Counted from the stretch's first letter, positions 1 through 64,000 are shown. The stretch: 64,000 bases of DNA from Verrucomicrobiia bacterium (GCA_963664225.1 OY760937.1:2336001-2400000); one strand, 5' to 3'. Numbers and translations are program-made. Notes: generated from the letters alone by a model not told the origin.

Positions 1-467
1 CTGTAGAGCGTGTAAGGCAGCGTCAGCGAGGCGAGGTCGGGCAAAGGCGCGTGGATGATTTTTTCCACGGGCGGATGGCCATAGAGGCATTGCTGGCAAA
101 CTTCAGCAAAGGCCAGATCGGCTTCGCCGGTGATGACGTAGTCGGCCCACCGGACTGCGGGATGCGATTCAGTTTCGTGGCTGACCTCCGGACCGCCGAG
201 GATCAGAATAACGTCCGGGCGGATGCGTTTGAGCAAGGCGACCAACTCGGTGATCACCGGGGTGTTCCAGATATAGACGCCCAGGCCGATGATTTTCGGC
301 GATTCGGCCAGCAACGCCTCGGCCATTTCCATGGGCCGCTGGGCGATGTCGAACTCGAGCATGCGGGCGCGGTCACTCAGGGGCCCGAGGTTGGCCATCA
401 GGTAGCGCAGCCCCAGGGAGGCGTGAATGAATTTCGCGTTGAGCGTGCCTAATAGGATATCGGTCAT
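1..467 (-). CDS. B12-binding domain radical SAM protein, N-terminal part (runs off the window edge)
   Basis: Manual translation from ATG at 467: MTDILLGTLNAKFIHASLGLRYL...IIGLGVYIWN...ILGGPEVS...YVITGEAD, typical of a cobalamin-binding domain. Not in the ORF track because it has no stop in the window. Confidence 0.85.
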   Translation of the reverse strand, partial: MTDILLGTLNAKFIHASLGLRYLMANLGPLSDRARMLEFDIAQRPMEMAEALLAESPKIIGLGVYIWNTPVITELVALLKRIRPDVILILGGPEVSHETESHPAVRWADYVITGEADLAFAEVCQQCLYGHPPVEKIIHAPLPDLASLTLPYTLY

Positions 468-672
468 GGTCGGCGATGCGTTGCATGGAGTTTCAGCATA
501 TTCCCAACGCTACGCAGCCCCCGGCAGGTTCGCCGCGGGCCGGGCGAGTGTCAATAGACGGTTGCAATTCCGGGGGTTGCAAGACTGGGTGGTGGTGGCG
601 ATCTGGTCATTTTAATGGGATTGACGCGGGGGGAGGGCTTGCTAGGATTCCATGCTCTGACATTTTAAATAA

Positions 673-1746
<1,074 letters not shown>

Positions 1747-1783
1747 TTTCATTCGACTTCGGTCGAATGAGGCAATGTCAATT

Positions 1784-1820
1784 GGCGCCGACTGGAAACA
1801 GTCCGGCGCCTTTTTCTTTT
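1784..1820 (+). terminator. Intrinsic terminator after gap
   Basis: GGCGCCGACTGGAAACAGTCCGGCGCC stem-loop followed by TTTTTCTTTT; a second hairpin with a CTTCGG loop lies at 1749-1770. Confidence 0.8.
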
Positions 1821-1948
1821 GCAGAAGATCCATCCTCGGGGCCGTACATGATTTGGCGGGAACACGCTCGACGCATGTTCCCGCCAAAAATTCACACGGG
1901 CCGGAATGGTATCCGGCTATTGACGGCCATTGGCCATTGCCAGGTCGA

Positions 1949-7197
<5,249 letters not shown>

Positions 7198-7357
7198 TCA
7201 ACTGAGGAATCCTACGAAAAGTGCATTCCAAACACAATGACTTTCTCGCCCATCTCCGCGCTGACACCACAACAGGTTGTGGGTGATAATGCAACACACC
7301 AAACTAATGGTGGTCATGCCCTGTTGTCTGATGATATTTTGCGGAAAGCGCGGATTC

Positions 7358-7371
7358 TTGATCTCGATCAA
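7358..7371. promoter_or_regulatory. FNR/Crp-family binding box
   Basis: Exact TTGAT-CTCG-ATCAA, about 50 bp upstream of the Fe-S protein gene. Confidence 0.65.
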
Positions 7372-7422
7372 TGCATTCGCCGGTGCTTTGAGGTATTCTG
7401 GGCAACGAATTAACGAAGAGTC

Positions 7423-8289
7423 ATGAAGCGAAAAATCATCCGAATTGACGAAGAAAAGTGCGATGGCTGCGGGGCTTGCATTCCCAACTGCCCGGAGGGG
7501 GCCTTGAAGGTGATCGATGGCAAGGCGCGGCTGGTCGGTGAGATCATGTGCGATGGGCTGGGCGCGTGCGTGGGCCGCTGCCCGGTCGGCGCCATCACGA
7601 TTGAAGAGCGGGAGGCTGCGGAATATGACGAACGCCAGGTGATGGCGCATATTGCCAGGCAGGGACCGACGGCGGTGCAGGAACATCTGACACACCTCAA
7701 GGCGCATGGGGAACACGGCTTGCTGGCCCAGGCGCTGGCGTTTCTTAGGGAGACTCAACCGGCGATGCCGTCCGCCCAAAAAGCCACGCGGCCATTGGAT
7801 TTCGGCCTTTCGCAGATGGGCGGCTGCCCCGGTTCCCGCTCCATGAGTTTGGCCCCTGTGCCAGCGCTCGCAACCACCGCGCGCAAGGAATCCGGCACGC
7901 CGAGCGGTTCGGCGCTGCGTCACTGGCCGGTGCAGTTGCATCTGATTTCGCCCCGGGCCCCTCATTACCAAGGCTCGGATTTATTGCTGGCGGCGGATTG
8001 TGTGGCATATGCGATGGCCAATTTTCATGAGGAGTACCTGAGCGGGAAGACGCTGGCGATCGCGTGTCCCAAGCTGGACGAGGGACAGGAGGTTTACCGG
8101 GAGAAACTCACCGCGTTGGTGGATGACGCGCAAATCAAGTCCCTGACTGTGATCACGATGCAGGTGCCCTGCTGCTCAGGTCTGGTGCGGCTGGCTCAGA
8201 CGGCTGCGGCAACGGCACAACGAAAGATTCCTGTTAAATCGATTGTAATCAGCCTGCAAGGAGAAGTGTTGACCGAAAAACACTACTGA
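7423..8289 (+). CDS. 4Fe-4S dicluster ferredoxin-domain protein with Cys-rich C-terminal domain
   Basis: CDGCGACIPNCP and CDGLGACVGRCP clusters; GCPGS, WPVQL, ACPKLD and VPCC motifs. Confidence 0.88.
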   Translation: MKRKIIRIDEEKCDGCGACIPNCPEGALKVIDGKARLVGEIMCDGLGACVGRCPVGAITIEEREAAEYDERQVMAHIARQGPTAVQEHLTHLKAHGEHGLLAQALAFLRETQPAMPSAQKATRPLDFGLSQMGGCPGSRSMSLAPVPALATTARKESGTPSGSALRHWPVQLHLISPRAPHYQGSDLLLAADCVAYAMANFHEEYLSGKTLAIACPKLDEGQEVYREKLTALVDDAQIKSLTVITMQVPCCSGLVRLAQTAAATAQRKIPVKSIVISLQGEVLTEKHY

Positions 8290-8341
8290 GTCCCAGAGGG
8301 GGAACGGGGTTTGAATTCACTGATCTCCGCCCTCTGTCTTC

Positions 8342-8752
8342 TTAACGTCTGTGGCGGCGTTTGACCTGCAACTGGGCCAGGGAACGGGCCATGGCGGCAT
8401 TGACGGAGGCGATTTCGTCCGGGGACAGTTTCTCGCGCAAGCGGGCTTCGGCGGCCTGCCGGGCTTCCTCGGCTTTTGCTTCGTCCACATCCTCAGCCTT
8501 GATCGCCATGTCGGTGAGAATGGCGACACGAATGTCGGTGATTTCGGCAAATCCTCCGCCAATCACCAGGCTGAATTCACGCGATCCCTGCCGGACAATG
8601 ACTTCGCCAGGCACCACCTCCGTCATCAAGGGCACGTGCTGGGGATAGATGCCCATCTCACCTTCCACTCCAGGCAGGGTGACCATGTCCACGTTCTCAG
8701 AGAAGGTCGTGGCCTCCGGGGTGATGATTTCCAGCTTCAGGGTGGCGTCCAT
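8342..8752 (-). CDS. atpC: F1 ATP synthase epsilon subunit
   Basis: LEIITPE...LPGVEGEMGIYPQH...GGFAEI; follows atpD. Confidence 0.95.
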   Translation of the reverse strand: MDATLKLEIITPEATTFSENVDMVTLPGVEGEMGIYPQHVPLMTEVVPGEVIVRQGSREFSLVIGGGFAEITDIRVAILTDMAIKAEDVDEAKAEEARQAAEARLREKLSPDEIASVNAAMARSLAQLQVKRRHRR

Positions 8753-8833
8753 AGGGGCTGTGCGCTTTATTGATTCAATGGGGATGACGCAGGCGGCACC
8801 GGGCGACCCGGTGACATGCCGCGCGCGCACCCG

Positions 8834-11157
<2,324 letters not shown>

Positions 11158-11265
11158 GCGGGATTATGGGTTTGAAAAAGCAAGCCCGTCCGGGGCGAAC
11201 CCGAATTTCCGGCCCTCTACCACTTCGGCCAGGCTCGATATGGCAAAACTCATTTTGAAAAAGGG

Positions 11266-11294
11266 ACATTACGCATCCCCACCCGATGAGTCAA
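11266..11294 (-). promoter_or_regulatory. Putative sigma70 promoter for atpGDC
   Basis: TTGACT-17 nt-TAATGT on the minus strand, about 110 bp upstream of atpG. Confidence 0.5.
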
Positions 11295-11581
11295 GACGCA
11301 GGCGGGGCTTTTTTCTCGGTAACGGTGGCCGAAGAGGGGGAAGAGGAGCGGAGTGACTATAGCGTTAACGGGCTTGCGACCGGATTTGGAAAGCAGCGGA
11401 ATGGTGAAGGCCTGCACCGAAACAGGCATGCGCGGCTCATCGATAAACGGGTACATGACAGAATTCTTCGGCAACCGAAAAAGACCTTTAAAAGGGCATT
11501 TGAGTATATACGAAACAAATACAGCTAGAGTTTCGGGAATGGACGGGAGCCGATTGAGGGTCCGGCAAAAGTCAGATATGA

Positions 11582-13440
11582 CGCACTTTACCCCCTTAAA
11601 TTAGCCGCCAATCGGGCTTATCGCCTTTAAACGCAAGGGATTGAGGGGGAATGTAATAGTTCATATGTAGCCATACATATATCGATATTATATTTGACTA
11701 TAAAACGCACGTAACGTATTATGTGGCCATTATGAAGTCCGGCAAGCGTTTCCACCTCGAAATCCAAAGCCACAGGGCCAATCCCATCGGCCTGATCCGC
11801 TCTTCCTACCGCGACTCCGACACCCAAGCTGTCAAACACACCCAGCACGGGCGCATCACCGGCGTGTCCCTGGACCAGCTCAAGCTGATCCAGGCCGCCT
11901 TTCAGGGCAAGGTCGTCCCCAAGGAGGATCCCAACGCCTTCCAATGCACCGATTCCAGGGAATACGGGGCCAGCCATGCCGTTGTGGAAACGGCCCGCCA
12001 ATTGGGTTTGGACACCATTCTTTACTCCCGCAACGAGCCGTGGGTCCGGGATTGCCTGGCCATGATTGCTGGCCGGGTGGTTTATGCGGGCAGCAAACTG
12101 GCCCTGTCCCACCAGACCAAAAACAGCGCTCTGTGGGAGATCTGCGGGGTCACTGGCGAGGTGGATGTTGAAGACCACTGCTACCGGCCGATGGACCGGT
12201 TGCTGGAGCGCCAGGAGGCCATTCAAAAAGCCCTGGCCAAAAAACATCTGCGCAATGGCCATGTCGTGCTCTACGACATCACCAGCAGCTATTTTGAGGG
12301 GGCCTACGAGCAAAGCGACGTCGTGCTTTTCGGCTACAACCGGGACTGCAAGAGCGGACACGAGCAGGTGGTCCTGGGTTTGCTCTGCGACGAGCGGGGC
12401 TGTCCGGTGGGCATCGAACTCTTTGCGGGCAACACGCAGGATGCCCAGACGGTGATCGATAAAATCCAGGAGCTGCGCCGTGAATACGGTTTGAGCGAGG
12501 TGACCTTCGTGGGCGACCGGGGCATGATCACCCAGGCCAACGCGCAGAAGCTTGAAAAGGTCCAGGGCCTGCACACGCTCAGCGCGCTGACCCATCGGCA
12601 GATGTTCGAACTGCTGGAGCGCAAAGTCATCCAACTCGAATTGTTCGACGAAAAGAAGATCGCCGAGGTGACCGACCCGGACAAGCCCGGCCAGCGCTAT
12701 TGTCTCTGCCGCAATCCAGACACTCAGGCCCGGGAAACGGCCACCCGCCAACGGTTGCTCGAGCTCACCCGCCAGGGTATGGACAAGCTCGTCGAGCCCA
12801 AGAAAAAAAGGACCCCTGAGAAACTCGGTTCCCAGGTGGGGCGGCTGCTGGAAAAATACAAAATGGGTAAATTCATCCACTGGGAGGTTAAAGAGGGGCG
12901 GCTGGAATACCATTTGAAGCAGGAAGCCATCGGGCAGGAACAACTGCTGGACGGCTGTTACATTATTACCACCACCGTGACGGAAAGCCAGATGAAGACG
13001 GCCCAAGTGGTGGCCACCTACAAAAGCCTCACCTTTGTCGAGCAGGCCTTCCGCACCCTCAAGACCGTGGCCCTGGAGATTCGGCCGGTGTATCACAAAA
13101 AGGATGATCGCATCCGCAGCCATGTGTTTTTATGCATGCTCGCCTATTACGTTTACTGGCACATGAAGCAACGATTGCAGCCGCTCTTTGAAAAGGATGG
13201 CAAAGGAAAGAAACGTCAATGGACCATGGAAAATGTGATTGAGCATTTGCGCGGCATCCGCAAACAACAAGTCAGCGTGGGCGGCGTGCACTTTGAGCAA
13301 ATCTCTCAGCCCAACGAACAGCAGCAGGAAATCCTGAATCTGCTCGGAATCAAGCTGTAGCCATTTTGTTGAAATTCAAAATGAGCTCCACACCCTTGAT
13401 TCTATTGGAGATTTCTTGTTTTTAAGCGGGGTAAAGTGCG
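11582..13440 (+). mobile_element. IS1634-family insertion sequence, 1859 bp
   Basis: TIRs CGCACTTTACCCC(G)CTTAAA; 6-bp TSD ATATGA at 11576-11581 and 13441-13446. Confidence 0.92.
11723..13360 (+). CDS. IS1634-family DDE transposase
   Basis: LYDITSSYFEG, FGYNRD, VGDRGM and YKSLTFVEQAFRTLK...IRPVYH...RIRSHVFLCMLAY. Confidence 0.92.
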   Translation: MAIMKSGKRFHLEIQSHRANPIGLIRSSYRDSDTQAVKHTQHGRITGVSLDQLKLIQAAFQGKVVPKEDPNAFQCTDSREYGASHAVVETARQLGLDTILYSRNEPWVRDCLAMIAGRVVYAGSKLALSHQTKNSALWEICGVTGEVDVEDHCYRPMDRLLERQEAIQKALAKKHLRNGHVVLYDITSSYFEGAYEQSDVVLFGYNRDCKSGHEQVVLGLLCDERGCPVGIELFAGNTQDAQTVIDKIQELRREYGLSEVTFVGDRGMITQANAQKLEKVQGLHTLSALTHRQMFELLERKVIQLELFDEKKIAEVTDPDKPGQRYCLCRNPDTQARETATRQRLLELTRQGMDKLVEPKKKRTPEKLGSQVGRLLEKYKMGKFIHWEVKEGRLEYHLKQEAIGQEQLLDGCYIITTTVTESQMKTAQVVATYKSLTFVEQAFRTLKTVALEIRPVYHKKDDRIRSHVFLCMLAYYVYWHMKQRLQPLFEKDGKGKKRQWTMENVIEHLRGIRKQQVSVGGVHFEQISQPNEQQQEILNLLGIKL

Positions 13441-13991
13441 ATATGAAAGGACGACCGCCCTCATCCCCACCTCCCCCAGAAGGAGGAGTATTGGGAGGTT
13501 GGAGGGTTTGGGAGCTGCCGCCGCGTGGGGTTGGACGGGCGGCGCGCAGAGGACTGCACGCCCTACCATCCGGATGCAACCGGGACGAGGGGTGGACGGG
13601 CGAAGAAGTGGGGCGCGAAAAAAGCATCACGCGGGGGCGCGGAGAACGCGGAGAATCAGGGTGGATGGGACCCGAAAAGCCACCTCACCCCGTCCCTCAG
13701 AAGGAGGAGTATTGCGAGCCCTGGATTTTTTGATCGCTTTAGGAGCTGCCACCGCGCCGGACTTAATGCCCCACACCGCCGACTGGCGTTCTGGCTGGGT
13801 TCATACGGTTTAGGCTTTTAGCAGATTCCTGAATTTTGTCCTGCACCCTCGATAAACGGCTGAAAACATTGAAATTGGCTAATCGGGATATGGATGTTCC
13901 CGAAACAGAAATCGGGATCATCGCCCTGACTTACACCGGCGAACGGTTTCGTTAACTCGATTGACTTATAGGCATATTAAGGTTTTCCATA

Positions 13992-14690
13992 GTGGCGCGG
14001 AGCAAATTGCAGGCTCAACGAACGAACCGTTGGTTGCAAGATCCAGATTTGCCCCAAAAAAACATGCGCGCCGTGCTTGCAGGTCTGTTCACTTTCGGCG
14101 GACTCCTCGTCTGCGTCTCCCTCGTTTTTCACTACTTCCCAGATGGCTTCGGTCCGCCGTGGGTGATGGGGATATTTTTCGCATTCGTGCTTTTCGTTTT
14201 GGCGGGAGTCTCGCTGTTTCTCTTCAACAGGAAAGGCTACAGGCCCTCATTATCCGGGAAGTCCTTCGAGGAACAAGTGGCAGAACTTGAGAGCCAGGGA
14301 TTGCTGGTCTCTCAAACTTTCCAGGCGACGCGTGCCTTTCAAGTGGAGGAATTTGAGGATGAGGGATTGCACTACTTTATCGAGTTGTCCGATCAAGGCG
14401 TCCTCTATCTGAACGGCCAGTATCTCTACGACTACGAGCAAATCACGGATGACCCGGAACTGAATCAGCCTCGCACATTTCCCTGCTCGCAATTCACGGT
14501 GCGGAGGCACAAGACAACCGGCGATGTCGTTGATATTGCCTGCGCCGGAAATGTGCTGCCGCCTGAGTGCGAGGCTCCTCATTTCGACAAGGCCGACATG
14601 AAGCGCGGATTGATTCCTGAGGATGGTCAGATTTACAGGGATCAATCGTACGAACAGATCAAACGCGAACGTCTCAAAGAAAAAGTATGA
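13992..14690 (+). CDS. Hypothetical membrane-anchored protein (start may be 14064)
   Basis: 232-aa ORF with two hydrophobic N-terminal segments and an acidic soluble domain. Confidence 0.7.
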   Translation: MARSKLQAQRTNRWLQDPDLPQKNMRAVLAGLFTFGGLLVCVSLVFHYFPDGFGPPWVMGIFFAFVLFVLAGVSLFLFNRKGYRPSLSGKSFEEQVAELESQGLLVSQTFQATRAFQVEEFEDEGLHYFIELSDQGVLYLNGQYLYDYEQITDDPELNQPRTFPCSQFTVRRHKTTGDVVDIACAGNVLPPECEAPHFDKADMKRGLIPEDGQIYRDQSYEQIKRERLKEKV

Positions 14691-14895
14691 ACGAGGACCT
14701 GCCCGGTTCCGATGAGATCACCCGAAGCGATAGTTTTAATCGCAACGACACCCAGAGAATGGTTCGCACCATTGGCGCCTGAACGTGGGGGATGGACGTT
14801 CGCCCGGGACATTGCTCCAGGCAAAAGGGCTGTTGGCCGTATGCTCATTTCGATGCGACAAAACTCCGAAAAATCATTCATTATCCCCAATAACA

Positions 14896-15043
14896 TATGC
14901 ATGTCGCGGTAACAGGGGCCTTCGGTTATTCAGGGCGCTACATTGCCCAGCGCCTGCTGGAGGCGGGGCACAGCGTGATGACGCTGACCAATTCCGTGCA
15001 GCGGCGTAATCCTTTTGGGGAGCAGGTGCGGGCGGTTCCCTTT
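14896..15043 (+). pseudogene. Duplicated 5' fragment of the epimerase gene at 16489
   Basis: 148 bp matching 16488-16635 with 3 mismatches, then abrupt divergence. Confidence 0.9.
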
Positions 15044-15241
15044 GTCTCCGAATATTTTGACTCTAAAACAGCGGTCCTGCCAGAATCTGCCGGAGTAAAT
15101 TATGTAATCATTGACTCATATTCCTATTTTGAGTATTCATATTGTTACGCAGCGCAATTTGTAGGTCACAAAAGACGAACCAAAGTTTGAAGGAACAATG
15201 TTTAACCCGCTTGCACACCGGCACTATTCGTCCAAAGGCAT

Positions 15242-16303
15242 ATGAAATATTCAATCCAGCTTACCATCCATCTGTTCCTCATATTCGTCGCCACATTGTT
15301 TCTGATCTGCGCCAGCCAGGCTGATACTTTGTATGTGTCAAGCTTCAGCAACAACACGATCATGAAATTCACGTCAGAAGGAATCGGCTCCGTATTCGCC
15401 AATACCGGCCTGAACCTTCCAGCGGGACTTGCCTTTGATCGGGCGGGCAACCTCTATGTGGCTAACTTTGCAGACTTCCGTGACAGCACGGTGGTGAAGA
15501 TTACACCCGGTGGAGTCAGCTCTGTTTTCGCCACAAACAGTAATTGGTTATATGCCTCAACGGGCCTGGTCATTGATCATGCTGACAACGTTTATGTCGC
15601 AAACGAAGGCAGCACGATTATTAACAAATTTAAACCGAGTGGCGTCGGCACCGTCTTTGCGACCACTCATTTTAGTGCGGAGGGACTTGCCTTTGACAAC
15701 GTTGGAAACCTTTACGTCGCAAACTTTAGTGACAATAGAATTGTCAAATTCACATCGCAGGGTGTCAGTTCCGTCTTCGCTGACAAAAACCTGTCTGGTC
15801 CAATGGGAGTGGCGTTCGACAAGAGTGGCAATCTATATGCGGCGAACTTCCTCGGGAATACGATTGAAAAGTTCTCACCAGCAGGCGCTAATCTCGGAGT
15901 GTTCGCCAGCACAGGTCTGGACCACCCATTCGGCATCGCTTTCGATAGCGCGGGCTATCTTTACGCGGCAAATTTCTACGGAAACACGATCGAGAAGTTC
16001 TCACCAGACGGGGCTGATCTTGGAGTGTTCGCCAGCACAGGTTTAAAAGGCCCATCCTATATCACAATTGTTCCCGAACCTACAGTAGTTCCTGATACAT
16101 CTTTGCACATTGTGGCCTCAGGCAATCAAATCTCCCTTTCCTGGCCTGTCTCAGCCAGTAATTATATTTTGCAGGTAACCACCAATCTTTCCTCTCCACT
16201 ATGGATTGATTTGACTGTTTCGCCTGTCATTCAAGATCTGCAATATGTTCTAACCAATAAGTTAACCAGCGGAAGTCAGTTTTATCGGCTAAGGAGTCCA
16301 TGA
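15242..16303 (+). CDS. Secreted NHL-repeat beta-propeller protein with a C-terminal FYRL-type domain
   Basis: Signal peptide, repeated P-x-G-[LVI]AFD-xxGNLY[VA]AN units, ends SQFYRLRSP; visibly lower GC than its flanks. Confidence 0.88.
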   Translation: MKYSIQLTIHLFLIFVATLFLICASQADTLYVSSFSNNTIMKFTSEGIGSVFANTGLNLPAGLAFDRAGNLYVANFADFRDSTVVKITPGGVSSVFATNSNWLYASTGLVIDHADNVYVANEGSTIINKFKPSGVGTVFATTHFSAEGLAFDNVGNLYVANFSDNRIVKFTSQGVSSVFADKNLSGPMGVAFDKSGNLYAANFLGNTIEKFSPAGANLGVFASTGLDHPFGIAFDSAGYLYAANFYGNTIEKFSPDGADLGVFASTGLKGPSYITIVPEPTVVPDTSLHIVASGNQISLSWPVSASNYILQVTTNLSSPLWIDLTVSPVIQDLQYVLTNKLTSGSQFYRLRSP

Positions 16304-16488
16304 CCGACTCATGTTGCAGGTTCTTTTGGACGGTCGTAATTATGGTTGGAATGGCGAAACGCATCAAACGACGCGGGCCAAACAATGCGCTTGAGCCTAA
16401 AGACAAGCGCGAGCGCAATGAAGAAGCGCCAAGTAATCCATTGGATTTAGTTAACTTGTCATATATCATTGAGTTTCCTCATTAAATT

Positions 16489-17418
16489 ATGCATGTCGCG
16501 GTAACAGGGGCCTTCGGTTATTCAGGGCGCTACATTGCCCAGCGCCTGCTGGAGGCGGGGCACAGCGTGATGACGCTGACCAATTCCGTGCAGCGGCGTA
16601 ATCCCTTTGGGGAAAAGGTGCGGGCGGTTCCCTTTCACTTTGACGATCCCAGGCGACTGACAGAATCGCTGCGGGGCACGGATGTGCTGATCAATACCTA
16701 CTGGGTGCGATTCGATCACAAGCTTTTCACCCACGGCCAGGCGGTGGCCAACACGCGGGTTCTTTTTCAAGCCGCCAGGGATGCCGGCGTGCGCCGGATT
16801 GTGCACGTGAGCATCACCAATCCGGATATCCACTCGGATCTGCCTTATTTCCGGGGCAAGGCCGAGCTGGAATCGGCTTTAACCTCGCTGGGGGTGTCCT
16901 ATTGCATTCTGCGCCCGACGGTATTGTTCGGCAAAGAGGACGTCCTGATCAACAACATCGCCTGGTCCCTGCGGCATCTGCCGGTGTTTGGGGTGTTTGG
17001 CGCGGGGGATTACAAGCTGCAGCCCATTTACGTGGACGACCTCGCCGCGGCCGCCGTGGAGCGCGCGTCCGGCCAACAGAATGAGATCATCAACGCCATC
17101 GGACCGGAGACGTTTACCTATCGCGAACTGGTGGAGGTGGTCCGCCGGACATTGGGCTTGAAGCGGCTCATTCTGGGGGTGGCGCCAGAAGTGGGTTACT
17201 GGTCGTGCCGGTTCGTCGGCCTGGTGGTGCGGGATGTGGTGATCACCCGCGAGGAAATCCGCGGATTGATGGAGGGGCGGCTCTGCGTGGAGGCTCCGCC
17301 GCTTGGCGCGACAAAACTGACCGATTGGATCCGCCGCCACAAGGACACGCTGGGGCGACATTACACGAGCGAACTGGCGCGGCGCATGGACCGGGTGTCA
17401 GGCTATCGGTCGAACTGA
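16489..17418 (+). CDS. NAD-dependent epimerase/dehydratase (atypical SDR, NDUFA9-like)
   Basis: VTGAFGYSG, YFRGK, ILRPTVLFG and LQPIYVDD. Confidence 0.9.
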   Translation: MHVAVTGAFGYSGRYIAQRLLEAGHSVMTLTNSVQRRNPFGEKVRAVPFHFDDPRRLTESLRGTDVLINTYWVRFDHKLFTHGQAVANTRVLFQAARDAGVRRIVHVSITNPDIHSDLPYFRGKAELESALTSLGVSYCILRPTVLFGKEDVLINNIAWSLRHLPVFGVFGAGDYKLQPIYVDDLAAAAVERASGQQNEIINAIGPETFTYRELVEVVRRTLGLKRLILGVAPEVGYWSCRFVGLVVRDVVITREEIRGLMEGRLCVEAPPLGATKLTDWIRRHKDTLGRHYTSELARRMDRVSGYRSN

Positions 17419-17524
17419 ACGGAACAGAAACGGCGCGACTCCAGACTGACCTGGGGCGTCTCCCCGGCAAGATTCCGCGCCATCCTTACGCTTCCGTGCC
17501 CTCTTTTCATGGCATCAGTTAATG

Positions 17525-17598
17525 AACCTTTAATTTCTCACAATACATTTAAAGGATAAGGCCTTATCCTTTAAATGTGAATCTTGAAATTAAAGGTT
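17525..17598. repeat. Nested AT-rich inverted repeat with a perfect 34-bp palindromic core
   Basis: ACATTTAAAGGATAAGG|CCTTATCCTTTAAATGT (17545-17578) inside a 13-bp IR AACCTTTAATTTC / GAAATTAAAGGTT. Confidence 0.9.
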
Positions 17599-17608
17599 GA
17601 TGCAGGTT

Positions 17609-17812
17609 GGGTGCATGACAGAATTCTTCGGCAAGATAACATGGTCTATAAATGAAACCCCTCTCTCCAACTCTCTCCCCACTCGTGCCTCGCGGGGCGA
17701 GAGAGAAGATCGCGCGTTCAGTTCTTTGAGCCGGCTGTGTTCATTCGGCCTATATACTCCCGTGTCGGTTAAAAGCCTTTTTCACCGGGCTGAAGAATTT
17801 TGTCCTGCACTC
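17609..17812. mobile_element. MITE copy B, 204 bp, uninterrupted
   Basis: Ends GGGTGCATGACAGAATTCTTC and GAAGAATTTTGTCCTGCACTC; flanks ATGCAGGTT and AAGCAGGTT (8/9 match); internal GC hairpin. Confidence 0.85.
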
Positions 17813-17940
17813 AAGCAGGTTGCATGCAGCCCGCCATCAGCCCTAACGGCGCGGTTCCATGCCAGGCTGTAAAAAAACTGTAATCCGCAGATGACAGCGA
17901 TTCCCGCAGATTATGGACAAAGTTCTTCTCCCGCCCCCGT

Positions 17941-19206
17941 TCATTTCGTGCCGATGCAGAAAAGATTCGTGGCGGTGCGGATAAAACACTGTCCCTGCGA
18001 AATGGCCATGGAGGCTTGCAGGTTCTCCTGGCCCAACGGATTCTTTGCGAGCAACTTGAACTGCGGTCCGGCTTCGATCACGGTTGTTTCTCCTTCGTCG
18101 GACAAAAAGTAAATGCGCCCCCCGGCACTGACCGGGGACGCGGAGAAATGTTTGCCGATGCGCCCCTGCCAGAGGACCTCCCCTGTTTCGGCCTTCATGC
18201 AGGTGGCATCGCCGGTGTCGTTGATGGCATAGAGGTTGGGCTTTATATAAAGCATCGAGGGCACCTTGGGCATACCCTTGCGCTGCTCCCAAACCAGATT
18301 TGTTTCGCCCAGTTCACCGAGCGCGCCGATCCGGAAAGCCTTGATGGATTCCTTGCCACCCCAACCGCCCGAGGTGAAAACGAGTCCCTCACCCAGCACC
18401 ACCGATGGGACCTTGCCCTCGCCAATGACCTTGCTCGACCAAAGACGTTCTCCCGACTGAACGTCGAAACCCTGCACCACATCGCCCGCCTCGCTGACCA
18501 CCTGCGCGCGTCCGTCCGCAGCGGTCCAGATGGCCGGGACACAGTGTGCGATACGCGACATTCCGCGCCCGGTTTTCCAGCGTTCCCTGCCTGTTTTCGC
18601 GTCAATCGCGAGAACGAATGACTGGTCCCAGGGTTTCTGCCAGCCCAGGCCTTTGTCGTCCCCCTCGCTGCTGGCGTCGCGCGCCATGATCAGCAAACCC
18701 TGGTAAAGTATCGGCGACGTTCCCAGACCGTGCTGGCTGTAGAACGGATAGTCGCGATTGGTCCAGAGCACTTCACCTGCGAAATTCAGTGCGACGAAAC
18801 TGCCGTCGCCAAAACAGGCGTAAACCCGTTCGCCGTCCGTGGCGGGGGTCGGCGTGGCGTAGGAATTCCGGCCTTCCTTGCGCTTGAGAACTTGCTGGAA
18901 GACCTCCTTATTCCAGAGGATCTTTCCGGTCAATCGATCCAGCGCCAACACCCGGCAACTCTTTCCATTGTCCGTTGCGGTGGTGACAAACACGCGATCC
19001 CCCCAGACGATGGGTGACGACCAGGATTCTCCGGGCAACTCGGTCTTCCAGGCGATGTTTTCGGTGGCGCTCCACTTTAATGGCACGCCGGTCTCGGCGG
19101 AATGCCCCTGGTGATCAGGTCCGCGGAACTGGGGCCAGTTCTCCGCGCTGGCCAGGGCGATGGAGCAAAGCAGTGCGGAAAAAGTAGCAAGGACGTGATT
19201 CTTCAT
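17941..19206 (-). CDS. PQQ-binding-like beta-propeller protein (BamB-like repeats)
   Basis: Signal peptide, NWPQFRGP, WSSPIVWGDRVF and ATPTPATDG. Confidence 0.9.
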   Translation of the reverse strand: MKNHVLATFSALLCSIALASAENWPQFRGPDHQGHSAETGVPLKWSATENIAWKTELPGESWSSPIVWGDRVFVTTATDNGKSCRVLALDRLTGKILWNKEVFQQVLKRKEGRNSYATPTPATDGERVYACFGDGSFVALNFAGEVLWTNRDYPFYSQHGLGTSPILYQGLLIMARDASSEGDDKGLGWQKPWDQSFVLAIDAKTGRERWKTGRGMSRIAHCVPAIWTAADGRAQVVSEAGDVVQGFDVQSGERLWSSKVIGEGKVPSVVLGEGLVFTSGGWGGKESIKAFRIGALGELGETNLVWEQRKGMPKVPSMLYIKPNLYAINDTGDATCMKAETGEVLWQGRIGKHFSASPVSAGGRIYFLSDEGETTVIEAGPQFKLLAKNPLGQENLQASMAISQGQCFIRTATNLFCIGTK

Positions 19207-19299
19207 AAAATCGTTCGATTCGATGGCGCGTTCATTGTGTATGCCAGCATTCTATCCATCCGACAAGGGATGAAAATAGAATTTTTGTATCCAGTTTGG

Positions 19300-20076
19300 T
19301 CAAGGCTTTGCGATCGTGGAAATCCGGACATCGTCGATGTGGATCCAGTTGTCCGTATCGATCGCGGGATGCCGATACATGCCAAGTTTCAAGTAATGTT
19401 GAACGTCATTGTGCATGTTCGGGCCGTCTGCGGTGAGCGCGGGCTTGGTGAGATCATCCAGAAAGACGGAGGCCTTACCGTCCGAACTTCGCGACCAGCG
19501 AACGACAACCGTGATGTTGTGCCATTTGCCGCGCTCCACAGTGAGGGGGCCAAGATTGCGCGGCTTGGTCGGGCCGTAGCTCAGACCGATGACCAGTCGT
19601 CCGTTCAACTCCGCCAGCCCAATCGCGACCGGAGGACTGCGCGCGGGAAAACCCTTCCAGGTTTCGCCTTTCGCTTTATCCGGCTGGTCATGCCACTGTC
19701 CAATGAGCCACCAGCGGTTCGTGGGGGCGTCGGACGCAAAATCGCTCGGCAGCATGAACCGCCAGGAATAACTGACCGTCTGCCCCAGCTCGTAAGGATA
19801 ATCGACGCTCACCTCCGCGCGAATCCCGTTGTTGACCTTGTTCTGGCCGGGAATGATGTGAAGCCCAAGATACGTGTTCGTCCCTTCGCCACGAACGGCA
19901 ACCGCGTTTGACGAACCCACCTCCAGGTGTGCGTATTGCAGGAGGGCGTCCGGCAGAATGGTCCGCAGATAAGCGAGTTCGTCCTGTCGGGCATCGGCCC
20001 AGGTGCGGGCGCAGAAGGCGGTGAAGAGAAACAGGGCTATCAGGATTTTGTTAGGCATGGGAATGGGGATTGTCAC
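19300..20076 (-). CDS. Secreted polysaccharide lyase-like (heparin lyase I-type) protein
   Basis: RAEV, YSWRFMLP, IGQWH, GKWH and YLKLGMYR. Confidence 0.7.
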   Translation of the reverse strand: MTIPIPMPNKILIALFLFTAFCARTWADARQDELAYLRTILPDALLQYAHLEVGSSNAVAVRGEGTNTYLGLHIIPGQNKVNNGIRAEVSVDYPYELGQTVSYSWRFMLPSDFASDAPTNRWWLIGQWHDQPDKAKGETWKGFPARSPPVAIGLAELNGRLVIGLSYGPTKPRNLGPLTVERGKWHNITVVVRWSRSSDGKASVFLDDLTKPALTADGPNMHNDVQHYLKLGMYRHPAIDTDNWIHIDDVRISTIAKP

Positions 20077-20136
20077 CGGCGGACATCGTTGAACATTAAA
20101 GACGCTTACGATTGGCAGGTCGTTGAATCTCCATTG

Positions 20137-20421
20137 TCAGACATCCGTGTGTTCATCGGCCTTCTTCTTGAGCAACCTGGCCACTTGCAGCGCCGTCACT
20201 AAGAGCAACGAAAAGGCCATGACGGCCGTGCCAAGAAAAATGCCCCAAATCATCCCGACGGCAGCCGCATACCTTGGCAGGGCCGTTCCGGCTGCGGGGG
20301 AGAAGAGGTTCTTGACGAATTCGGGTGAAATAACGGTTATGAGACACGCAAACAATCCACCAAGAACCGAAGACGCAAGCGCCCCGGCCACGATGTAAAT
20401 AAAGCATCGCAAGAATGTCAT
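20137..20421 (-). CDS. Small hypothetical membrane protein
   Basis: 94 aa with two hydrophobic helices. Confidence 0.65.
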   Translation of the reverse strand: MTFLRCFIYIVAGALASSVLGGLFACLITVISPEFVKNLFSPAAGTALPRYAAAVGMIWGIFLGTAVMAFSLLLVTALQVARLLKKKADEHTDV

Positions 20422-20554
20422 AATCTCGTGTTTTTCAGAGGGTTTATTCGTCCATTATACTTCAATGAGTTACGGATCACGACAATAATCCTGGATAAAA
20501 ATGGCCCGGGCGCGGGGCCTTGCAGGATGTGGCCAGTTGTAAACTCTCCAACGA

Positions 20555-22267
20555 CTATGCGCGGAAGAGCTGGCCCATTTTTTTGCCGAGGAGGCGACCG
20601 GCCACAAGAAGGCTGATGGTGAGGATCGCCATGCCGACCATGCCCAGGGCGCAGGCGATGCCGGGAGCGGCGGGGTCCACGCGGCCGACGAGCTGCCAGA
20701 TGGCCTTGGTGATGGGGAAGTATTGTTCCCGCATGGCCAGGATGAGGCTGTCGCTGACTTCGAGCATGGCGAATGAGAAGGTGAGGATGGACCCGGCGAT
20801 GAGGTTGGCCATGACGAGCGGCAGGGTGATTTTGCGCAGAGTGCGCCATGGGGAGGCCCCGAGGTTCGCGGAGGCTTCCTCGAGGGTGATGCTGGTTTGC
20901 TGGAATCCGGCGTAGGCGGAGCGGACGATGTAGGGCAGGCGGCGGACGCTGTAGCTGATGATCAGGAGGAGCGTGGGGTTCTGGCGGGGGTTCAGCCACG
21001 CGATGTTCCAGTCGAACCCGGCCACGTAGCCAAAGGCCAGGACGAGACCGGGCAAGGCGAGCGGGAGCATGGCCAGGGCGTCGAGCACGCTGGCCCACGG
21101 AATTTTGCGGCGGGTCAAGAGCCAGGCGATCAGGACGCCGAGGACGAGGTCCAGCAGGGCGCTGCATCCGGAATAAAAGAGGCTGTTGCGAATGCTGGAG
21201 ACGGTCCGGCCCACGCCGCCGATATCGACGTAGTGGTCCAGGGTCCATTGATCGGGCAGGACGGTGAAAAACCAGCGGCCGGCGACGGATTCCACGGCGA
21301 CGGCGATGTGCGGCAGCAGCGCCACGCCGATGACCAGCCCCAGCGCGCACCAGAGGAGGACGGTTTGCCGGGGTGTGGCCTGGGTTTCGGTGCCGGAGGA
21401 ATGGCCGCGCCCGGACATTTCATAGCGCCGACCGGCGAAGAGTTTTTTGGAGACCAGAAACAGGGCGAGCGTGAACACGAGCACAAAGACCACCAGCGCG
21501 TAGCCCATGGGATTGGTGTTGAGATCGCTGAGGGCGTCGAAGATCCGCACGGGCACGACGCGCGAAAAACCGAAAATCAATGGCGTGCCGAGGTCCGTGA
21601 AGGACCAGATGAAGACGAGGATGGCCCCCGCGAAATAACCGGGCACGATGAGCGGCAGAGTGATGGTGCGAAATGTGCGCCATCCGCCCGCGCCCATGTT
21701 TTGGGCGGCCTCAGCCAGGGCGGGATCGATATTCGCAAGAGCGGCCGAGACATTGAGGAAGAGGATGGGATAGAGGCTCATCGTTTGAAGCGCGACGATG
21801 CCCCAAAAACCGCCCGCGCCGAGCCAGTCGATGGGGGCGTTGGCGGGAATGATCCCCCAGTCCATGAGCAGGAGATTCACGGAACCGAAGCGGGCGAGCA
21901 ACTGGCGCAGGCCAATGGCTCCGACAAAGGGGGGGAGGATCATCGGCACGAGGAGCATCGCGCTTAGAAGGGTCTTGCCCCGGAAACGGTAGCGTGTGAC
22001 CCAGTATGCGAGGGGAATCGCCAGGAGCGAGGAGAACGCGGTGGTGCAAACGGCCATGGCAAAGCTGTTGGCCAGGGCGGTGCGTTCCAGCGGGCTGGAG
22101 AGAAGCATCCCGAAGTATTGGAAGGTGAACCGCTCCCCCACCCCGAACGCGCCGCGCAAGAGCCAGGCAATGGGGTAGAACATGAAGGCCGCGAAAAAGA
22201 GAACCACCAGGAGCAGCAGCAGCCCGATGCGCCAGGTGAGGTCGTAGTTCGTGCGGCGCAGAATCAT
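20555..22267 (-). CDS. Iron(III)/thiamine-type ABC transporter permease (duplicated domain, FbpB-like)
   Basis: Two EAA loops (LAEAAQNMGA, LEEASANLGA) and many TM segments; start taken at MILRRTN. Confidence 0.9.
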   Translation of the reverse strand: MILRRTNYDLTWRIGLLLLLVVLFFAAFMFYPIAWLLRGAFGVGERFTFQYFGMLLSSPLERTALANSFAMAVCTTAFSSLLAIPLAYWVTRYRFRGKTLLSAMLLVPMILPPFVGAIGLRQLLARFGSVNLLLMDWGIIPANAPIDWLGAGGFWGIVALQTMSLYPILFLNVSAALANIDPALAEAAQNMGAGGWRTFRTITLPLIVPGYFAGAILVFIWSFTDLGTPLIFGFSRVVPVRIFDALSDLNTNPMGYALVVFVLVFTLALFLVSKKLFAGRRYEMSGRGHSSGTETQATPRQTVLLWCALGLVIGVALLPHIAVAVESVAGRWFFTVLPDQWTLDHYVDIGGVGRTVSSIRNSLFYSGCSALLDLVLGVLIAWLLTRRKIPWASVLDALAMLPLALPGLVLAFGYVAGFDWNIAWLNPRQNPTLLLIISYSVRRLPYIVRSAYAGFQQTSITLEEASANLGASPWRTLRKITLPLVMANLIAGSILTFSFAMLEVSDSLILAMREQYFPITKAIWQLVGRVDPAAPGIACALGMVGMAILTISLLVAGRLLGKKMGQLFRA

Positions 22268-22295
22268 GGGGCAATGGGCGGACGGAATACCTGGG

Positions 22296-23591
22296 CTAAA
22301 ACAATTCCTGCTCGGATGGCGGTCGCTGACGGGCGGGTCTGCGAGGGGGCTTGGGGGCGTCCGCTTGTTCTGGCGGGAGCTCCGCCGCGATGGCGGGGAA
22401 TTCGAGCTCGACGGGGGCTTGCGCAGGAGCGGAGGCCTGGGTGTTTTCAGGGGCGGTGGCCTCTTCGGCAGGCGCATCAGGGTCAGGGGCGTTCGATGAA
22501 GGTTGCGCCTCTTCGTGGGGTTCAGGGGCGGGAGGCACTTCGAAAGCCTCCTGATCGTTCACGGGCATCACGGGTTCGACGTTTGCGGGGGCGGGTTCGG
22601 AATGGGCAGGTTCTGGTTCCTGGACCGGAGGATCAACGGGACCTTCGTCTGGGGCGGGCGGGACTTCGTAGGCCTCCTCATCGGTTGAAGGCATGAGAGG
22701 CTCGGCGGTTGAAGGAGGGAACGAGGTTCCTGCCGGCGCGGGCGCCTGGAGGGGCGCTTCGATGGGGGCTTCGACCGGAGCGAAGGAGTGTGTGATGGTT
22801 CCGGGATCGTTTTCTCCAGGGACCGCGAGGACGACCAGGGCGCGGCGCAGGAGTTGCCCCTGGAAGGTGTAACCGGTGGCAACGACTTGTGCGATGCGGG
22901 TATCCGCAGGGATTGCGGTTTGCCGATCCACGGTCTGATGGGCCTCGGCGTTGAAGGGTTCGTTGGGCTCGGGGACGAAAGGAACGAGGCCGATGCGGCG
23001 GGCCAGATCGCAACAGGCGGCCTGAAAATGGCTTAATTGCTCGATCAAATGGGGCTGCCCGGAGCGGGCTCCGGCCTGTTGGAGTGCAAAGACATGATCC
23101 AGGAGGCCGGTAATGATTTGCAATGACTCGCCCTCGGCGCGGTGCATTTTTTCGATTTCGAGCCGCATGCGGCTTTTCTCGGCGTCCTGGGATTTCTCCA
23201 TGAACGCGGTGAAGGCCCTGGTTTCCGTGGCCATGCGCGTGGCGATATCGCCGGCGGTGGAAGCGGTTTTCTCCGCCAACTGGTGGGCGGTCTGCCAGTG
23301 GGAAGTGGCGAGGTCGATGCGCGCGGCCAGTTGCTCGATTTGTTGGATCCTGGCGACGGCATCGTCAAGGTTTTCGCTTTCTGCCAGACGCAGGGCGGCG
23401 CGGTATTCAAGGAGGAAGGGCAGCACGCTGAGGATACCGGCCAGGGCGACCGCGAGGATAAAAACCAGCACCATGACGGCGCCCGGAGGGGTGCCCAGAT
23501 GATTCATCGCCACCATGGCAAAATACAACAAAACCAGGTCCGCGAGAAAAAACGGCCATTTCGCAATTTTGGGAACACTCATGTTGTCCAT
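22296..23591 (-). CDS. Membrane-anchored GrpE-like protein with a Pro/Glu-rich tail
   Basis: Two TM helices, coiled coil, EPFNAEAHQTV...VVATGYTFQGQLLRRALVVL GrpE head. Confidence 0.75.
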   Translation of the reverse strand: MDNMSVPKIAKWPFFLADLVLLYFAMVAMNHLGTPPGAVMVLVFILAVALAGILSVLPFLLEYRAALRLAESENLDDAVARIQQIEQLAARIDLATSHWQTAHQLAEKTASTAGDIATRMATETRAFTAFMEKSQDAEKSRMRLEIEKMHRAEGESLQIITGLLDHVFALQQAGARSGQPHLIEQLSHFQAACCDLARRIGLVPFVPEPNEPFNAEAHQTVDRQTAIPADTRIAQVVATGYTFQGQLLRRALVVLAVPGENDPGTITHSFAPVEAPIEAPLQAPAPAGTSFPPSTAEPLMPSTDEEAYEVPPAPDEGPVDPPVQEPEPAHSEPAPANVEPVMPVNDQEAFEVPPAPEPHEEAQPSSNAPDPDAPAEEATAPENTQASAPAQAPVELEFPAIAAELPPEQADAPKPPRRPARQRPPSEQELF

Positions 23592-23949
23592 AACGGAGCC
23601 AGATTAAAGCGGATCATGGGGATTGTGGCGATTGAATATTTCCCGGGATAAAACGAATAAGGCGAATCGCCATTGGCATGGCAGTTGGAATTGCAAAGGA
23701 ATCCGGCTGGAGGTGTTTCATGAAGCAGGTCAAACCCATCCTGCCAAGTACTGGGATCTCCCCAGACATCATTCCACCAGCCGGATAAGCTGTGCCCCAT
23801 TCCAGGAACGGAGCCTAATTCAATAGACGTTAATCCCCAATCGCACAAGAATCAACTTCGGTGGAAAACAAATCCGGGCACTTTCGATTATTTCCAGGCG
23901 GATTTCAGAGGCCGCTGGGGCGGACCTGACGGCAGCGTCCGTCTCAGGA

Positions 23950-26900
23950 TTAGATGCGAGCCGATGGGACGATGGGAGGGGAGGGCCGGTCAAGGCAGTC
24001 ACGAACGACCTTGAGAAGGCGGGATGGAGCGTAGGGTTTGGGCAGGAAATTAACCCCATCGGCCAGTTTGAAATCGCCTTCGACGGCTTCAACGCTGTAA
24101 CCGCTTGAGTAGAGCACCTTAAGGGATGGTTTGTCGGCCTGGCAATGCAGGGCCAGCTCGCGACCGTTCATGCCCTCCGGCATGACCATGTCCGTAAGCA
24201 GCAGGTGGATGTGGTCCTTGTTTTCCCCCCAGACTCCAAGAGCCTGAACGCCGCTCCCGGCCTCCAGGATCCTGTAACCGGCTTGCTTGAGGCAGCGGGT
24301 GGTCAGCACGCGCACCGTGGATTCGTCCTCGACGACGAGCACGGTTTCATGGCCGCCGTTGGGGGCGACAGCGACCGCCTGTTTGATGTCGCCGGAGGCC
24401 GATTCGTCGAGGGCGGGCAGGAACACTTTAAAGCTGGTGCCTTTGTTGACCACGCTCGAAACCTCGATCCAGCCCTGGTGCTGTTTGACAATGCCGTAAA
24501 TGGTGGCCAGGCCCAGACCGGTGCCTTTGCCCAATTCCTTGGTGGTGAAAAACGGCTCGAACAACCGGCTCAAAATGGTCCGGTCCATGCCGCAACCCTC
24601 GTCCGAGACGGACAGACAGACAAAGCGGCCAGGATAGCCATCCGGATGCCTCTGAATCTGTGCCCCATCCACAATGACCAGCTCGGTTTTCAAGGTGAGC
24701 CTGCCCCCCTTGGGCATGGCATCGCGGGCATTGACGGCGAGATTGATGACGACCTGGTCGATCATGCCCGCATCGGCCTTGATGGCCGGCAAACCGAAGC
24801 CGTAATTGAACTCGATGGCGATCTGCTCTCCAAGAAGACGATTGAGCATCCGGGCCAGATTCATGACCGCATCGTTGACATCCATTTGCTTGATCTGGAG
24901 CAATTGGCGGCGGCTGAAGGCCAGCAACTGCCGGGTGAGATTGGCGGCACGGTCGGCTGCGGCGTTGATCTCGCCCATGGCTTCGAGCACATCCGCGCTG
25001 GCGGTTTTCTCGGCCAGTTGCAATGTGGCGTTACCTTTGATGACGGTGAGAATGTTGTTGAAATCATGAGCCACGCCTCCGGCGAGCTGGCCCACCGCCT
25101 CCATTTTCTGGGCCTGCCGGAGCTGCTCCTCGAGTTGTTTGCGGCTGGAAATGTCGCGCACGGCGGCAATGATCCGAACCTGGCCATCGAACTCGCAGCG
25201 CTGAAGGCTCACCTCGGTCCAAAAATGCCGTTGAGCCTTGTCCCTGGCCAGCCATTCGAAATTTTGAGGGCCTTCTTTCAAAGCCTTGCGCAGATGGGCC
25301 TTGGCGGCATCGGCCGTGAATGGGGGCAGCGAAACCACCAGGGATTCCAAACCCAGCTCCCGCGCCTCCTTTAATGTGTAACCGTATAATTTGGCAAACC
25401 GGTGATTGACGTCCAGGATCTCCATTCCATCCGGGCCTTGATGAATCAGCAAGGCGTCGTTGGAGGTGTCGAAGATGGCGCGGTATTTTGTTTCCGAAGT
25501 CCGCAGCGCCTCCTCCACGCGCTTGCGTTCGGTGATGTCCTCCCAGGTCACGAGCACGCCTGTGGTGGCGCCCATGGCGTCCTGCAAGGGAATACGATCC
25601 GTGTCCACCCACATCAATTGCCCCTGGCTGTTGCGCACGGTGTCGATACTGTGGAAGAGGGGCGTGCCGGAGTTCATGACGCGGCGATCGGCGGCGATGG
25701 CGGCCTCGGCCTCCTGGTTGGTCTTGAACAGGTCGTAATCCGTCCTGCCCACCAGATCCCTGGGATCGTTAAATCCCGCAGTCTCGGCCTGGCGCCTATT
25801 GCAGCCGACGATGACGGAATTGCGGTCCTTCCAGAGAACCGCCTGGGGAATGTTGTCGATGATGACCCGCAACATGCGCTCGGACTCGCGCAGCGCGAGT
25901 TCGGATTTTTTTCGTTCGGTGATATCGCGGAAGAAGAGCGTGACCTGGCGCTCACCGGTGCGCACGCCGACCAATTCGTAGCTGCCGGAGATGGTCCCAT
26001 TGCGAAAGTCGAAGACCTCCGTTTCAAACAATTTGCCCGAATTCAACGTGGCGCGCAGGGCTTCGTTGACGGAAGTGTTGGCCAGAGGCGGAAAGGTTTC
26101 GTCCAGAGATTTGCCAATCAGCGGCTCATGATCGCGGCCCTGGATGCGATCGGCCGCGCGATTGGCTCCCTTGAACACGAAGGAATCGTCCTTTGCGAGT
26201 TCGAATTGGTAGGCGCCGAAAGGGGCGGCGTCGATGATCGCCCGCAAGGCCTTTTCGGAATGCGCCAGGGCGTCCTGCGATTTGCGCCGCTCGGTCACAT
26301 CGCGCGCGACGCCCAGAATGCCGGAGGGTTTGCCGGACGAATAGGTGACGCGGGTGTTGATGTCGAGATGGAGCACGCGGCCTGATTTGTCGAAAATATC
26401 CAACTCGAAGGGCGGCACCGTTTCCCCCGAAAAATGCCGTTTCATCACTCCTTTGACCAGGGCCTGATGCTCGGGAACGACGACTTGAAAAACATTGAGC
26501 TGCCGGGCCTCCTGGTCGGTATAGCCGGTGATTTTCTCAGCGGCCTTGTTGATGGAGGTGAAGCGCCCCTCCAAATCGTGCCGGTAAAGCAGGTCGTTGA
26601 CGTTCTCGTAAAGATCCCGATACCCCTCTTCCAGGACGGTCTCGCGTTCGATTTGCTCGCGCAGCAGCACGGTCTGGCGGCGGACCTGGCGGCGCAGGGC
26701 CCAAACCCAGATCATGACCAGCGCTGACAACAGCAGAACCGCCCCCAGGATCGCCAGAACCATCCCGGTGGTCAGCCACGGCATGCGGTCCAGCACGACA
26801 ATGTCGCGAGGACTGCTGACCAGAAGCTCAAAGAAGCGCGGGGTGCGATATTGATCGACCTTCACGGAACAAACGCCGGTGACATCCAGCAGGTTCCCAG

Positions 26901-28134
26901 CGCTGTATTGGGACAAATCAGCCTTTGAAATCGCCGTGTCCAGGACCGCTGAAAAAATCACATTATCCTGGCGCAGCAGAAACTGGGTCCGCTGCGAGCC
27001 GACGATGCAATTTAGAACGCGACCGGATATTCTCACTAACATGCCGTCATAACGGCCGGTCATGGCCTCCTTCGAGCTGACGATGCGAGGCTCCAACGGA
27101 AGCATGTTTGTGTTTACCGCAAAGCGCACGACCGCTTCATCCAACATGGCGCCAAAGGCGCCGCGGGTTGGAAAGGCCAACACCTCCACTGGAGAGCCGT
27201 TGGTCAAAGCCACGACATCACGCGCCTGGACTAATATTCCCCCCGTTGAGTCCTGAAGATAAAACTGATTGGTATTGTTTTGACGGGTGACCTGGCCAAG
27301 AATGGAAAGGCGGCGAACCGGTTCGTTCCGGATATCAAATTGATGAATGGCGGCGATGGTTTTGCGGGGGCCGTTCAAGGTGTTCAAATTGGAACCTTCG
27401 AGGACCTTTATGTGCGAAGGGTCGGACACCCAAAGCTGGCAGCCTGTATTGACTCCCAGGCCATTGACCTCAAGACCTGAAACACCGGAAAGTTCAAGAC
27501 GACAGTCAATCCACTTCTCCAATTGCTCCAAGGTGATGGTGCCATCTGGAATCAGCGCGCGAAAACGGTTGTTCGATGGTCCTTGCAGTTCGAGGACGAA
27601 ATGCCCCAACCGGTCGCCCGCAGAATAAAGGTATCCACTGACGGCTATATACTGGCTGTCGTATTTTCCGCCGGCAAACTCCTCGAATTTGGGATGTGGT
27701 GGAATGGGCCATGGGGTTCTATCCGCGAGCACCTTGAAACTGGAATTGACGAGGTAGCCCTGTGGCGCCAGTTCAGCCCGGACTTCAACCCGGTTGCCAG
27801 TGGCAATCTCCGGCAATTCCCTCAATTCCACATAAATGCCACCGGTCGAGTCCTGGATCATCAGCATCGGCCACAACGGACTATAGTAGGTAACTATCGC
27901 ATCGAGATGGACGAGCCTTTGGTTTGTGACTTCGACAGAGGCCAGTTTCCGAATCTGGGCCACATTGGTCAGAACGAGCCCCGCATTACCGGATGTCTGT
28001 CCGCAAAGCAGGCTGGCGGGCAAAAAACACAAAAGCGCGACAAGAAGGATTCCCAACATGCGTCCGCCGCGCCACGCGTTATGAGAGATCTGCGCCATCA
28101 GGGCAATTGGCGAATCTTGATGTTGCGGAACCAC
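23950..28134 (-). CDS. Hybrid sensor histidine kinase (repeated extracellular domain, 4 PAS, HisKA, HATPase, REC)
   Basis: [26 protein letters not shown] and LLLTDMVMP; repeated QDSTGGI units. Confidence 0.95.
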   Translation of the reverse strand: MVPQHQDSPIALMAQISHNAWRGGRMLGILLVALLCFLPASLLCGQTSGNAGLVLTNVAQIRKLASVEVTNQRLVHLDAIVTYYSPLWPMLMIQDSTGGIYVELRELPEIATGNRVEVRAELAPQGYLVNSSFKVLADRTPWPIPPHPKFEEFAGGKYDSQYIAVSGYLYSAGDRLGHFVLELQGPSNNRFRALIPDGTITLEQLEKWIDCRLELSGVSGLEVNGLGVNTGCQLWVSDPSHIKVLEGSNLNTLNGPRKTIAAIHQFDIRNEPVRRLSILGQVTRQNNTNQFYLQDSTGGILVQARDVVALTNGSPVEVLAFPTRGAFGAMLDEAVVRFAVNTNMLPLEPRIVSSKEAMTGRYDGMLVRISGRVLNCIVGSQRTQFLLRQDNVIFSAVLDTAISKADLSQYSAGNLLDVTGVCSVKVDQYRTPRFFELLVSSPRDIVVLDRMPWLTTGMVLAILGAVLLLSALVMIWVWALRRQVRRQTVLLREQIERETVLEEGYRDLYENVNDLLYRHDLEGRFTSINKAAEKITGYTDQEARQLNVFQVVVPEHQALVKGVMKRHFSGETVPPFELDIFDKSGRVLHLDINTRVTYSSGKPSGILGVARDVTERRKSQDALAHSEKALRAIIDAAPFGAYQFELAKDDSFVFKGANRAADRIQGRDHEPLIGKSLDETFPPLANTSVNEALRATLNSGKLFETEVFDFRNGTISGSYELVGVRTGERQVTLFFRDITERKKSELALRESERMLRVIIDNIPQAVLWKDRNSVIVGCNRRQAETAGFNDPRDLVGRTDYDLFKTNQEAEAAIAADRRVMNSGTPLFHSIDTVRNSQGQLMWVDTDRIPLQDAMGATTGVLVTWEDITERKRVEEALRTSETKYRAIFDTSNDALLIHQGPDGMEILDVNHRFAKLYGYTLKEARELGLESLVVSLPPFTADAAKAHLRKALKEGPQNFEWLARDKAQRHFWTEVSLQRCEFDGQVRIIAAVRDISSRKQLEEQLRQAQKMEAVGQLAGGVAHDFNNILTVIKGNATLQLAEKTASADVLEAMGEINAAADRAANLTRQLLAFSRRQLLQIKQMDVNDAVMNLARMLNRLLGEQIAIEFNYGFGLPAIKADAGMIDQVVINLAVNARDAMPKGGRLTLKTELVIVDGAQIQRHPDGYPGRFVCLSVSDEGCGMDRTILSRLFEPFFTTKELGKGTGLGLATIYGIVKQHQGWIEVSSVVNKGTSFKVFLPALDESASGDIKQAVAVAPNGGHETVLVVEDESTVRVLTTRCLKQAGYRILEAGSGVQALGVWGENKDHIHLLLTDMVMPEGMNGRELALHCQADKPSLKVLYSSGYSVEAVEGDFKLADGVNFLPKPYAPSRLLKVVRDCLDRPSPPIVPSARI

Positions 28135-28802
28135 ACCTCATGGCCGTGGTCCTGAAGAAGAATATGACCGGCACGCTTGCGGCCAAAGAACGAGGTCGTC
28201 TTGAATTTGCTCTTTTCGATCGCGGCCAAGAGTTCAGGGCTGCCCAGGTCATAGGCGAGGACCTGGACGCCGTTGAGCCAATGCCCGACATGGACGCCTT
28301 CCACGCGAATGCGGGTTTCGTTGAATCCGCCCACGGGCTTGAGATGGACGTTGGTGGCTCCCAGCACATCATAAAGACTGGCGGTGCAGCGTTTGGGCCC
28401 CAGTTTGGCCTCCGCGTTGTTCACGTCGTCCAAAATCTGATATTCCGGCCCGATGGCGCCATCCTTCTCCTGAATCAGGTATTTGATGCCGCTGTTGCAA
28501 TTGGTGCTGGCGCGCCATTCGCAGGAAAACTCAAAGTTATCGTACTGTTTGACGGTAATAATATCCTCGCTGCGACTTTTCGGCAGGACATGCAGACAAT
28601 CGTCCTCCACCGCCCAGCTTCTCGCTGGAAAATTCGTTTTGCCCAGGGAATGCCAGCCCTCAGGAGTTTTTCCGTCGAAGAGCGACTGCCATCCGGCTGA
28701 ATCCGCCGCATGGATGGACATGACCAAACCAGCGCATCCGGCAATCATCAGAACGCGACGGGAAAGCGATTGCCATCCCAAAAACAATCTCAGGTGCTTC
28801 AT
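28098..28802 (-). CDS. DUF1080 / 3-keto-disaccharide hydrolase-like protein
   Basis: WQSLFDGKT, NSGIKY, EYQILDD and LQDHGHEVWFRNIKIR. Confidence 0.92.
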   Translation of the reverse strand: MKHLRLFLGWQSLSRRVLMIAGCAGLVMSIHAADSAGWQSLFDGKTPEGWHSLGKTNFPARSWAVEDDCLHVLPKSRSEDIITVKQYDNFEFSCEWRASTNCNSGIKYLIQEKDGAIGPEYQILDDVNNAEAKLGPKRCTASLYDVLGATNVHLKPVGGFNETRIRVEGVHVGHWLNGVQVLAYDLGSPELLAAIEKSKFKTTSFFGRKRAGHILLQDHGHEVWFRNIKIRQLP

Positions 28803-29122
28803 TGGATTTGAATTAAGCGTTTTTTATACCACCTCATTTTCCACGAAGCAAGCATACCCTCTCCACTTCAACAGTTTGAATGCGCTTTCCGAATGTCCGC
28901 AATTTTATCGTTATAACTCCTTAATATCTGAACCTGCCGACAAAAACCTCATTTTCAGTCGCAAACGATTTTCCATCGATCACGCCGACGATGCCGATGG
29001 CGGCGTGGCGCATGGCCCCCTCGAAAGCGCATTGTGCGCGTGGCTGAGGCGCTCCGGGTTTTGACCGGAGCAGATTCACCCGCAGGTGGGTGTGCGCCTC
29101 CGGTCCGAAAAAACGACAAACC

Positions 29123-30322
29123 ATGAAAACTTCCATTCCAACGTGCGCGACGCGTGGACTACGCGCGGACCGCCTGGTCTCCGCCGCCAATCGGTGGCGC
29201 GAGCAATACAATCCCCTGCGTCATTTGACGCTCGATCGGGCCGTGGCCCTGCTGGAGGCTTATCAGCGGGGGGACATGGCCGATGTGCAATGGACCTTTT
29301 ACTGCGTGGAACAGGCCGATCCGGAACTTTGCGCGCTGGTGGAGCGGCGGTCCAGCGCGTTGCTGGCCCTGGACTGGACGATCAAGACCTGCGGGGGCGC
29401 GGATTCCACGCTGGCCCGGGAACAGGTGGCCGCCCTGCGCGAGGCCTACGAAGGGATCGATAATTTTTACGAGGCGATGGATCACCTGGCGCTGGCTGCG
29501 TTCCGGGGCTTCGCCCATCTGGCAAAGAACGGCGACGCGCACGGTGGCATCCGTCACCTCGAAATTCTGGATCAATGGAATGTGGCGCGGGAGGGACTGC
29601 GCGGTCCCTGGAGATACAATCCCGAGGCGCGCCCCGCTCCGTATCGGGCGCTGGACGCGCGGAACACCCTGGACCCGCGCCAGTGGATCATCCGCGAGGT
29701 GAAGCGACCGATCAACCGGATCGGGCTCATCAAATACGCGCGGGCCAATGTGGCGGAAAAGGATTGGGCGGCGTTTGTCGAGATTTACGGTCTGCCGGGC
29801 GCGGTGATCATCGGCCCACCCAACGTGGCCCCGGAGGATGCCCCGCACTACGAAACGCAGGCCGCGCTCGTGGCCGAAGGCGGCAGCGGGTATCTGCCCA
29901 ATGGCGCAGGTGTCCAATTCTTCAGCGGACCGCGGATCACACAGCCCTACCGGGATTACCTGCGCTATTTGTCCGAGCAATTGGTGCTGGCCGGAACGGG
30001 TGGCATTCTCACGATGCTGACGGCCAGCGGCACGGGCACGCTGGCGGGGTCGGTTCACGCCGAGACCTTCCACCAGATCGCCCGCGCCGAGGCCCGCGTC
30101 ATCAGCGAAATCTTTCAAGACCAGTTCGACCGGTATTTGCTCGATGCCGCGTTTCCCGGGCGTCCGCACCTGGCCTATTTCGACCTGGACCCCGGCGAAG
30201 AGAAAAACCAGGAGGCGGTCATCGACCAGGCCGTCAAACTGGCCCAGGCGGGTTACCGCATCGATCCGAACGAATTGAGCGAGAGAACCGGTTTCCGGCT
30301 TTCCGAAAAACAAACCCACTGA
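29123..30322 (+). CDS. Mu gp29-like portal protein (DUF935)
   Basis: R-x(6)-DWTI, KDWAAFVEIYGLP, GTLAGSVHAE and ARVISEIFQDQ patterns; first gene of the head cluster. Confidence 0.82.
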   Translation: MKTSIPTCATRGLRADRLVSAANRWREQYNPLRHLTLDRAVALLEAYQRGDMADVQWTFYCVEQADPELCALVERRSSALLALDWTIKTCGGADSTLAREQVAALREAYEGIDNFYEAMDHLALAAFRGFAHLAKNGDAHGGIRHLEILDQWNVAREGLRGPWRYNPEARPAPYRALDARNTLDPRQWIIREVKRPINRIGLIKYARANVAEKDWAAFVEIYGLPGAVIIGPPNVAPEDAPHYETQAALVAEGGSGYLPNGAGVQFFSGPRITQPYRDYLRYLSEQLVLAGTGGILTMLTASGTGTLAGSVHAETFHQIARAEARVISEIFQDQFDRYLLDAAFPGRPHLAYFDLDPGEEKNQEAVIDQAVKLAQAGYRIDPNELSERTGFRLSEKQTH

Positions 30323-30329
30323 CTCCAAA

Positions 30330-31382
30330 ATGCAAAACACTCCCATGAACAATCTCATTGAAAAAGATGTTTTTGAATTGCCCGCCGACGGCTGGTTTCA
30401 CCTGGCCCCGAGCGGCGAACATATTCACCCCGCGACGGGTGTGACCCAAGTGATCGATGACGCGGCGCTGCAAGCGATCTGCGCACAATTCGAAGCCGCT
30501 TCATCGTTGCCGGGATTCAGCGGCGCGCTGATCGATTACGATCATTTCAGCTATGACCCGCGGCGTCCCAGCGAGGCGGCGGGCTGGATCGTCGCCCTGA
30601 AAGCGGAAACCGGACCGACGCCGCAGCCGGGTCTGTGGGCCAGAATCCGCTGGACGCCCGAGGGCCGGAGCGCCGTTGAAGCCGGGCGCTACCGTTTTCT
30701 CTCGCCGGTCTGGCTGGCGGGGGATTGCGAGACGCTGGATGCGGCGGGGCGCAAACGCCTGCGACCGCTGCGGCTGGATTCGGCCGGGCTGACCAACAAC
30801 CCGAATCTCAAAGACCTTGCGCCGCTCTCCAATCGGAATTCGCCATTCGAGAATCAATTTCACTCCAACATCACCCTTAACAATCAAGACAAGGACTCCA
30901 TGAAAAACATGCAAAACATACATCAGGCATTGGGCTTAAGCCCCGAGGCCGCCGAGGAACAGGCGGTGACGGAAATCGTTCAACTCAAAAACCGCGCCAC
31001 TGCGGCAGAGTCGCGGATTCGCGCGCTGACGGAGGAAAACCAGGCGCTGGCCGCGTTGCGGGCGGACGCCGATCTGGAGCGTTTCCAGAACCGGTTCTCG
31101 CCTGCGGCCCGTGACAAATGGCGCGCGGCGCTTCTGGCCAACCGGCAGGCCACGCTCGAATTGCTCGAGTCGCTGCCGGTTCCCGCCAGCCTCCCAAACA
31201 CACAGGCCCCGCAACACCTGCGCGCGGCCACAAAGACACCCGACAGCCGCCCGCTGGCCAACCGCGCCGCCGAGCAGCGCCAGGCGGTGCTCGAATACAA
31301 GTCGCGGCATCAATGCGGCTGGCAACAGGCCTGGGACGCGCTGCGTTCCCAGACACCCGAACTGTTCAACGGACAACCCTGA
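30330..31382 (+). CDS. Mu gpI-like prohead protease fused to a scaffold domain
   Basis: IDYDH, AAGWI, GLWARIRWT, YRFLSPV and LTNNPNL; helical C-terminal half. Confidence 0.88.
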   Translation: MQNTPMNNLIEKDVFELPADGWFHLAPSGEHIHPATGVTQVIDDAALQAICAQFEAASSLPGFSGALIDYDHFSYDPRRPSEAAGWIVALKAETGPTPQPGLWARIRWTPEGRSAVEAGRYRFLSPVWLAGDCETLDAAGRKRLRPLRLDSAGLTNNPNLKDLAPLSNRNSPFENQFHSNITLNNQDKDSMKNMQNIHQALGLSPEAAEEQAVTEIVQLKNRATAAESRIRALTEENQALAALRADADLERFQNRFSPAARDKWRAALLANRQATLELLESLPVPASLPNTQAPQHLRAATKTPDSRPLANRAAEQRQAVLEYKSRHQCGWQQAWDALRSQTPELFNGQP

Positions 31383-31441
31383 AGTGTCCGCCATTCACAC
31401 GTTTCACAACCCACAACAAAATCAACACCACACAATAAATC

Positions 31442-31840
31442 ATGAATTCCATTGCCCGTGAAAATGCCGTCGTCTCTCTCACTCCCACCGCCGATCACAC
31501 CGGCAAGGAGGGGTATCTCGTCGATGTGGATGCCGCCGAAAAGGCGGCGCTCATCGATGCCACCACCGACCTGCCCTTCGGGATCATCCTCGAAGGCGCA
31601 ACGACCGCCAGCAAGAGCGCCATCGCCGTGGCCGCCGGCGGGTTCAAGGGAACGGTGCGCGTGAAATTGGGCGCAGCCCCGGGAACCGTGAGGGCGGGCG
31701 TCCTTCTGCAAACCAACAACGACGGCACGGTGCGCGCGGATGCCGGAAGCGGCTCGCGCGTGCTGACGGCCCAGGCGCTCGAATCGGGGGCGGCGGGTGA
31801 ACTCATCGAAGCCGTCCTGTTCAAACCAATCAGCCTCTAA
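31442..31840 (+). CDS. Capsid decoration/cement protein (DUF2190-like)
   Basis: 132-aa Ala/Gly-rich protein ending ALESGAAGELIEAVL, between protease and capsid genes. Confidence 0.75.
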   Translation: MNSIARENAVVSLTPTADHTGKEGYLVDVDAAEKAALIDATTDLPFGIILEGATTASKSAIAVAAGGFKGTVRVKLGAAPGTVRAGVLLQTNNDGTVRADAGSGSRVLTAQALESGAAGELIEAVLFKPISL

Positions 31841-31918
31841 AAAACTGGCAACAACTGGCGCGGGGAATTTTTCACCGCGCAAACCAACCATCACTTAAAC
31901 AAAACACTAATCACATTT

Positions 31919-32839
31919 ATGGGAGCAAAAACCACAGCCGCTTATAATCCGACACTGACCAATTACGCCCAGGGCCTTTCGCAGGACCTGGCCAGCGCCA
32001 CGGCCACCTTCCTGGCGCCCATCGTCGAAGTGCCCGCCGGGCTGGGCCGCTACAAGCAGTTCGACGACAAAAACGCATTCCAAATCTACAACACGGAACG
32101 CGCGCTCGGAGGTCCGGCCACGCGCATCCAGTTCAACGCGACCGATCCCTCGTTCGATTGCCGTCCGCAGGCCCTGGAGGTGGGAATCGACGATGCCGAA
32201 TACGACGCGGCGGGCGACAGCGGCGCGGGCCGCATGGAAGAGAGCCGCGTGCGGACGCTGGTGACCTCCGCGACTTTGGCCCACGAGGACAAGGTCATCC
32301 AGGTGGCCAAAACGATCACCGCCGTGGCAGCCAGGGGCAACTGGTCCAACGCCACGATCGATCCGGTGACGGAACTGGATGAGCAGATCGAGGCGATTGC
32401 CAACGCGTGCGGGATGCTGCCCAACCGGATCGTGTTCGGGCTGGGCGCATGGCGCGTGGCGCGGAACAATCCCAAGGTCATCAACCGCATGCCCGCGAAC
32501 GCGGCGGTGGGTGTGGCGCTGCAGCAATTCGCGACCATGCTGCTCAACCCGAACATCGAAATCCGGGTGGGGGTTCTCGCGAAGGATCTCTCGAAATTCG
32601 GCGCGGCCAAGAACGCGGCGAACATCATCGGCGCGGAAGTGTTTCTGTTCGTGGGCCAGGAAGCGCCTTCGGAGTATGATCCGTCATTCATGAAAACCTT
32701 CATGACCCGCTCGGGCGGTGTGGATGCCGTGCGCTCCTACCGCGACGAAAGCGCCCGCAGCACCATTCACGCCGTGGATTGGAGCGAGGATGTGAAAATC
32801 ACCGGCACGGCAGCGGTCCGGCGGTTGACGATTTCCTGA
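31919..32839 (+). CDS. Phage major capsid protein (HK97-type, inferred)
   Basis: NPTLTNYAQG...FLAPIVEV...W-x(5)-DP...PNRIVFG...PSFMKTF; 306 aa at the canonical position. Confidence 0.8.
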   Translation: MGAKTTAAYNPTLTNYAQGLSQDLASATATFLAPIVEVPAGLGRYKQFDDKNAFQIYNTERALGGPATRIQFNATDPSFDCRPQALEVGIDDAEYDAAGDSGAGRMEESRVRTLVTSATLAHEDKVIQVAKTITAVAARGNWSNATIDPVTELDEQIEAIANACGMLPNRIVFGLGAWRVARNNPKVINRMPANAAVGVALQQFATMLLNPNIEIRVGVLAKDLSKFGAAKNAANIIGAEVFLFVGQEAPSEYDPSFMKTFMTRSGGVDAVRSYRDESARSTIHAVDWSEDVKITGTAAVRRLTIS

Positions 32840-32856
32840 ACCGCCGTTCTCACCAC

Positions 32857-32894
32857 GCGGGGGCCGGACCACCGGCCTCCGCATTTTCCCTTTT
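32857..32894 (+). terminator. Hairpin / probable partial terminator after the capsid gene
   Basis: GCGGGGGCCGG-ACCA-CCGGCCTCCGC followed by ATTTTCCCTTTT. Confidence 0.6.
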
Positions 32895-32932
32895 ACTCAA
32901 CCTCTTTGAACTCATTCCCTCGACTGATCCTT

Positions 32933-33742
32933 ATGAAACTATTTTATATGCGTCCACGCCGCCGCATGGCGATGGACATCCTGCCCGAATCGCTGGACTT
33001 TTTCCGGCGAGTCCTCCTTAACGGCGGTACCTTCAGTCCCACCTCAATGAAGGCCACGGACGATTTCGTGCGCGCGCTTTTTGACGCCAATCTTTGGTGG
33101 AAGATTCTCGATATGGGATTGTTTGCCGGCGACCAACTGGCGGCGGCGATGGTCAAACTCAAATACACGACCGGTTCGGGCGTGCTCGTGAACAATAACT
33201 TTGTGGCGGCGGATTACGTGGAACAAGGCGCCAGCGGCGGTTTGCGCGGCGATGGCTCCACGAAATCCCTCAGGACCGGCCTAGCGCAAAACGCGGTGGG
33301 CGCCACCGGCCATGTCGCTTTCTACCTGCGCGAGGATTTTTCCCCCGGTTTTTACGAAGCCCTGGTGGGAGTGTCCGCGGGAGGCGATGATTATTTATTG
33401 ATGCAGGCGGACACGAACCTTCAGGCGCGTTTCGGCCAGACCCAGGCCGCGATGCGCACGGATTTGACCCGCGGTTTCTGGTGCGGCGGGCGCGAGGCCG
33501 ATGGCACGTTGTGCCTCTATAAAAACGGGTTGTTGCAACAGGCCAACGCGGCTCCGGTCACCCCGGCCGGCACGAGCCAGGATTTCCATGTGTTTGCGAA
33601 AAACAATAACGGGGTTCCCGCCAACTATGTCGATCGACGGGGCGGTTTTTATTGCATCGGGCAGGCGTTGACGGCCGCCGATCAAGCCTCCCTGAATGGC
33701 GCGGTGCAGGTTTTTCAACAGGCCCTGAATCGCGCGGTTTAA
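32933..33742 (+). CDS. Putative virion surface protein with a lectin/LamG-like beta-sandwich
   Basis: NNNFVAADY...GLRGDGSTKSLRTG...LYKNG...VFAKNNNG...YCIGQALT...FQQALNR resembles phage surface proteins (recognition only). Confidence 0.55.
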   Translation: MKLFYMRPRRRMAMDILPESLDFFRRVLLNGGTFSPTSMKATDDFVRALFDANLWWKILDMGLFAGDQLAAAMVKLKYTTGSGVLVNNNFVAADYVEQGASGGLRGDGSTKSLRTGLAQNAVGATGHVAFYLREDFSPGFYEALVGVSAGGDDYLLMQADTNLQARFGQTQAAMRTDLTRGFWCGGREADGTLCLYKNGLLQQANAAPVTPAGTSQDFHVFAKNNNGVPANYVDRRGGFYCIGQALTAADQASLNGAVQVFQQALNRAV

Positions 33743-33779
33743 TGGCCGCATTCCAAAACCCAATTCATTCAGCATTCCC

Positions 33780-34073
33780 ATGAACGCACTCATACTCAAC
33801 GAAACGGAAAAAATGCAACTCGACGCGCTCAACGCCACCGCGTCTCCGGACCGGCAATTGGTCACGGCGACCTTGAAGGATGGACGACATGTCCTCAACG
33901 CGGACCTGCTTGCGGACGCCGGGCCCGGAGAGACCTGGAGCCACTACGCGACATTCATTCAAGCCCTCGCACGCGAGGAGCCGCCCCGGGAGGACCTGAT
34001 CACGGCCACCGACCGGCCTGAACTCATCGCCGCCGCCCTGGCGCGGGCGGGTTTGGGACAGCCCGAAGCCTGA
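33780..34073 (+). CDS. Small hypothetical protein, last gene of the head cluster
   Basis: 97-aa co-oriented ORF followed by a terminator. Confidence 0.65.
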   Translation: MNALILNETEKMQLDALNATASPDRQLVTATLKDGRHVLNADLLADAGPGETWSHYATFIQALAREEPPREDLITATDRPELIAAALARAGLGQPEA

Positions 34074-34087
34074 AGAGAAATCCACGC

Positions 34088-34130
34088 AAAAACGGGACCG
34101 GTGAACAGCCACCGGCCCCGTTTATTTGTT
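34088..34130. terminator. Bidirectional intrinsic terminator between the head operon and aroF
   Basis: AAAAA-CGGGACCGGTG...CACCGGCCCCG-TTTATTTGTT between convergent genes. Confidence 0.75.
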
Positions 34131-34150
34131 CCAAAGAGATTGCGCGGAAT

Positions 34151-35164
34151 TTAATCGCGACCCGCGGCGGCGATGAACGGTTTGATTTCCTGCATCAACC
34201 GTTTGAAGGCCTCGAGCGTGACCTGCTGTCCAGCATCGCTCCAGGCCTCGGAGGGATTGTGATGCACCTCGATCAACAACGCGTCCGCGCCAATGGCGAC
34301 GGAGGCCTTGCACATGGCGATGACGAGGTCCGCGCGTCCGACGCCCTGGCTGGGATCGATGACGATCGGGCAGTGGGATTCCTTTTTGACGATGGGCACG
34401 GCGGAGAGGTCGAGCGTATTGCGCGTGTAGGTCTCGAAGGTGCGGATACCGCGCTCGCAGAACATGAGGTTGGCGTTTTCGTTGGACAGGATGTACTCGC
34501 CCGCCAGGAGCCATTCCTCGATACGCATGGCCAGGCCGCGCTTGAGCAGCACGGGCTTGCCGGTTTTGGCGGCGGCGATGAGGAGTTGGAAATTCTGGGC
34601 GTTGCGGGTGCCGATCTGGAGGATGTCCGCATATTCCGCCACCATTTCGGCGTGATCCTGTGAGAGCAATTCCGTGATGATGGGCAGGCCGGTTTCCTTG
34701 CGGGCCTTGGCGAGCATTTTCAAGCCCTTGACACCCAGGCCCTGAAATTCATAGGGGGAGGTGCGCGGTTTGAAAGCCCCGCCGCGCAGGATCGTGGCGC
34801 CGGCCGCCTTCACCGCCTCGGCGGTTTTGATCAACTGCTTCTCGTCCTCGACGGAACAGGGACCGGCCATGACCTGGAACTTCTTGCCGCCAATGACCGC
34901 ACCGCGAACATCGACGGTCGAATCCGCCGGATGGGCTTCGCGGCTGACCAGTTTGTAGCGTTTTTGAACGGGCATGACCGACTCGACCTGCGGCCATGAA
35001 ATGAGGGTCTCGAGGGATTGATGGGTGCGCTCGTCGCCAATGGCGCCCACGACGGTGCGGGAAACACCGCGCATGACGTGGGGCTTGTAACCCAGGCGGT
35101 TGATTTCCTTGAGCACGGCGCTCTCGTCCTTACGCGAAATATTCGGTTTTAATACAATGATCAT
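34151..35164 (-). CDS. aroF: DAHP synthase type I-beta with an N-terminal regulatory domain
   Basis: MAGPCSVE, RGGAFKPRTSPY, LLKRG and CERGIRTFE. Confidence 0.95.
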   Translation of the reverse strand: MIIVLKPNISRKDESAVLKEINRLGYKPHVMRGVSRTVVGAIGDERTHQSLETLISWPQVESVMPVQKRYKLVSREAHPADSTVDVRGAVIGGKKFQVMAGPCSVEDEKQLIKTAEAVKAAGATILRGGAFKPRTSPYEFQGLGVKGLKMLAKARKETGLPIITELLSQDHAEMVAEYADILQIGTRNAQNFQLLIAAAKTGKPVLLKRGLAMRIEEWLLAGEYILSNENANLMFCERGIRTFETYTRNTLDLSAVPIVKKESHCPIVIDPSQGVGRADLVIAMCKASVAIGADALLIEVHHNPSEAWSDAGQQVTLEAFKRLMQEIKPFIAAAGRD

Positions 35165-35211
35165 AACTGTTTTTTGATGCGGTTTGGTTTCGAGCGGCCG
35201 CTTGCGGCCAT

Positions 35212-35244
35212 AAAAAAGGCCGCAAGTGTTTCCACCTGCGGCCT
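35212..35244 (-). terminator. Attenuator terminator upstream of aroF
   Basis: AGGCCGCAGGTG-GAAA-CACTTGCGGCC followed by TTTTTT, about 50 nt before the aroF ATG. Confidence 0.85.
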
Positions 35245-35260
35245 GGCTTCGAAATTGTTT

Positions 35261-35347
35261 TTATCGTAGCCGTACGCGCAGGCAGCCGGGCCAAAAGTAA
35301 AACCCGTATTCAAAAACGCTGCTAAAACGCTCGCGGCTAAGACTCAT
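35261..35347 (-). CDS. Aromatic amino acid leader peptide, 28 aa
   Basis: MSLSRERFSSVFEYGFYFWPGCLRVRLR*, with 4 Phe, 2 Tyr and 1 Trp clustered. Confidence 0.82.
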   Translation of the reverse strand: MSLSRERFSSVFEYGFYFWPGCLRVRLR

Positions 35348-35356
35348 TACGGGGCC

Positions 35357-35385
35357 ACAATAACGATGAGCCGGGGAATTGTCAA
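35357..35385 (-). promoter_or_regulatory. Sigma70 promoter of the leader-aroF transcript
   Basis: TTGACA-17 nt-TATTGT. Confidence 0.7.
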
Positions 35386-35847
35386 TCCCCCGATTTTTTT
35401 GAAAATCAATTCGGGCACATGAAATAATTCTGGAGCGTGTGAAAAAGCAATGCGGTGCGCCGAGTTTTAGCCGACTTTGTGGTAACGACCGAAACAGCGT
35501 GCGGTTCCTGCGGTGCTTCGCAGCCCGATCAGCGCCAACATCCCCATTATTCCGAAGGGATTAAACCTCACAGCACCTCCGTTTCTTCAAAACTTAACCC
35601 GATGGCCTTAATGCGAAAATCGCCCGACTGTGCGATCCCAGCAAGGAAGAACTCCATCACCGGCCAAGCCCGCTTCATAGCTTCATCCAATGTGATTTGA
35701 AAAAACTCGCGATTCTTTTGTGAACCTCGAGATTCGCACGTCCGATCTTCAAGAGGTCGGGAATGCTCAAATTGAATGGAAAATTGATGGATCCTGGGGC
35801 CGTCATATTCGGCATGGGGTCGCGTCGTTGCCGCTGACGGGGGGAGA

Positions 35848-36405
35848 TCATTTATTGTCGGCGTTAAAACCAATACGTCGCCTCGGCGGATCGGGCGGAG
35901 GCGCAAGCAGAGGTTGGAGTTTTGCCCAAATGGCGCGCAAGGCGGAATCGTGTTCCAGCAGTGTCGTGTCAATTTCGGCAAGGCGTTTGAGGATGGTCGC
36001 GTTCGCCACCAGTTGCTCGCGCATTAGCATGAAGGCCCGAACGACAAAGACGCTCATGGCGACAGCTTCGGGACTGTTCAAAACCATCGCTGCCATGATT
36101 GAGCCGTGTTCCGTGAACGCGTAGGGCGGATATTTGGCGTGTCGTCCCTGCTCTAAGATCACATTTTGTGATCTTAAAGCCACACGGCCATCGCTGGTTG
36201 CCGTGCCGGCGTCTTTAAGCGCTGAAAATTCCCCGGCGGAAAGTTGGAAAACAAAATCTTCGGGGAAACGATCGGCGTTGCGCTTGACAGCCTGATTCAG
36301 TCCGCGCGTCTCCACTCCATACAAGTCAGCCAGATCGGGAGCGAGAATTACTTTCTGGCCGCGCAATGTGAAAATAAGCGACTCAATGGGCTTCTTTGGT
36401 TTCAT
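35848..36405 (-). CDS. ORF6N (KilA-N-like) domain protein
   Basis: RGQKVILAPDLADLYGVET...QAVKRNADRFPEDFVFQL...PYAFTEHG...RRRIGF. Confidence 0.9.
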   Translation of the reverse strand: MKPKKPIESLIFTLRGQKVILAPDLADLYGVETRGLNQAVKRNADRFPEDFVFQLSAGEFSALKDAGTATSDGRVALRSQNVILEQGRHAKYPPYAFTEHGSIMAAMVLNSPEAVAMSVFVVRAFMLMREQLVANATILKRLAEIDTTLLEHDSALRAIWAKLQPLLAPPPDPPRRRIGFNADNK

Positions 36406-36580
36406 GGCATTCGTTGGTTGATGTAATTGCACATGCCTGCAATTCGCAACCAGTACAACACAAGGCATTCAATGTTTTTCATCATTCTTAATTACATCAG
36501 TATATCAAGCGTAATAATACCAATAGTTGAACGACGAATCGATTGCGCAGGGCCGCATTGGGACAGTCAGACTGGAGCGG

Positions 36581-39500
36581 CTATGGCACCAGAACCAAAC
36601 GGAAGAAATTTCGAGCGACCGGGGTTTTGACAAGGACGCGCTTCTGGGTGGTGGTGGCGGTGACGTTCGTTTCTGTCTGCCAGGCGACACCGAATTCGAC
36701 CGTGCTTTGGATTCCATACTTTTTTCCCGGCACCGTCTGGAAATAGAGGGCTTTCACATCGGAACCAATGGCGGTTTTGTCCGCATCCACCAGGTCGTTG
36801 GTGCGAGGATCACTTTCAAAAACCAGTTTCGAAGCCGGATTGGTGGGATCAGTTCCCGCCTGCATCTCGGCCAGATTGCTCATGCCGTCATGGTCAGGAT
36901 CATCATTAGCAGCACTGGCGGCAGGAAACAGATCCGGCAATCCCACGATTCTTGCCCATTCGAGATACGAAGGGGTCCATAATGCCGTCGGTTTATCCGC
37001 ATAGGTGGCCCGCCAACCCGTGGTTCCAGCGCGATGATACACCGTCAGGTCCGGGTCATTGACAAACAGGCCGACAGGTTCAGGTTCTGGCGCATTTCCC
37101 TCGAAGTACACACTCGTCAGGCGAGTGCAATAAGCAAACGCCCAGGAGTCAATGCTCGTAACGCTGCGTGGGATCGTGATGGTGGCCAAGTCAGTGCAGG
37201 CAGCGAACGCATAGTCTCCGATATTGACGGTGTGATTGCCTAATGTGACGTTTGTAAGCCCGGTGCAGGACGCAAACGCCGCCCACTCGATGTTTGTAAC
37301 GCTGTTGGGGATCGTGACGCTGGTCAGTCTTGTGCAATAATTGAACACATGAGACAGGATGGTGCTGACGCCATTGCCCATTGTGACAGTGGCCAGGTTG
37401 GTGCAGGATGAAAGTGCAGAGATGCCAATGGTAGTGACGCTGTCAGGGATTGCGATGCCGTTCAGGCTGGTGCAGTTAAAGAACGCATATTCACCGATGC
37501 TGATCACGCTGTTGGGGATCGTGACGCTTGACAGGTTGGTGCAGTAATCAAACGCCCGCGTCCCAATGCTTCTGACGCTGTTGCCAATCGTTACATTGGT
37601 CAGGCTCGCGCAGTTGCTGAATGCATAATCCACAATATTGGTTGCGCTGTCGGGAATCGTATAGCTGCCGGATCGTCCCTCCGGACAAAAAAGGAGCGAT
37701 TGAATGTTCTTGTCGAATAACACTCCACCCACGCTGGCATAAACGGGGTTCAGCACGTCAACGTCCATGGCGGCGAGGCTCCTGCAGCCGGGGAATGCAG
37801 CCCTGCCGATGCTGAGGACGCCACTACCAATCAGGGCGTTGGTGAGGCTGGCGCAGTTATAAAACGCGCCATAACCAATGTTTGTCACGCTGTTGGGGAT
37901 CGTAATGCTGCTCAAGCTAACGCAGTCCTCGAACGCGCCATTCCCAATGGCGACCACGCTGTCAGGAATCGTGATGCCCGACAGGCTGCCGCAGTTTTGA
38001 AACACCTGATACCCGATGCTCATCAGGCTGTCGGGGATTGTGATGGTTGACAGATTGGTGCAATCTGCAAACGTCTGGTTCCCGATGTTGAGGACATTGT
38101 TTCCCATATCGACGCGGGTCAGGTTGCGGCAGCTATTGAAGGCGGCATCGGCTATGTTGGTCACGCTGTTGGGAATCGCATAGCTGCCGGAGCGTCCGCA
38201 CGGAAACTGGATGAGTGTCCTGATGTCCCTATCGAATAACACTCCATCCACGCCGGCAAGAAAAGAGTTGAGCGGATCCACGGTGATATTTGTGAGGCTC
38301 GCACAATTAAGGAGGGCGTGATCCCCAACGCTCCTGACGCTGCCGCCGATCATAATGTTGGTCAGGGCGGTGCAATTAAAGAATGTATAGTCCTTGATGC
38401 CGGGGACGCCGTTGGGAATCGTGACGCTGGTCAGACTGGTGCAGTAATCGAACGCAGCGGATCCGATGTTGGTCACACTATTTGGAATAGTAACGCCGGG
38501 AATGTTGGAGCAGCCATAGAAGGCATCATCCCCGATGCTGGTCACACTGTTGCCGAGCGAGAGATTGGTCATGCTCTCGCAGGAAAAGTACGCATGATCG
38601 CCGATTCTAATCACGCTGTCAGGAAGTATGGCGCTGCTTAGGCGGGTGCAGTATGAGAACGCATTGCTGCCAATGTTCCTGACACTATCGCCGATCGCGG
38701 CGATGGTCAGGCTGCGGCAGTTGTAGAACGCCCAACTCCCGATATTGGTCACACTATCGGGGACCGCAACACTGATCAGGCCGGTGCAATTATAGAACGC
38801 ATTATCCTGAATGTTGTTCACACTGTCACCCATCGTAAGGTGCGCCAGACTGGTGCAGTTAAAGAACGCCCAATTACCAATGTTGGTCACACCATCGGGG
38901 ATCGTGACACTGGTCAGGGCGGGGCGGTTATAGAAGGCATTATCACCGATGCTCCTGACCGGAAGACCGTTGATGGCACTGGGAATGACCACCGCGGTGT
39001 CGGTGCCGGTGTAGCTGGCGATCGTGATCGTGCCGTTGTTCCTGGTGTAAACATAGTCTTTGGGCTGCGGAACGAGGGATGCGCCCACGATGAGGCAGTG
39101 ATTCCCGGCATCCGCCACAACAAGCATTCCCGTGGGATCCACCGCGACGCCGATCGGAAGATTGAACCGCGCGTCGGGTCCAACGCCACTGTTTGTGCCG
39201 GTGACTCCGGGAGTGCCGCCTATGGTGGTCACCACGCCTAGCGTCGTCACTTTGCGGATCACATGGTTGCCTTCATCAGTCACGAATACATTGCCCTGGT
39301 CGTCCACCGCCAGACCGCTGGGGCGGTCAAACCGGGCTGCGCTGCCCGTGCCATCGGCCCATCCGGATGTGGGACTGCCCGCGAGTGTTGTGACCATTCC
39401 TTCCGGTGTCACTTTGCGAATCGCATTGTTGCCCCGATCCCCCACGAAGAGATTTCCCCCGCCGTCCACAGCAACGGCGCTGGGTTTGTCGAACAGGGCC

Positions 39501-40270
39501 GCGTTGCCTGTTCCGTCAGCGAAGCCACGAACGCCAGGGCTGCCGGCCAGAGTTGACACGACACCTGCAGGGGTCACCTTTCGGATCACGAAGTTGTCCT
39601 GGTCCGCCACGAAGAGGTTGCCTTGGCCATCCACCGCAATGCCTTCAGGAGCGTTAAACCGGGCGTTGCTGCCAGTGGCATCGATCCAGCCAGGGTTGCC
39701 CGCACTGCCCGCAAGCGTCGTGACCACCCCGGCTTGTGTCACTTTGCGAATCGTGTGGCTGCCCCAGTCAGACACGAAGACGTTCCCATTTGTGTCCACC
39801 GCAACGGCGTGAGGTTGATTAAACCGCGCCGCACGGCCGGTTCCGTCGTTGGTGCCGGAGACGCCTGCCATCCCCGCCAGGGTTGTTACTATACCATAAC
39901 GGGTGATCTTGCGAATGGTGTGGTTCAAGACATCCGCCACATAGACATTGGTTGCAATGTCCAGCGCCGGGCCGATGGGAGTGTTAAACCGCGCAGCGGC
40001 ACCCACGCCATCGTTGGTCCCGGACACACCGGGCATGCCGACAAAGTTGTTGAAGATGTATTGCCCATTCACCGTTCCGCATTGCGCCAGACAGAAAAGT
40101 GCAACCAGGGTAGCCATCAATTGAAAATGGCTTTTGATAATTGGTAATATCCCGGGATCAAATTGATTGCGGCGTTTGTGGTCTCTCTTTGAATACGCGG
40201 CGGCCTGGAAGCGCGGCGATTTTCCTGCCCGGTTCTGCGCAGTGGCATTATGAGACGGTGACGGTTCCAT
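36581..40270 (-). CDS. Large surface protein: NHL repeats, BspA-type LRRs, DxDxDG motif and C-terminal FFRL domain (start uncertain)
   Basis: About 6 ARFNxPxGxAVD repeats, more than 20 IPxSVxxIGxxAFxxC repeats, DDPDHDGMSNLAEMQAGTDP, ends NFFRLVLVP. Confidence 0.9.
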   Translation of the reverse strand: MEPSPSHNATAQNRAGKSPRFQAAAYSKRDHKRRNQFDPGILPIIKSHFQLMATLVALFCLAQCGTVNGQYIFNNFVGMPGVSGTNDGVGAAARFNTPIGPALDIATNVYVADVLNHTIRKITRYGIVTTLAGMAGVSGTNDGTGRAARFNQPHAVAVDTNGNVFVSDWGSHTIRKVTQAGVVTTLAGSAGNPGWIDATGSNARFNAPEGIAVDGQGNLFVADQDNFVIRKVTPAGVVSTLAGSPGVRGFADGTGNAALFDKPSAVAVDGGGNLFVGDRGNNAIRKVTPEGMVTTLAGSPTSGWADGTGSAARFDRPSGLAVDDQGNVFVTDEGNHVIRKVTTLGVVTTIGGTPGVTGTNSGVGPDARFNLPIGVAVDPTGMLVVADAGNHCLIVGASLVPQPKDYVYTRNNGTITIASYTGTDTAVVIPSAINGLPVRSIGDNAFYNRPALTSVTIPDGVTNIGNWAFFNCTSLAHLTMGDSVNNIQDNAFYNCTGLISVAVPDSVTNIGSWAFYNCRSLTIAAIGDSVRNIGSNAFSYCTRLSSAILPDSVIRIGDHAYFSCESMTNLSLGNSVTSIGDDAFYGCSNIPGVTIPNSVTNIGSAAFDYCTSLTSVTIPNGVPGIKDYTFFNCTALTNIMIGGSVRSVGDHALLNCASLTNITVDPLNSFLAGVDGVLFDRDIRTLIQFPCGRSGSYAIPNSVTNIADAAFNSCRNLTRVDMGNNVLNIGNQTFADCTNLSTITIPDSLMSIGYQVFQNCGSLSGITIPDSVVAIGNGAFEDCVSLSSITIPNSVTNIGYGAFYNCASLTNALIGSGVLSIGRAAFPGCRSLAAMDVDVLNPVYASVGGVLFDKNIQSLLFCPEGRSGSYTIPDSATNIVDYAFSNCASLTNVTIGNSVRSIGTRAFDYCTNLSSVTIPNSVISIGEYAFFNCTSLNGIAIPDSVTTIGISALSSCTNLATVTMGNGVSTILSHVFNYCTRLTSVTIPNSVTNIEWAAFASCTGLTNVTLGNHTVNIGDYAFAACTDLATITIPRSVTSIDSWAFAYCTRLTSVYFEGNAPEPEPVGLFVNDPDLTVYHRAGTTGWRATYADKPTALWTPSYLEWARIVGLPDLFPAASAANDDPDHDGMSNLAEMQAGTDPTNPASKLVFESDPRTNDLVDADKTAIGSDVKALYFQTVPGKKYGIQSTVEFGVAWQTETNVTATTTQKRVLVKTPVARNFFRLVLVP

Positions 40271-40428
40271 GAGCTAAAAGCGTCCTACTTATTGCATAAC
40301 ACAATATGACACCATCAATGGACCATTGTCGATGCATATCCTTTCTGGAGACCCTGCGCAAATGGGCTGTGGCCGTGCAAGCAATGTTGTCGCTTTATGC
40401 AGTCGGTGGAGGGTTGCGCGCTTCAACC

Positions 40429-42669
40429 TCATCCCCAACCCAGTGCGCGGCCTCCATGCCAGATCACGAAGGCGAAGGCCCAGGCCAGAGCTCCCATATA
40501 GAGCCATTGAAAGATCGGCCACTTCCAGGAATTGGTCTCGCGCCGCACCACCGCCACGGTGCTCACGCATTGCAGGGCGAACACGTAGAAAACCATGAGG
40601 GTCACCGCCGTGAGGGCCGAGAACATGGGCGTGCCGTCCGGTCGTTTCTGTTCGCGCATGGTCAACGCCAGACCCTGGGTCGCCTCGTCCGATTTGCCCT
40701 GGGAGCTGACGCTATAAACGGTGGACATGGTGCTGACAAACACCTCCCGCGCGGCGAACGACGCCACGATGCCGATGCCGATTTTCCAGTCGAACCCGAG
40801 CGGGGCAATCGCCGGTTCGATCAAGTGCCCCAGCCGTCCGGCGAAGCTGTGCTGCAGCCGGGCCGAGGATTGTTCCGTGTTGATTCGGTCCAATTGCTCC
40901 TGCACCGCCTGCGGGTTTGCGTTGGGAACCGCAGCCTGGGTTTTGACCACGTCACGCCGGGCCTCGAAGGAGTGTTCCAACTCGGAGTTCCGGGGATAGG
41001 TGGCCAGAAACCAGAGGAGGATGTTGATGCCCAGAATCACCGTGCCGGCTTTTTTGAGAAACAGTTGCGCGCGCTCCCAGACGTGGCGCAGCACCAATTT
41101 AAGGGAAGGTCGCTTGTAGGGCGGCAATTCGAGAATAAGCAGCGGCGGGGCGCTTTTTAAAATCGTTCGCTTGAACAGCCAGGCCATGGCCAGCGCCGTG
41201 ACTGTTCCCAGAAAATACATCGACAGCATCACCAGCCCGGGCAGCTTGAGAAACCCCAGGACTTGGATGTTGGGAATGCTCGTGGCGATCAGGAGCGTGT
41301 AAACGGGCAGGCGCGCCGAGCAACTCATCAGCGGCGAGACCAGAATGGTGACCAGGCGGTCCTTGGGGCTTTCAATCGTGCGCGCGGCCATGATGCCGGG
41401 AATGGCGCAGGCATAGGAGCTGAGCATGGGGATGAAACTTTTCCCGTGCAGCCCCACCTTGCTCATCAGACGGTCCATGATGAACGCCGCGCGCGCCATG
41501 TAACCCGTATCCTCTAAAACACCGATGCACAAAAACAGCAGGCAGATTTGCGGCAGAAACACCACCACGGCGCCCGCGCCTGCGATCGCGCCGTCGATCA
41601 ACAGGCTGTGCAAATCCCCCGGCGGAATCAGCCGCCCAAGCTGGGTGCCAATCCACGAAACGCCGGCATCCAGAAGTTCCATGGGCAGACGGGCCAGGGA
41701 GAAAATGCTCTGAAACATCAGGGCCATCACCAGCGCAAAAATCACCAGACCCCAGACTTTATGGGTCAGCACACGGTCGAGCTTGTCGCTGTAGGTCGGC
41801 TGGTAGTCGATGGTGGAGGTGACATTCTCCGCGTAGATGGCCGAGGCTTGGGCATGACGGCCTTCAATGCCCGCGGTGTTCCAGTTCACACCCTGCTTCT
41901 CCAGCCGCGCGCGCGCCTCTTCCACATCCCGGAGCACCTCCTGAGAATACATGGCTTGAGCGGACTTTTCGGTGGCGGGATTGCCCAGCAGGATCAGCGC
42001 CTCACTGCGCGCCGGAGTCGCGCAGCGTCTTCCCGCCTCCTCCAGCCGCACCGCCAGCCGGTCCACTTCCGAGCGGAATGCCGGGGGCACGTCGCAAAAC
42101 AAATCCGGCCGCGACACGCCGTTGGGGACCTTGACGCAATTCAGGATGGCGTCGCGAAGTTCAGGAATGCCCTTGTCTTTGCTGGCGATCATGGGCACCA
42201 CGGTCGCCTTGAGCCGGAGCGCCAGCCCGTAAAGGTCGATTTTCTGGCCGTTGGTCTCGGCCACATCCATCATGTTCAGGGCCAGAATGGTGGGATAGCC
42301 CAGTTCGATCACCTGGGTGACAAAGTAAAGATTGCGCTCGAGATTCGAGGCGTCGGCCACCACCACGACGGCCTGGGGCGGGGGCACCTCGTCCAGTCGA
42401 TTGAACAGCACGTCCCGGGCAATCTGCTCATCCAGGGATTGCGGACTGAGGCTGTAGGCCCCCGGGAGGTCGAGCACCATCACCGTTTCCCCGGGAGGGG
42501 TGCCCTGCAGCCGGCCTTCCTTGCGTTCGACGGTCACTCCGGCGTAGTTCCCCACCTTAGCGCGCAATCCCGTCAGGGCATTAAAAATCGTGGTTTTTCC
42601 ACAATTTGGATTTCCCGTAAGAATGACCCAGGAGGGTTGCGCTGATTTCGCGGCTTTATCGGCAGTCAT
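40429..42669 (-). CDS. feoB: Ferrous iron transporter B
   Basis: GNPNCGKT, NYAGVTVE, DLPG, NMMD and MSCSARLPVY. Confidence 0.96.
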   Translation of the reverse strand: MTADKAAKSAQPSWVILTGNPNCGKTTIFNALTGLRAKVGNYAGVTVERKEGRLQGTPPGETVMVLDLPGAYSLSPQSLDEQIARDVLFNRLDEVPPPQAVVVVADASNLERNLYFVTQVIELGYPTILALNMMDVAETNGQKIDLYGLALRLKATVVPMIASKDKGIPELRDAILNCVKVPNGVSRPDLFCDVPPAFRSEVDRLAVRLEEAGRRCATPARSEALILLGNPATEKSAQAMYSQEVLRDVEEARARLEKQGVNWNTAGIEGRHAQASAIYAENVTSTIDYQPTYSDKLDRVLTHKVWGLVIFALVMALMFQSIFSLARLPMELLDAGVSWIGTQLGRLIPPGDLHSLLIDGAIAGAGAVVVFLPQICLLFLCIGVLEDTGYMARAAFIMDRLMSKVGLHGKSFIPMLSSYACAIPGIMAARTIESPKDRLVTILVSPLMSCSARLPVYTLLIATSIPNIQVLGFLKLPGLVMLSMYFLGTVTALAMAWLFKRTILKSAPPLLILELPPYKRPSLKLVLRHVWERAQLFLKKAGTVILGINILLWFLATYPRNSELEHSFEARRDVVKTQAAVPNANPQAVQEQLDRINTEQSSARLQHSFAGRLGHLIEPAIAPLGFDWKIGIGIVASFAAREVFVSTMSTVYSVSSQGKSDEATQGLALTMREQKRPDGTPMFSALTAVTLMVFYVFALQCVSTVAVVRRETNSWKWPIFQWLYMGALAWAFAFVIWHGGRALGWG

Positions 42670-42687
42670 GAAATTTTCCCAACGCCC

Positions 42688-42927
42688 TTATTTCAAGCCC
42701 ACCCGGATTTGCCCGGCCTCATGCCGCCGCAATGTGAGATGCGAACCCCGAAACTTGATTTCCACCGGATCGCCCAGCGGCGCGAAACGAACGACTTCCA
42801 CCGCTGTCCCCGCCACAAGACCCAGCTCCATGAGCCGCGTGCGGATTTCCGGCGGCAGATTCACCTCTTTAACGATCACTGCGGCGCCGACTGGCACCTC
42901 GCTTAAAAATTGAAATTCGCCCGGCAT
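42688..42927 (-). CDS. feoA: FeoA family protein
   Basis: RLMELGL..G...VVRFAPLGDPVEI..RG..LTLRRHEA. Confidence 0.92.
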   Translation of the reverse strand: MPGEFQFLSEVPVGAAVIVKEVNLPPEIRTRLMELGLVAGTAVEVVRFAPLGDPVEIKFRGSHLTLRRHEAGQIRVGLK

Positions 42928-43023
42928 AATCGATGAATATAGTCCCGGAGCGTTCTCCGGCAAAGAAACAAAAACGAACAAGGCCGCCGGAACCTAGAAT
43001 ATCAGGCGGCTTGCAACCCGGCG

Positions 43024-43329
43024 CTATGCGGCCTTCGCAGTGGGTTTGTGAACCGGATCCGGCTCGACCATGATTTTCTCCGCCAGATCCGCGCTGAGTC
43101 CCACGCGCATATTGCACACCTGACAGATGATGCTCGCGCTTTGGGCCAGCAGGCGCACCTGCTTTTCCTCGCCCAACCCCATCTCCCTGAGGCGATGATT
43201 GACCTCGGGCGGGGCCGAAAGTCGTTTGATGCGGACCCGCGCACCCTCTTTGACCTGGCTCAAGGGACAGGCCAGCGGATTGGCGCAATGCAACTCGGTC
43301 GGTCGGCGTGTGAAATTCTTATCGTTCAC
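43024..43329 (-). CDS. feoA: Second FeoA family protein
   Basis: PLSQV..G....IKRL...HRLREMGL...RVGLSADLAEKIMV. Confidence 0.85.
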   Translation of the reverse strand: MNDKNFTRRPTELHCANPLACPLSQVKEGARVRIKRLSAPPEVNHRLREMGLGEEKQVRLLAQSASIICQVCNMRVGLSADLAEKIMVEPDPVHKPTAKAA

Positions 43330-43350
43330 TGGTGAGTGACATTAATGATA

Positions 43351-43367
43351 TTGAGACCTAATTGCAA
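43351..43367. promoter_or_regulatory. Fur-like operator upstream of feoA
   Basis: Imperfect palindrome TTGAGACCTAATTGCAA in AT-rich DNA about 20 bp upstream of feoA. Confidence 0.5.
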
Positions 43368-43386
43368 GAAGCTTTCGGGCCCGGTC

Positions 43387-43400
43387 TTGATTTGCGTCAA
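43387..43400. promoter_or_regulatory. FNR/Crp-family box upstream of feoA
   Basis: TTGAT-TTGC-GTCAA, one mismatch to TTGAT-N4-ATCAA. Confidence 0.55.
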
Positions 43401-43619
43401 TTCCGCAGCCTTTGCAAGTTTCGATTGATTCGCCTCTATTGCCCGAGTGCAGGACAAAATTCTTCGGTGAAAGGGCCAGAACCTAATATTATTGAACCTC
43501 CTCTCCCCATCCCTCTCCTCCATGGGCATGGAGGAGAGGGCTGGAGTTTGGCCCCGGACTAGACAAACCGCTGGTGGGATTATTATTTTGTTGCGCGTGG
43601 TCTAGTTATGTGACTAGAT

Positions 43620-43853
43620 ATGGCCACTATGGGTTATCCAACTAAAGTCCAGCTCATCCAACGCAAGCAAAGCCAGCAATGGTACATCAACTTCCCCTCC
43701 GCCATCGCCCAGGCCATGGATTTCGACAAGGGAGAGGATGTCCGGTGGACCATTGCCGACAAAGGTCACCTCATTCTCTCGCGCGACCAGGTCCCCCCCA
43801 ACCCGGTCGCTTTAAAAAAAACGCCTCCCTCCTCGACCAAATCGAGGAGCTGA
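43620..43853 (+). CDS. IS OrfA, AbrB/MazE-like DNA-binding domain
   Basis: KVQLIQRKQSQQWYINFPSAIAQAMDFDKGEDVRW fits the swapped-hairpin pattern. Confidence 0.7.
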   Translation: MATMGYPTKVQLIQRKQSQQWYINFPSAIAQAMDFDKGEDVRWTIADKGHLILSRDQVPPNPVALKKTPPSSTKSRS

Positions 43854-45256
43854 TCGATCTATGTGCTCCCGGCTTCTCTTCCCCGCAGGCCTGGGCTCGG
43901 GGCCGCCGCCATCTGCTTTCCCAGTTGGTGTGCTTCGGCCGCCACACCATTACAGGGCTCTTGCGCAATCAAAACCGCACCCAACAGGATTGGACGGCCG
44001 ATTACCGCTTCTATTCCGAGGATCATTTCGACGAGGACTGGGTTTTCGACCGGATCCGCGCCCAAATCGAGCAGGACTTCCCGTCCAAGGATCCTCTGGT
44101 CGTGGCCATGGACGACTCGCTCTTGCGCAAAACCGGTCCGCGCATCTTTGGCTCCCGTTTTCAGCGTGATCCCTTGAGCCCCCCATTCCAGGTCAACTTT
44201 GTCCGGGGTCTGCGGGTCCTGCAGATTTCTGCGGCCGTGCCGCTGGGCTCACAAGGGGCGGCACGGATGATTCCGGTGGACTTCCAGCATGCGGCCCTGC
44301 CCGCCAAGCCGCGCAAGGATGCCGCGCCAGAGCGCTGGGCCGCCTACCGGGAGCAACGGGCCAAAATGAATATCAATGTGGCGGGCCGCAATCGCCTGAC
44401 CCACATGCGCCGGCAAATGGATCAAAGCGGTTCGAGCCAGCGGCCGCTGATTGCCACCCTCGATGGCCGCTTCACCAATGGCACCGTTCTGGGGCAGATT
44501 CCGGAGCGGACCACCCTCATTGGCCGCGTGCGCAAGGACTCGGCCTTTTACTTTCCCCCGACAGGGCAGGCCGCGCACGGCCGCAAACGCAAGTATGGGG
44601 CCCACTGCCCCACGCCGGAACAACTGCTCAAGGACCCGGCCCAACCCTGGCAAACCGTGGAGGCCTTTGCGGCAGGCAAACGCTACCAGTTCCGGGTCAA
44701 AACCCTGGCGCCCGTCTACTCGCAGATGGACAAGGCCGGCCACTCCCTGCGTCTGGTCGTCATCGAGCCGGTGGCTTACCGCCGTACCAGGTCCAGCAAG
44801 CTGGAACGGCGCGAACCGGCTTTTCTCATCTGCACTGATCTGAATCTGCCCCTGGAAAAGGTGGTGCAGTTTTATCTCTGGCGATGGGATATCGAAGTCA
44901 ACTTCCGGGATGAGAAAACTCTTCTGGGGGTCGGACAGGCCCAGGTTCGGTCCGAGGCTTCCAATCAGAATGCCCCGGCGCTGGCCGTGGCAGCCTACGC
45001 GCTACTGCTCCTGGGCGCCGTCAAAACCTACGGTGCCGACGGCCAGCCGGAGACCTTCAAACGCCCGTGCTGGTACAAACGTAAGCCCGGCCAGAGAGCC
45101 ACAACCAACGAATTAATCACGCAATTGCGTTATGAACTTTGGGCTACAGCCCTAACCACCCATTTTCTGCCGCTCTCATCAAATACCATTCCCACCCAGA
45201 ACGGCAGAAAATGCGATCCACCACTAGAAGCCGCCATCTTTCTAAGTCTTAACTGA
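43814..45256 (+). CDS. IS OrfB, DDE transposase (IS701/DDE_5-like), probably expressed by -1 frameshift from OrfA
   Basis: VAMDDSLLRKTG, TLDGRF and YLWRWDIEVNFRDEK; A8 run plus downstream hairpin at the overlap. Confidence 0.85.
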   Translation, partial: KKNASLLDQIEELIDLCAPGFSSPQAWARGRRHLLSQLVCFGRHTITGLLRNQNRTQQDWTADYRFYSEDHFDEDWVFDRIRAQIEQDFPSKDPLVVAMDDSLLRKTGPRIFGSRFQRDPLSPPFQVNFVRGLRVLQISAAVPLGSQGAARMIPVDFQHAALPAKPRKDAAPERWAAYREQRAKMNINVAGRNRLTHMRRQMDQSGSSQRPLIATLDGRFTNGTVLGQIPERTTLIGRVRKDSAFYFPPTGQAAHGRKRKYGAHCPTPEQLLKDPAQPWQTVEAFAAGKRYQFRVKTLAPVYSQMDKAGHSLRLVVIEPVAYRRTRSSKLERREPAFLICTDLNLPLEKVVQFYLWRWDIEVNFRDEKTLLGVGQAQVRSEASNQNAPALAVAAYALLLLGAVKTYGADGQPETFKRPCWYKRKPGQRATTNELITQLRYELWATALTTHFLPLSSNTIPTQNGRKCDPPLEAAIFLSLN

Positions 45257-45449
45257 TCGTAAGGGGGCCAAACTCCAGCCCTCTCCTCCATGGGCATGGA
45301 GGAGAGGGGGACGACCGGACCCTCAATTCCATGGCCTGACTGTGTTCAGTCGGCCTATATACTTCCATGTTGGTTAAAAGCCTTTTTCGGCATGCTGAAG
45401 AATTTTGTCCTGCACCTCTATCATCCCATCTCCCCTTTGCCTGCGCGGA

Positions 45450-47672
45450 TTATTGCTGCGGGACCAGCATGCCGCGCACGGTTTCGATCAATTTGGCGGG
45501 CGCGTAGGGTTTGGGCAGGAGGATCGAATGCGCGTCGTTCAAAGAGTCCAAGTTTACGGAATCCGGACTGAAGCCGCTGGTGTAGAGCACTTTAAGATCT
45601 GGTTTCAAGGCGCGCAGGTTGCTGGCGAGTTCCGCCCCGGACATTCCATGCTGCATCTTTAAGTCCGTCAGCAGCAAGTCGATATGCCCATGATGATCGT
45701 TCCACACCTGTTGGGCGACCAATCCGTTGTCCGCCTCGAGTATCCGATATCCCTGTCCCTCAAGGATATTGCGAACGAGTTCCGCCACAAAAGCCTCGTC
45801 TTCAACCACTAGAATCGTGGTTCGATCCTCCTCGGTTGGTTGGTTGGGAGCGGATTCTGGCGCGGAAACCGTTTTCTCGGAGGGGAAGAACAATTTAAAA
45901 GTCGTTCCCTGGCCCACTTCGCTCTCCACCTCGATCCATCCCTCGTGCTGTTTGACAATGCCATAGACCGTCGCCAGGCCCAGACCTGTCCCCTTACCGG
46001 AGACCTTGGTGGTGAAAAACGGCTCGAATATTCGCGACTTGGTCGCCTCGTCCATCCCGCAGCCTGTATCTTTAACACTCAGACAAACGAATGGACCTGC
46101 AATCGCGTCCGGATGCGTCTTTAGGTAGCTGGGCTCAATGGTCACTGGCAACGTCACTACGATCAGGTCTCCGCCGGTATTCATGGCGTCCCGCGCGTTG
46201 ACCACTAAATTCATGATCACCTGGTCCACCATGGTCGGGTCGGCGCTGACCAAGGGCAGGTGCGGGGCAAATCTCAGGCGCAAATTGATATCCTCGCGCA
46301 ACAGATGTTTGAACATCTTGAGGCCGTTATTAATGACCTCATTCAGGTCCAGCGGCTTGCGTTGGAGGTTCTGTTTGCGGCTGAACGTCAGTAATTGCTG
46401 GGTCAGACTCGCGGCCCGCTCGCTGGCCTGTTCGATCCGGTCCAATGGCTGATGCAATTCGCCATTGCTGTTGTTTTTCGCCCGGATCAGATGGAGATTC
46501 CCCTGTATGACGGTGAGCAGGTTATTGAAATCATGAGCGACACCCGCCGCCAGTCGGCCAATGGCCTCCATTTTCAAGGCCTTGCGCAGTTCGGCTTCCA
46601 GATGCAGGCGCTCCGTGACGTCATACATGATGATCAAGGCGCAGGGGGTGGTTCCCAATGCGATGGCTTCCGCAAACAAGAGGGCCGTGCGGGCGACTCC
46701 CGATTTCATCCGGAATTTGCATTCCGCCCCGCATATCGAATGCTCATTAAAAAATATTTTTTCAACCTGAGTCCGTGACTCGGCGCTCTCCCAGATGGCC
46801 AGGTCAGTGACCGTGTGGCCGACCACTTCGTCGCGAGCGAATCCGAAGAGCTTCAAAAAACTTTCGTTAATGTCGATAAACCGCCATTCCGTTAGATTGC
46901 ATATACCTATGGCCACAGGACTTACGCGAAACGCGCTGGAAAACCGCTCTTCCGACTGCCGCAACGCCTCCTCCGCCTTCCTTTTATCCGTCACGTCCCG
47001 CGCTATCCCCTCCACGCTCACTGTTTTTCCATCCGCGCGCACCAGCCGGGCGCTGATTTCCAGAATGGAACGGTTCTGTCGGCGGCCCAAAATGGCCAGT
47101 TCCAAAGGCGCGGCCACGCCTCGCGAGCAATCGTCCAGCCACGCCTCAACCGATTTGATTTGAGTGGGATCCACAAATTCACTGAACCTTGTCCCCAGCA
47201 CTCGTTCGCGGGCGCATCCCAATATCCGCTCGCCCGCCTTGTTGACCGATGTGAATTTCCCGCTCAAATCATGGCTATAGACCATGTCGTTGGCCTGCTC
47301 GAATAATTCCCGGTATTTCTCATTCAACGCCGCCTCCCGCTCGGCCTGCTGGCGAATCATCTCGGTCTGTTCCCTCACGCGCCGCCGCAGGGATATCGAC
47401 CATCCCAAGGCGACCAGCAACAAAACCGCAGCCAAGGCGAGGGAAACATCGTAAAAATCGGTCATGAACCCGGTGACGTTCAAGAAGGAAGACTGTTGGG
47501 GATCCCGCTGTGTCAAATTGACACTTCCGGTGGTCGTCTTTTTGCCTGAAGTGTTTTCGGCGAGGGCGATGGGACCTTGTTTCCATTGAATACCGGCCCA
47601 GCCAAGAATCGCAGGCACCGATCCTTTTGCGCACGCGCTCGAAAAACAATGCGTTTCCACTCCATTTTCCAT
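45450..47672 (-). CDS. Hybrid histidine kinase (TM, 2 PAS, HisKA, HATPase, REC); start may be 47465
   Basis: [26 protein letters not shown] and LLLTD. Confidence 0.92.
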
Positions 47673-47891
47673 AAGAAATGCTCCCTCGTGGCGACCTTTG
47701 TTAAACCAACCTTTAATCTAATTTGGCGTAAAATTGGATTCCCTAAATTAATATTTTTTATTTACCATAATGTCAAGCTTCAAAATTGCTCCATGAAATC
47801 CGGCATTTTCGCCGCTCCAGCCTCATGGATTTGTCGGCCTTCCTTTCTGATCCGTCTTGACCGCCACCCGGGAAACTGCCACCAATGACCC

Positions 47892-49148
47892 ATGATCAAG
47901 CCATGGCCCATTTTCGCCGCCGCCTTGCTGGGGAGCACTCTCCTGGTCTCCGCCAAGGATAACACGTTGCACACCTTCAAAAAGATCCAGCTCACGGATC
48001 AGTTTTATTGCGAAGGCGCTTCTTTCGGGGATTTTAACAAGGACGGCATCATGGATGTCGTGGCCGGCCCTTTCTGGTATGAGGGCCCCACGTTCCAGAA
48101 GTCGCACGAATACCGTCCGGCGCAGAAATACGATCCCAAGAGCTATTCCAACGATTTCATCACCTACGTCTGCGATTTCAACCAGGACGGCTGGCAGGAC
48201 ATCTTCATCATCGGCATGCCCGGCGAGGAGGCCTTCTGGTTTGAGAATCCGCAGGGCAAGGACGGCCCATGGACCCGCCATGTGGCATTTCCGGTGGCGG
48301 ACAACGAATCCCCGAATTTCGGCGACATCAATGGCGATGGCAAACCGGAGCTGATCTGCAACTCAGGCGGCTACTGGGGCTATGCCACGCCGGACTGGAA
48401 AAATCCCAACGAGGTCTGGAAATTCCATCGCATCTCCCCGGCCGGGACCTGGCACCGGTACACCCACGGTCTGGGCATCGGCGACATCAATGGCGATGGC
48501 CGCAAGGATTACGTGGAGATCGGCGGATGGTGGGAACAGCCCGCCTCGCTCGAAGGCGATCCCGTCTGGAAGCTCCATCCCTTTAACTTCGGCGAAGGCG
48601 CCGCGCAGATGCTCGTTTATGATTTCAACGGCGACGGCTTGAACGACATCGTCACCTGCCTGCATCCCCACAAATACGGCATGGCGTGGTTCGAGCAGGT
48701 CAAAAAGGACGGGGAAATCACCTTCATCAAGCACCAGTTCATGGGTGAAAAAGCCGAGGACAACAAATACGGTCTCAAGATCACCCAGCTCCACGCCTTC
48801 GAACTCGTCGATATGGACGGGGACGGCATTATGGACTTCGTCACCGGCAAACGCCATTGGGCGCATCCCCCGAACACGGACCCGGAGTGGGACGCCCCCT
48901 CGGTCCTCTATTGGTTCCAGACCGTGCGTTCGGCGGACGGCAAGAGCGTTGATTTCGTGCCGCACCTCATCGATGACGCCTCGGGCGTCGGCACCCAGTT
49001 CGCCGTGGGCGATCTGAACAAGGACGGCCTGCCGGACGTGGTGATCGGGAACAAAAACGGCAACTTCGTCTTCCTGCACGAGACCAAAAAAGTCTCCAAG
49101 GAAGAATGGGAGAAGGCCCAGCCCAAAGTCCTGTTCCCCGGGAAATAG
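47892..49148 (+). CDS. Secreted FG-GAP/VCBS repeat protein
   Basis: Signal peptide and about 7 D[FIML]NxDGxxD repeats. Confidence 0.92.
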   Translation: MIKPWPIFAAALLGSTLLVSAKDNTLHTFKKIQLTDQFYCEGASFGDFNKDGIMDVVAGPFWYEGPTFQKSHEYRPAQKYDPKSYSNDFITYVCDFNQDGWQDIFIIGMPGEEAFWFENPQGKDGPWTRHVAFPVADNESPNFGDINGDGKPELICNSGGYWGYATPDWKNPNEVWKFHRISPAGTWHRYTHGLGIGDINGDGRKDYVEIGGWWEQPASLEGDPVWKLHPFNFGEGAAQMLVYDFNGDGLNDIVTCLHPHKYGMAWFEQVKKDGEITFIKHQFMGEKAEDNKYGLKITQLHAFELVDMDGDGIMDFVTGKRHWAHPPNTDPEWDAPSVLYWFQTVRSADGKSVDFVPHLIDDASGVGTQFAVGDLNKDGLPDVVIGNKNGNFVFLHETKKVSKEEWEKAQPKVLFPGK

Positions 49149-49279
49149 GCGCTGTTTAAGGGCGCGCAAGTCTCTTGCGCGCGATTTCAACGAACGGAAC
49201 GAATGGCGTGTAATCCCGAACGGGTTGCACGCATCCATCTCACTTCATGGGCTCCGACATGCCGGAGGCGTTCCGTCCG

Positions 49280-49483
49280 TGCAACCCGGAACGGATTGCC
49301 ATCACTCAGCTCCGGGTTGTCCGCCAGGGTCTACCCGGGGGACCGAAATCCCCACAGATTCTCAACGCTGTAAGAGCTGCATCTGATCCAACTCCTACAG
49401 AGTTGGCGTTGCGTTTGGGTGCGCCACCCGGGGTAGCTCGTTCCTCGCAACCCCGGTCTGAATGATTTAATCCCTTCGGGATA
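49280..49483. repeat. Composite REP-like palindromic element
   Basis: Inverted arms CAGCTCCGGGTTG...CTACCCGGG and CCCGGGGTAGCTCG...CAACCCCGGTCTG with short hairpins (CAACTCCTACAGAGTTG, ATCCCTTCGGGAT). Confidence 0.6.
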
Positions 49484-49605
49484 AAGAGACGCGCGCAGGA
49501 TAACCATGTGCAAGTGCAGCGGCCAATACCAATACCATTCGCAGGCGAATTCCGACCACCCCGGAACGGATTGCAATCGTCGCCAAAGGCGTATTCAATG
49601 GAGCG

Positions 49606-52596
49606 ATGACAAGTGCGGCATGGCAAAAGGCGATCAAGGCGTGCGCCGATCCTCAACGGGTGCGCATGGTGCTTGAGAAACTGGGCTCCACCTCCGCCGC
49701 GCGGGTGCTGGACGCGGCGGACGAACCTCTGGCGCGGATTCTGGCGGCGCTCTTCAGCGGTTCCCAGGCCATGAGCGATCTGCTGGTGGCCAGGCCGCAA
49801 TGGCTGGAGGCACGGCTGTTCGATCCTGAAAACCTGGCGCATCCCCGTCAAAAACAGGGCCAGCATCGCGAGGTGCGTTCCTGGCTCAAGCCCGCGCTCG
49901 AGGCGGGGGATTATGCGTCGGCTTTTGCGCAGTTGCGGCAGTTCAAGCAGCGAGAGATGTTGCGCATCGCCGCGCGGGATTTGGGGCGGTTGAGCAATGC
50001 CACGGAAATCACGCAGGAAATCACGAACGTGGCCGACCTGTGCCTGGAAACGGTGTTTCAGATTTGCTGGCGTCAGTTGACCACGCGGTTTGGCACGCCG
50101 TATCACCAGGATGCGGATGGCGACTGGCAGCAGACCGGCTTTGCCGTGATCGGCCTGGGCAAGCTCGGCGGCCAGGATTTGAATTACAGTTCGGACATTG
50201 ACGTGGTGTTCGTTTATACCGAGGAAGGTGCGGCGTTCAAGAAGCCGCCCGCCAAGTCAGACAAGTCTGGCGATGGCGGTTCCGGCATGGGCAGCCACCA
50301 ATTTTTCACGCGGCTGGCCGAGGCGTTCATCGCGGAAATCGCGCGGATGACGCCGGACGGTTTTCTATTCCGCATCGATCTGCGGTTGCGCCCCGAGGGC
50401 CAGTCCGGTCCGCTGGCCCGCTCGCTGGCGAGCTACGAAAACTACTACGCGCAATGGGGCCAGACCTGGGAGCGCATGATGCTCATCAAGGCCCGGGGCG
50501 TGGCCGGAGACGGTTCGCTGGCGTCCGAATTCATCGAGATGATCCAGCCCTTCCGCTACCCGCGCTCGTTGGGCGAACGGATTTTGGGCGAGATCGCCGC
50601 CACGAAGCAGCGGATCGAGAACGAAGTCGTCAAGGCGGGGGAGATCGACCGCAACGTGAAACTGGGCCGGGGCGGCATCCGGGAAATTGAGTTTGTGACG
50701 CAGACGCTGCAACTCCTGAACGCGGGACGCCTGCCATTTCTCCAGGAAAGCCGGACGCTGGCCGCGTTGAAAAAGCTCGTGGATTACCGCCTTATGAGCG
50801 AAGCCGAGGCGGCCTCTTTAACCGGCGCCTGGTCCTTTTTGAGGGATGTCGAACACCGGCTCCAGATGGAGGCCAATCTTCAGACGCACACCATTCCTTT
50901 GGAAAAAGAAGCCCGCCAGCGCCTGGCCGCGCTCATGGGTTTTCCAAAGCTGGCCGATTTCGAGAAGGCCTTGAAGGAGCACACGACCGCCGTGCGCCGG
51001 GTCTATGACAAGTGGCTGCATCATACGGTTCCCGAAAATCCGACCGCGACTTTGCCGGACTTCGAGGAGGGGCGGGAGGCCTGGACGCATCTGCTCGAGG
51101 AGCGTTCCTTCCGCGAACCCCAGAACGCCGCGAAGGTGCTCCAATCCCTCGTGCACGGCCCCGGCTACATTCACGTCTCCAGCCGCACCATCGAGCTGGC
51201 GCGCGATCTCCTGCCGCGTTTCCTGAAATTGTGTCCGGTCAAGGGCCACCCCGTTCCCGAGGCTGCGGACCAATCGCAATCCCAAACCCAATCTCAACCT
51301 CAAGTGCTCTCCGATCCGGATCGCGTGCTCGCGCGGCTGGACAGTTTTGTGGCCGCCTACGGCGCGCGATCCACGCTGTTCGAAACCTGGGCCGCCAATC
51401 CCTCGCTTTTCGATCTGCTGCTGCTGCTCTTTGACCGCTCGGAATTTCTGGCCGAAATCGCCATTCACGTTCCGGACCTGGTGGATGACCTGATGCTGAG
51501 CGGTCGCCTGCGCCGCTCGAAGCCCGCGGCGGAGATTCTCAAGGACCTGCGCTACGGGCATGCGGATGAGGATCAGAGGCTGTGGATTCGGCGCTATCAT
51601 CAGGCCGAATTCATGCGCATCGGCCTGCGCGAAATCCTGGGCCTGGCCGATTACGAGCAGAACCTGCTGGAATTGACGGCGCTGGCCGAGGCCTGCCTCC
51701 AATACGCCCTGGAGGTGGTGATGCGTGAGCGAAAGATTAAAAAACCGCCTTTCGCCATCATCGGCCTGGGCAAACTGGGCGGTTCCGAGCTGACCTACGG
51801 TTCGGATCTGGACCTGCTGTTTGTGGCGGATTCCAAGGTCAAAAACATCGCCGCGCTGCAGGCCCTCGGGGCGCGCGTCATGGAATTGCTCTCCAGCCAG
51901 ACGGAAATGGGCGTGGCCTTCAAGACGGATGCGCGACTCCGGCCCGATGGCGAAAAAGGGCTGCTCGTGACCACCCTGGCGGCCTGCGAGGATTACTACC
52001 GGAACCGGGCCATGCTCTGGGAAATCCAGACCCTGACGCGCTCCCGGCCCGTGGCGGGCGATTCCGCCGTGGGGGCGCGGTTCCAAAAGCTCGCCTCCGA
52101 CCTCACGAATTTCAGCGCGCAGGAGAGACGGCCCGCGGCCTATGTGCCCGATTGGAAAAGGCAGATTGCGAACATGCGCCTGCGGATTGAAAAGGAGCGC
52201 GTTTCCGCCGGACGGCAGGCCCTGGCCTTCAAGACGGGCGCGGGCGGGTTGATGGACGCGGAGTTCATCGCCCAGTGTTTGTGCCTCGAACACGGTTGGC
52301 AGGAGCCCAACACTCTCAAGGCTCTGGAGAAGGCGCGCGACACCCAGGCCATGCCCCGGGAACAGGCCATCGAGCTGATTGAGAATTACCGCCACCTCCT
52401 GCGCATCGAATGCATTCTGCGCCGTTGGAGTTATGAAGGCGAATCCGAGTTGCCCGCGGATCCTGCGCCTCAATATCGCGTGGCCATCCGCTGCGGTTTT
52501 TCCAGCGCCCAGGCCCTGCTCGATGCCATGGCCGGCTACCGCAAGGCGATCCGCCGTGTCCATGAGGCCTTTTTCGCCCCGGACCGGCAGTCGTAA
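49606..52596 (+). CDS. glnE: Bifunctional glutamine synthetase adenylyltransferase / adenylyl-removing enzyme
   Basis: Two GKLGG.[DE]L.Y.SD.D motifs, DLRLRPEG / DARLRPDG and KLGRGGIREIEF. Confidence 0.95.
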   Translation: MTSAAWQKAIKACADPQRVRMVLEKLGSTSAARVLDAADEPLARILAALFSGSQAMSDLLVARPQWLEARLFDPENLAHPRQKQGQHREVRSWLKPALEAGDYASAFAQLRQFKQREMLRIAARDLGRLSNATEITQEITNVADLCLETVFQICWRQLTTRFGTPYHQDADGDWQQTGFAVIGLGKLGGQDLNYSSDIDVVFVYTEEGAAFKKPPAKSDKSGDGGSGMGSHQFFTRLAEAFIAEIARMTPDGFLFRIDLRLRPEGQSGPLARSLASYENYYAQWGQTWERMMLIKARGVAGDGSLASEFIEMIQPFRYPRSLGERILGEIAATKQRIENEVVKAGEIDRNVKLGRGGIREIEFVTQTLQLLNAGRLPFLQESRTLAALKKLVDYRLMSEAEAASLTGAWSFLRDVEHRLQMEANLQTHTIPLEKEARQRLAALMGFPKLADFEKALKEHTTAVRRVYDKWLHHTVPENPTATLPDFEEGREAWTHLLEERSFREPQNAAKVLQSLVHGPGYIHVSSRTIELARDLLPRFLKLCPVKGHPVPEAADQSQSQTQSQPQVLSDPDRVLARLDSFVAAYGARSTLFETWAANPSLFDLLLLLFDRSEFLAEIAIHVPDLVDDLMLSGRLRRSKPAAEILKDLRYGHADEDQRLWIRRYHQAEFMRIGLREILGLADYEQNLLELTALAEACLQYALEVVMRERKIKKPPFAIIGLGKLGGSELTYGSDLDLLFVADSKVKNIAALQALGARVMELLSSQTEMGVAFKTDARLRPDGEKGLLVTTLAACEDYYRNRAMLWEIQTLTRSRPVAGDSAVGARFQKLASDLTNFSAQERRPAAYVPDWKRQIANMRLRIEKERVSAGRQALAFKTGAGGLMDAEFIAQCLCLEHGWQEPNTLKALEKARDTQAMPREQAIELIENYRHLLRIECILRRWSYEGESELPADPAPQYRVAIRCGFSSAQALLDAMAGYRKAIRRVHEAFFAPDRQS

Positions 52597-52686
52597 TATC
52601 AGCGGGAATGGCTTGCACCCTGGCCTGTTGAATGCGGTTATTTTACTTGCCAGAGGCCGCATGAGAGAGAATAAATTGAATTTATC

Positions 52687-53661
52687 TTGAAAAAGATATT
52701 CATCCAATGCGAAGGCAAGGCGGTGGGGCCCTCCAGCGTCGCGGAGGTTCGATCGCTGATCTCAGCCGGTTGGCTCATGAAGTCAAACCTGGCCCGGTAT
52801 GAAGAAGATGAGGATTGGCAGCCCCTTTCCGCAATGCCCGAGTTCAGCGATGACGTGACTGAGTCTCCTGCGGAGCCTGCCGCGCAGTCGGCATTACCGA
52901 AACCTCTCCCTGAGGCCAGGGCGCCCCGGGACTTCGCGCTGATACTGCGGGTCGCTTTTCGAGTGCTGTTGCTCTTGATATTGCTGGGCCTGGTGGCGTA
53001 CGGCGGCTACTACCTGGTGCGCCACGGCAAGGACCTGGTCAAATCGGCTCAGACCCTCCTGCCTGTTGGCAAAAGCGCCAATACGAACATCCCCAACACC
53101 GCCAACACCCCCTCAGCGACCAACATTGCGTCATCGAAGGCAACCGTTCCAGTCCCTGCGACGAATGCGGTTCCCGCCCCGGCGCAAAAGGTCCGGGTGG
53201 TTCAACTGACGTCCGCACCGACCAATACGGCTCTGGCGCCCTGGGAACGCGCCACCCATTCCGCCACCCCCGCCGCGGCCATCACGACGGTTTCCAACGC
53301 CACAACCCTTGCCCCGTCCACTGTCGTCTCACGTCGCAGCATTGTTTCCAGCCTCGATCCCAAGTCCACGCCTTTCGGACCATACGATGTGCTTGTCATC
53401 AATGCCGTTCAGAAACGATGGTTTACTCTCGTGGATCAAAATCCGGGCCTGGGTCGGCGATCCGGACGGGTGGTTATCTCTTTTCAGCTCTTTAGAAACG
53501 GATCCGTGGCCAATGTGAAAGTGGTCCAAAGCTCGGGCAATGGCCTTCAGGAATACCTGTGCCAACAGGCGGTGAACGATTCCAAGCCCTTCCCCAGTTG
53601 GCCAGCCAACGTCGCGGTTAACAACGATTCCCGCGAGGTTCACTTCACTTTCCAGTACTGA
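52687..53661 (+). CDS. Membrane protein with a GYF_2-like N-terminus and TonB/TolA-like C-terminal domain
   Basis: GPSS...W.PL, one TM, Ala/Thr/Pro linker, GRVVISFQL..NGSV...SSG....PFPSWP. Confidence 0.7.
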   Translation: MKKIFIQCEGKAVGPSSVAEVRSLISAGWLMKSNLARYEEDEDWQPLSAMPEFSDDVTESPAEPAAQSALPKPLPEARAPRDFALILRVAFRVLLLLILLGLVAYGGYYLVRHGKDLVKSAQTLLPVGKSANTNIPNTANTPSATNIASSKATVPVPATNAVPAPAQKVRVVQLTSAPTNTALAPWERATHSATPAAAITTVSNATTLAPSTVVSRRSIVSSLDPKSTPFGPYDVLVINAVQKRWFTLVDQNPGLGRRSGRVVISFQLFRNGSVANVKVVQSSGNGLQEYLCQQAVNDSKPFPSWPANVAVNNDSREVHFTFQY

Positions 53662-53764
53662 TGCCGCGCAGGGGCGTCTCTCGCAGCCTGAAGAAAAAGG
53701 GTGGCCGCTTTCCGGGGCCACCCCAATACTTCATTACTTCATTCAGCGTCCGTCGTCCCAGTCC

Positions 53765-55246
53765 TCATTTCTTCGGAGGCAGCGGTTCCGCGGCGTTGTC
53801 CGTGTTAAAGAATTTATTGATGACATTGGCGGGCCAGGAATCGCTCAGGATTTGCGTCTTGCCATTTTTCCAGATCGCCAGGTCCAGGCGATGCAGCTGG
53901 TTGGTGGTCGGCTCCGTCGCAATCGCCGCAAAGCAAAGTTCATCGGCGGTTTTCCACACCGGCGTGATTCCAGAGGATTTGCGATCGGCATCGGGCTGGA
54001 CGTTTTCCACCTTGCCGCTGGCCAGATCATAGATGATGACCCCGCCATTATCGAGTTCGGCGGAAATGCGTTTGCTGTCGGGACTGACTTCAAAGGTCAC
54101 CCACTTCTGGGGGACCTCGGCCTCCAAATCCTGCGGAATGAGTTTGATGACGGAATGATAGCGCTCCGGATCGATGGCATAAAGTTGCTCGCGCTGCGGC
54201 ATTTCCCGGGCCGTGGCGGGAAGCCTGACTTCAATGCTGGAAAACACGATGCGCCCATCCTTCAGGCAGCGCACTTTGCCTGTTTCGTCAAAGATCAGGC
54301 CTGCGATGTCCTCGTTGGGGTTGGTTGCCTTCAGAGCGCCGTGATCGTCGAGAACCAGGCGCCTGGAGATCACGCCCAGCCGGATCGATTGGCCGGAGGC
54401 GCTTCCATCGGCCTTGATGAAAACCAGCGAGCGTCCGTCGGGAGTCCAATCCGGGTAGAATGAGACCTGGTTGGTCTCGATCAACACCGGAACCCCCGGT
54501 TCTGTCGCGGAAGCCACGGAGAGCGGCCCGGCGAGACCTGTCGTGGCAAACCATTTTTCATCGGGCGAGAGTCTCAGGTCGAGACAGGGCGTGATGGACT
54601 GGAAAAGCTCGGCCGTTTTTGTAACCTGCCTGTCCGCATAGTGCATCCGCTGGATCACGCAGGTTTCCGCCTCGCGTTCCTTCACCAGTTCCTCGTGTTC
54701 CTTGATGCCTGCAAGATCGCTTCCGTGGCAGTCGCGCCAGCACAGCCACAGGGCTTCCACGAAACCTTCCCCTTTGGATTCCTTTAAATTGCTCAGCACT
54801 TCTCCGCTGGATTCGCCCGCCTTTAATCGGGGAACGAGCGACGCGGCCTCAGTGGAAATTTCCCGCACCCATTCCCCCTTGCTGGTGTTGGTGAATTCCG
54901 TCCAGGTTTTGGCCTTGATGCTGGTCTCCACCAGAAAATCCTGGGAGTTGGAAAACCAGGTCACCACAAAGGCATTCGTGAGCAAAGGTCCGGACAACTC
55001 GCCCTTGCCATCACAGAAATAGAGCGTGTTGTCCACGATCAACGCGGCCACCTCGCCGTTGGGCGCCCAGAAGACTCGCTTGAAATCGAAACAACCGGCC
55101 AGCAACAGGCAGCAAACCAGGGCCAGGCACAACCGCCACACCATGGTTCTTGTTCGAACGCGTTCCATGGGATTCGCGCCAGCGGGCGGATCGTCGTGAT
55201 GAGTTTTCATATGCTTGCTCTGACAAGGACAGGATTCTGTATTCAT
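53765..55246 (-). CDS. TolB/WD40-like beta-propeller lipoprotein (start probably further downstream)
   Basis: Lipobox LLAGC; WAPNG, LSPDE, WTPDG and VSPDS repeats. Confidence 0.75.
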   Translation of the reverse strand: MNTESCPCQSKHMKTHHDDPPAGANPMERVRTRTMVWRLCLALVCCLLLAGCFDFKRVFWAPNGEVAALIVDNTLYFCDGKGELSGPLLTNAFVVTWFSNSQDFLVETSIKAKTWTEFTNTSKGEWVREISTEAASLVPRLKAGESSGEVLSNLKESKGEGFVEALWLCWRDCHGSDLAGIKEHEELVKEREAETCVIQRMHYADRQVTKTAELFQSITPCLDLRLSPDEKWFATTGLAGPLSVASATEPGVPVLIETNQVSFYPDWTPDGRSLVFIKADGSASGQSIRLGVISRRLVLDDHGALKATNPNEDIAGLIFDETGKVRCLKDGRIVFSSIEVRLPATAREMPQREQLYAIDPERYHSVIKLIPQDLEAEVPQKWVTFEVSPDSKRISAELDNGGVIIYDLASGKVENVQPDADRKSSGITPVWKTADELCFAAIATEPTTNQLHRLDLAIWKNGKTQILSDSWPANVINKFFNTDNAAEPLPPKK

Positions 55247-55258
55247 TTTGTTCAGGGG

Positions 55259-55789
55259 TTAAGAGTTGGCTTTGATTCGGGGCTTTTTGACCGGCGACTC
55301 CCATTCCACGGAGTAACCCCCGCGCCGGGATGTGTCATTCGTGCGCATCTGCCAGTTTTTGACCGACCAGAAAGAGCCTGGGTTTTGTGAAGGTAAAACG
55401 GGTTGAACCGCGATGGCGGCCATTGCGGCCACGGGTTCGCGAACGACTTCCTGCATGACCGGCGGTTGAACCAGCCACATCTTGCCGATCAGAAAACCGA
55501 TGGCCAGACAGGCGGCCATGGCCGCCCACGCGGGCAGTCCGAACCGGGAGGGATGGCGCGGTTCGGCAGCGGATGTCATCGCAAATGCCGGTTCAGGAAG
55601 GGCGGGTTTCGGTGCTGCCGCATAGGCCATCCGGGCCAGGTCCATCGTCTGACGAAACTCCCCGGCCTGCCGGGCGGCATCCGGGTTTTGTGCCAGGTAA
55701 ATCTCCAGAAGTTGGGAGGCCTCGGCGCTCAAGGCCCCGGCCTGTTCATCCATCAGCAGCAGTTCCAGTGAATCACGATCCAAGTGCAT
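55259..55789 (-). CDS. Putative anti-sigma factor
   Basis: ASD-like N-terminus and single TM, directly after the ECF sigma gene. Confidence 0.75.
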   Translation of the reverse strand: MHLDRDSLELLLMDEQAGALSAEASQLLEIYLAQNPDAARQAGEFRQTMDLARMAYAAAPKPALPEPAFAMTSAAEPRHPSRFGLPAWAAMAACLAIGFLIGKMWLVQPPVMQEVVREPVAAMAAIAVQPVLPSQNPGSFWSVKNWQMRTNDTSRRGGYSVEWESPVKKPRIKANS

Positions 55790-55790
55790 A

Positions 55791-56279
55791 TCAATCCTCT
55801 CTCATCATTTTCTCGCGAAGTTGTTTTACCGCCAGGTGCAGTCGCGAGCGCACCGTTCCGATGGGGATTCCCAGCGCGCTGGAGATTTCCTCGTAGGAAA
55901 ACTCATGCTGCAACCGCAGTTCCAGCACCTCGCGATGGGATGGCGTCAGCGTATGAATGGCCTCGCGCATGCGCTCCAGCCTGGGGTTTATGTCGGTGAC
56001 AGGATCGGGCTTGATCTCGACCTCCGGTAACAATTCAAGTTCCGGCTGTCGGCAGGCCTCCTGGCTCAGATGCCTGGCAATGCCGAACAGGTAGGCCCGC
56101 GCGGATGCGGCCTCCTGCACACGACCGGGGCATTTCATGGCCTGGACAAAGGTGTCCTGCAAAAGGTCCTCGGCCAATTGCGCCTGCCGATGCCTGCGTG
56201 CGAAATAGGTCAGCAAGGCCGGTCCCACCTGGTCGTAAAGGTTGCTCCAATAACATTCCATCCCGTTTGGATCGGCCAC
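55791..56279 (-). CDS. ECF sigma-70 factor
   Basis: AEDLLQDTF, YLFGIAR and SYEEISSALGIPIGTVRSRLH. Confidence 0.93.
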   Translation of the reverse strand: MADPNGMECYWSNLYDQVGPALLTYFARRHRQAQLAEDLLQDTFVQAMKCPGRVQEAASARAYLFGIARHLSQEACRQPELELLPEVEIKPDPVTDINPRLERMREAIHTLTPSHREVLELRLQHEFSYEEISSALGIPIGTVRSRLHLAVKQLREKMMRED

Positions 56280-56554
56280 AGGCCCATCCTCTCACTTTAT
56301 ACGTCGGGAAAACAGGCGAAAAAGTTCAAACCAACAACGCGGGACTGCAGTACTGCGCATTTCCAATCTGCAAGGCCTGAAAGCCATGGAGCATCCCCGG
56401 CACTGCAAGTTTGGCAATACCAGTTGTTTACTGGCCTTTCGGAAACTCTCAATGGTCGCAGAATGCAGTGACTTTCCAACGATCCCGTCCCCAGAACCGA
56501 AAAAAACTGACAGCGGGCGGCAAATCACGTTAATTAGGGCGGTTTTGATTTGAT

Positions 56555-58081
56555 ATGCCCAAACGCACAGACATCCATACGGTTTTGATCATTGGCGCCG
56601 GTCCGATTGTGATCGGTCAGGCCTGCGAATTTGACTACTCGGGCACCCAGGCCTGCAAGGCGCTCAAAGAGGAGGGTTATCGCGTGGTGCTGGTGAATTC
56701 CAACCCGGCCACCATCATGACCGACCCGGAGTTTGCGGATCGCACCTATATCGAGCCGATCACGCCGGAGTGCGTCGAGAAGATCATCGTGCGCGAAATC
56801 GAGGAACTTCAACGGCTGGAAGCCAAAGGCAAGCTCGTCCTCCTGCCCACGCTGGGCGGCCAGACCGCCCTGAACACCGCGATGGCGCTCCACGAGTCCG
56901 GTTTTCTCACGAAACATGGCATTGAAATGATCGGGGCCAACGCCAAGGCCATTGAAAAAGGCGAAGACCGCCAGATTTTCAAGGAAGCCATGCTGGCGAT
57001 CGGCTTGGACGTGCCCATCAGCGGCACGGCGCACAATCTGGACGAAGCGCGCGCGGTGCTGGCCAAAATCGGCCGTCTGCCCCTGATCATCCGTCCAGCT
57101 TATACGCTGGGTGGCACCGGCGGCGGCATTGCCTACAACCGTGAGGAATTCGAGGAACTCGCCAAACGGGGCATCGACCTCTCGCCCGTGCATGAAATCC
57201 TGATCGAGGAATCGTTGATTGGCTGGAAGGAATTCGAGATGGAGGTCATGCGCGACCGCAAGGACAATTGCGTGGTCATCTGTTCCATCGAGAACCTCGA
57301 TCCCATGGGCGTGCACACCGGCGATTCCATCACCGTGGCCCCCATCCAAACGCTGACGGACAAGGAATTTCAGATCATGCGCGACGCCTCGTTCGCCGTG
57401 ATCCGCGAGATCGGCGTGGAAACCGGCGGGTCGAACATCCAGTTCGGGGTGAACCCGGAAAACGGCCGCATGGTCATCATCGAGATGAACCCCCGCGTCT
57501 CCCGTTCCTCCGCGCTGGCCTCGAAGGCCACCGGATTCCCCATCGCGAAAATTGCGGCCAAACTCGCCGTGGGTTATCTGCTGGACGAGATTCGCAACGA
57601 TATCACGCGCGAAACCCCGGCAAGCTTCGAGCCGACCATCGACTACGTCGTGACCAAGATTCCCCGGTTCGCGTTCGAGAAATTTCCGCAGGCCGATCCC
57701 ACGCTCAACACCCAGATGAAATCCGTGGGTGAAGCCATGGCCATCGGACGCACCTTCAAGGAATCCCTCCAGAAATGCCTGCGCTCGCTGGAAATCGGAC
57801 GCAGCGGCCTGGGCGGCGACGGCAAACCCTGGCGCATCGGCGCCGAGGTTTATGGCGACCGGGACATCCTCCCGCGCGATGTGATCTCGCGCAAGCTGAC
57901 CGTGCCCAACGCCGAGCGCATTTTCTTCATCCGCCACGCCATGCGCGCCGGATTCAGCATCGACGAGATTTTCAAGCTGACCAACATCGACCGCTGGTTC
58001 CTGACGCACATCAAGGAAATCGTCGATTTCGAGGAAGTCCTCGCGGCGGAAAATCCGGCGGGCAACAGCAAAAAGAAGTAA
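56555..58081 (+). CDS. carB: Carbamoyl-phosphate synthase large subunit, N-terminal half only (508 aa)
   Basis: [32 protein letters not shown] and TQMKSVGE; stops after IDRWFL. Confidence 0.9.
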
Positions 58082-58310
58082 GTACCAAGCGGTGGTGGCA
58101 GCGGCGATCGGAGGGTCACGGCTCGGCAGGAGCCTCGCCCTACCGGAACCGCTCTTTTTTGCCGCGGCGCTCAGATTATGGCGCGCACTCCGTTGCGGGC
58201 CGTCGTTGAAAAAGCGACGGCACGGTTTATTTTGCGGAGGAAACTTTTCCGGAGTCCGTCTAATTCCTTGAAATGCGCCGGTCCATTGCGGCCGGGAATG
58301 AATTACTGCC

Positions 58311-59504
58311 ATGAATACGAAATTGCCATGGATCCTGTTGGGGGTTGGCCTCCTCACGACCACACCTGCCTTTGCGCGCGTCAAGCTGGCGGCGCTACCC
58401 GAACGCGCCCGCACGGTCCTTTCCCTGAGCCACCCGGAAGCCGCGCTCGTGGAGGAGGAACGCGTTCTGACCCTTCAAAAAGGGGTGAACCAGATCGATT
58501 TTTCCTGGCGGGGAGTGAACATCGATTCGACTTCCATCCAGGTGCGGATGCTCAGCCATCCCACGGAAGTGCTCCTGCTCAACACCAGTTATCCGCCCAA
58601 CGAAAACGCCTTGATCTGGGCCGTGAGCAGCCCACAGGCGCAGGAGGAAAAAGTCCGCATCTCCTACCTGCTCCAGGGCATCCGCCGCGAGATCGTTTAT
58701 AAAGCCGTGGCCGAGCCGGATGAGAAAACGCTGGTCTGGCGCAATATCCTTCGTCTGCGCAACGATTCCGGCGAGGAATTGACCGACGCGGAAATCTCCA
58801 TCGGCTATGGCGCGAATTTCAAGAAATCCATCGCCAATGGCGAGATCCTCGAGATGCTTTCCGAGCGGATCGATGCCGCGCCGATCAACAAAGTGCTGAC
58901 CTGGGACTCGGCGCAGTTGCCATGGGACCCGGAATACGAGCACACCACCGTGGGCATTCCCCTCTTCTACGTGCTCAAGAACGACACCGCCTCCAAACTC
59001 GGCGCGCATACATTGCTGCCGGGCAAGGCGCGTCTCTTCCTGAAAACCAAGGAGACCTCAACTGACGGCGAGGCCAGGACCGAGTCCGGTGCCGCGTTCA
59101 TCGGGGAGGATTGGGTGACGCTCACGCCCATCGACCGCGAACTCAAACTCAACATCGGCCAGGGCCGAGATGTGAAAGTCGTCCAGCGCAAGACCAAGGA
59201 CGAGCGCGTCAACCTGCGCCGCAACAATGCCAATCAAATCGTGATGTGGGACAACGACGAGACCTACAAGATCGAGATCGAGAATTTCAAGAACACCGAG
59301 GCCCACGTCAAATTGATTGAGCACGCCCCCGGTTACTGGCAGATGACCGCCAATTCGCATCCCGACCAATACAAGAAAAAGGATGCCTTCACCTTCGAAT
59401 ACGAACTGACCCTGCCCGCGTTATCGACAGGCGAGAAGAAGACCACCCTCACATTCCAACTCCACCGGATCAACGTCCAGAACCAGGAGCCTTCCACCTA
59501 CTGA
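58311..59504 (+). CDS. Secreted DUF4139-like protein
   Basis: Signal peptide; LVEEERVLTLQKGVN, ISYL..GI and PGKARLF; paralogous to the next gene. Confidence 0.75.
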   Translation: MNTKLPWILLGVGLLTTTPAFARVKLAALPERARTVLSLSHPEAALVEEERVLTLQKGVNQIDFSWRGVNIDSTSIQVRMLSHPTEVLLLNTSYPPNENALIWAVSSPQAQEEKVRISYLLQGIRREIVYKAVAEPDEKTLVWRNILRLRNDSGEELTDAEISIGYGANFKKSIANGEILEMLSERIDAAPINKVLTWDSAQLPWDPEYEHTTVGIPLFYVLKNDTASKLGAHTLLPGKARLFLKTKETSTDGEARTESGAAFIGEDWVTLTPIDRELKLNIGQGRDVKVVQRKTKDERVNLRRNNANQIVMWDNDETYKIEIENFKNTEAHVKLIEHAPGYWQMTANSHPDQYKKKDAFTFEYELTLPALSTGEKKTTLTFQLHRINVQNQEPSTY

Positions 59505-59531
59505 TCGCTGAACGCCAATCCAAAGGAGAAA

Positions 59532-60938
59532 ATGTTTATGAATTTCTTGTCTTACTTTTCGCAGCCGAACGCCGGGACGCCGTGTGAGGGCACGCGGTTG
59601 CGGGCGGCGCGGTTCGTCACCTGGATGCTGCCACTGGCACTCTTCGCGGCCACCCCGGTTCACGCGCGCATCAATGTGGTCACGCTGCCCGGACGCGATT
59701 CCACGCAACTGACCATTTACAATTCCGCCGACCTGACGCTGGTCAAGGAGACGCGCATCCTGACGCTACGCAAAGGATTGAACCATCTCGAGTTTTCCTG
59801 GGCCAACACGTTGATCGATCCCACCTCGGTCGAGTTTCGCGCGCTCACCCACGCCGATGCCGTGGACGTCCTCGACGCGAGTTTCCCACCGCGTGTAACC
59901 AATACTCTCGAGTGGCGCATCCAAAGCGAGTTTGCGGGGGAAGTGGAGGTCGAGATTCGCTACTTCACCAGTGGCATTACGTGGTCGGCCGATTATGTGG
60001 CCGAGGCCAACCGTGACGAGAAAATGATGGCCCTGTCTGGAGCGGTGCGCGTGACCAACAACAGCGGCGAGGATTACGAGAATGCCCAGGTGCGGCTGAT
60101 CGTGGGCGTCATCCGCCTGGTGGAGGATATTTCCCAAGTGGCGCAGAACTTCCGGCCGCAGGAGCAGGAAGTGCTCAATGCTCCCGCCGCGGCCAAAGCC
60201 CCCATGGGCCGATCCGAGCTGCGTTCCCGCGCCATGGCAGTAAGCGGCGTGATGCTCGGGGCCGCAATGGACGCCGCCAAGCCGAAGGAAATTGTGAAGG
60301 AAGGCCTCTCTGAATACTTCATGTATACGGTGGGTGGCAGCGACACGATTCCCAACGGCTGGTCCAAGCGCCTGCCATCCTTCAAGGCCGATGAAGTGCC
60401 CATCGCCAGCTATTACAAGTTCGAGAAGGAACAGTGGAACGACCAGGTGGTGCGGTTCTATCGGTTCAAGAACGACACCAAGAGCAAGCTCGGCAAGGAA
60501 CCGCTGCCGGATGGCGCGGTCAAGGCCTTCCGCGTTCTCGGTGAAGACCGCCTTTACGCTTACACTGGCGGCACCGTGGTCAAATACATCCCCATCAATG
60601 AGCAGGTGGACCTCGAATTGGGCGCGGACCAGGAGGTGCTCGTCAAACCCGTGCTGATGAACTGGGAAAAATCCGACATCCGGTTCGATGACAAGGGCAA
60701 CGTCTCCGGCTGGACCACCAAGGAGACCTGGCAATTCGAAGTGCGCAATTCCAAGGACATCGACATCACACTGGATATCCGGCGCAACTTCACCGGGGAC
60801 TGGTCCATCGACACCCAGGCGCCCAATGAAAAAGTGGACGCCAACAAGGTCAAGTTTGTCATCCCGCTCAAGTCCCGCGAGCAACGCACCTTCACCTATG
60901 ACCTGATCACGCGCCAAGGCGTGAACGTGACAAAGTAA
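59532..60938 (+). CDS. Secreted DUF4139-like protein
   Basis: LTIYNS...LVKETR, YFTSGITWSADY, NNSGEDY and LGKEPLPDG. Confidence 0.82.
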   Translation: MFMNFLSYFSQPNAGTPCEGTRLRAARFVTWMLPLALFAATPVHARINVVTLPGRDSTQLTIYNSADLTLVKETRILTLRKGLNHLEFSWANTLIDPTSVEFRALTHADAVDVLDASFPPRVTNTLEWRIQSEFAGEVEVEIRYFTSGITWSADYVAEANRDEKMMALSGAVRVTNNSGEDYENAQVRLIVGVIRLVEDISQVAQNFRPQEQEVLNAPAAAKAPMGRSELRSRAMAVSGVMLGAAMDAAKPKEIVKEGLSEYFMYTVGGSDTIPNGWSKRLPSFKADEVPIASYYKFEKEQWNDQVVRFYRFKNDTKSKLGKEPLPDGAVKAFRVLGEDRLYAYTGGTVVKYIPINEQVDLELGADQEVLVKPVLMNWEKSDIRFDDKGNVSGWTTKETWQFEVRNSKDIDITLDIRRNFTGDWSIDTQAPNEKVDANKVKFVIPLKSREQRTFTYDLITRQGVNVTK

Positions 60939-61110
60939 GGATCTTTGGTTCGATTGAAGAGGGTCTTGCATGGTCGGAAGCGTTACAGCAGGCGTGATCT
61001 TGTCTGGATGGATGCGCCAGCGGTCGCCTTGCCGTCGGTGAACCGCCCCGGTCGGCGGCTGAAAACGCACGGAAAATGCGCGCTCCAATTCTCTTGCGAG
61101 ATAATTCAGG

Positions 61111-62256
61111 ATGCGCAACGCTCTCAAAAGCAACGTGACTTTTTATCGCTCCATATTCGTTTCCGCCATGCTGGTGCTCCTGGCCGCCGGCTGCAGCAGC
61201 CCGCAAAAGCGGAGTTTTCCAATTGGATTGTTCGGGGTTCCGGCAACGGCGGATTTCCCGGAAGTCCGCAAGGCCGGTTTCGATGTCGTTGTGGGATCGT
61301 CCCAGTGGGATTATCTCGGCGCGGCTCGCGAGGCTGGACTAAAGGTTCTTGCCACGCCGCCATCCATAAGCCACCAGACAGAAGTCAGCATCCGCACGCT
61401 CGATGCGCATCCCGCGCTCTGGGCCTGGTATCTCATCGATGAACCCGATCTGAACAATGTGGCGCCTGCCGAGGTTCGATTGCGCGAGCGCCAGCTCAAG
61501 GAATCCGGCGCCAGGAAACCCTCGGCCCTGACGCTTTGCTACGGCGGTGAGGCCGTGAACTACGGAAACATCACGGACCTGGTCATCGTCGATCGTTATC
61601 CGATCCCGTGGATGCCCCTGGCGGATTTCGGCCAGCACATCAAGCTGGGCCGGCTGGCCATCGGACCGGACAAGCCGCTGTTTGCGGTCATTCAGGCTTT
61701 CGATTGGACCGCCTATCCGGGTTTGCTGCTCACCGATGCGAAGCTGAGGCCGCCTGTTTATGAAGAACTCCGCTGCATGGCTTACGAGGCGCTGGCCCGG
61801 GGAGCAAACGGGATCTTTTTTTACGAATTCGATGGCCGTTGGAAAATACGAAACCACCCGGAACTCTGGGCTTCCTTGAAGCAGGTGGTTGGCGAGATTC
61901 GCGCCCGGGAACCGTTGTTCCAGGGCAAACGCGTGTGGTGGGCAAAACAACATGCTTTCGGGGATCCGGCCACCGCATACAATGCCGCCATGGAGAGCAG
62001 CATCACTTCCACACTGCTGCGCGTGCCGGTTGGCAACGAATCCGTTCCGCCCGGTGATTACATCATCGCCATCAATAACACACCGCGCGAGGTTCAATAC
62101 GGCTTTGCCCTCCCTCCACGCCGGACCCCCGCAAACGAATGCCTCCCGGTGTTCGGGGAAAACCGGAGCCTGCAGCCGGCAGACAATCGGGTGGGCGATA
62201 CTTTCCCGGCGTACGCAGTCCACATTTACGGCCCCATTTTCTCAACGACTCCCTGA
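61111..62256 (+). CDS. Lipoprotein with a probable glycoside hydrolase-like TIM barrel
   Basis: Lipobox LAAGC; HPALWAWYLIDEP, DRYPIP, VIQAF and GANGIFFY. Confidence 0.7.
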   Translation: MRNALKSNVTFYRSIFVSAMLVLLAAGCSSPQKRSFPIGLFGVPATADFPEVRKAGFDVVVGSSQWDYLGAAREAGLKVLATPPSISHQTEVSIRTLDAHPALWAWYLIDEPDLNNVAPAEVRLRERQLKESGARKPSALTLCYGGEAVNYGNITDLVIVDRYPIPWMPLADFGQHIKLGRLAIGPDKPLFAVIQAFDWTAYPGLLLTDAKLRPPVYEELRCMAYEALARGANGIFFYEFDGRWKIRNHPELWASLKQVVGEIRAREPLFQGKRVWWAKQHAFGDPATAYNAAMESSITSTLLRVPVGNESVPPGDYIIAINNTPREVQYGFALPPRRTPANECLPVFGENRSLQPADNRVGDTFPAYAVHIYGPIFSTTP

Positions 62257-62264
62257 GGTTCCGA

Positions 62265-63386
62265 TCAGGAACGGCGCTCAACCATCCCTGCGCGGGTGTG
62301 TTCAAGACCGTTATCAAAAGGCAGCCGTAACTGCTGGCTGGGCGGTCCCAGGTTGCTGACGCCCAGTCCCAAAAGCCTGAGCGGTCGCGTCACCAATTTG
62401 TGGAAGCCCAGCAGATGACACCCAAGCCGGTAAATGAGCTTCGGGTCGTCCAGCGATTCCTCCAGCGTGATCTGACGGGTCAGTGTGGTGAAATCCCCAT
62501 AGCGAACGCGCACTTGGACCGTTTTGGCCATGAGGTGTTTTTGCTTCAGTTCCGTCGAAATTTCGGCGGCCTGCCCTCGCAACGTGGCCCTCAACACGCC
62601 GCGATCTTCGGTATCCTCCAAAAAGGTCGTTTCACTGCTGATGCTCTTGGTGGTCTCATTGAAATCCAACGGGCGGTCATCTTCGCCGAAGGCAAATTGC
62701 TTCAAGGTGGGACCGAAGGAGCCGACCCACTTTCGCAAATCTCCAGGATGATCCTGCACATCGCCCACCGTCTTGATTCCCGCTGCGTTTAGAATTTCCG
62801 CGGTGACTTTGCCCACCCCGTAGAGCGCACGGACCGGCATTGGGCGTAGAAACGCCACCTTGTCCCGTTCCGGAATCAAGGTCAGTCCATTCGGTTTTTG
62901 ATAATCGCTGGCAAGTTTGGCCAAAAGTTTATTCGAAGCCAGGCCAATGCTGGCGGTTAATTGTCGTTCCGAGAAAACTCTCTGCCTTAACGCCCGGGCC
63001 AGCGGCAGCGCCTGGAGCAGGGCTTCATCGACATCCCCGGCCGGGCATTGCGCGGAAAAGTCCAGGTAGGCTTCATCCACGGAGGTTTGTTCCACCAGCG
63101 CGCCGGTATCCGTCAGGATTTGCATGATGCACCGGGATTCCTGTCGGTAGCGGTCCATCCGGGGACGTATGAAAATGCCATTGGGGCAAAGACGGCCCGC
63201 CGTCACGCTGGGCAGGGCGGAATGGATGCCAAATCGCCGGGCCTCATAACTGGCGGCGCAAACCACGCCGCGCTGATTGGGCGGGCTGCCCACAATGACC
63301 GGCTTGCCGCGCAATTCGGGATGATCGCGCTGCTCCACGGAGGCGAAGAACGCATCCATATCCAGATGTGCGATAACCCGATTCAT
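62265..63386 (-). CDS. dinB: DNA polymerase IV
   Basis: HLDMDAFFASVE, SYEAR, SVDEAYLD and clamp motif QLRLPF. Confidence 0.96.
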   Translation of the reverse strand: MNRVIAHLDMDAFFASVEQRDHPELRGKPVIVGSPPNQRGVVCAASYEARRFGIHSALPSVTAGRLCPNGIFIRPRMDRYRQESRCIMQILTDTGALVEQTSVDEAYLDFSAQCPAGDVDEALLQALPLARALRQRVFSERQLTASIGLASNKLLAKLASDYQKPNGLTLIPERDKVAFLRPMPVRALYGVGKVTAEILNAAGIKTVGDVQDHPGDLRKWVGSFGPTLKQFAFGEDDRPLDFNETTKSISSETTFLEDTEDRGVLRATLRGQAAEISTELKQKHLMAKTVQVRVRYGDFTTLTRQITLEESLDDPKLIYRLGCHLLGFHKLVTRPLRLLGLGVSNLGPPSQQLRLPFDNGLEHTRAGMVERRS

Positions 63387-63400
63387 ATTCTGGAGAATAT
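63385..63400. promoter_or_regulatory. Putative LexA-type operator at the dinB start
   Basis: Palindrome ATATTC-TGGA-GAATAT overlapping the ATG. Confidence 0.5.
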
Positions 63401-63500
63401 AATGGGTTCGCGACTTGCGCGGGCAACTTAAAACCTCCTGCTGCGGCGGGTAGGCCGCCTGGCGTGCTCGTGGAATTACCCGTTGCCTTGCGCGTGCTGG

Positions 63501-64000
63501 TTATTGCTTGTTCAGGGTCACAACCAGCTCTTGAAAATTCCCGAGCACCAGCGTCCCGGTCAGGGTGTTTCCATTGATCACACCCGCGACAAACTGAAAC
63601 GGAAGCGGCGCGGATCCTGCATTGGCAGTGAGTGTGCCGGTGCCGTCCGCGGTCACCAACCCGAGGGATCCCGTCACCACGCCATCATTGAGTTCGAGCA
63701 CGTAGGTGCCGCCGGGATCGCAGGGTACATCCACGGAGTGACAATAAAGCAATGTCTCCACAATGGTTCCGTCGAACAAAAAGGTTCCACTAAAAGGGGC
63801 AGTCGCGGTGCCCTGGCCCCGAACGCCAATCGTGATGGTTCCGGCCAACTTTTCTGCCCAGGCCGCATCCGGATAGGTGTCCGTAAAGGTGCTGTTGAGA
63901 TTTGCGCGGTAGGTCGAAAGATCGTTGGCGGGGCGAAGTCCGGCGAATATGGTCGCCGAATTGGCAAAGGCCAGCGAGCCCACGGATTGGGGTTTGGTCA
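63501..64000 (-). CDS. Hypothetical beta-rich protein, C-terminal part (open to the window edge)
   Basis: No stop codon between 64000 and 63504; Gly/Thr-rich. Confidence 0.6.
   Translation of the reverse strand, partial: TKPQSVGSLAFANSATIFAGLRPANDLSTYRANLNSTFTDTYPDAAWAEKLAGTITIGVRGQGTATAPFSGTFLFDGTIVETLLYCHSVDVPCDPGGTYVLELNDGVVTGSLGLVTADGTGTLTANAGSAPLPFQFVAGVINGNTLTGTLVLGNFQELVVTLNKQ

Follow-up and report, generated by a model that had tools for sequence, protein, structure and literature searches.

Six intact, co-oriented genes at positions 29090/29123–34073 of the window, the 64,000-nucleotide stretch of DNA analysed here, are best explained as the immobile remains, kept by selection, of a Mu-like (BcepMu-type) phage or phage satellite of Verrucomicrobiota. 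Since selection preserves the head genes, a virus-like capsid without a tail is probably still in use by the cell, and we lean towards a particle of the viriform or GTA-like kind. The head genes have a counterpart, first identified here, in a TerS-like/TerL module that is located 221 kb away and that in one related genome lies beside the head genes. Our preferred reading, to which we give about an even chance, is that the two loci constitute a host-retained, immobile head-plus-packaging system that makes DNA-filled, tail-less capsids.

All six genes are encoded on the plus strand. The portal gene (29090–30322 from a GTG codon, with the first ATG at 29123; 410 aa from the GTG) is followed by the genes for a protease/scaffold fusion (30330–31382; 350 aa), the putative small head protein p132 (31442–31840; 132 aa), the major capsid protein (31919–32839; 306 aa), p278 (32906–33742; 278 aa from a TTG codon or 258 aa from the ATG at 32966) and p97 (33780–34073; 97 aa), the final gene of the operon. 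The spacers within the operon are A/C-rich (A+C 0.58–0.86), with a G content of 0–0.14 in four of the five and of 0.20 in the fifth, between the capsid gene and p278. Downstream of the capsid gene, a stem-loop on the plus strand (32857–32882), with an 11-pair stem that includes 10 G-C pairs, is followed by a U-rich run, the region folding at −27.6 kcal/mol; it is likely to act as a partial terminator or attenuator. A second hairpin, in the gap between p97 and aroF (34088–34128), is set between an A-run and a T-run, and the folded region reaches −31.2 kcal/mol (plus strand) and −40.2 kcal/mol (minus strand), resembling a bidirectional terminator. The first-pass annotation had described this architecture, from the six uninterrupted ORFs with their A/C-rich spacers and the post-capsid hairpin to the closing terminator, and all of it is confirmed in the window. 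Upstream of the portal gene, conserved non-coding blocks (28977–29058, plus strand), which occur once in the genome, represent a candidate promoter, operator or leader: a 27-nt block (28977–29003) is identical in the 86%-identical, colinear metagenome contig L103, in which the surrounding sequence has diverged, and a 9-nt core (29034–29042) recurs 5′ of the portal gene in two related genomes (G003 and G008).

The operon is bounded by host genes on the minus strand, namely, a DUF1080/3-keto-disaccharide hydrolase gene (28098–28802) and the DAHP synthase gene aroF (34151–35164), which is convergent with the operon. There is no tRNA in the window and no integrase among the 41 other window ORFs scanned; flanking direct or inverted repeats do not rise above short matches scattered over the region, and neither att nor terminal repeats were seen, in agreement with the original view of a locus free of phage debris. 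Similarly, neither the head locus nor the terminase locus has an integrase or replication gene, an att repeat or a tRNA. The GC3 of the six genes (0.70–0.81) matches that of host genes. The genome, which belongs to a soil or freshwater Verrucomicrobiota bacterium, is a single 5.78-Mb contig, and two public runs, which may be the genome's own samples, contain contigs (10,181 and 10,193 nt) that span positions 26000–34712 with zero differences and bridge both junctions; the loss of the rest of a prophage by misassembly, a concern raised at the outset, is therefore unlikely.

The portal protein, of the Mu (DUF935) type, matches Portal_Mu (PF06074) at 2e-37 over model positions 7–335 of 336 and phrog_113 at 1e-26, and retains 34 of the 35 columns that are at least 90% conserved among 23 relatives. 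These relatives have a median of 129 extra C-terminal residues, so that the portal is short owing to the lack of the C-terminal extension of its phage relatives; in one relative, this extension matches head-morphogenesis (gpF-like) families, and the gpF-type domain PF04233 has no match in the six operon proteins. The protease matches Mu-like_Pro (PF10123) at 1e-29 over residues 33–254 and phrog_328 at 3e-34, with phrog_2976 matching residues 254–312, and retains all nine conserved columns; these matches point to a protease fused to a scaffold-like C-terminus, of the Mu gpI type. Only weak family matches were obtained for p132, to phrog_673 (2e-4) and to a solved 'capsid decoration protein' (E 0.36). 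A p132 homologue occupies the same position, just 5′ of the capsid gene, in 47 of the 74 related genome loci, and all five conserved columns are retained; p132 is probably a small head protein, either decoration-like or scaffold-like. The capsid protein, of the lambda gpE/BcepMu type, matches the major head protein family phrog_1005 at 5e-40 and retains 41 of 43 conserved columns, and a profile of 17 homologues matches the solved structure 3bjq at 4e-24. Its nearest cultured phages are Mu-like, at 23–28% identity.

The remaining two proteins are specific to the genus. The p278 protein matches phrog_17104 at 1e-10, and its domain family comprises 2042 representative proteins, in which the domain is found either stand-alone (~265 aa) or in up to seven tandem copies within giant proteins. 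Laminin_G_3 is matched by 4 of the 44 aligned homologues, and the AlphaFold2 model of p278 (pLDDT 96.6) has fold matches among concanavalin-A-like lectin jelly rolls, at 7–15% identity; p278 is thus predicted to be a lectin-fold protein. It is limited to this genus's version of the block and is missing from the blocks of G003 and G008. Searches of Pfam, PHROGs, NCBIfam and PADLOC gave no family for p97, which has conserved counterparts in G001 (56% over 63 aa) and L103 (82%).

Terminase, gpF, connector and tail genes had been reported as cleanly absent, which is correct for the locus but, in the case of the terminase, not for the genome as a whole. The TerS-like/TerL packaging module occupies G000:C1:2142587–2146459, where G000 denotes the genome containing the window. 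TerL is the sole Terminase_6N match in the genome, retains all 35 conserved columns and is found in each of the three other block-carrying genomes, lying only 1.5 kb from the head genes in G008; G001 has a five-gene terminase module in the same order. TerS was assigned only from an HTH match and gene position, and no promoter motif common to the head and terminase operons was found above chance. A 57–60% identical TerS/TerL module is present in two genomes of other families (G019 and G022), which carry neither a portal nor a capsid protein of this family, and G008 has a second, lone portal beside a protease fragment, indicating that single intact pieces can persist without the rest.

The genome thus contains one of the orphan loci envisaged in the first-pass annotation, the terminase, and no detectable tail genes. 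The recurrent connector and tail families of the 74 related loci gave no tblastn matches in the genome. Purpose-built HMMs of 36 families, a search aimed at related rather than unrelated tail types, likewise gave no connector or tail match, including to the gp36-type adaptor, the hits being limited to the portal, protease, p132, capsid protein, TerL, two small terminase-side proteins and a methylase cargo family. There were also no genome matches for PF10145, PF04984, PF05065, PF03354 and PF04860, a set that covers tape-measure and sheath families and for which controls were positive; phrog_195, used to look for a head-tail adaptor or connector, matched nothing in the genome, and its control matched nowhere, and the transposase family PF02914 was found neither in G000 and G001 nor in any of 14 control genomes. 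Lysis genes were likewise not found in the genome.

The block extends beyond this strain and is carried by 4 of the 10 species genomes of the family, which belong to two genera, and by metagenomes, including contig L103. Among the nine other family genomes, four contain the capsid gene, with the portal-protease-p132-capsid block and host flanks in three (G001, G003 and G008), and the block is missing from five, four of which are only 75–87% complete. The four core genes are intact in all four carriers, despite protein identities down to 47–76% and synonymous sites near saturation. In the capsid tree, the window, L103 and the G001, G003 and G008 blocks form one clade (SH-aLRT 100), and a comparison of gene and species relationships, as initially suggested, indicates that its inner branching follows host genera. 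The closest capsid homologues (74–98% identity) sit in the same head-only blocks, whereas more distant relatives belong to complete Mu-like prophages or to satellite-like elements with several copies. G000 and G001 share 89% identity in the capsid protein and 84% in aroF; in a pair with 98% identical capsid proteins, the neighbouring host gene is 79% identical. The locus is not fixed: the aroF neighbourhood of G001 is devoid of the block, the flanks differ in G001, G003 and G008, and the histidine kinases adjoining the block in several genomes are not orthologues. Accordingly, the case for vertical descent is based on the five-member clade and the identity gradients, with synteny confined to G000 and L103.

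Selection was measured in two independent, unsaturated close pairs. For G000 and L103 (dS 0.30–0.59), dN/dS is 0.08 for the portal, 0.11 for the protease, 0.10 for p132, 0.036 for the capsid protein, 0.17 for p278 and 0.23 for p97; for G008 and G003, the values are 0.20, 0.36, 0.44 and 0.125 for the portal, protease, p132 and capsid protein, respectively, and 0.13 for TerL. The block is under purifying selection, with dN/dS of 0.04–0.44 falling within or near the range of host genes (0.17 for DUF1080 and 0.10 for aroF as the baseline), although recent membership of the block in an active phage or satellite would likewise give values below 1. Intactness, dN/dS and presence in multiple genomes support the first-pass proposal of a host-maintained capsid system as opposed to random debris, for which homologues in complete prophages and a dN/dS near 1 had been anticipated.

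Under the preferred reading of a two-locus system, the portal would nucleate a procapsid, the capsid protein would assemble on the protease/scaffold fusion, and the protease would then clear the scaffold, with p132 decorating the shell or helping to shape it. The putative lectin-fold p278 and the small p97 would be additions in this genus, and the hairpin downstream of the capsid gene would probably result in expression of the four core genes above that of the last two. The head operon would not be self-sufficient: the distant TerS-like/TerL most likely packages DNA through the portal, yielding DNA-filled capsids that bear no tail. We infer this cooperation of head and terminase, the formation of particles, the packaging of DNA and any benefit to the host from the genes. 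A DNA-filled head normally requires closure and adaptor proteins, and none were found. Given the matching terminase module, one locus of a split system fits best among the functions originally considered; the accompanying suggestion of a gene transfer agent is tentative, given that no tail, connector or lysis gene was found in the genome.

Alternatively, the genes could derive from an immobilised capsid-forming satellite with a tail-less ancestor, similar to cf-PICIs, which would provide its own heads and terminase and depend, once the cell is infected, on the adaptor and tails of a related Mu-like siphophage as helper to finish the particle, a scenario that we regard as possible, albeit unlikely. 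In the part of the published account considered here, cf-PICIs supply capsid genes of their own and hijack nothing but tails (PMC10085698). Descent from an ancestor that never had tails may explain why tails are cleanly absent from the system described here. Relatives with 53–54% capsid identity (L038, L040, L041, L045, L046, L048 and others) indeed look satellite-like: all have the TerL-portal-protease-p132-capsid set, preceded by an AAA_25 helicase gene in L045, L046 and L048, and defence-type cargo (methylases, AAA_15/21 ATPases, SNF2 helicases, DUF4007 with PAPS reductase, and a Z1 domain), rather than tail genes, comes after the capsid gene in L038, L040, L041 and L048. Their capsid proteins are near-identical between hosts with different labels, with several copies to a genome, and the phylum contains potential helpers in the form of complete Mu-like prophages that have both a gp36-type adaptor and tail genes. 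However, the cf-PICI integrase, regulator, primase-replicase, adaptor and connector were not found here, no resident helper prophage was detected in G000, and the capsid tree, with its unresolved deep branching, does not place the block clade beside the satellite-like one. Moreover, a satellite with its genes 221 kb apart could not be packaged and spread by its own means as one element.

For phage genes unaccompanied by tail and lysis genes or an integrase, the default assumption would be that they are inert, left over from a prophage or satellite, not yet decayed and of no present function, and the orphan pieces in relatives (TerS/TerL in G019 and G022, the lone portal in G008) as well as the lack of the block from half of the family genomes are in line with it. 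Nevertheless, the divergence across which all four carriers keep the core genes intact, the low dN/dS, the retention of family-conserved residues and a capsid protein more conserved than the neighbouring host gene render such inertness rather improbable. Satellites are known to interfere with helper phages, as stated in the portion of the source used here (PMC10085698), and the procapsid and terminase might analogously compete with Mu-like phages and protect the population, either by packaging or cutting phage DNA into dead-end, tail-less heads or by soaking up phage head or tail parts. Such anti-phage interference would confer a direct selective benefit that needs no tail, and the phylum harbours related phages and satellite-like elements whose head proteins are compatible; yet we deem it improbable, as the 11 head and terminase proteins have no meaningful match to PADLOC defence models (the weak hits of one of them, the coiled-coil T_153, at E 3e-4 or worse, read as coiled-coil noise) and no defence genes adjoin the operon except for a candidate PDC-S05-type gene on the far side of aroF, at a distance of 1.7 kb. 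Finally, a DNA-free, encapsulin-like nanocompartment or decoy shell, a form of the compartment or decoy particle contemplated in the first-pass annotation, would be consistent with a phage-shell-type capsid protein and the missing tail and connector genes, but is very unlikely, considering that the shell genes are accompanied in every one of the four carriers by the portal, the protease and a conserved ATPase-nuclease terminase under purifying selection (dN/dS 0.13), that the operon includes no cargo-type enzyme gene and that encapsulins are not known to have a portal, maturation protease or terminase.

Overall, the head operon shares Portal_Mu, a gpI-type protease/scaffold and a related capsid protein with Mu-like transposable phages (Mu, BcepMu, phiE255 and RcWaterboi), and the gene order portal-protease-small protein-capsid is common to the block and the head modules of these phages; unlike them, it has no gpF-type domain or gene, gp36-type adaptor or tail, and its terminase is unlinked from the portal. 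An encapsulin, by contrast, is a lone shell protein with cargo enzymes rather than a set of portal, protease and terminase. The likeness to GTAs, including RcGTA of Rhodobacter capsulatus and multi-locus GTAs, lies in phage-derived structural and packaging genes that occupy more than one chromosomal locus, are unaccompanied by integration or replication genes and are apparently inherited with the host under purifying selection, although the locus is not syntenic across species. GTAs are defined by host regulation, by gene transfer and by the random packaging of host DNA in fragments too short to hold their own genes; the known ones have genes for tails and head-tail connectors, and their heads are of HK97-type origin, whereas here the head is of the Mu/lambda-gpE type and no tail, connector or lysis gene accompanies it. 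Like cf-PICIs, as far as the cited part of their description extends, the system has its own TerS, TerL, portal, protease and capsid genes and is missing tails and holins (PMC10085698). Those elements, however, are contiguous mobile islands of ~14 kb from Proteobacteria and Firmicutes, which encode an integrase, a regulator, a primase-replicase and their own head-tail adaptor and connector (PMC10085698, same part), unlike the block in Verrucomicrobiota, with its parts 221 kb apart and the island genes missing. The immobilised Caudovirales-derived elements of Thaumarchaeota are archaeal, unrelated in sequence and of the head-tail kind, with neither a split terminase nor a tail-less state reported in the sections consulted (PMC6563490). 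Nonetheless, the block resembles them in being a morphogenesis module with no att sites or replication genes, an arrangement for which, in the same sections, GTA-like domestication has been proposed (Krupovic et al., 2019; PMC6563490).

Six open reading frames (ORFs), all on the plus strand, fill positions 29090–34073 and make up the head operon. Its four-gene core encodes a portal protein (29090–30322, with a GTG start and the first ATG at 29123; 410 aa; Portal_Mu PF06074 at 2e-37), a protease/scaffold protein (30330–31382; 350 aa; Mu-like_Pro PF10123 at 1e-29; phrog_328), p132 (31442–31840; 132 aa; weak match to phrog_673) and the major capsid protein (31919–32839; 306 aa; phrog_1005 at 5e-40), followed by the genes for p278 (32906–33742, with a TTG start and an ATG at 32966; 278 or 258 aa; phrog_17104 at 1e-10) and p97 (33780–34073; 97 aa; no match). 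A profile of 17 capsid protein homologues matched the solved phage-related protein 3bjq (4e-24), and the nearest cultured phages by capsid protein are the Mu-like BcepMu, phiE255, RcWaterboi and phiSHP3 (23–28% identity). The GC3 of the six genes (0.70–0.81) is like that of the neighbouring genes. The layout proposed in the first-pass annotation was recovered in its details, namely, A/C-rich spacers, a hairpin 3′ of the capsid gene (11-bp stem and U-run, 32857–32882) and a closing terminator-like hairpin (34088–34128) with A- and T-runs on its sides, ahead of the convergent aroF. Portals of this clade (399–441 aa) lack the C-terminal extension of their relatives (median 129 residues), which in one related locus, L046, matches head-morphogenesis (gpF-type) families; the short portal is a derived trait common to the whole clade.

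The genome is a single contig of 5,783,426 bp, of which the window spans C1:2336001–2400000, and the operon lies in ordinary chromosome (gyrA/B, ATP synthase, GAPDH, feoAB, glnE and carB). Two IS-type DDE transposase genes (DDE_Tnp_1 and DDE_5; 11723–13360 and 43679–45256) lie in the window, one about 10 kb and the other about 16 kb from the operon, neither closer than 9.6 kb. There is no integrase among the scanned window ORFs, no tRNA in the window, no convincing repeat flanking the block and no Rfam match over 28000–36800. Loss of part of a prophage through misassembly, an eventuality raised in the first-pass annotation, is unlikely, as contigs from two public runs, possibly of the genome's own samples, span 26000–34712 without difference. 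Downstream, between aroF and a gene for a 1229-aa NHL/BspA-LRR protein, a stretch of lower GC (∼52%) carries a gene for an ORF6N/Rha-like DNA-binding protein (35848–36468, minus strand), with a 6e-42 match to PDC-S05, a candidate defence family in PADLOC.

The terminase, initially recorded as missing, is indeed absent from the head locus but not from the genome. In G008, a species of a second genus of the family, the head genes have a terminase-like gene 1.5 kb away, convergent with them and behind a response-regulator gene, and its 63% identical counterpart, a TerL gene, is located in the source genome at C1:2142587–2144284, 221 kb from the portal gene. This TerL matches Terminase_6N, of which it is the sole hit in the genome, and four terminase PHROGs, and retains every one of the 35 positions at which 23 relatives are at least 90% conserved; among these, as we read the motifs, are the DE of the Walker B-like segment and, in the nuclease half, three acidic residues. 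Upstream of TerL are four small genes, encoding T_194, with a helix-turn-helix match and in the TerS position, T_153, a coiled-coil protein with a weak DUF2730 match, T_85 and T_304. Homologues of T_85 and T_194 also precede TerL in related phage-like loci, and the congeneric G001 has the five-gene module in identical order on a contig other than that of its head genes. When the 11 head and terminase proteins were compared with NCBIfam and PADLOC, no meaningful match emerged, T_153 alone yielding weak coiled-coil-type hits. A promoter shared by the two operons was sought in the upstream regions of four head and four terminase operons and rejected, the best 16-mer scoring 48 whereas 30 shuffles averaged 46.1 and peaked at 49; the conserved blocks upstream of the head operon occur once in the genome. 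As for the surroundings of the terminase locus (L012, C1:2131000–2150999), a group II intron reverse transcriptase/maturase gene stands on either side of it (locus positions 3639–5150 and 18317–19918), and five tandem PEP-CTERM protein genes in a low-GC stretch lie directly 3′ of TerL.

For the remaining phage functions, we clustered the plus-strand ORFs of 74 related loci from species genomes and searched the source genome for the recurrent families. By tblastn, only the portal, protease, p132, capsid protein, TerL, T_85 and T_194 families matched, with marginal exceptions for an alternative portal family (E 7e-4) and a methylase cargo family (6e-5); HMMs of 36 families run against all six-frame ORFs returned the same seven and the methylase family (3e-7). 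The gp36-type adaptor family (17 loci), a ∼315-aa family and the other post-capsid families of the relatives gave no hit in the genome, nor was a head-closure protein found there. Pfam families for tape-measure, sheath, HK97 capsid, TerL_ATPase and Phage_portal gave no hits in searches with responsive controls; in whole-genome searches with phrog_195, PF06074 and PF02914 the controls were silent throughout, and these blanks carry no weight. By tblastn, HMM and Pfam, then, no tail of the searched kinds was found, and head and packaging genes are on this evidence the only phage structural machinery recognizable in the genome.

The block is not unique to the strain. Among 10 species genomes of the family, the capsid gene is carried by the source genome, G001 (89% identity), G003 and G008 of the second genus (74–76%) and G006 (46%), and a large protein database holds 15 clusters at 74–98% capsid identity and more than 100 at 53–62%. 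All six head genes are present in G001, followed by alcohol dehydrogenase and kinase genes. Only the four core genes, not p278 and p97, occur in G003 and G008; in G003 they lie between genes for a sulfatase-modifying/BNR protein and a hybrid kinase, and in G008 the response regulator and terminase module come next. L103, a contig from a metagenome with 86% nucleotide identity, runs colinear with 28096–34042 and takes in DUF1080 and the beginning of the kinase gene. In L008 (G008:C43), an array of short G-rich repeats (∼7- and 14-nt units; 1–165) lies directly 5′ of the portal gene and may have caused the assembly break there.

The ratio dN/dS, another check suggested at the outset, is not near 1, ranging from 0.036 to 0.44 in two close pairs (own Nei–Gojobori script on tblastn alignments; distant pairs, near saturation, were excluded from the argument). 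Between the source genome and L103 (dS 0.30–0.59), values are 0.08 for the portal, 0.11 for the protease, 0.10 for p132, 0.036 for the capsid protein, 0.17 for p278 and 0.23 for p97; between G008 and G003, from which the last two genes are missing, they are 0.20, 0.36, 0.44 and 0.125 for the core, in the same order, and 0.13 for TerL. Host baselines are 0.17 for DUF1080 (source genome and L103) and 0.10 for aroF (source genome and G001). The capsid proteins of the source genome and L103 are 98% identical versus 79% for a neighbouring host protein, and the four core ORFs stay open across genera despite protein identity down to 47–76%. Judged by these sequence comparisons, p278 and p97 are both under purifying selection.

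No relatives of p97 were found outside the genus. The p278 domain family comprises 2042 representative proteins (E up to 0.001), either stand-alone (∼265 aa) or in up to seven tandem copies within giant proteins, and p278 has viral clusters as its language-model neighbours; tblastn of p278 against cultured phages gave no match. Laminin_G_3 is matched by 4 of 44 aligned homologues. An alignment-based structural model (pLDDT 96.6, versus 34 for the single-sequence model) shows a jelly-roll sandwich preceded by two N-terminal helices and followed by a C-terminal one, and resembles concanavalin-A-like lectin domains of many unrelated proteins at 7–15% identity, including receptor-binding fragments of clostridial neurotoxins, lectin domains of trans-sialidases and a GH43 arabinanase. 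From the predicted structure, no more can be concluded than a generic carbohydrate-binding fold.

In a quick maximum-likelihood tree of 72 capsid proteins, those of the window, L103, G001, G008 and G003 form one clade (SH-aLRT 100) whose inner branching matches the two genera and whose sister group the tree does not resolve; TerL identity to the source genome is 70% within the genus, drops to 64% for the second genus and is lowest, at 57–60%, in two other families. In this small sample, tree and gradient fit vertical descent. Synteny support for the block ends at the source genome and L103. A locus fixed across the genus is not supported: in G001, BPD_transp and orf169 are close to aroF, and neither the kinase nor DUF1080 nor the head genes intervene. 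The histidine kinase beside the block also failed as a synteny or regulatory marker, since forward best hits looked orthologous but in reciprocal searches the block-adjacent kinases ranked third in G001 and behind six other hits in G003. G001, G003 and G008 each have 25–35 PAS hybrid histidine kinase paralogues (E up to 1e-60), some with in-frame stops, so that a neighbouring kinase says little about synteny in this family. Given that the adjacent kinases are not orthologous and that the G001 aroF neighbourhood lacks the block, either the block moved or the genomes were rearranged.

Overall, the existence and integrity of the block are confirmed; it is conserved and under constraint and has its matching packaging module elsewhere in the genome. 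We see about an even chance that it is a host-retained head-plus-packaging system, known here from its genes, that makes DNA-filled, tail-less capsids. The main alternative, albeit an unlikely one, is that the block is the immobilized descendant of a tail-less satellite that still borrows tails from infecting phages, which would explain the clean absence of a tail without a precise deletion of tail genes. The distant relatives fall into three kinds. The first comprises complete Mu-like, siphophage-like clusters, in which genes for TerL, a portal of 517–616 aa, protease, p132 and capsid protein precede those for a Mu gp36-type adaptor and for recurrent families, among them a ∼816-aa protein. 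The second, centred on Opitutaceae, has near-identical capsid proteins across differently labelled hosts and several copies per genome, with contigs that break within the capsid gene. Six such loci (L038, L040, L041, L045, L046 and L048; e.g., L048:1–20897) encode TerL, a Mu-type portal, protease, a p132-like protein and capsid protein, with an AAA_25 helicase gene upstream in L045, L046 and L048 and, directly after the capsid gene in L038, L040, L041 and L048, variable defence-type cargo (DNA methylases, AAA_15/21 ATPases, SNF2/ResIII helicases, a Z1 domain, and DUF4007 with PAPS reductase). We regard these elements, in which no tail family turned up, as candidate capsid-forming satellites of Verrucomicrobiota; their architecture resembles that of the capsid-forming satellites of Proteobacteria and Firmicutes, as outlined in PMC10085698. 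If confirmed, they would extend capsid-forming satellites to a phylum outside the two covered in PMC10085698. PMC9618062 deals with satellites without capsid genes. In the third kind, the capsid gene precedes one or two 123-aa genes and a gene for a ∼544-aa Laminin_G_3 protein, with the adaptor in between in some members. In G006, homologues of the capsid protein (46%; another clade in the tree) and p132 occur in an 11.5-kb island (L010, G006:C323, ∼5400–16960) between host genes that are adjacent in the source genome (5.745 Mb). The island includes repressor-like and excisionase-like genes, and one of its matches is to 'minor head protein/DNA pilot'. In G006, neither the portal query nor PF06074, the latter with a silent control, found a portal; searches for a protease homologue in the 20-kb locus and for a TerL homologue genome-wide were also negative.

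It is distinctly improbable that the block is the remnant of a dying prophage. Single intact pieces can outlive the rest, as exemplified by orphan TerS/TerL modules in genomes of two other families, L027 (G022; 9905–11407) and L028 (G019; 9401–11809), and by a lone second portal in G008. The orphans, 57–60% identical to TerL of the source genome, have host-type flanks (pilin-like, response regulator/sigma-like and epimerase genes), and in G019 and G022 (96–97% complete) no portal or capsid protein of the family considered here was found, the portal search having positive controls. The second portal of G008 (L133, G008:C4, 10310–12501, minus strand; 42% identity) is Mu-type and intact-looking, and lies beside a 186-aa protease fragment without a capsid or terminase gene nearby, which is real decay within a genome that keeps the intact block.

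Any functional reading has to contend with searches that found neither a head-closure protein nor a shared promoter, with a locus that is not fixed across species and with the orphan pieces. An interference role for the block appears very unlikely, and a DNA-free shell hardly credible. If the host-retained system does make DNA-filled capsids, these could deliver or export DNA without a tail, for example through binding of p278 to cell-surface glycans, or could alternatively trap the genomes of infecting Mu-like phages; a delivery or trapping capsid of this sort would represent a class of viriform not yet described. On this reading, to which we give less than even odds, the system would be a head-side counterpart of tailocins, a chromosomal, non-mobile capsid and packaging motor encoded at two unlinked loci and kept by a Verrucomicrobiota lineage for its own use, the tail-less, DNA-filled capsids being decorated with a lectin.

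Few phages of Verrucomicrobiota have been studied, and among the titles and opening lines of abstracts recovered by our literature search, none described a GTA or a head-only system in this phylum. The block is neither a complete Mu-like prophage, a capsid-forming phage satellite (cf-PICI) nor an encapsulin, and is not a classical gene transfer agent (GTA) because no tail was found, although it resembles GTAs in three of their hallmarks, being fixed in the chromosome, spread over more than one locus and under purifying selection. For archaeal morphogenesis modules without att sites and replication genes, a GTA-like domestication is proposed in PMC6563490 (Krupovic and colleagues). If particles form, the present system would offer a tractable case for what a cell does with a DNA-filled capsid that is unable to inject. 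Domesticated phage parts include tails, as tailocins, complete particles, as GTAs, and bare shells, as encapsulins; none of the three describes a tail-less head and packaging motor that selection maintains at two separate loci.
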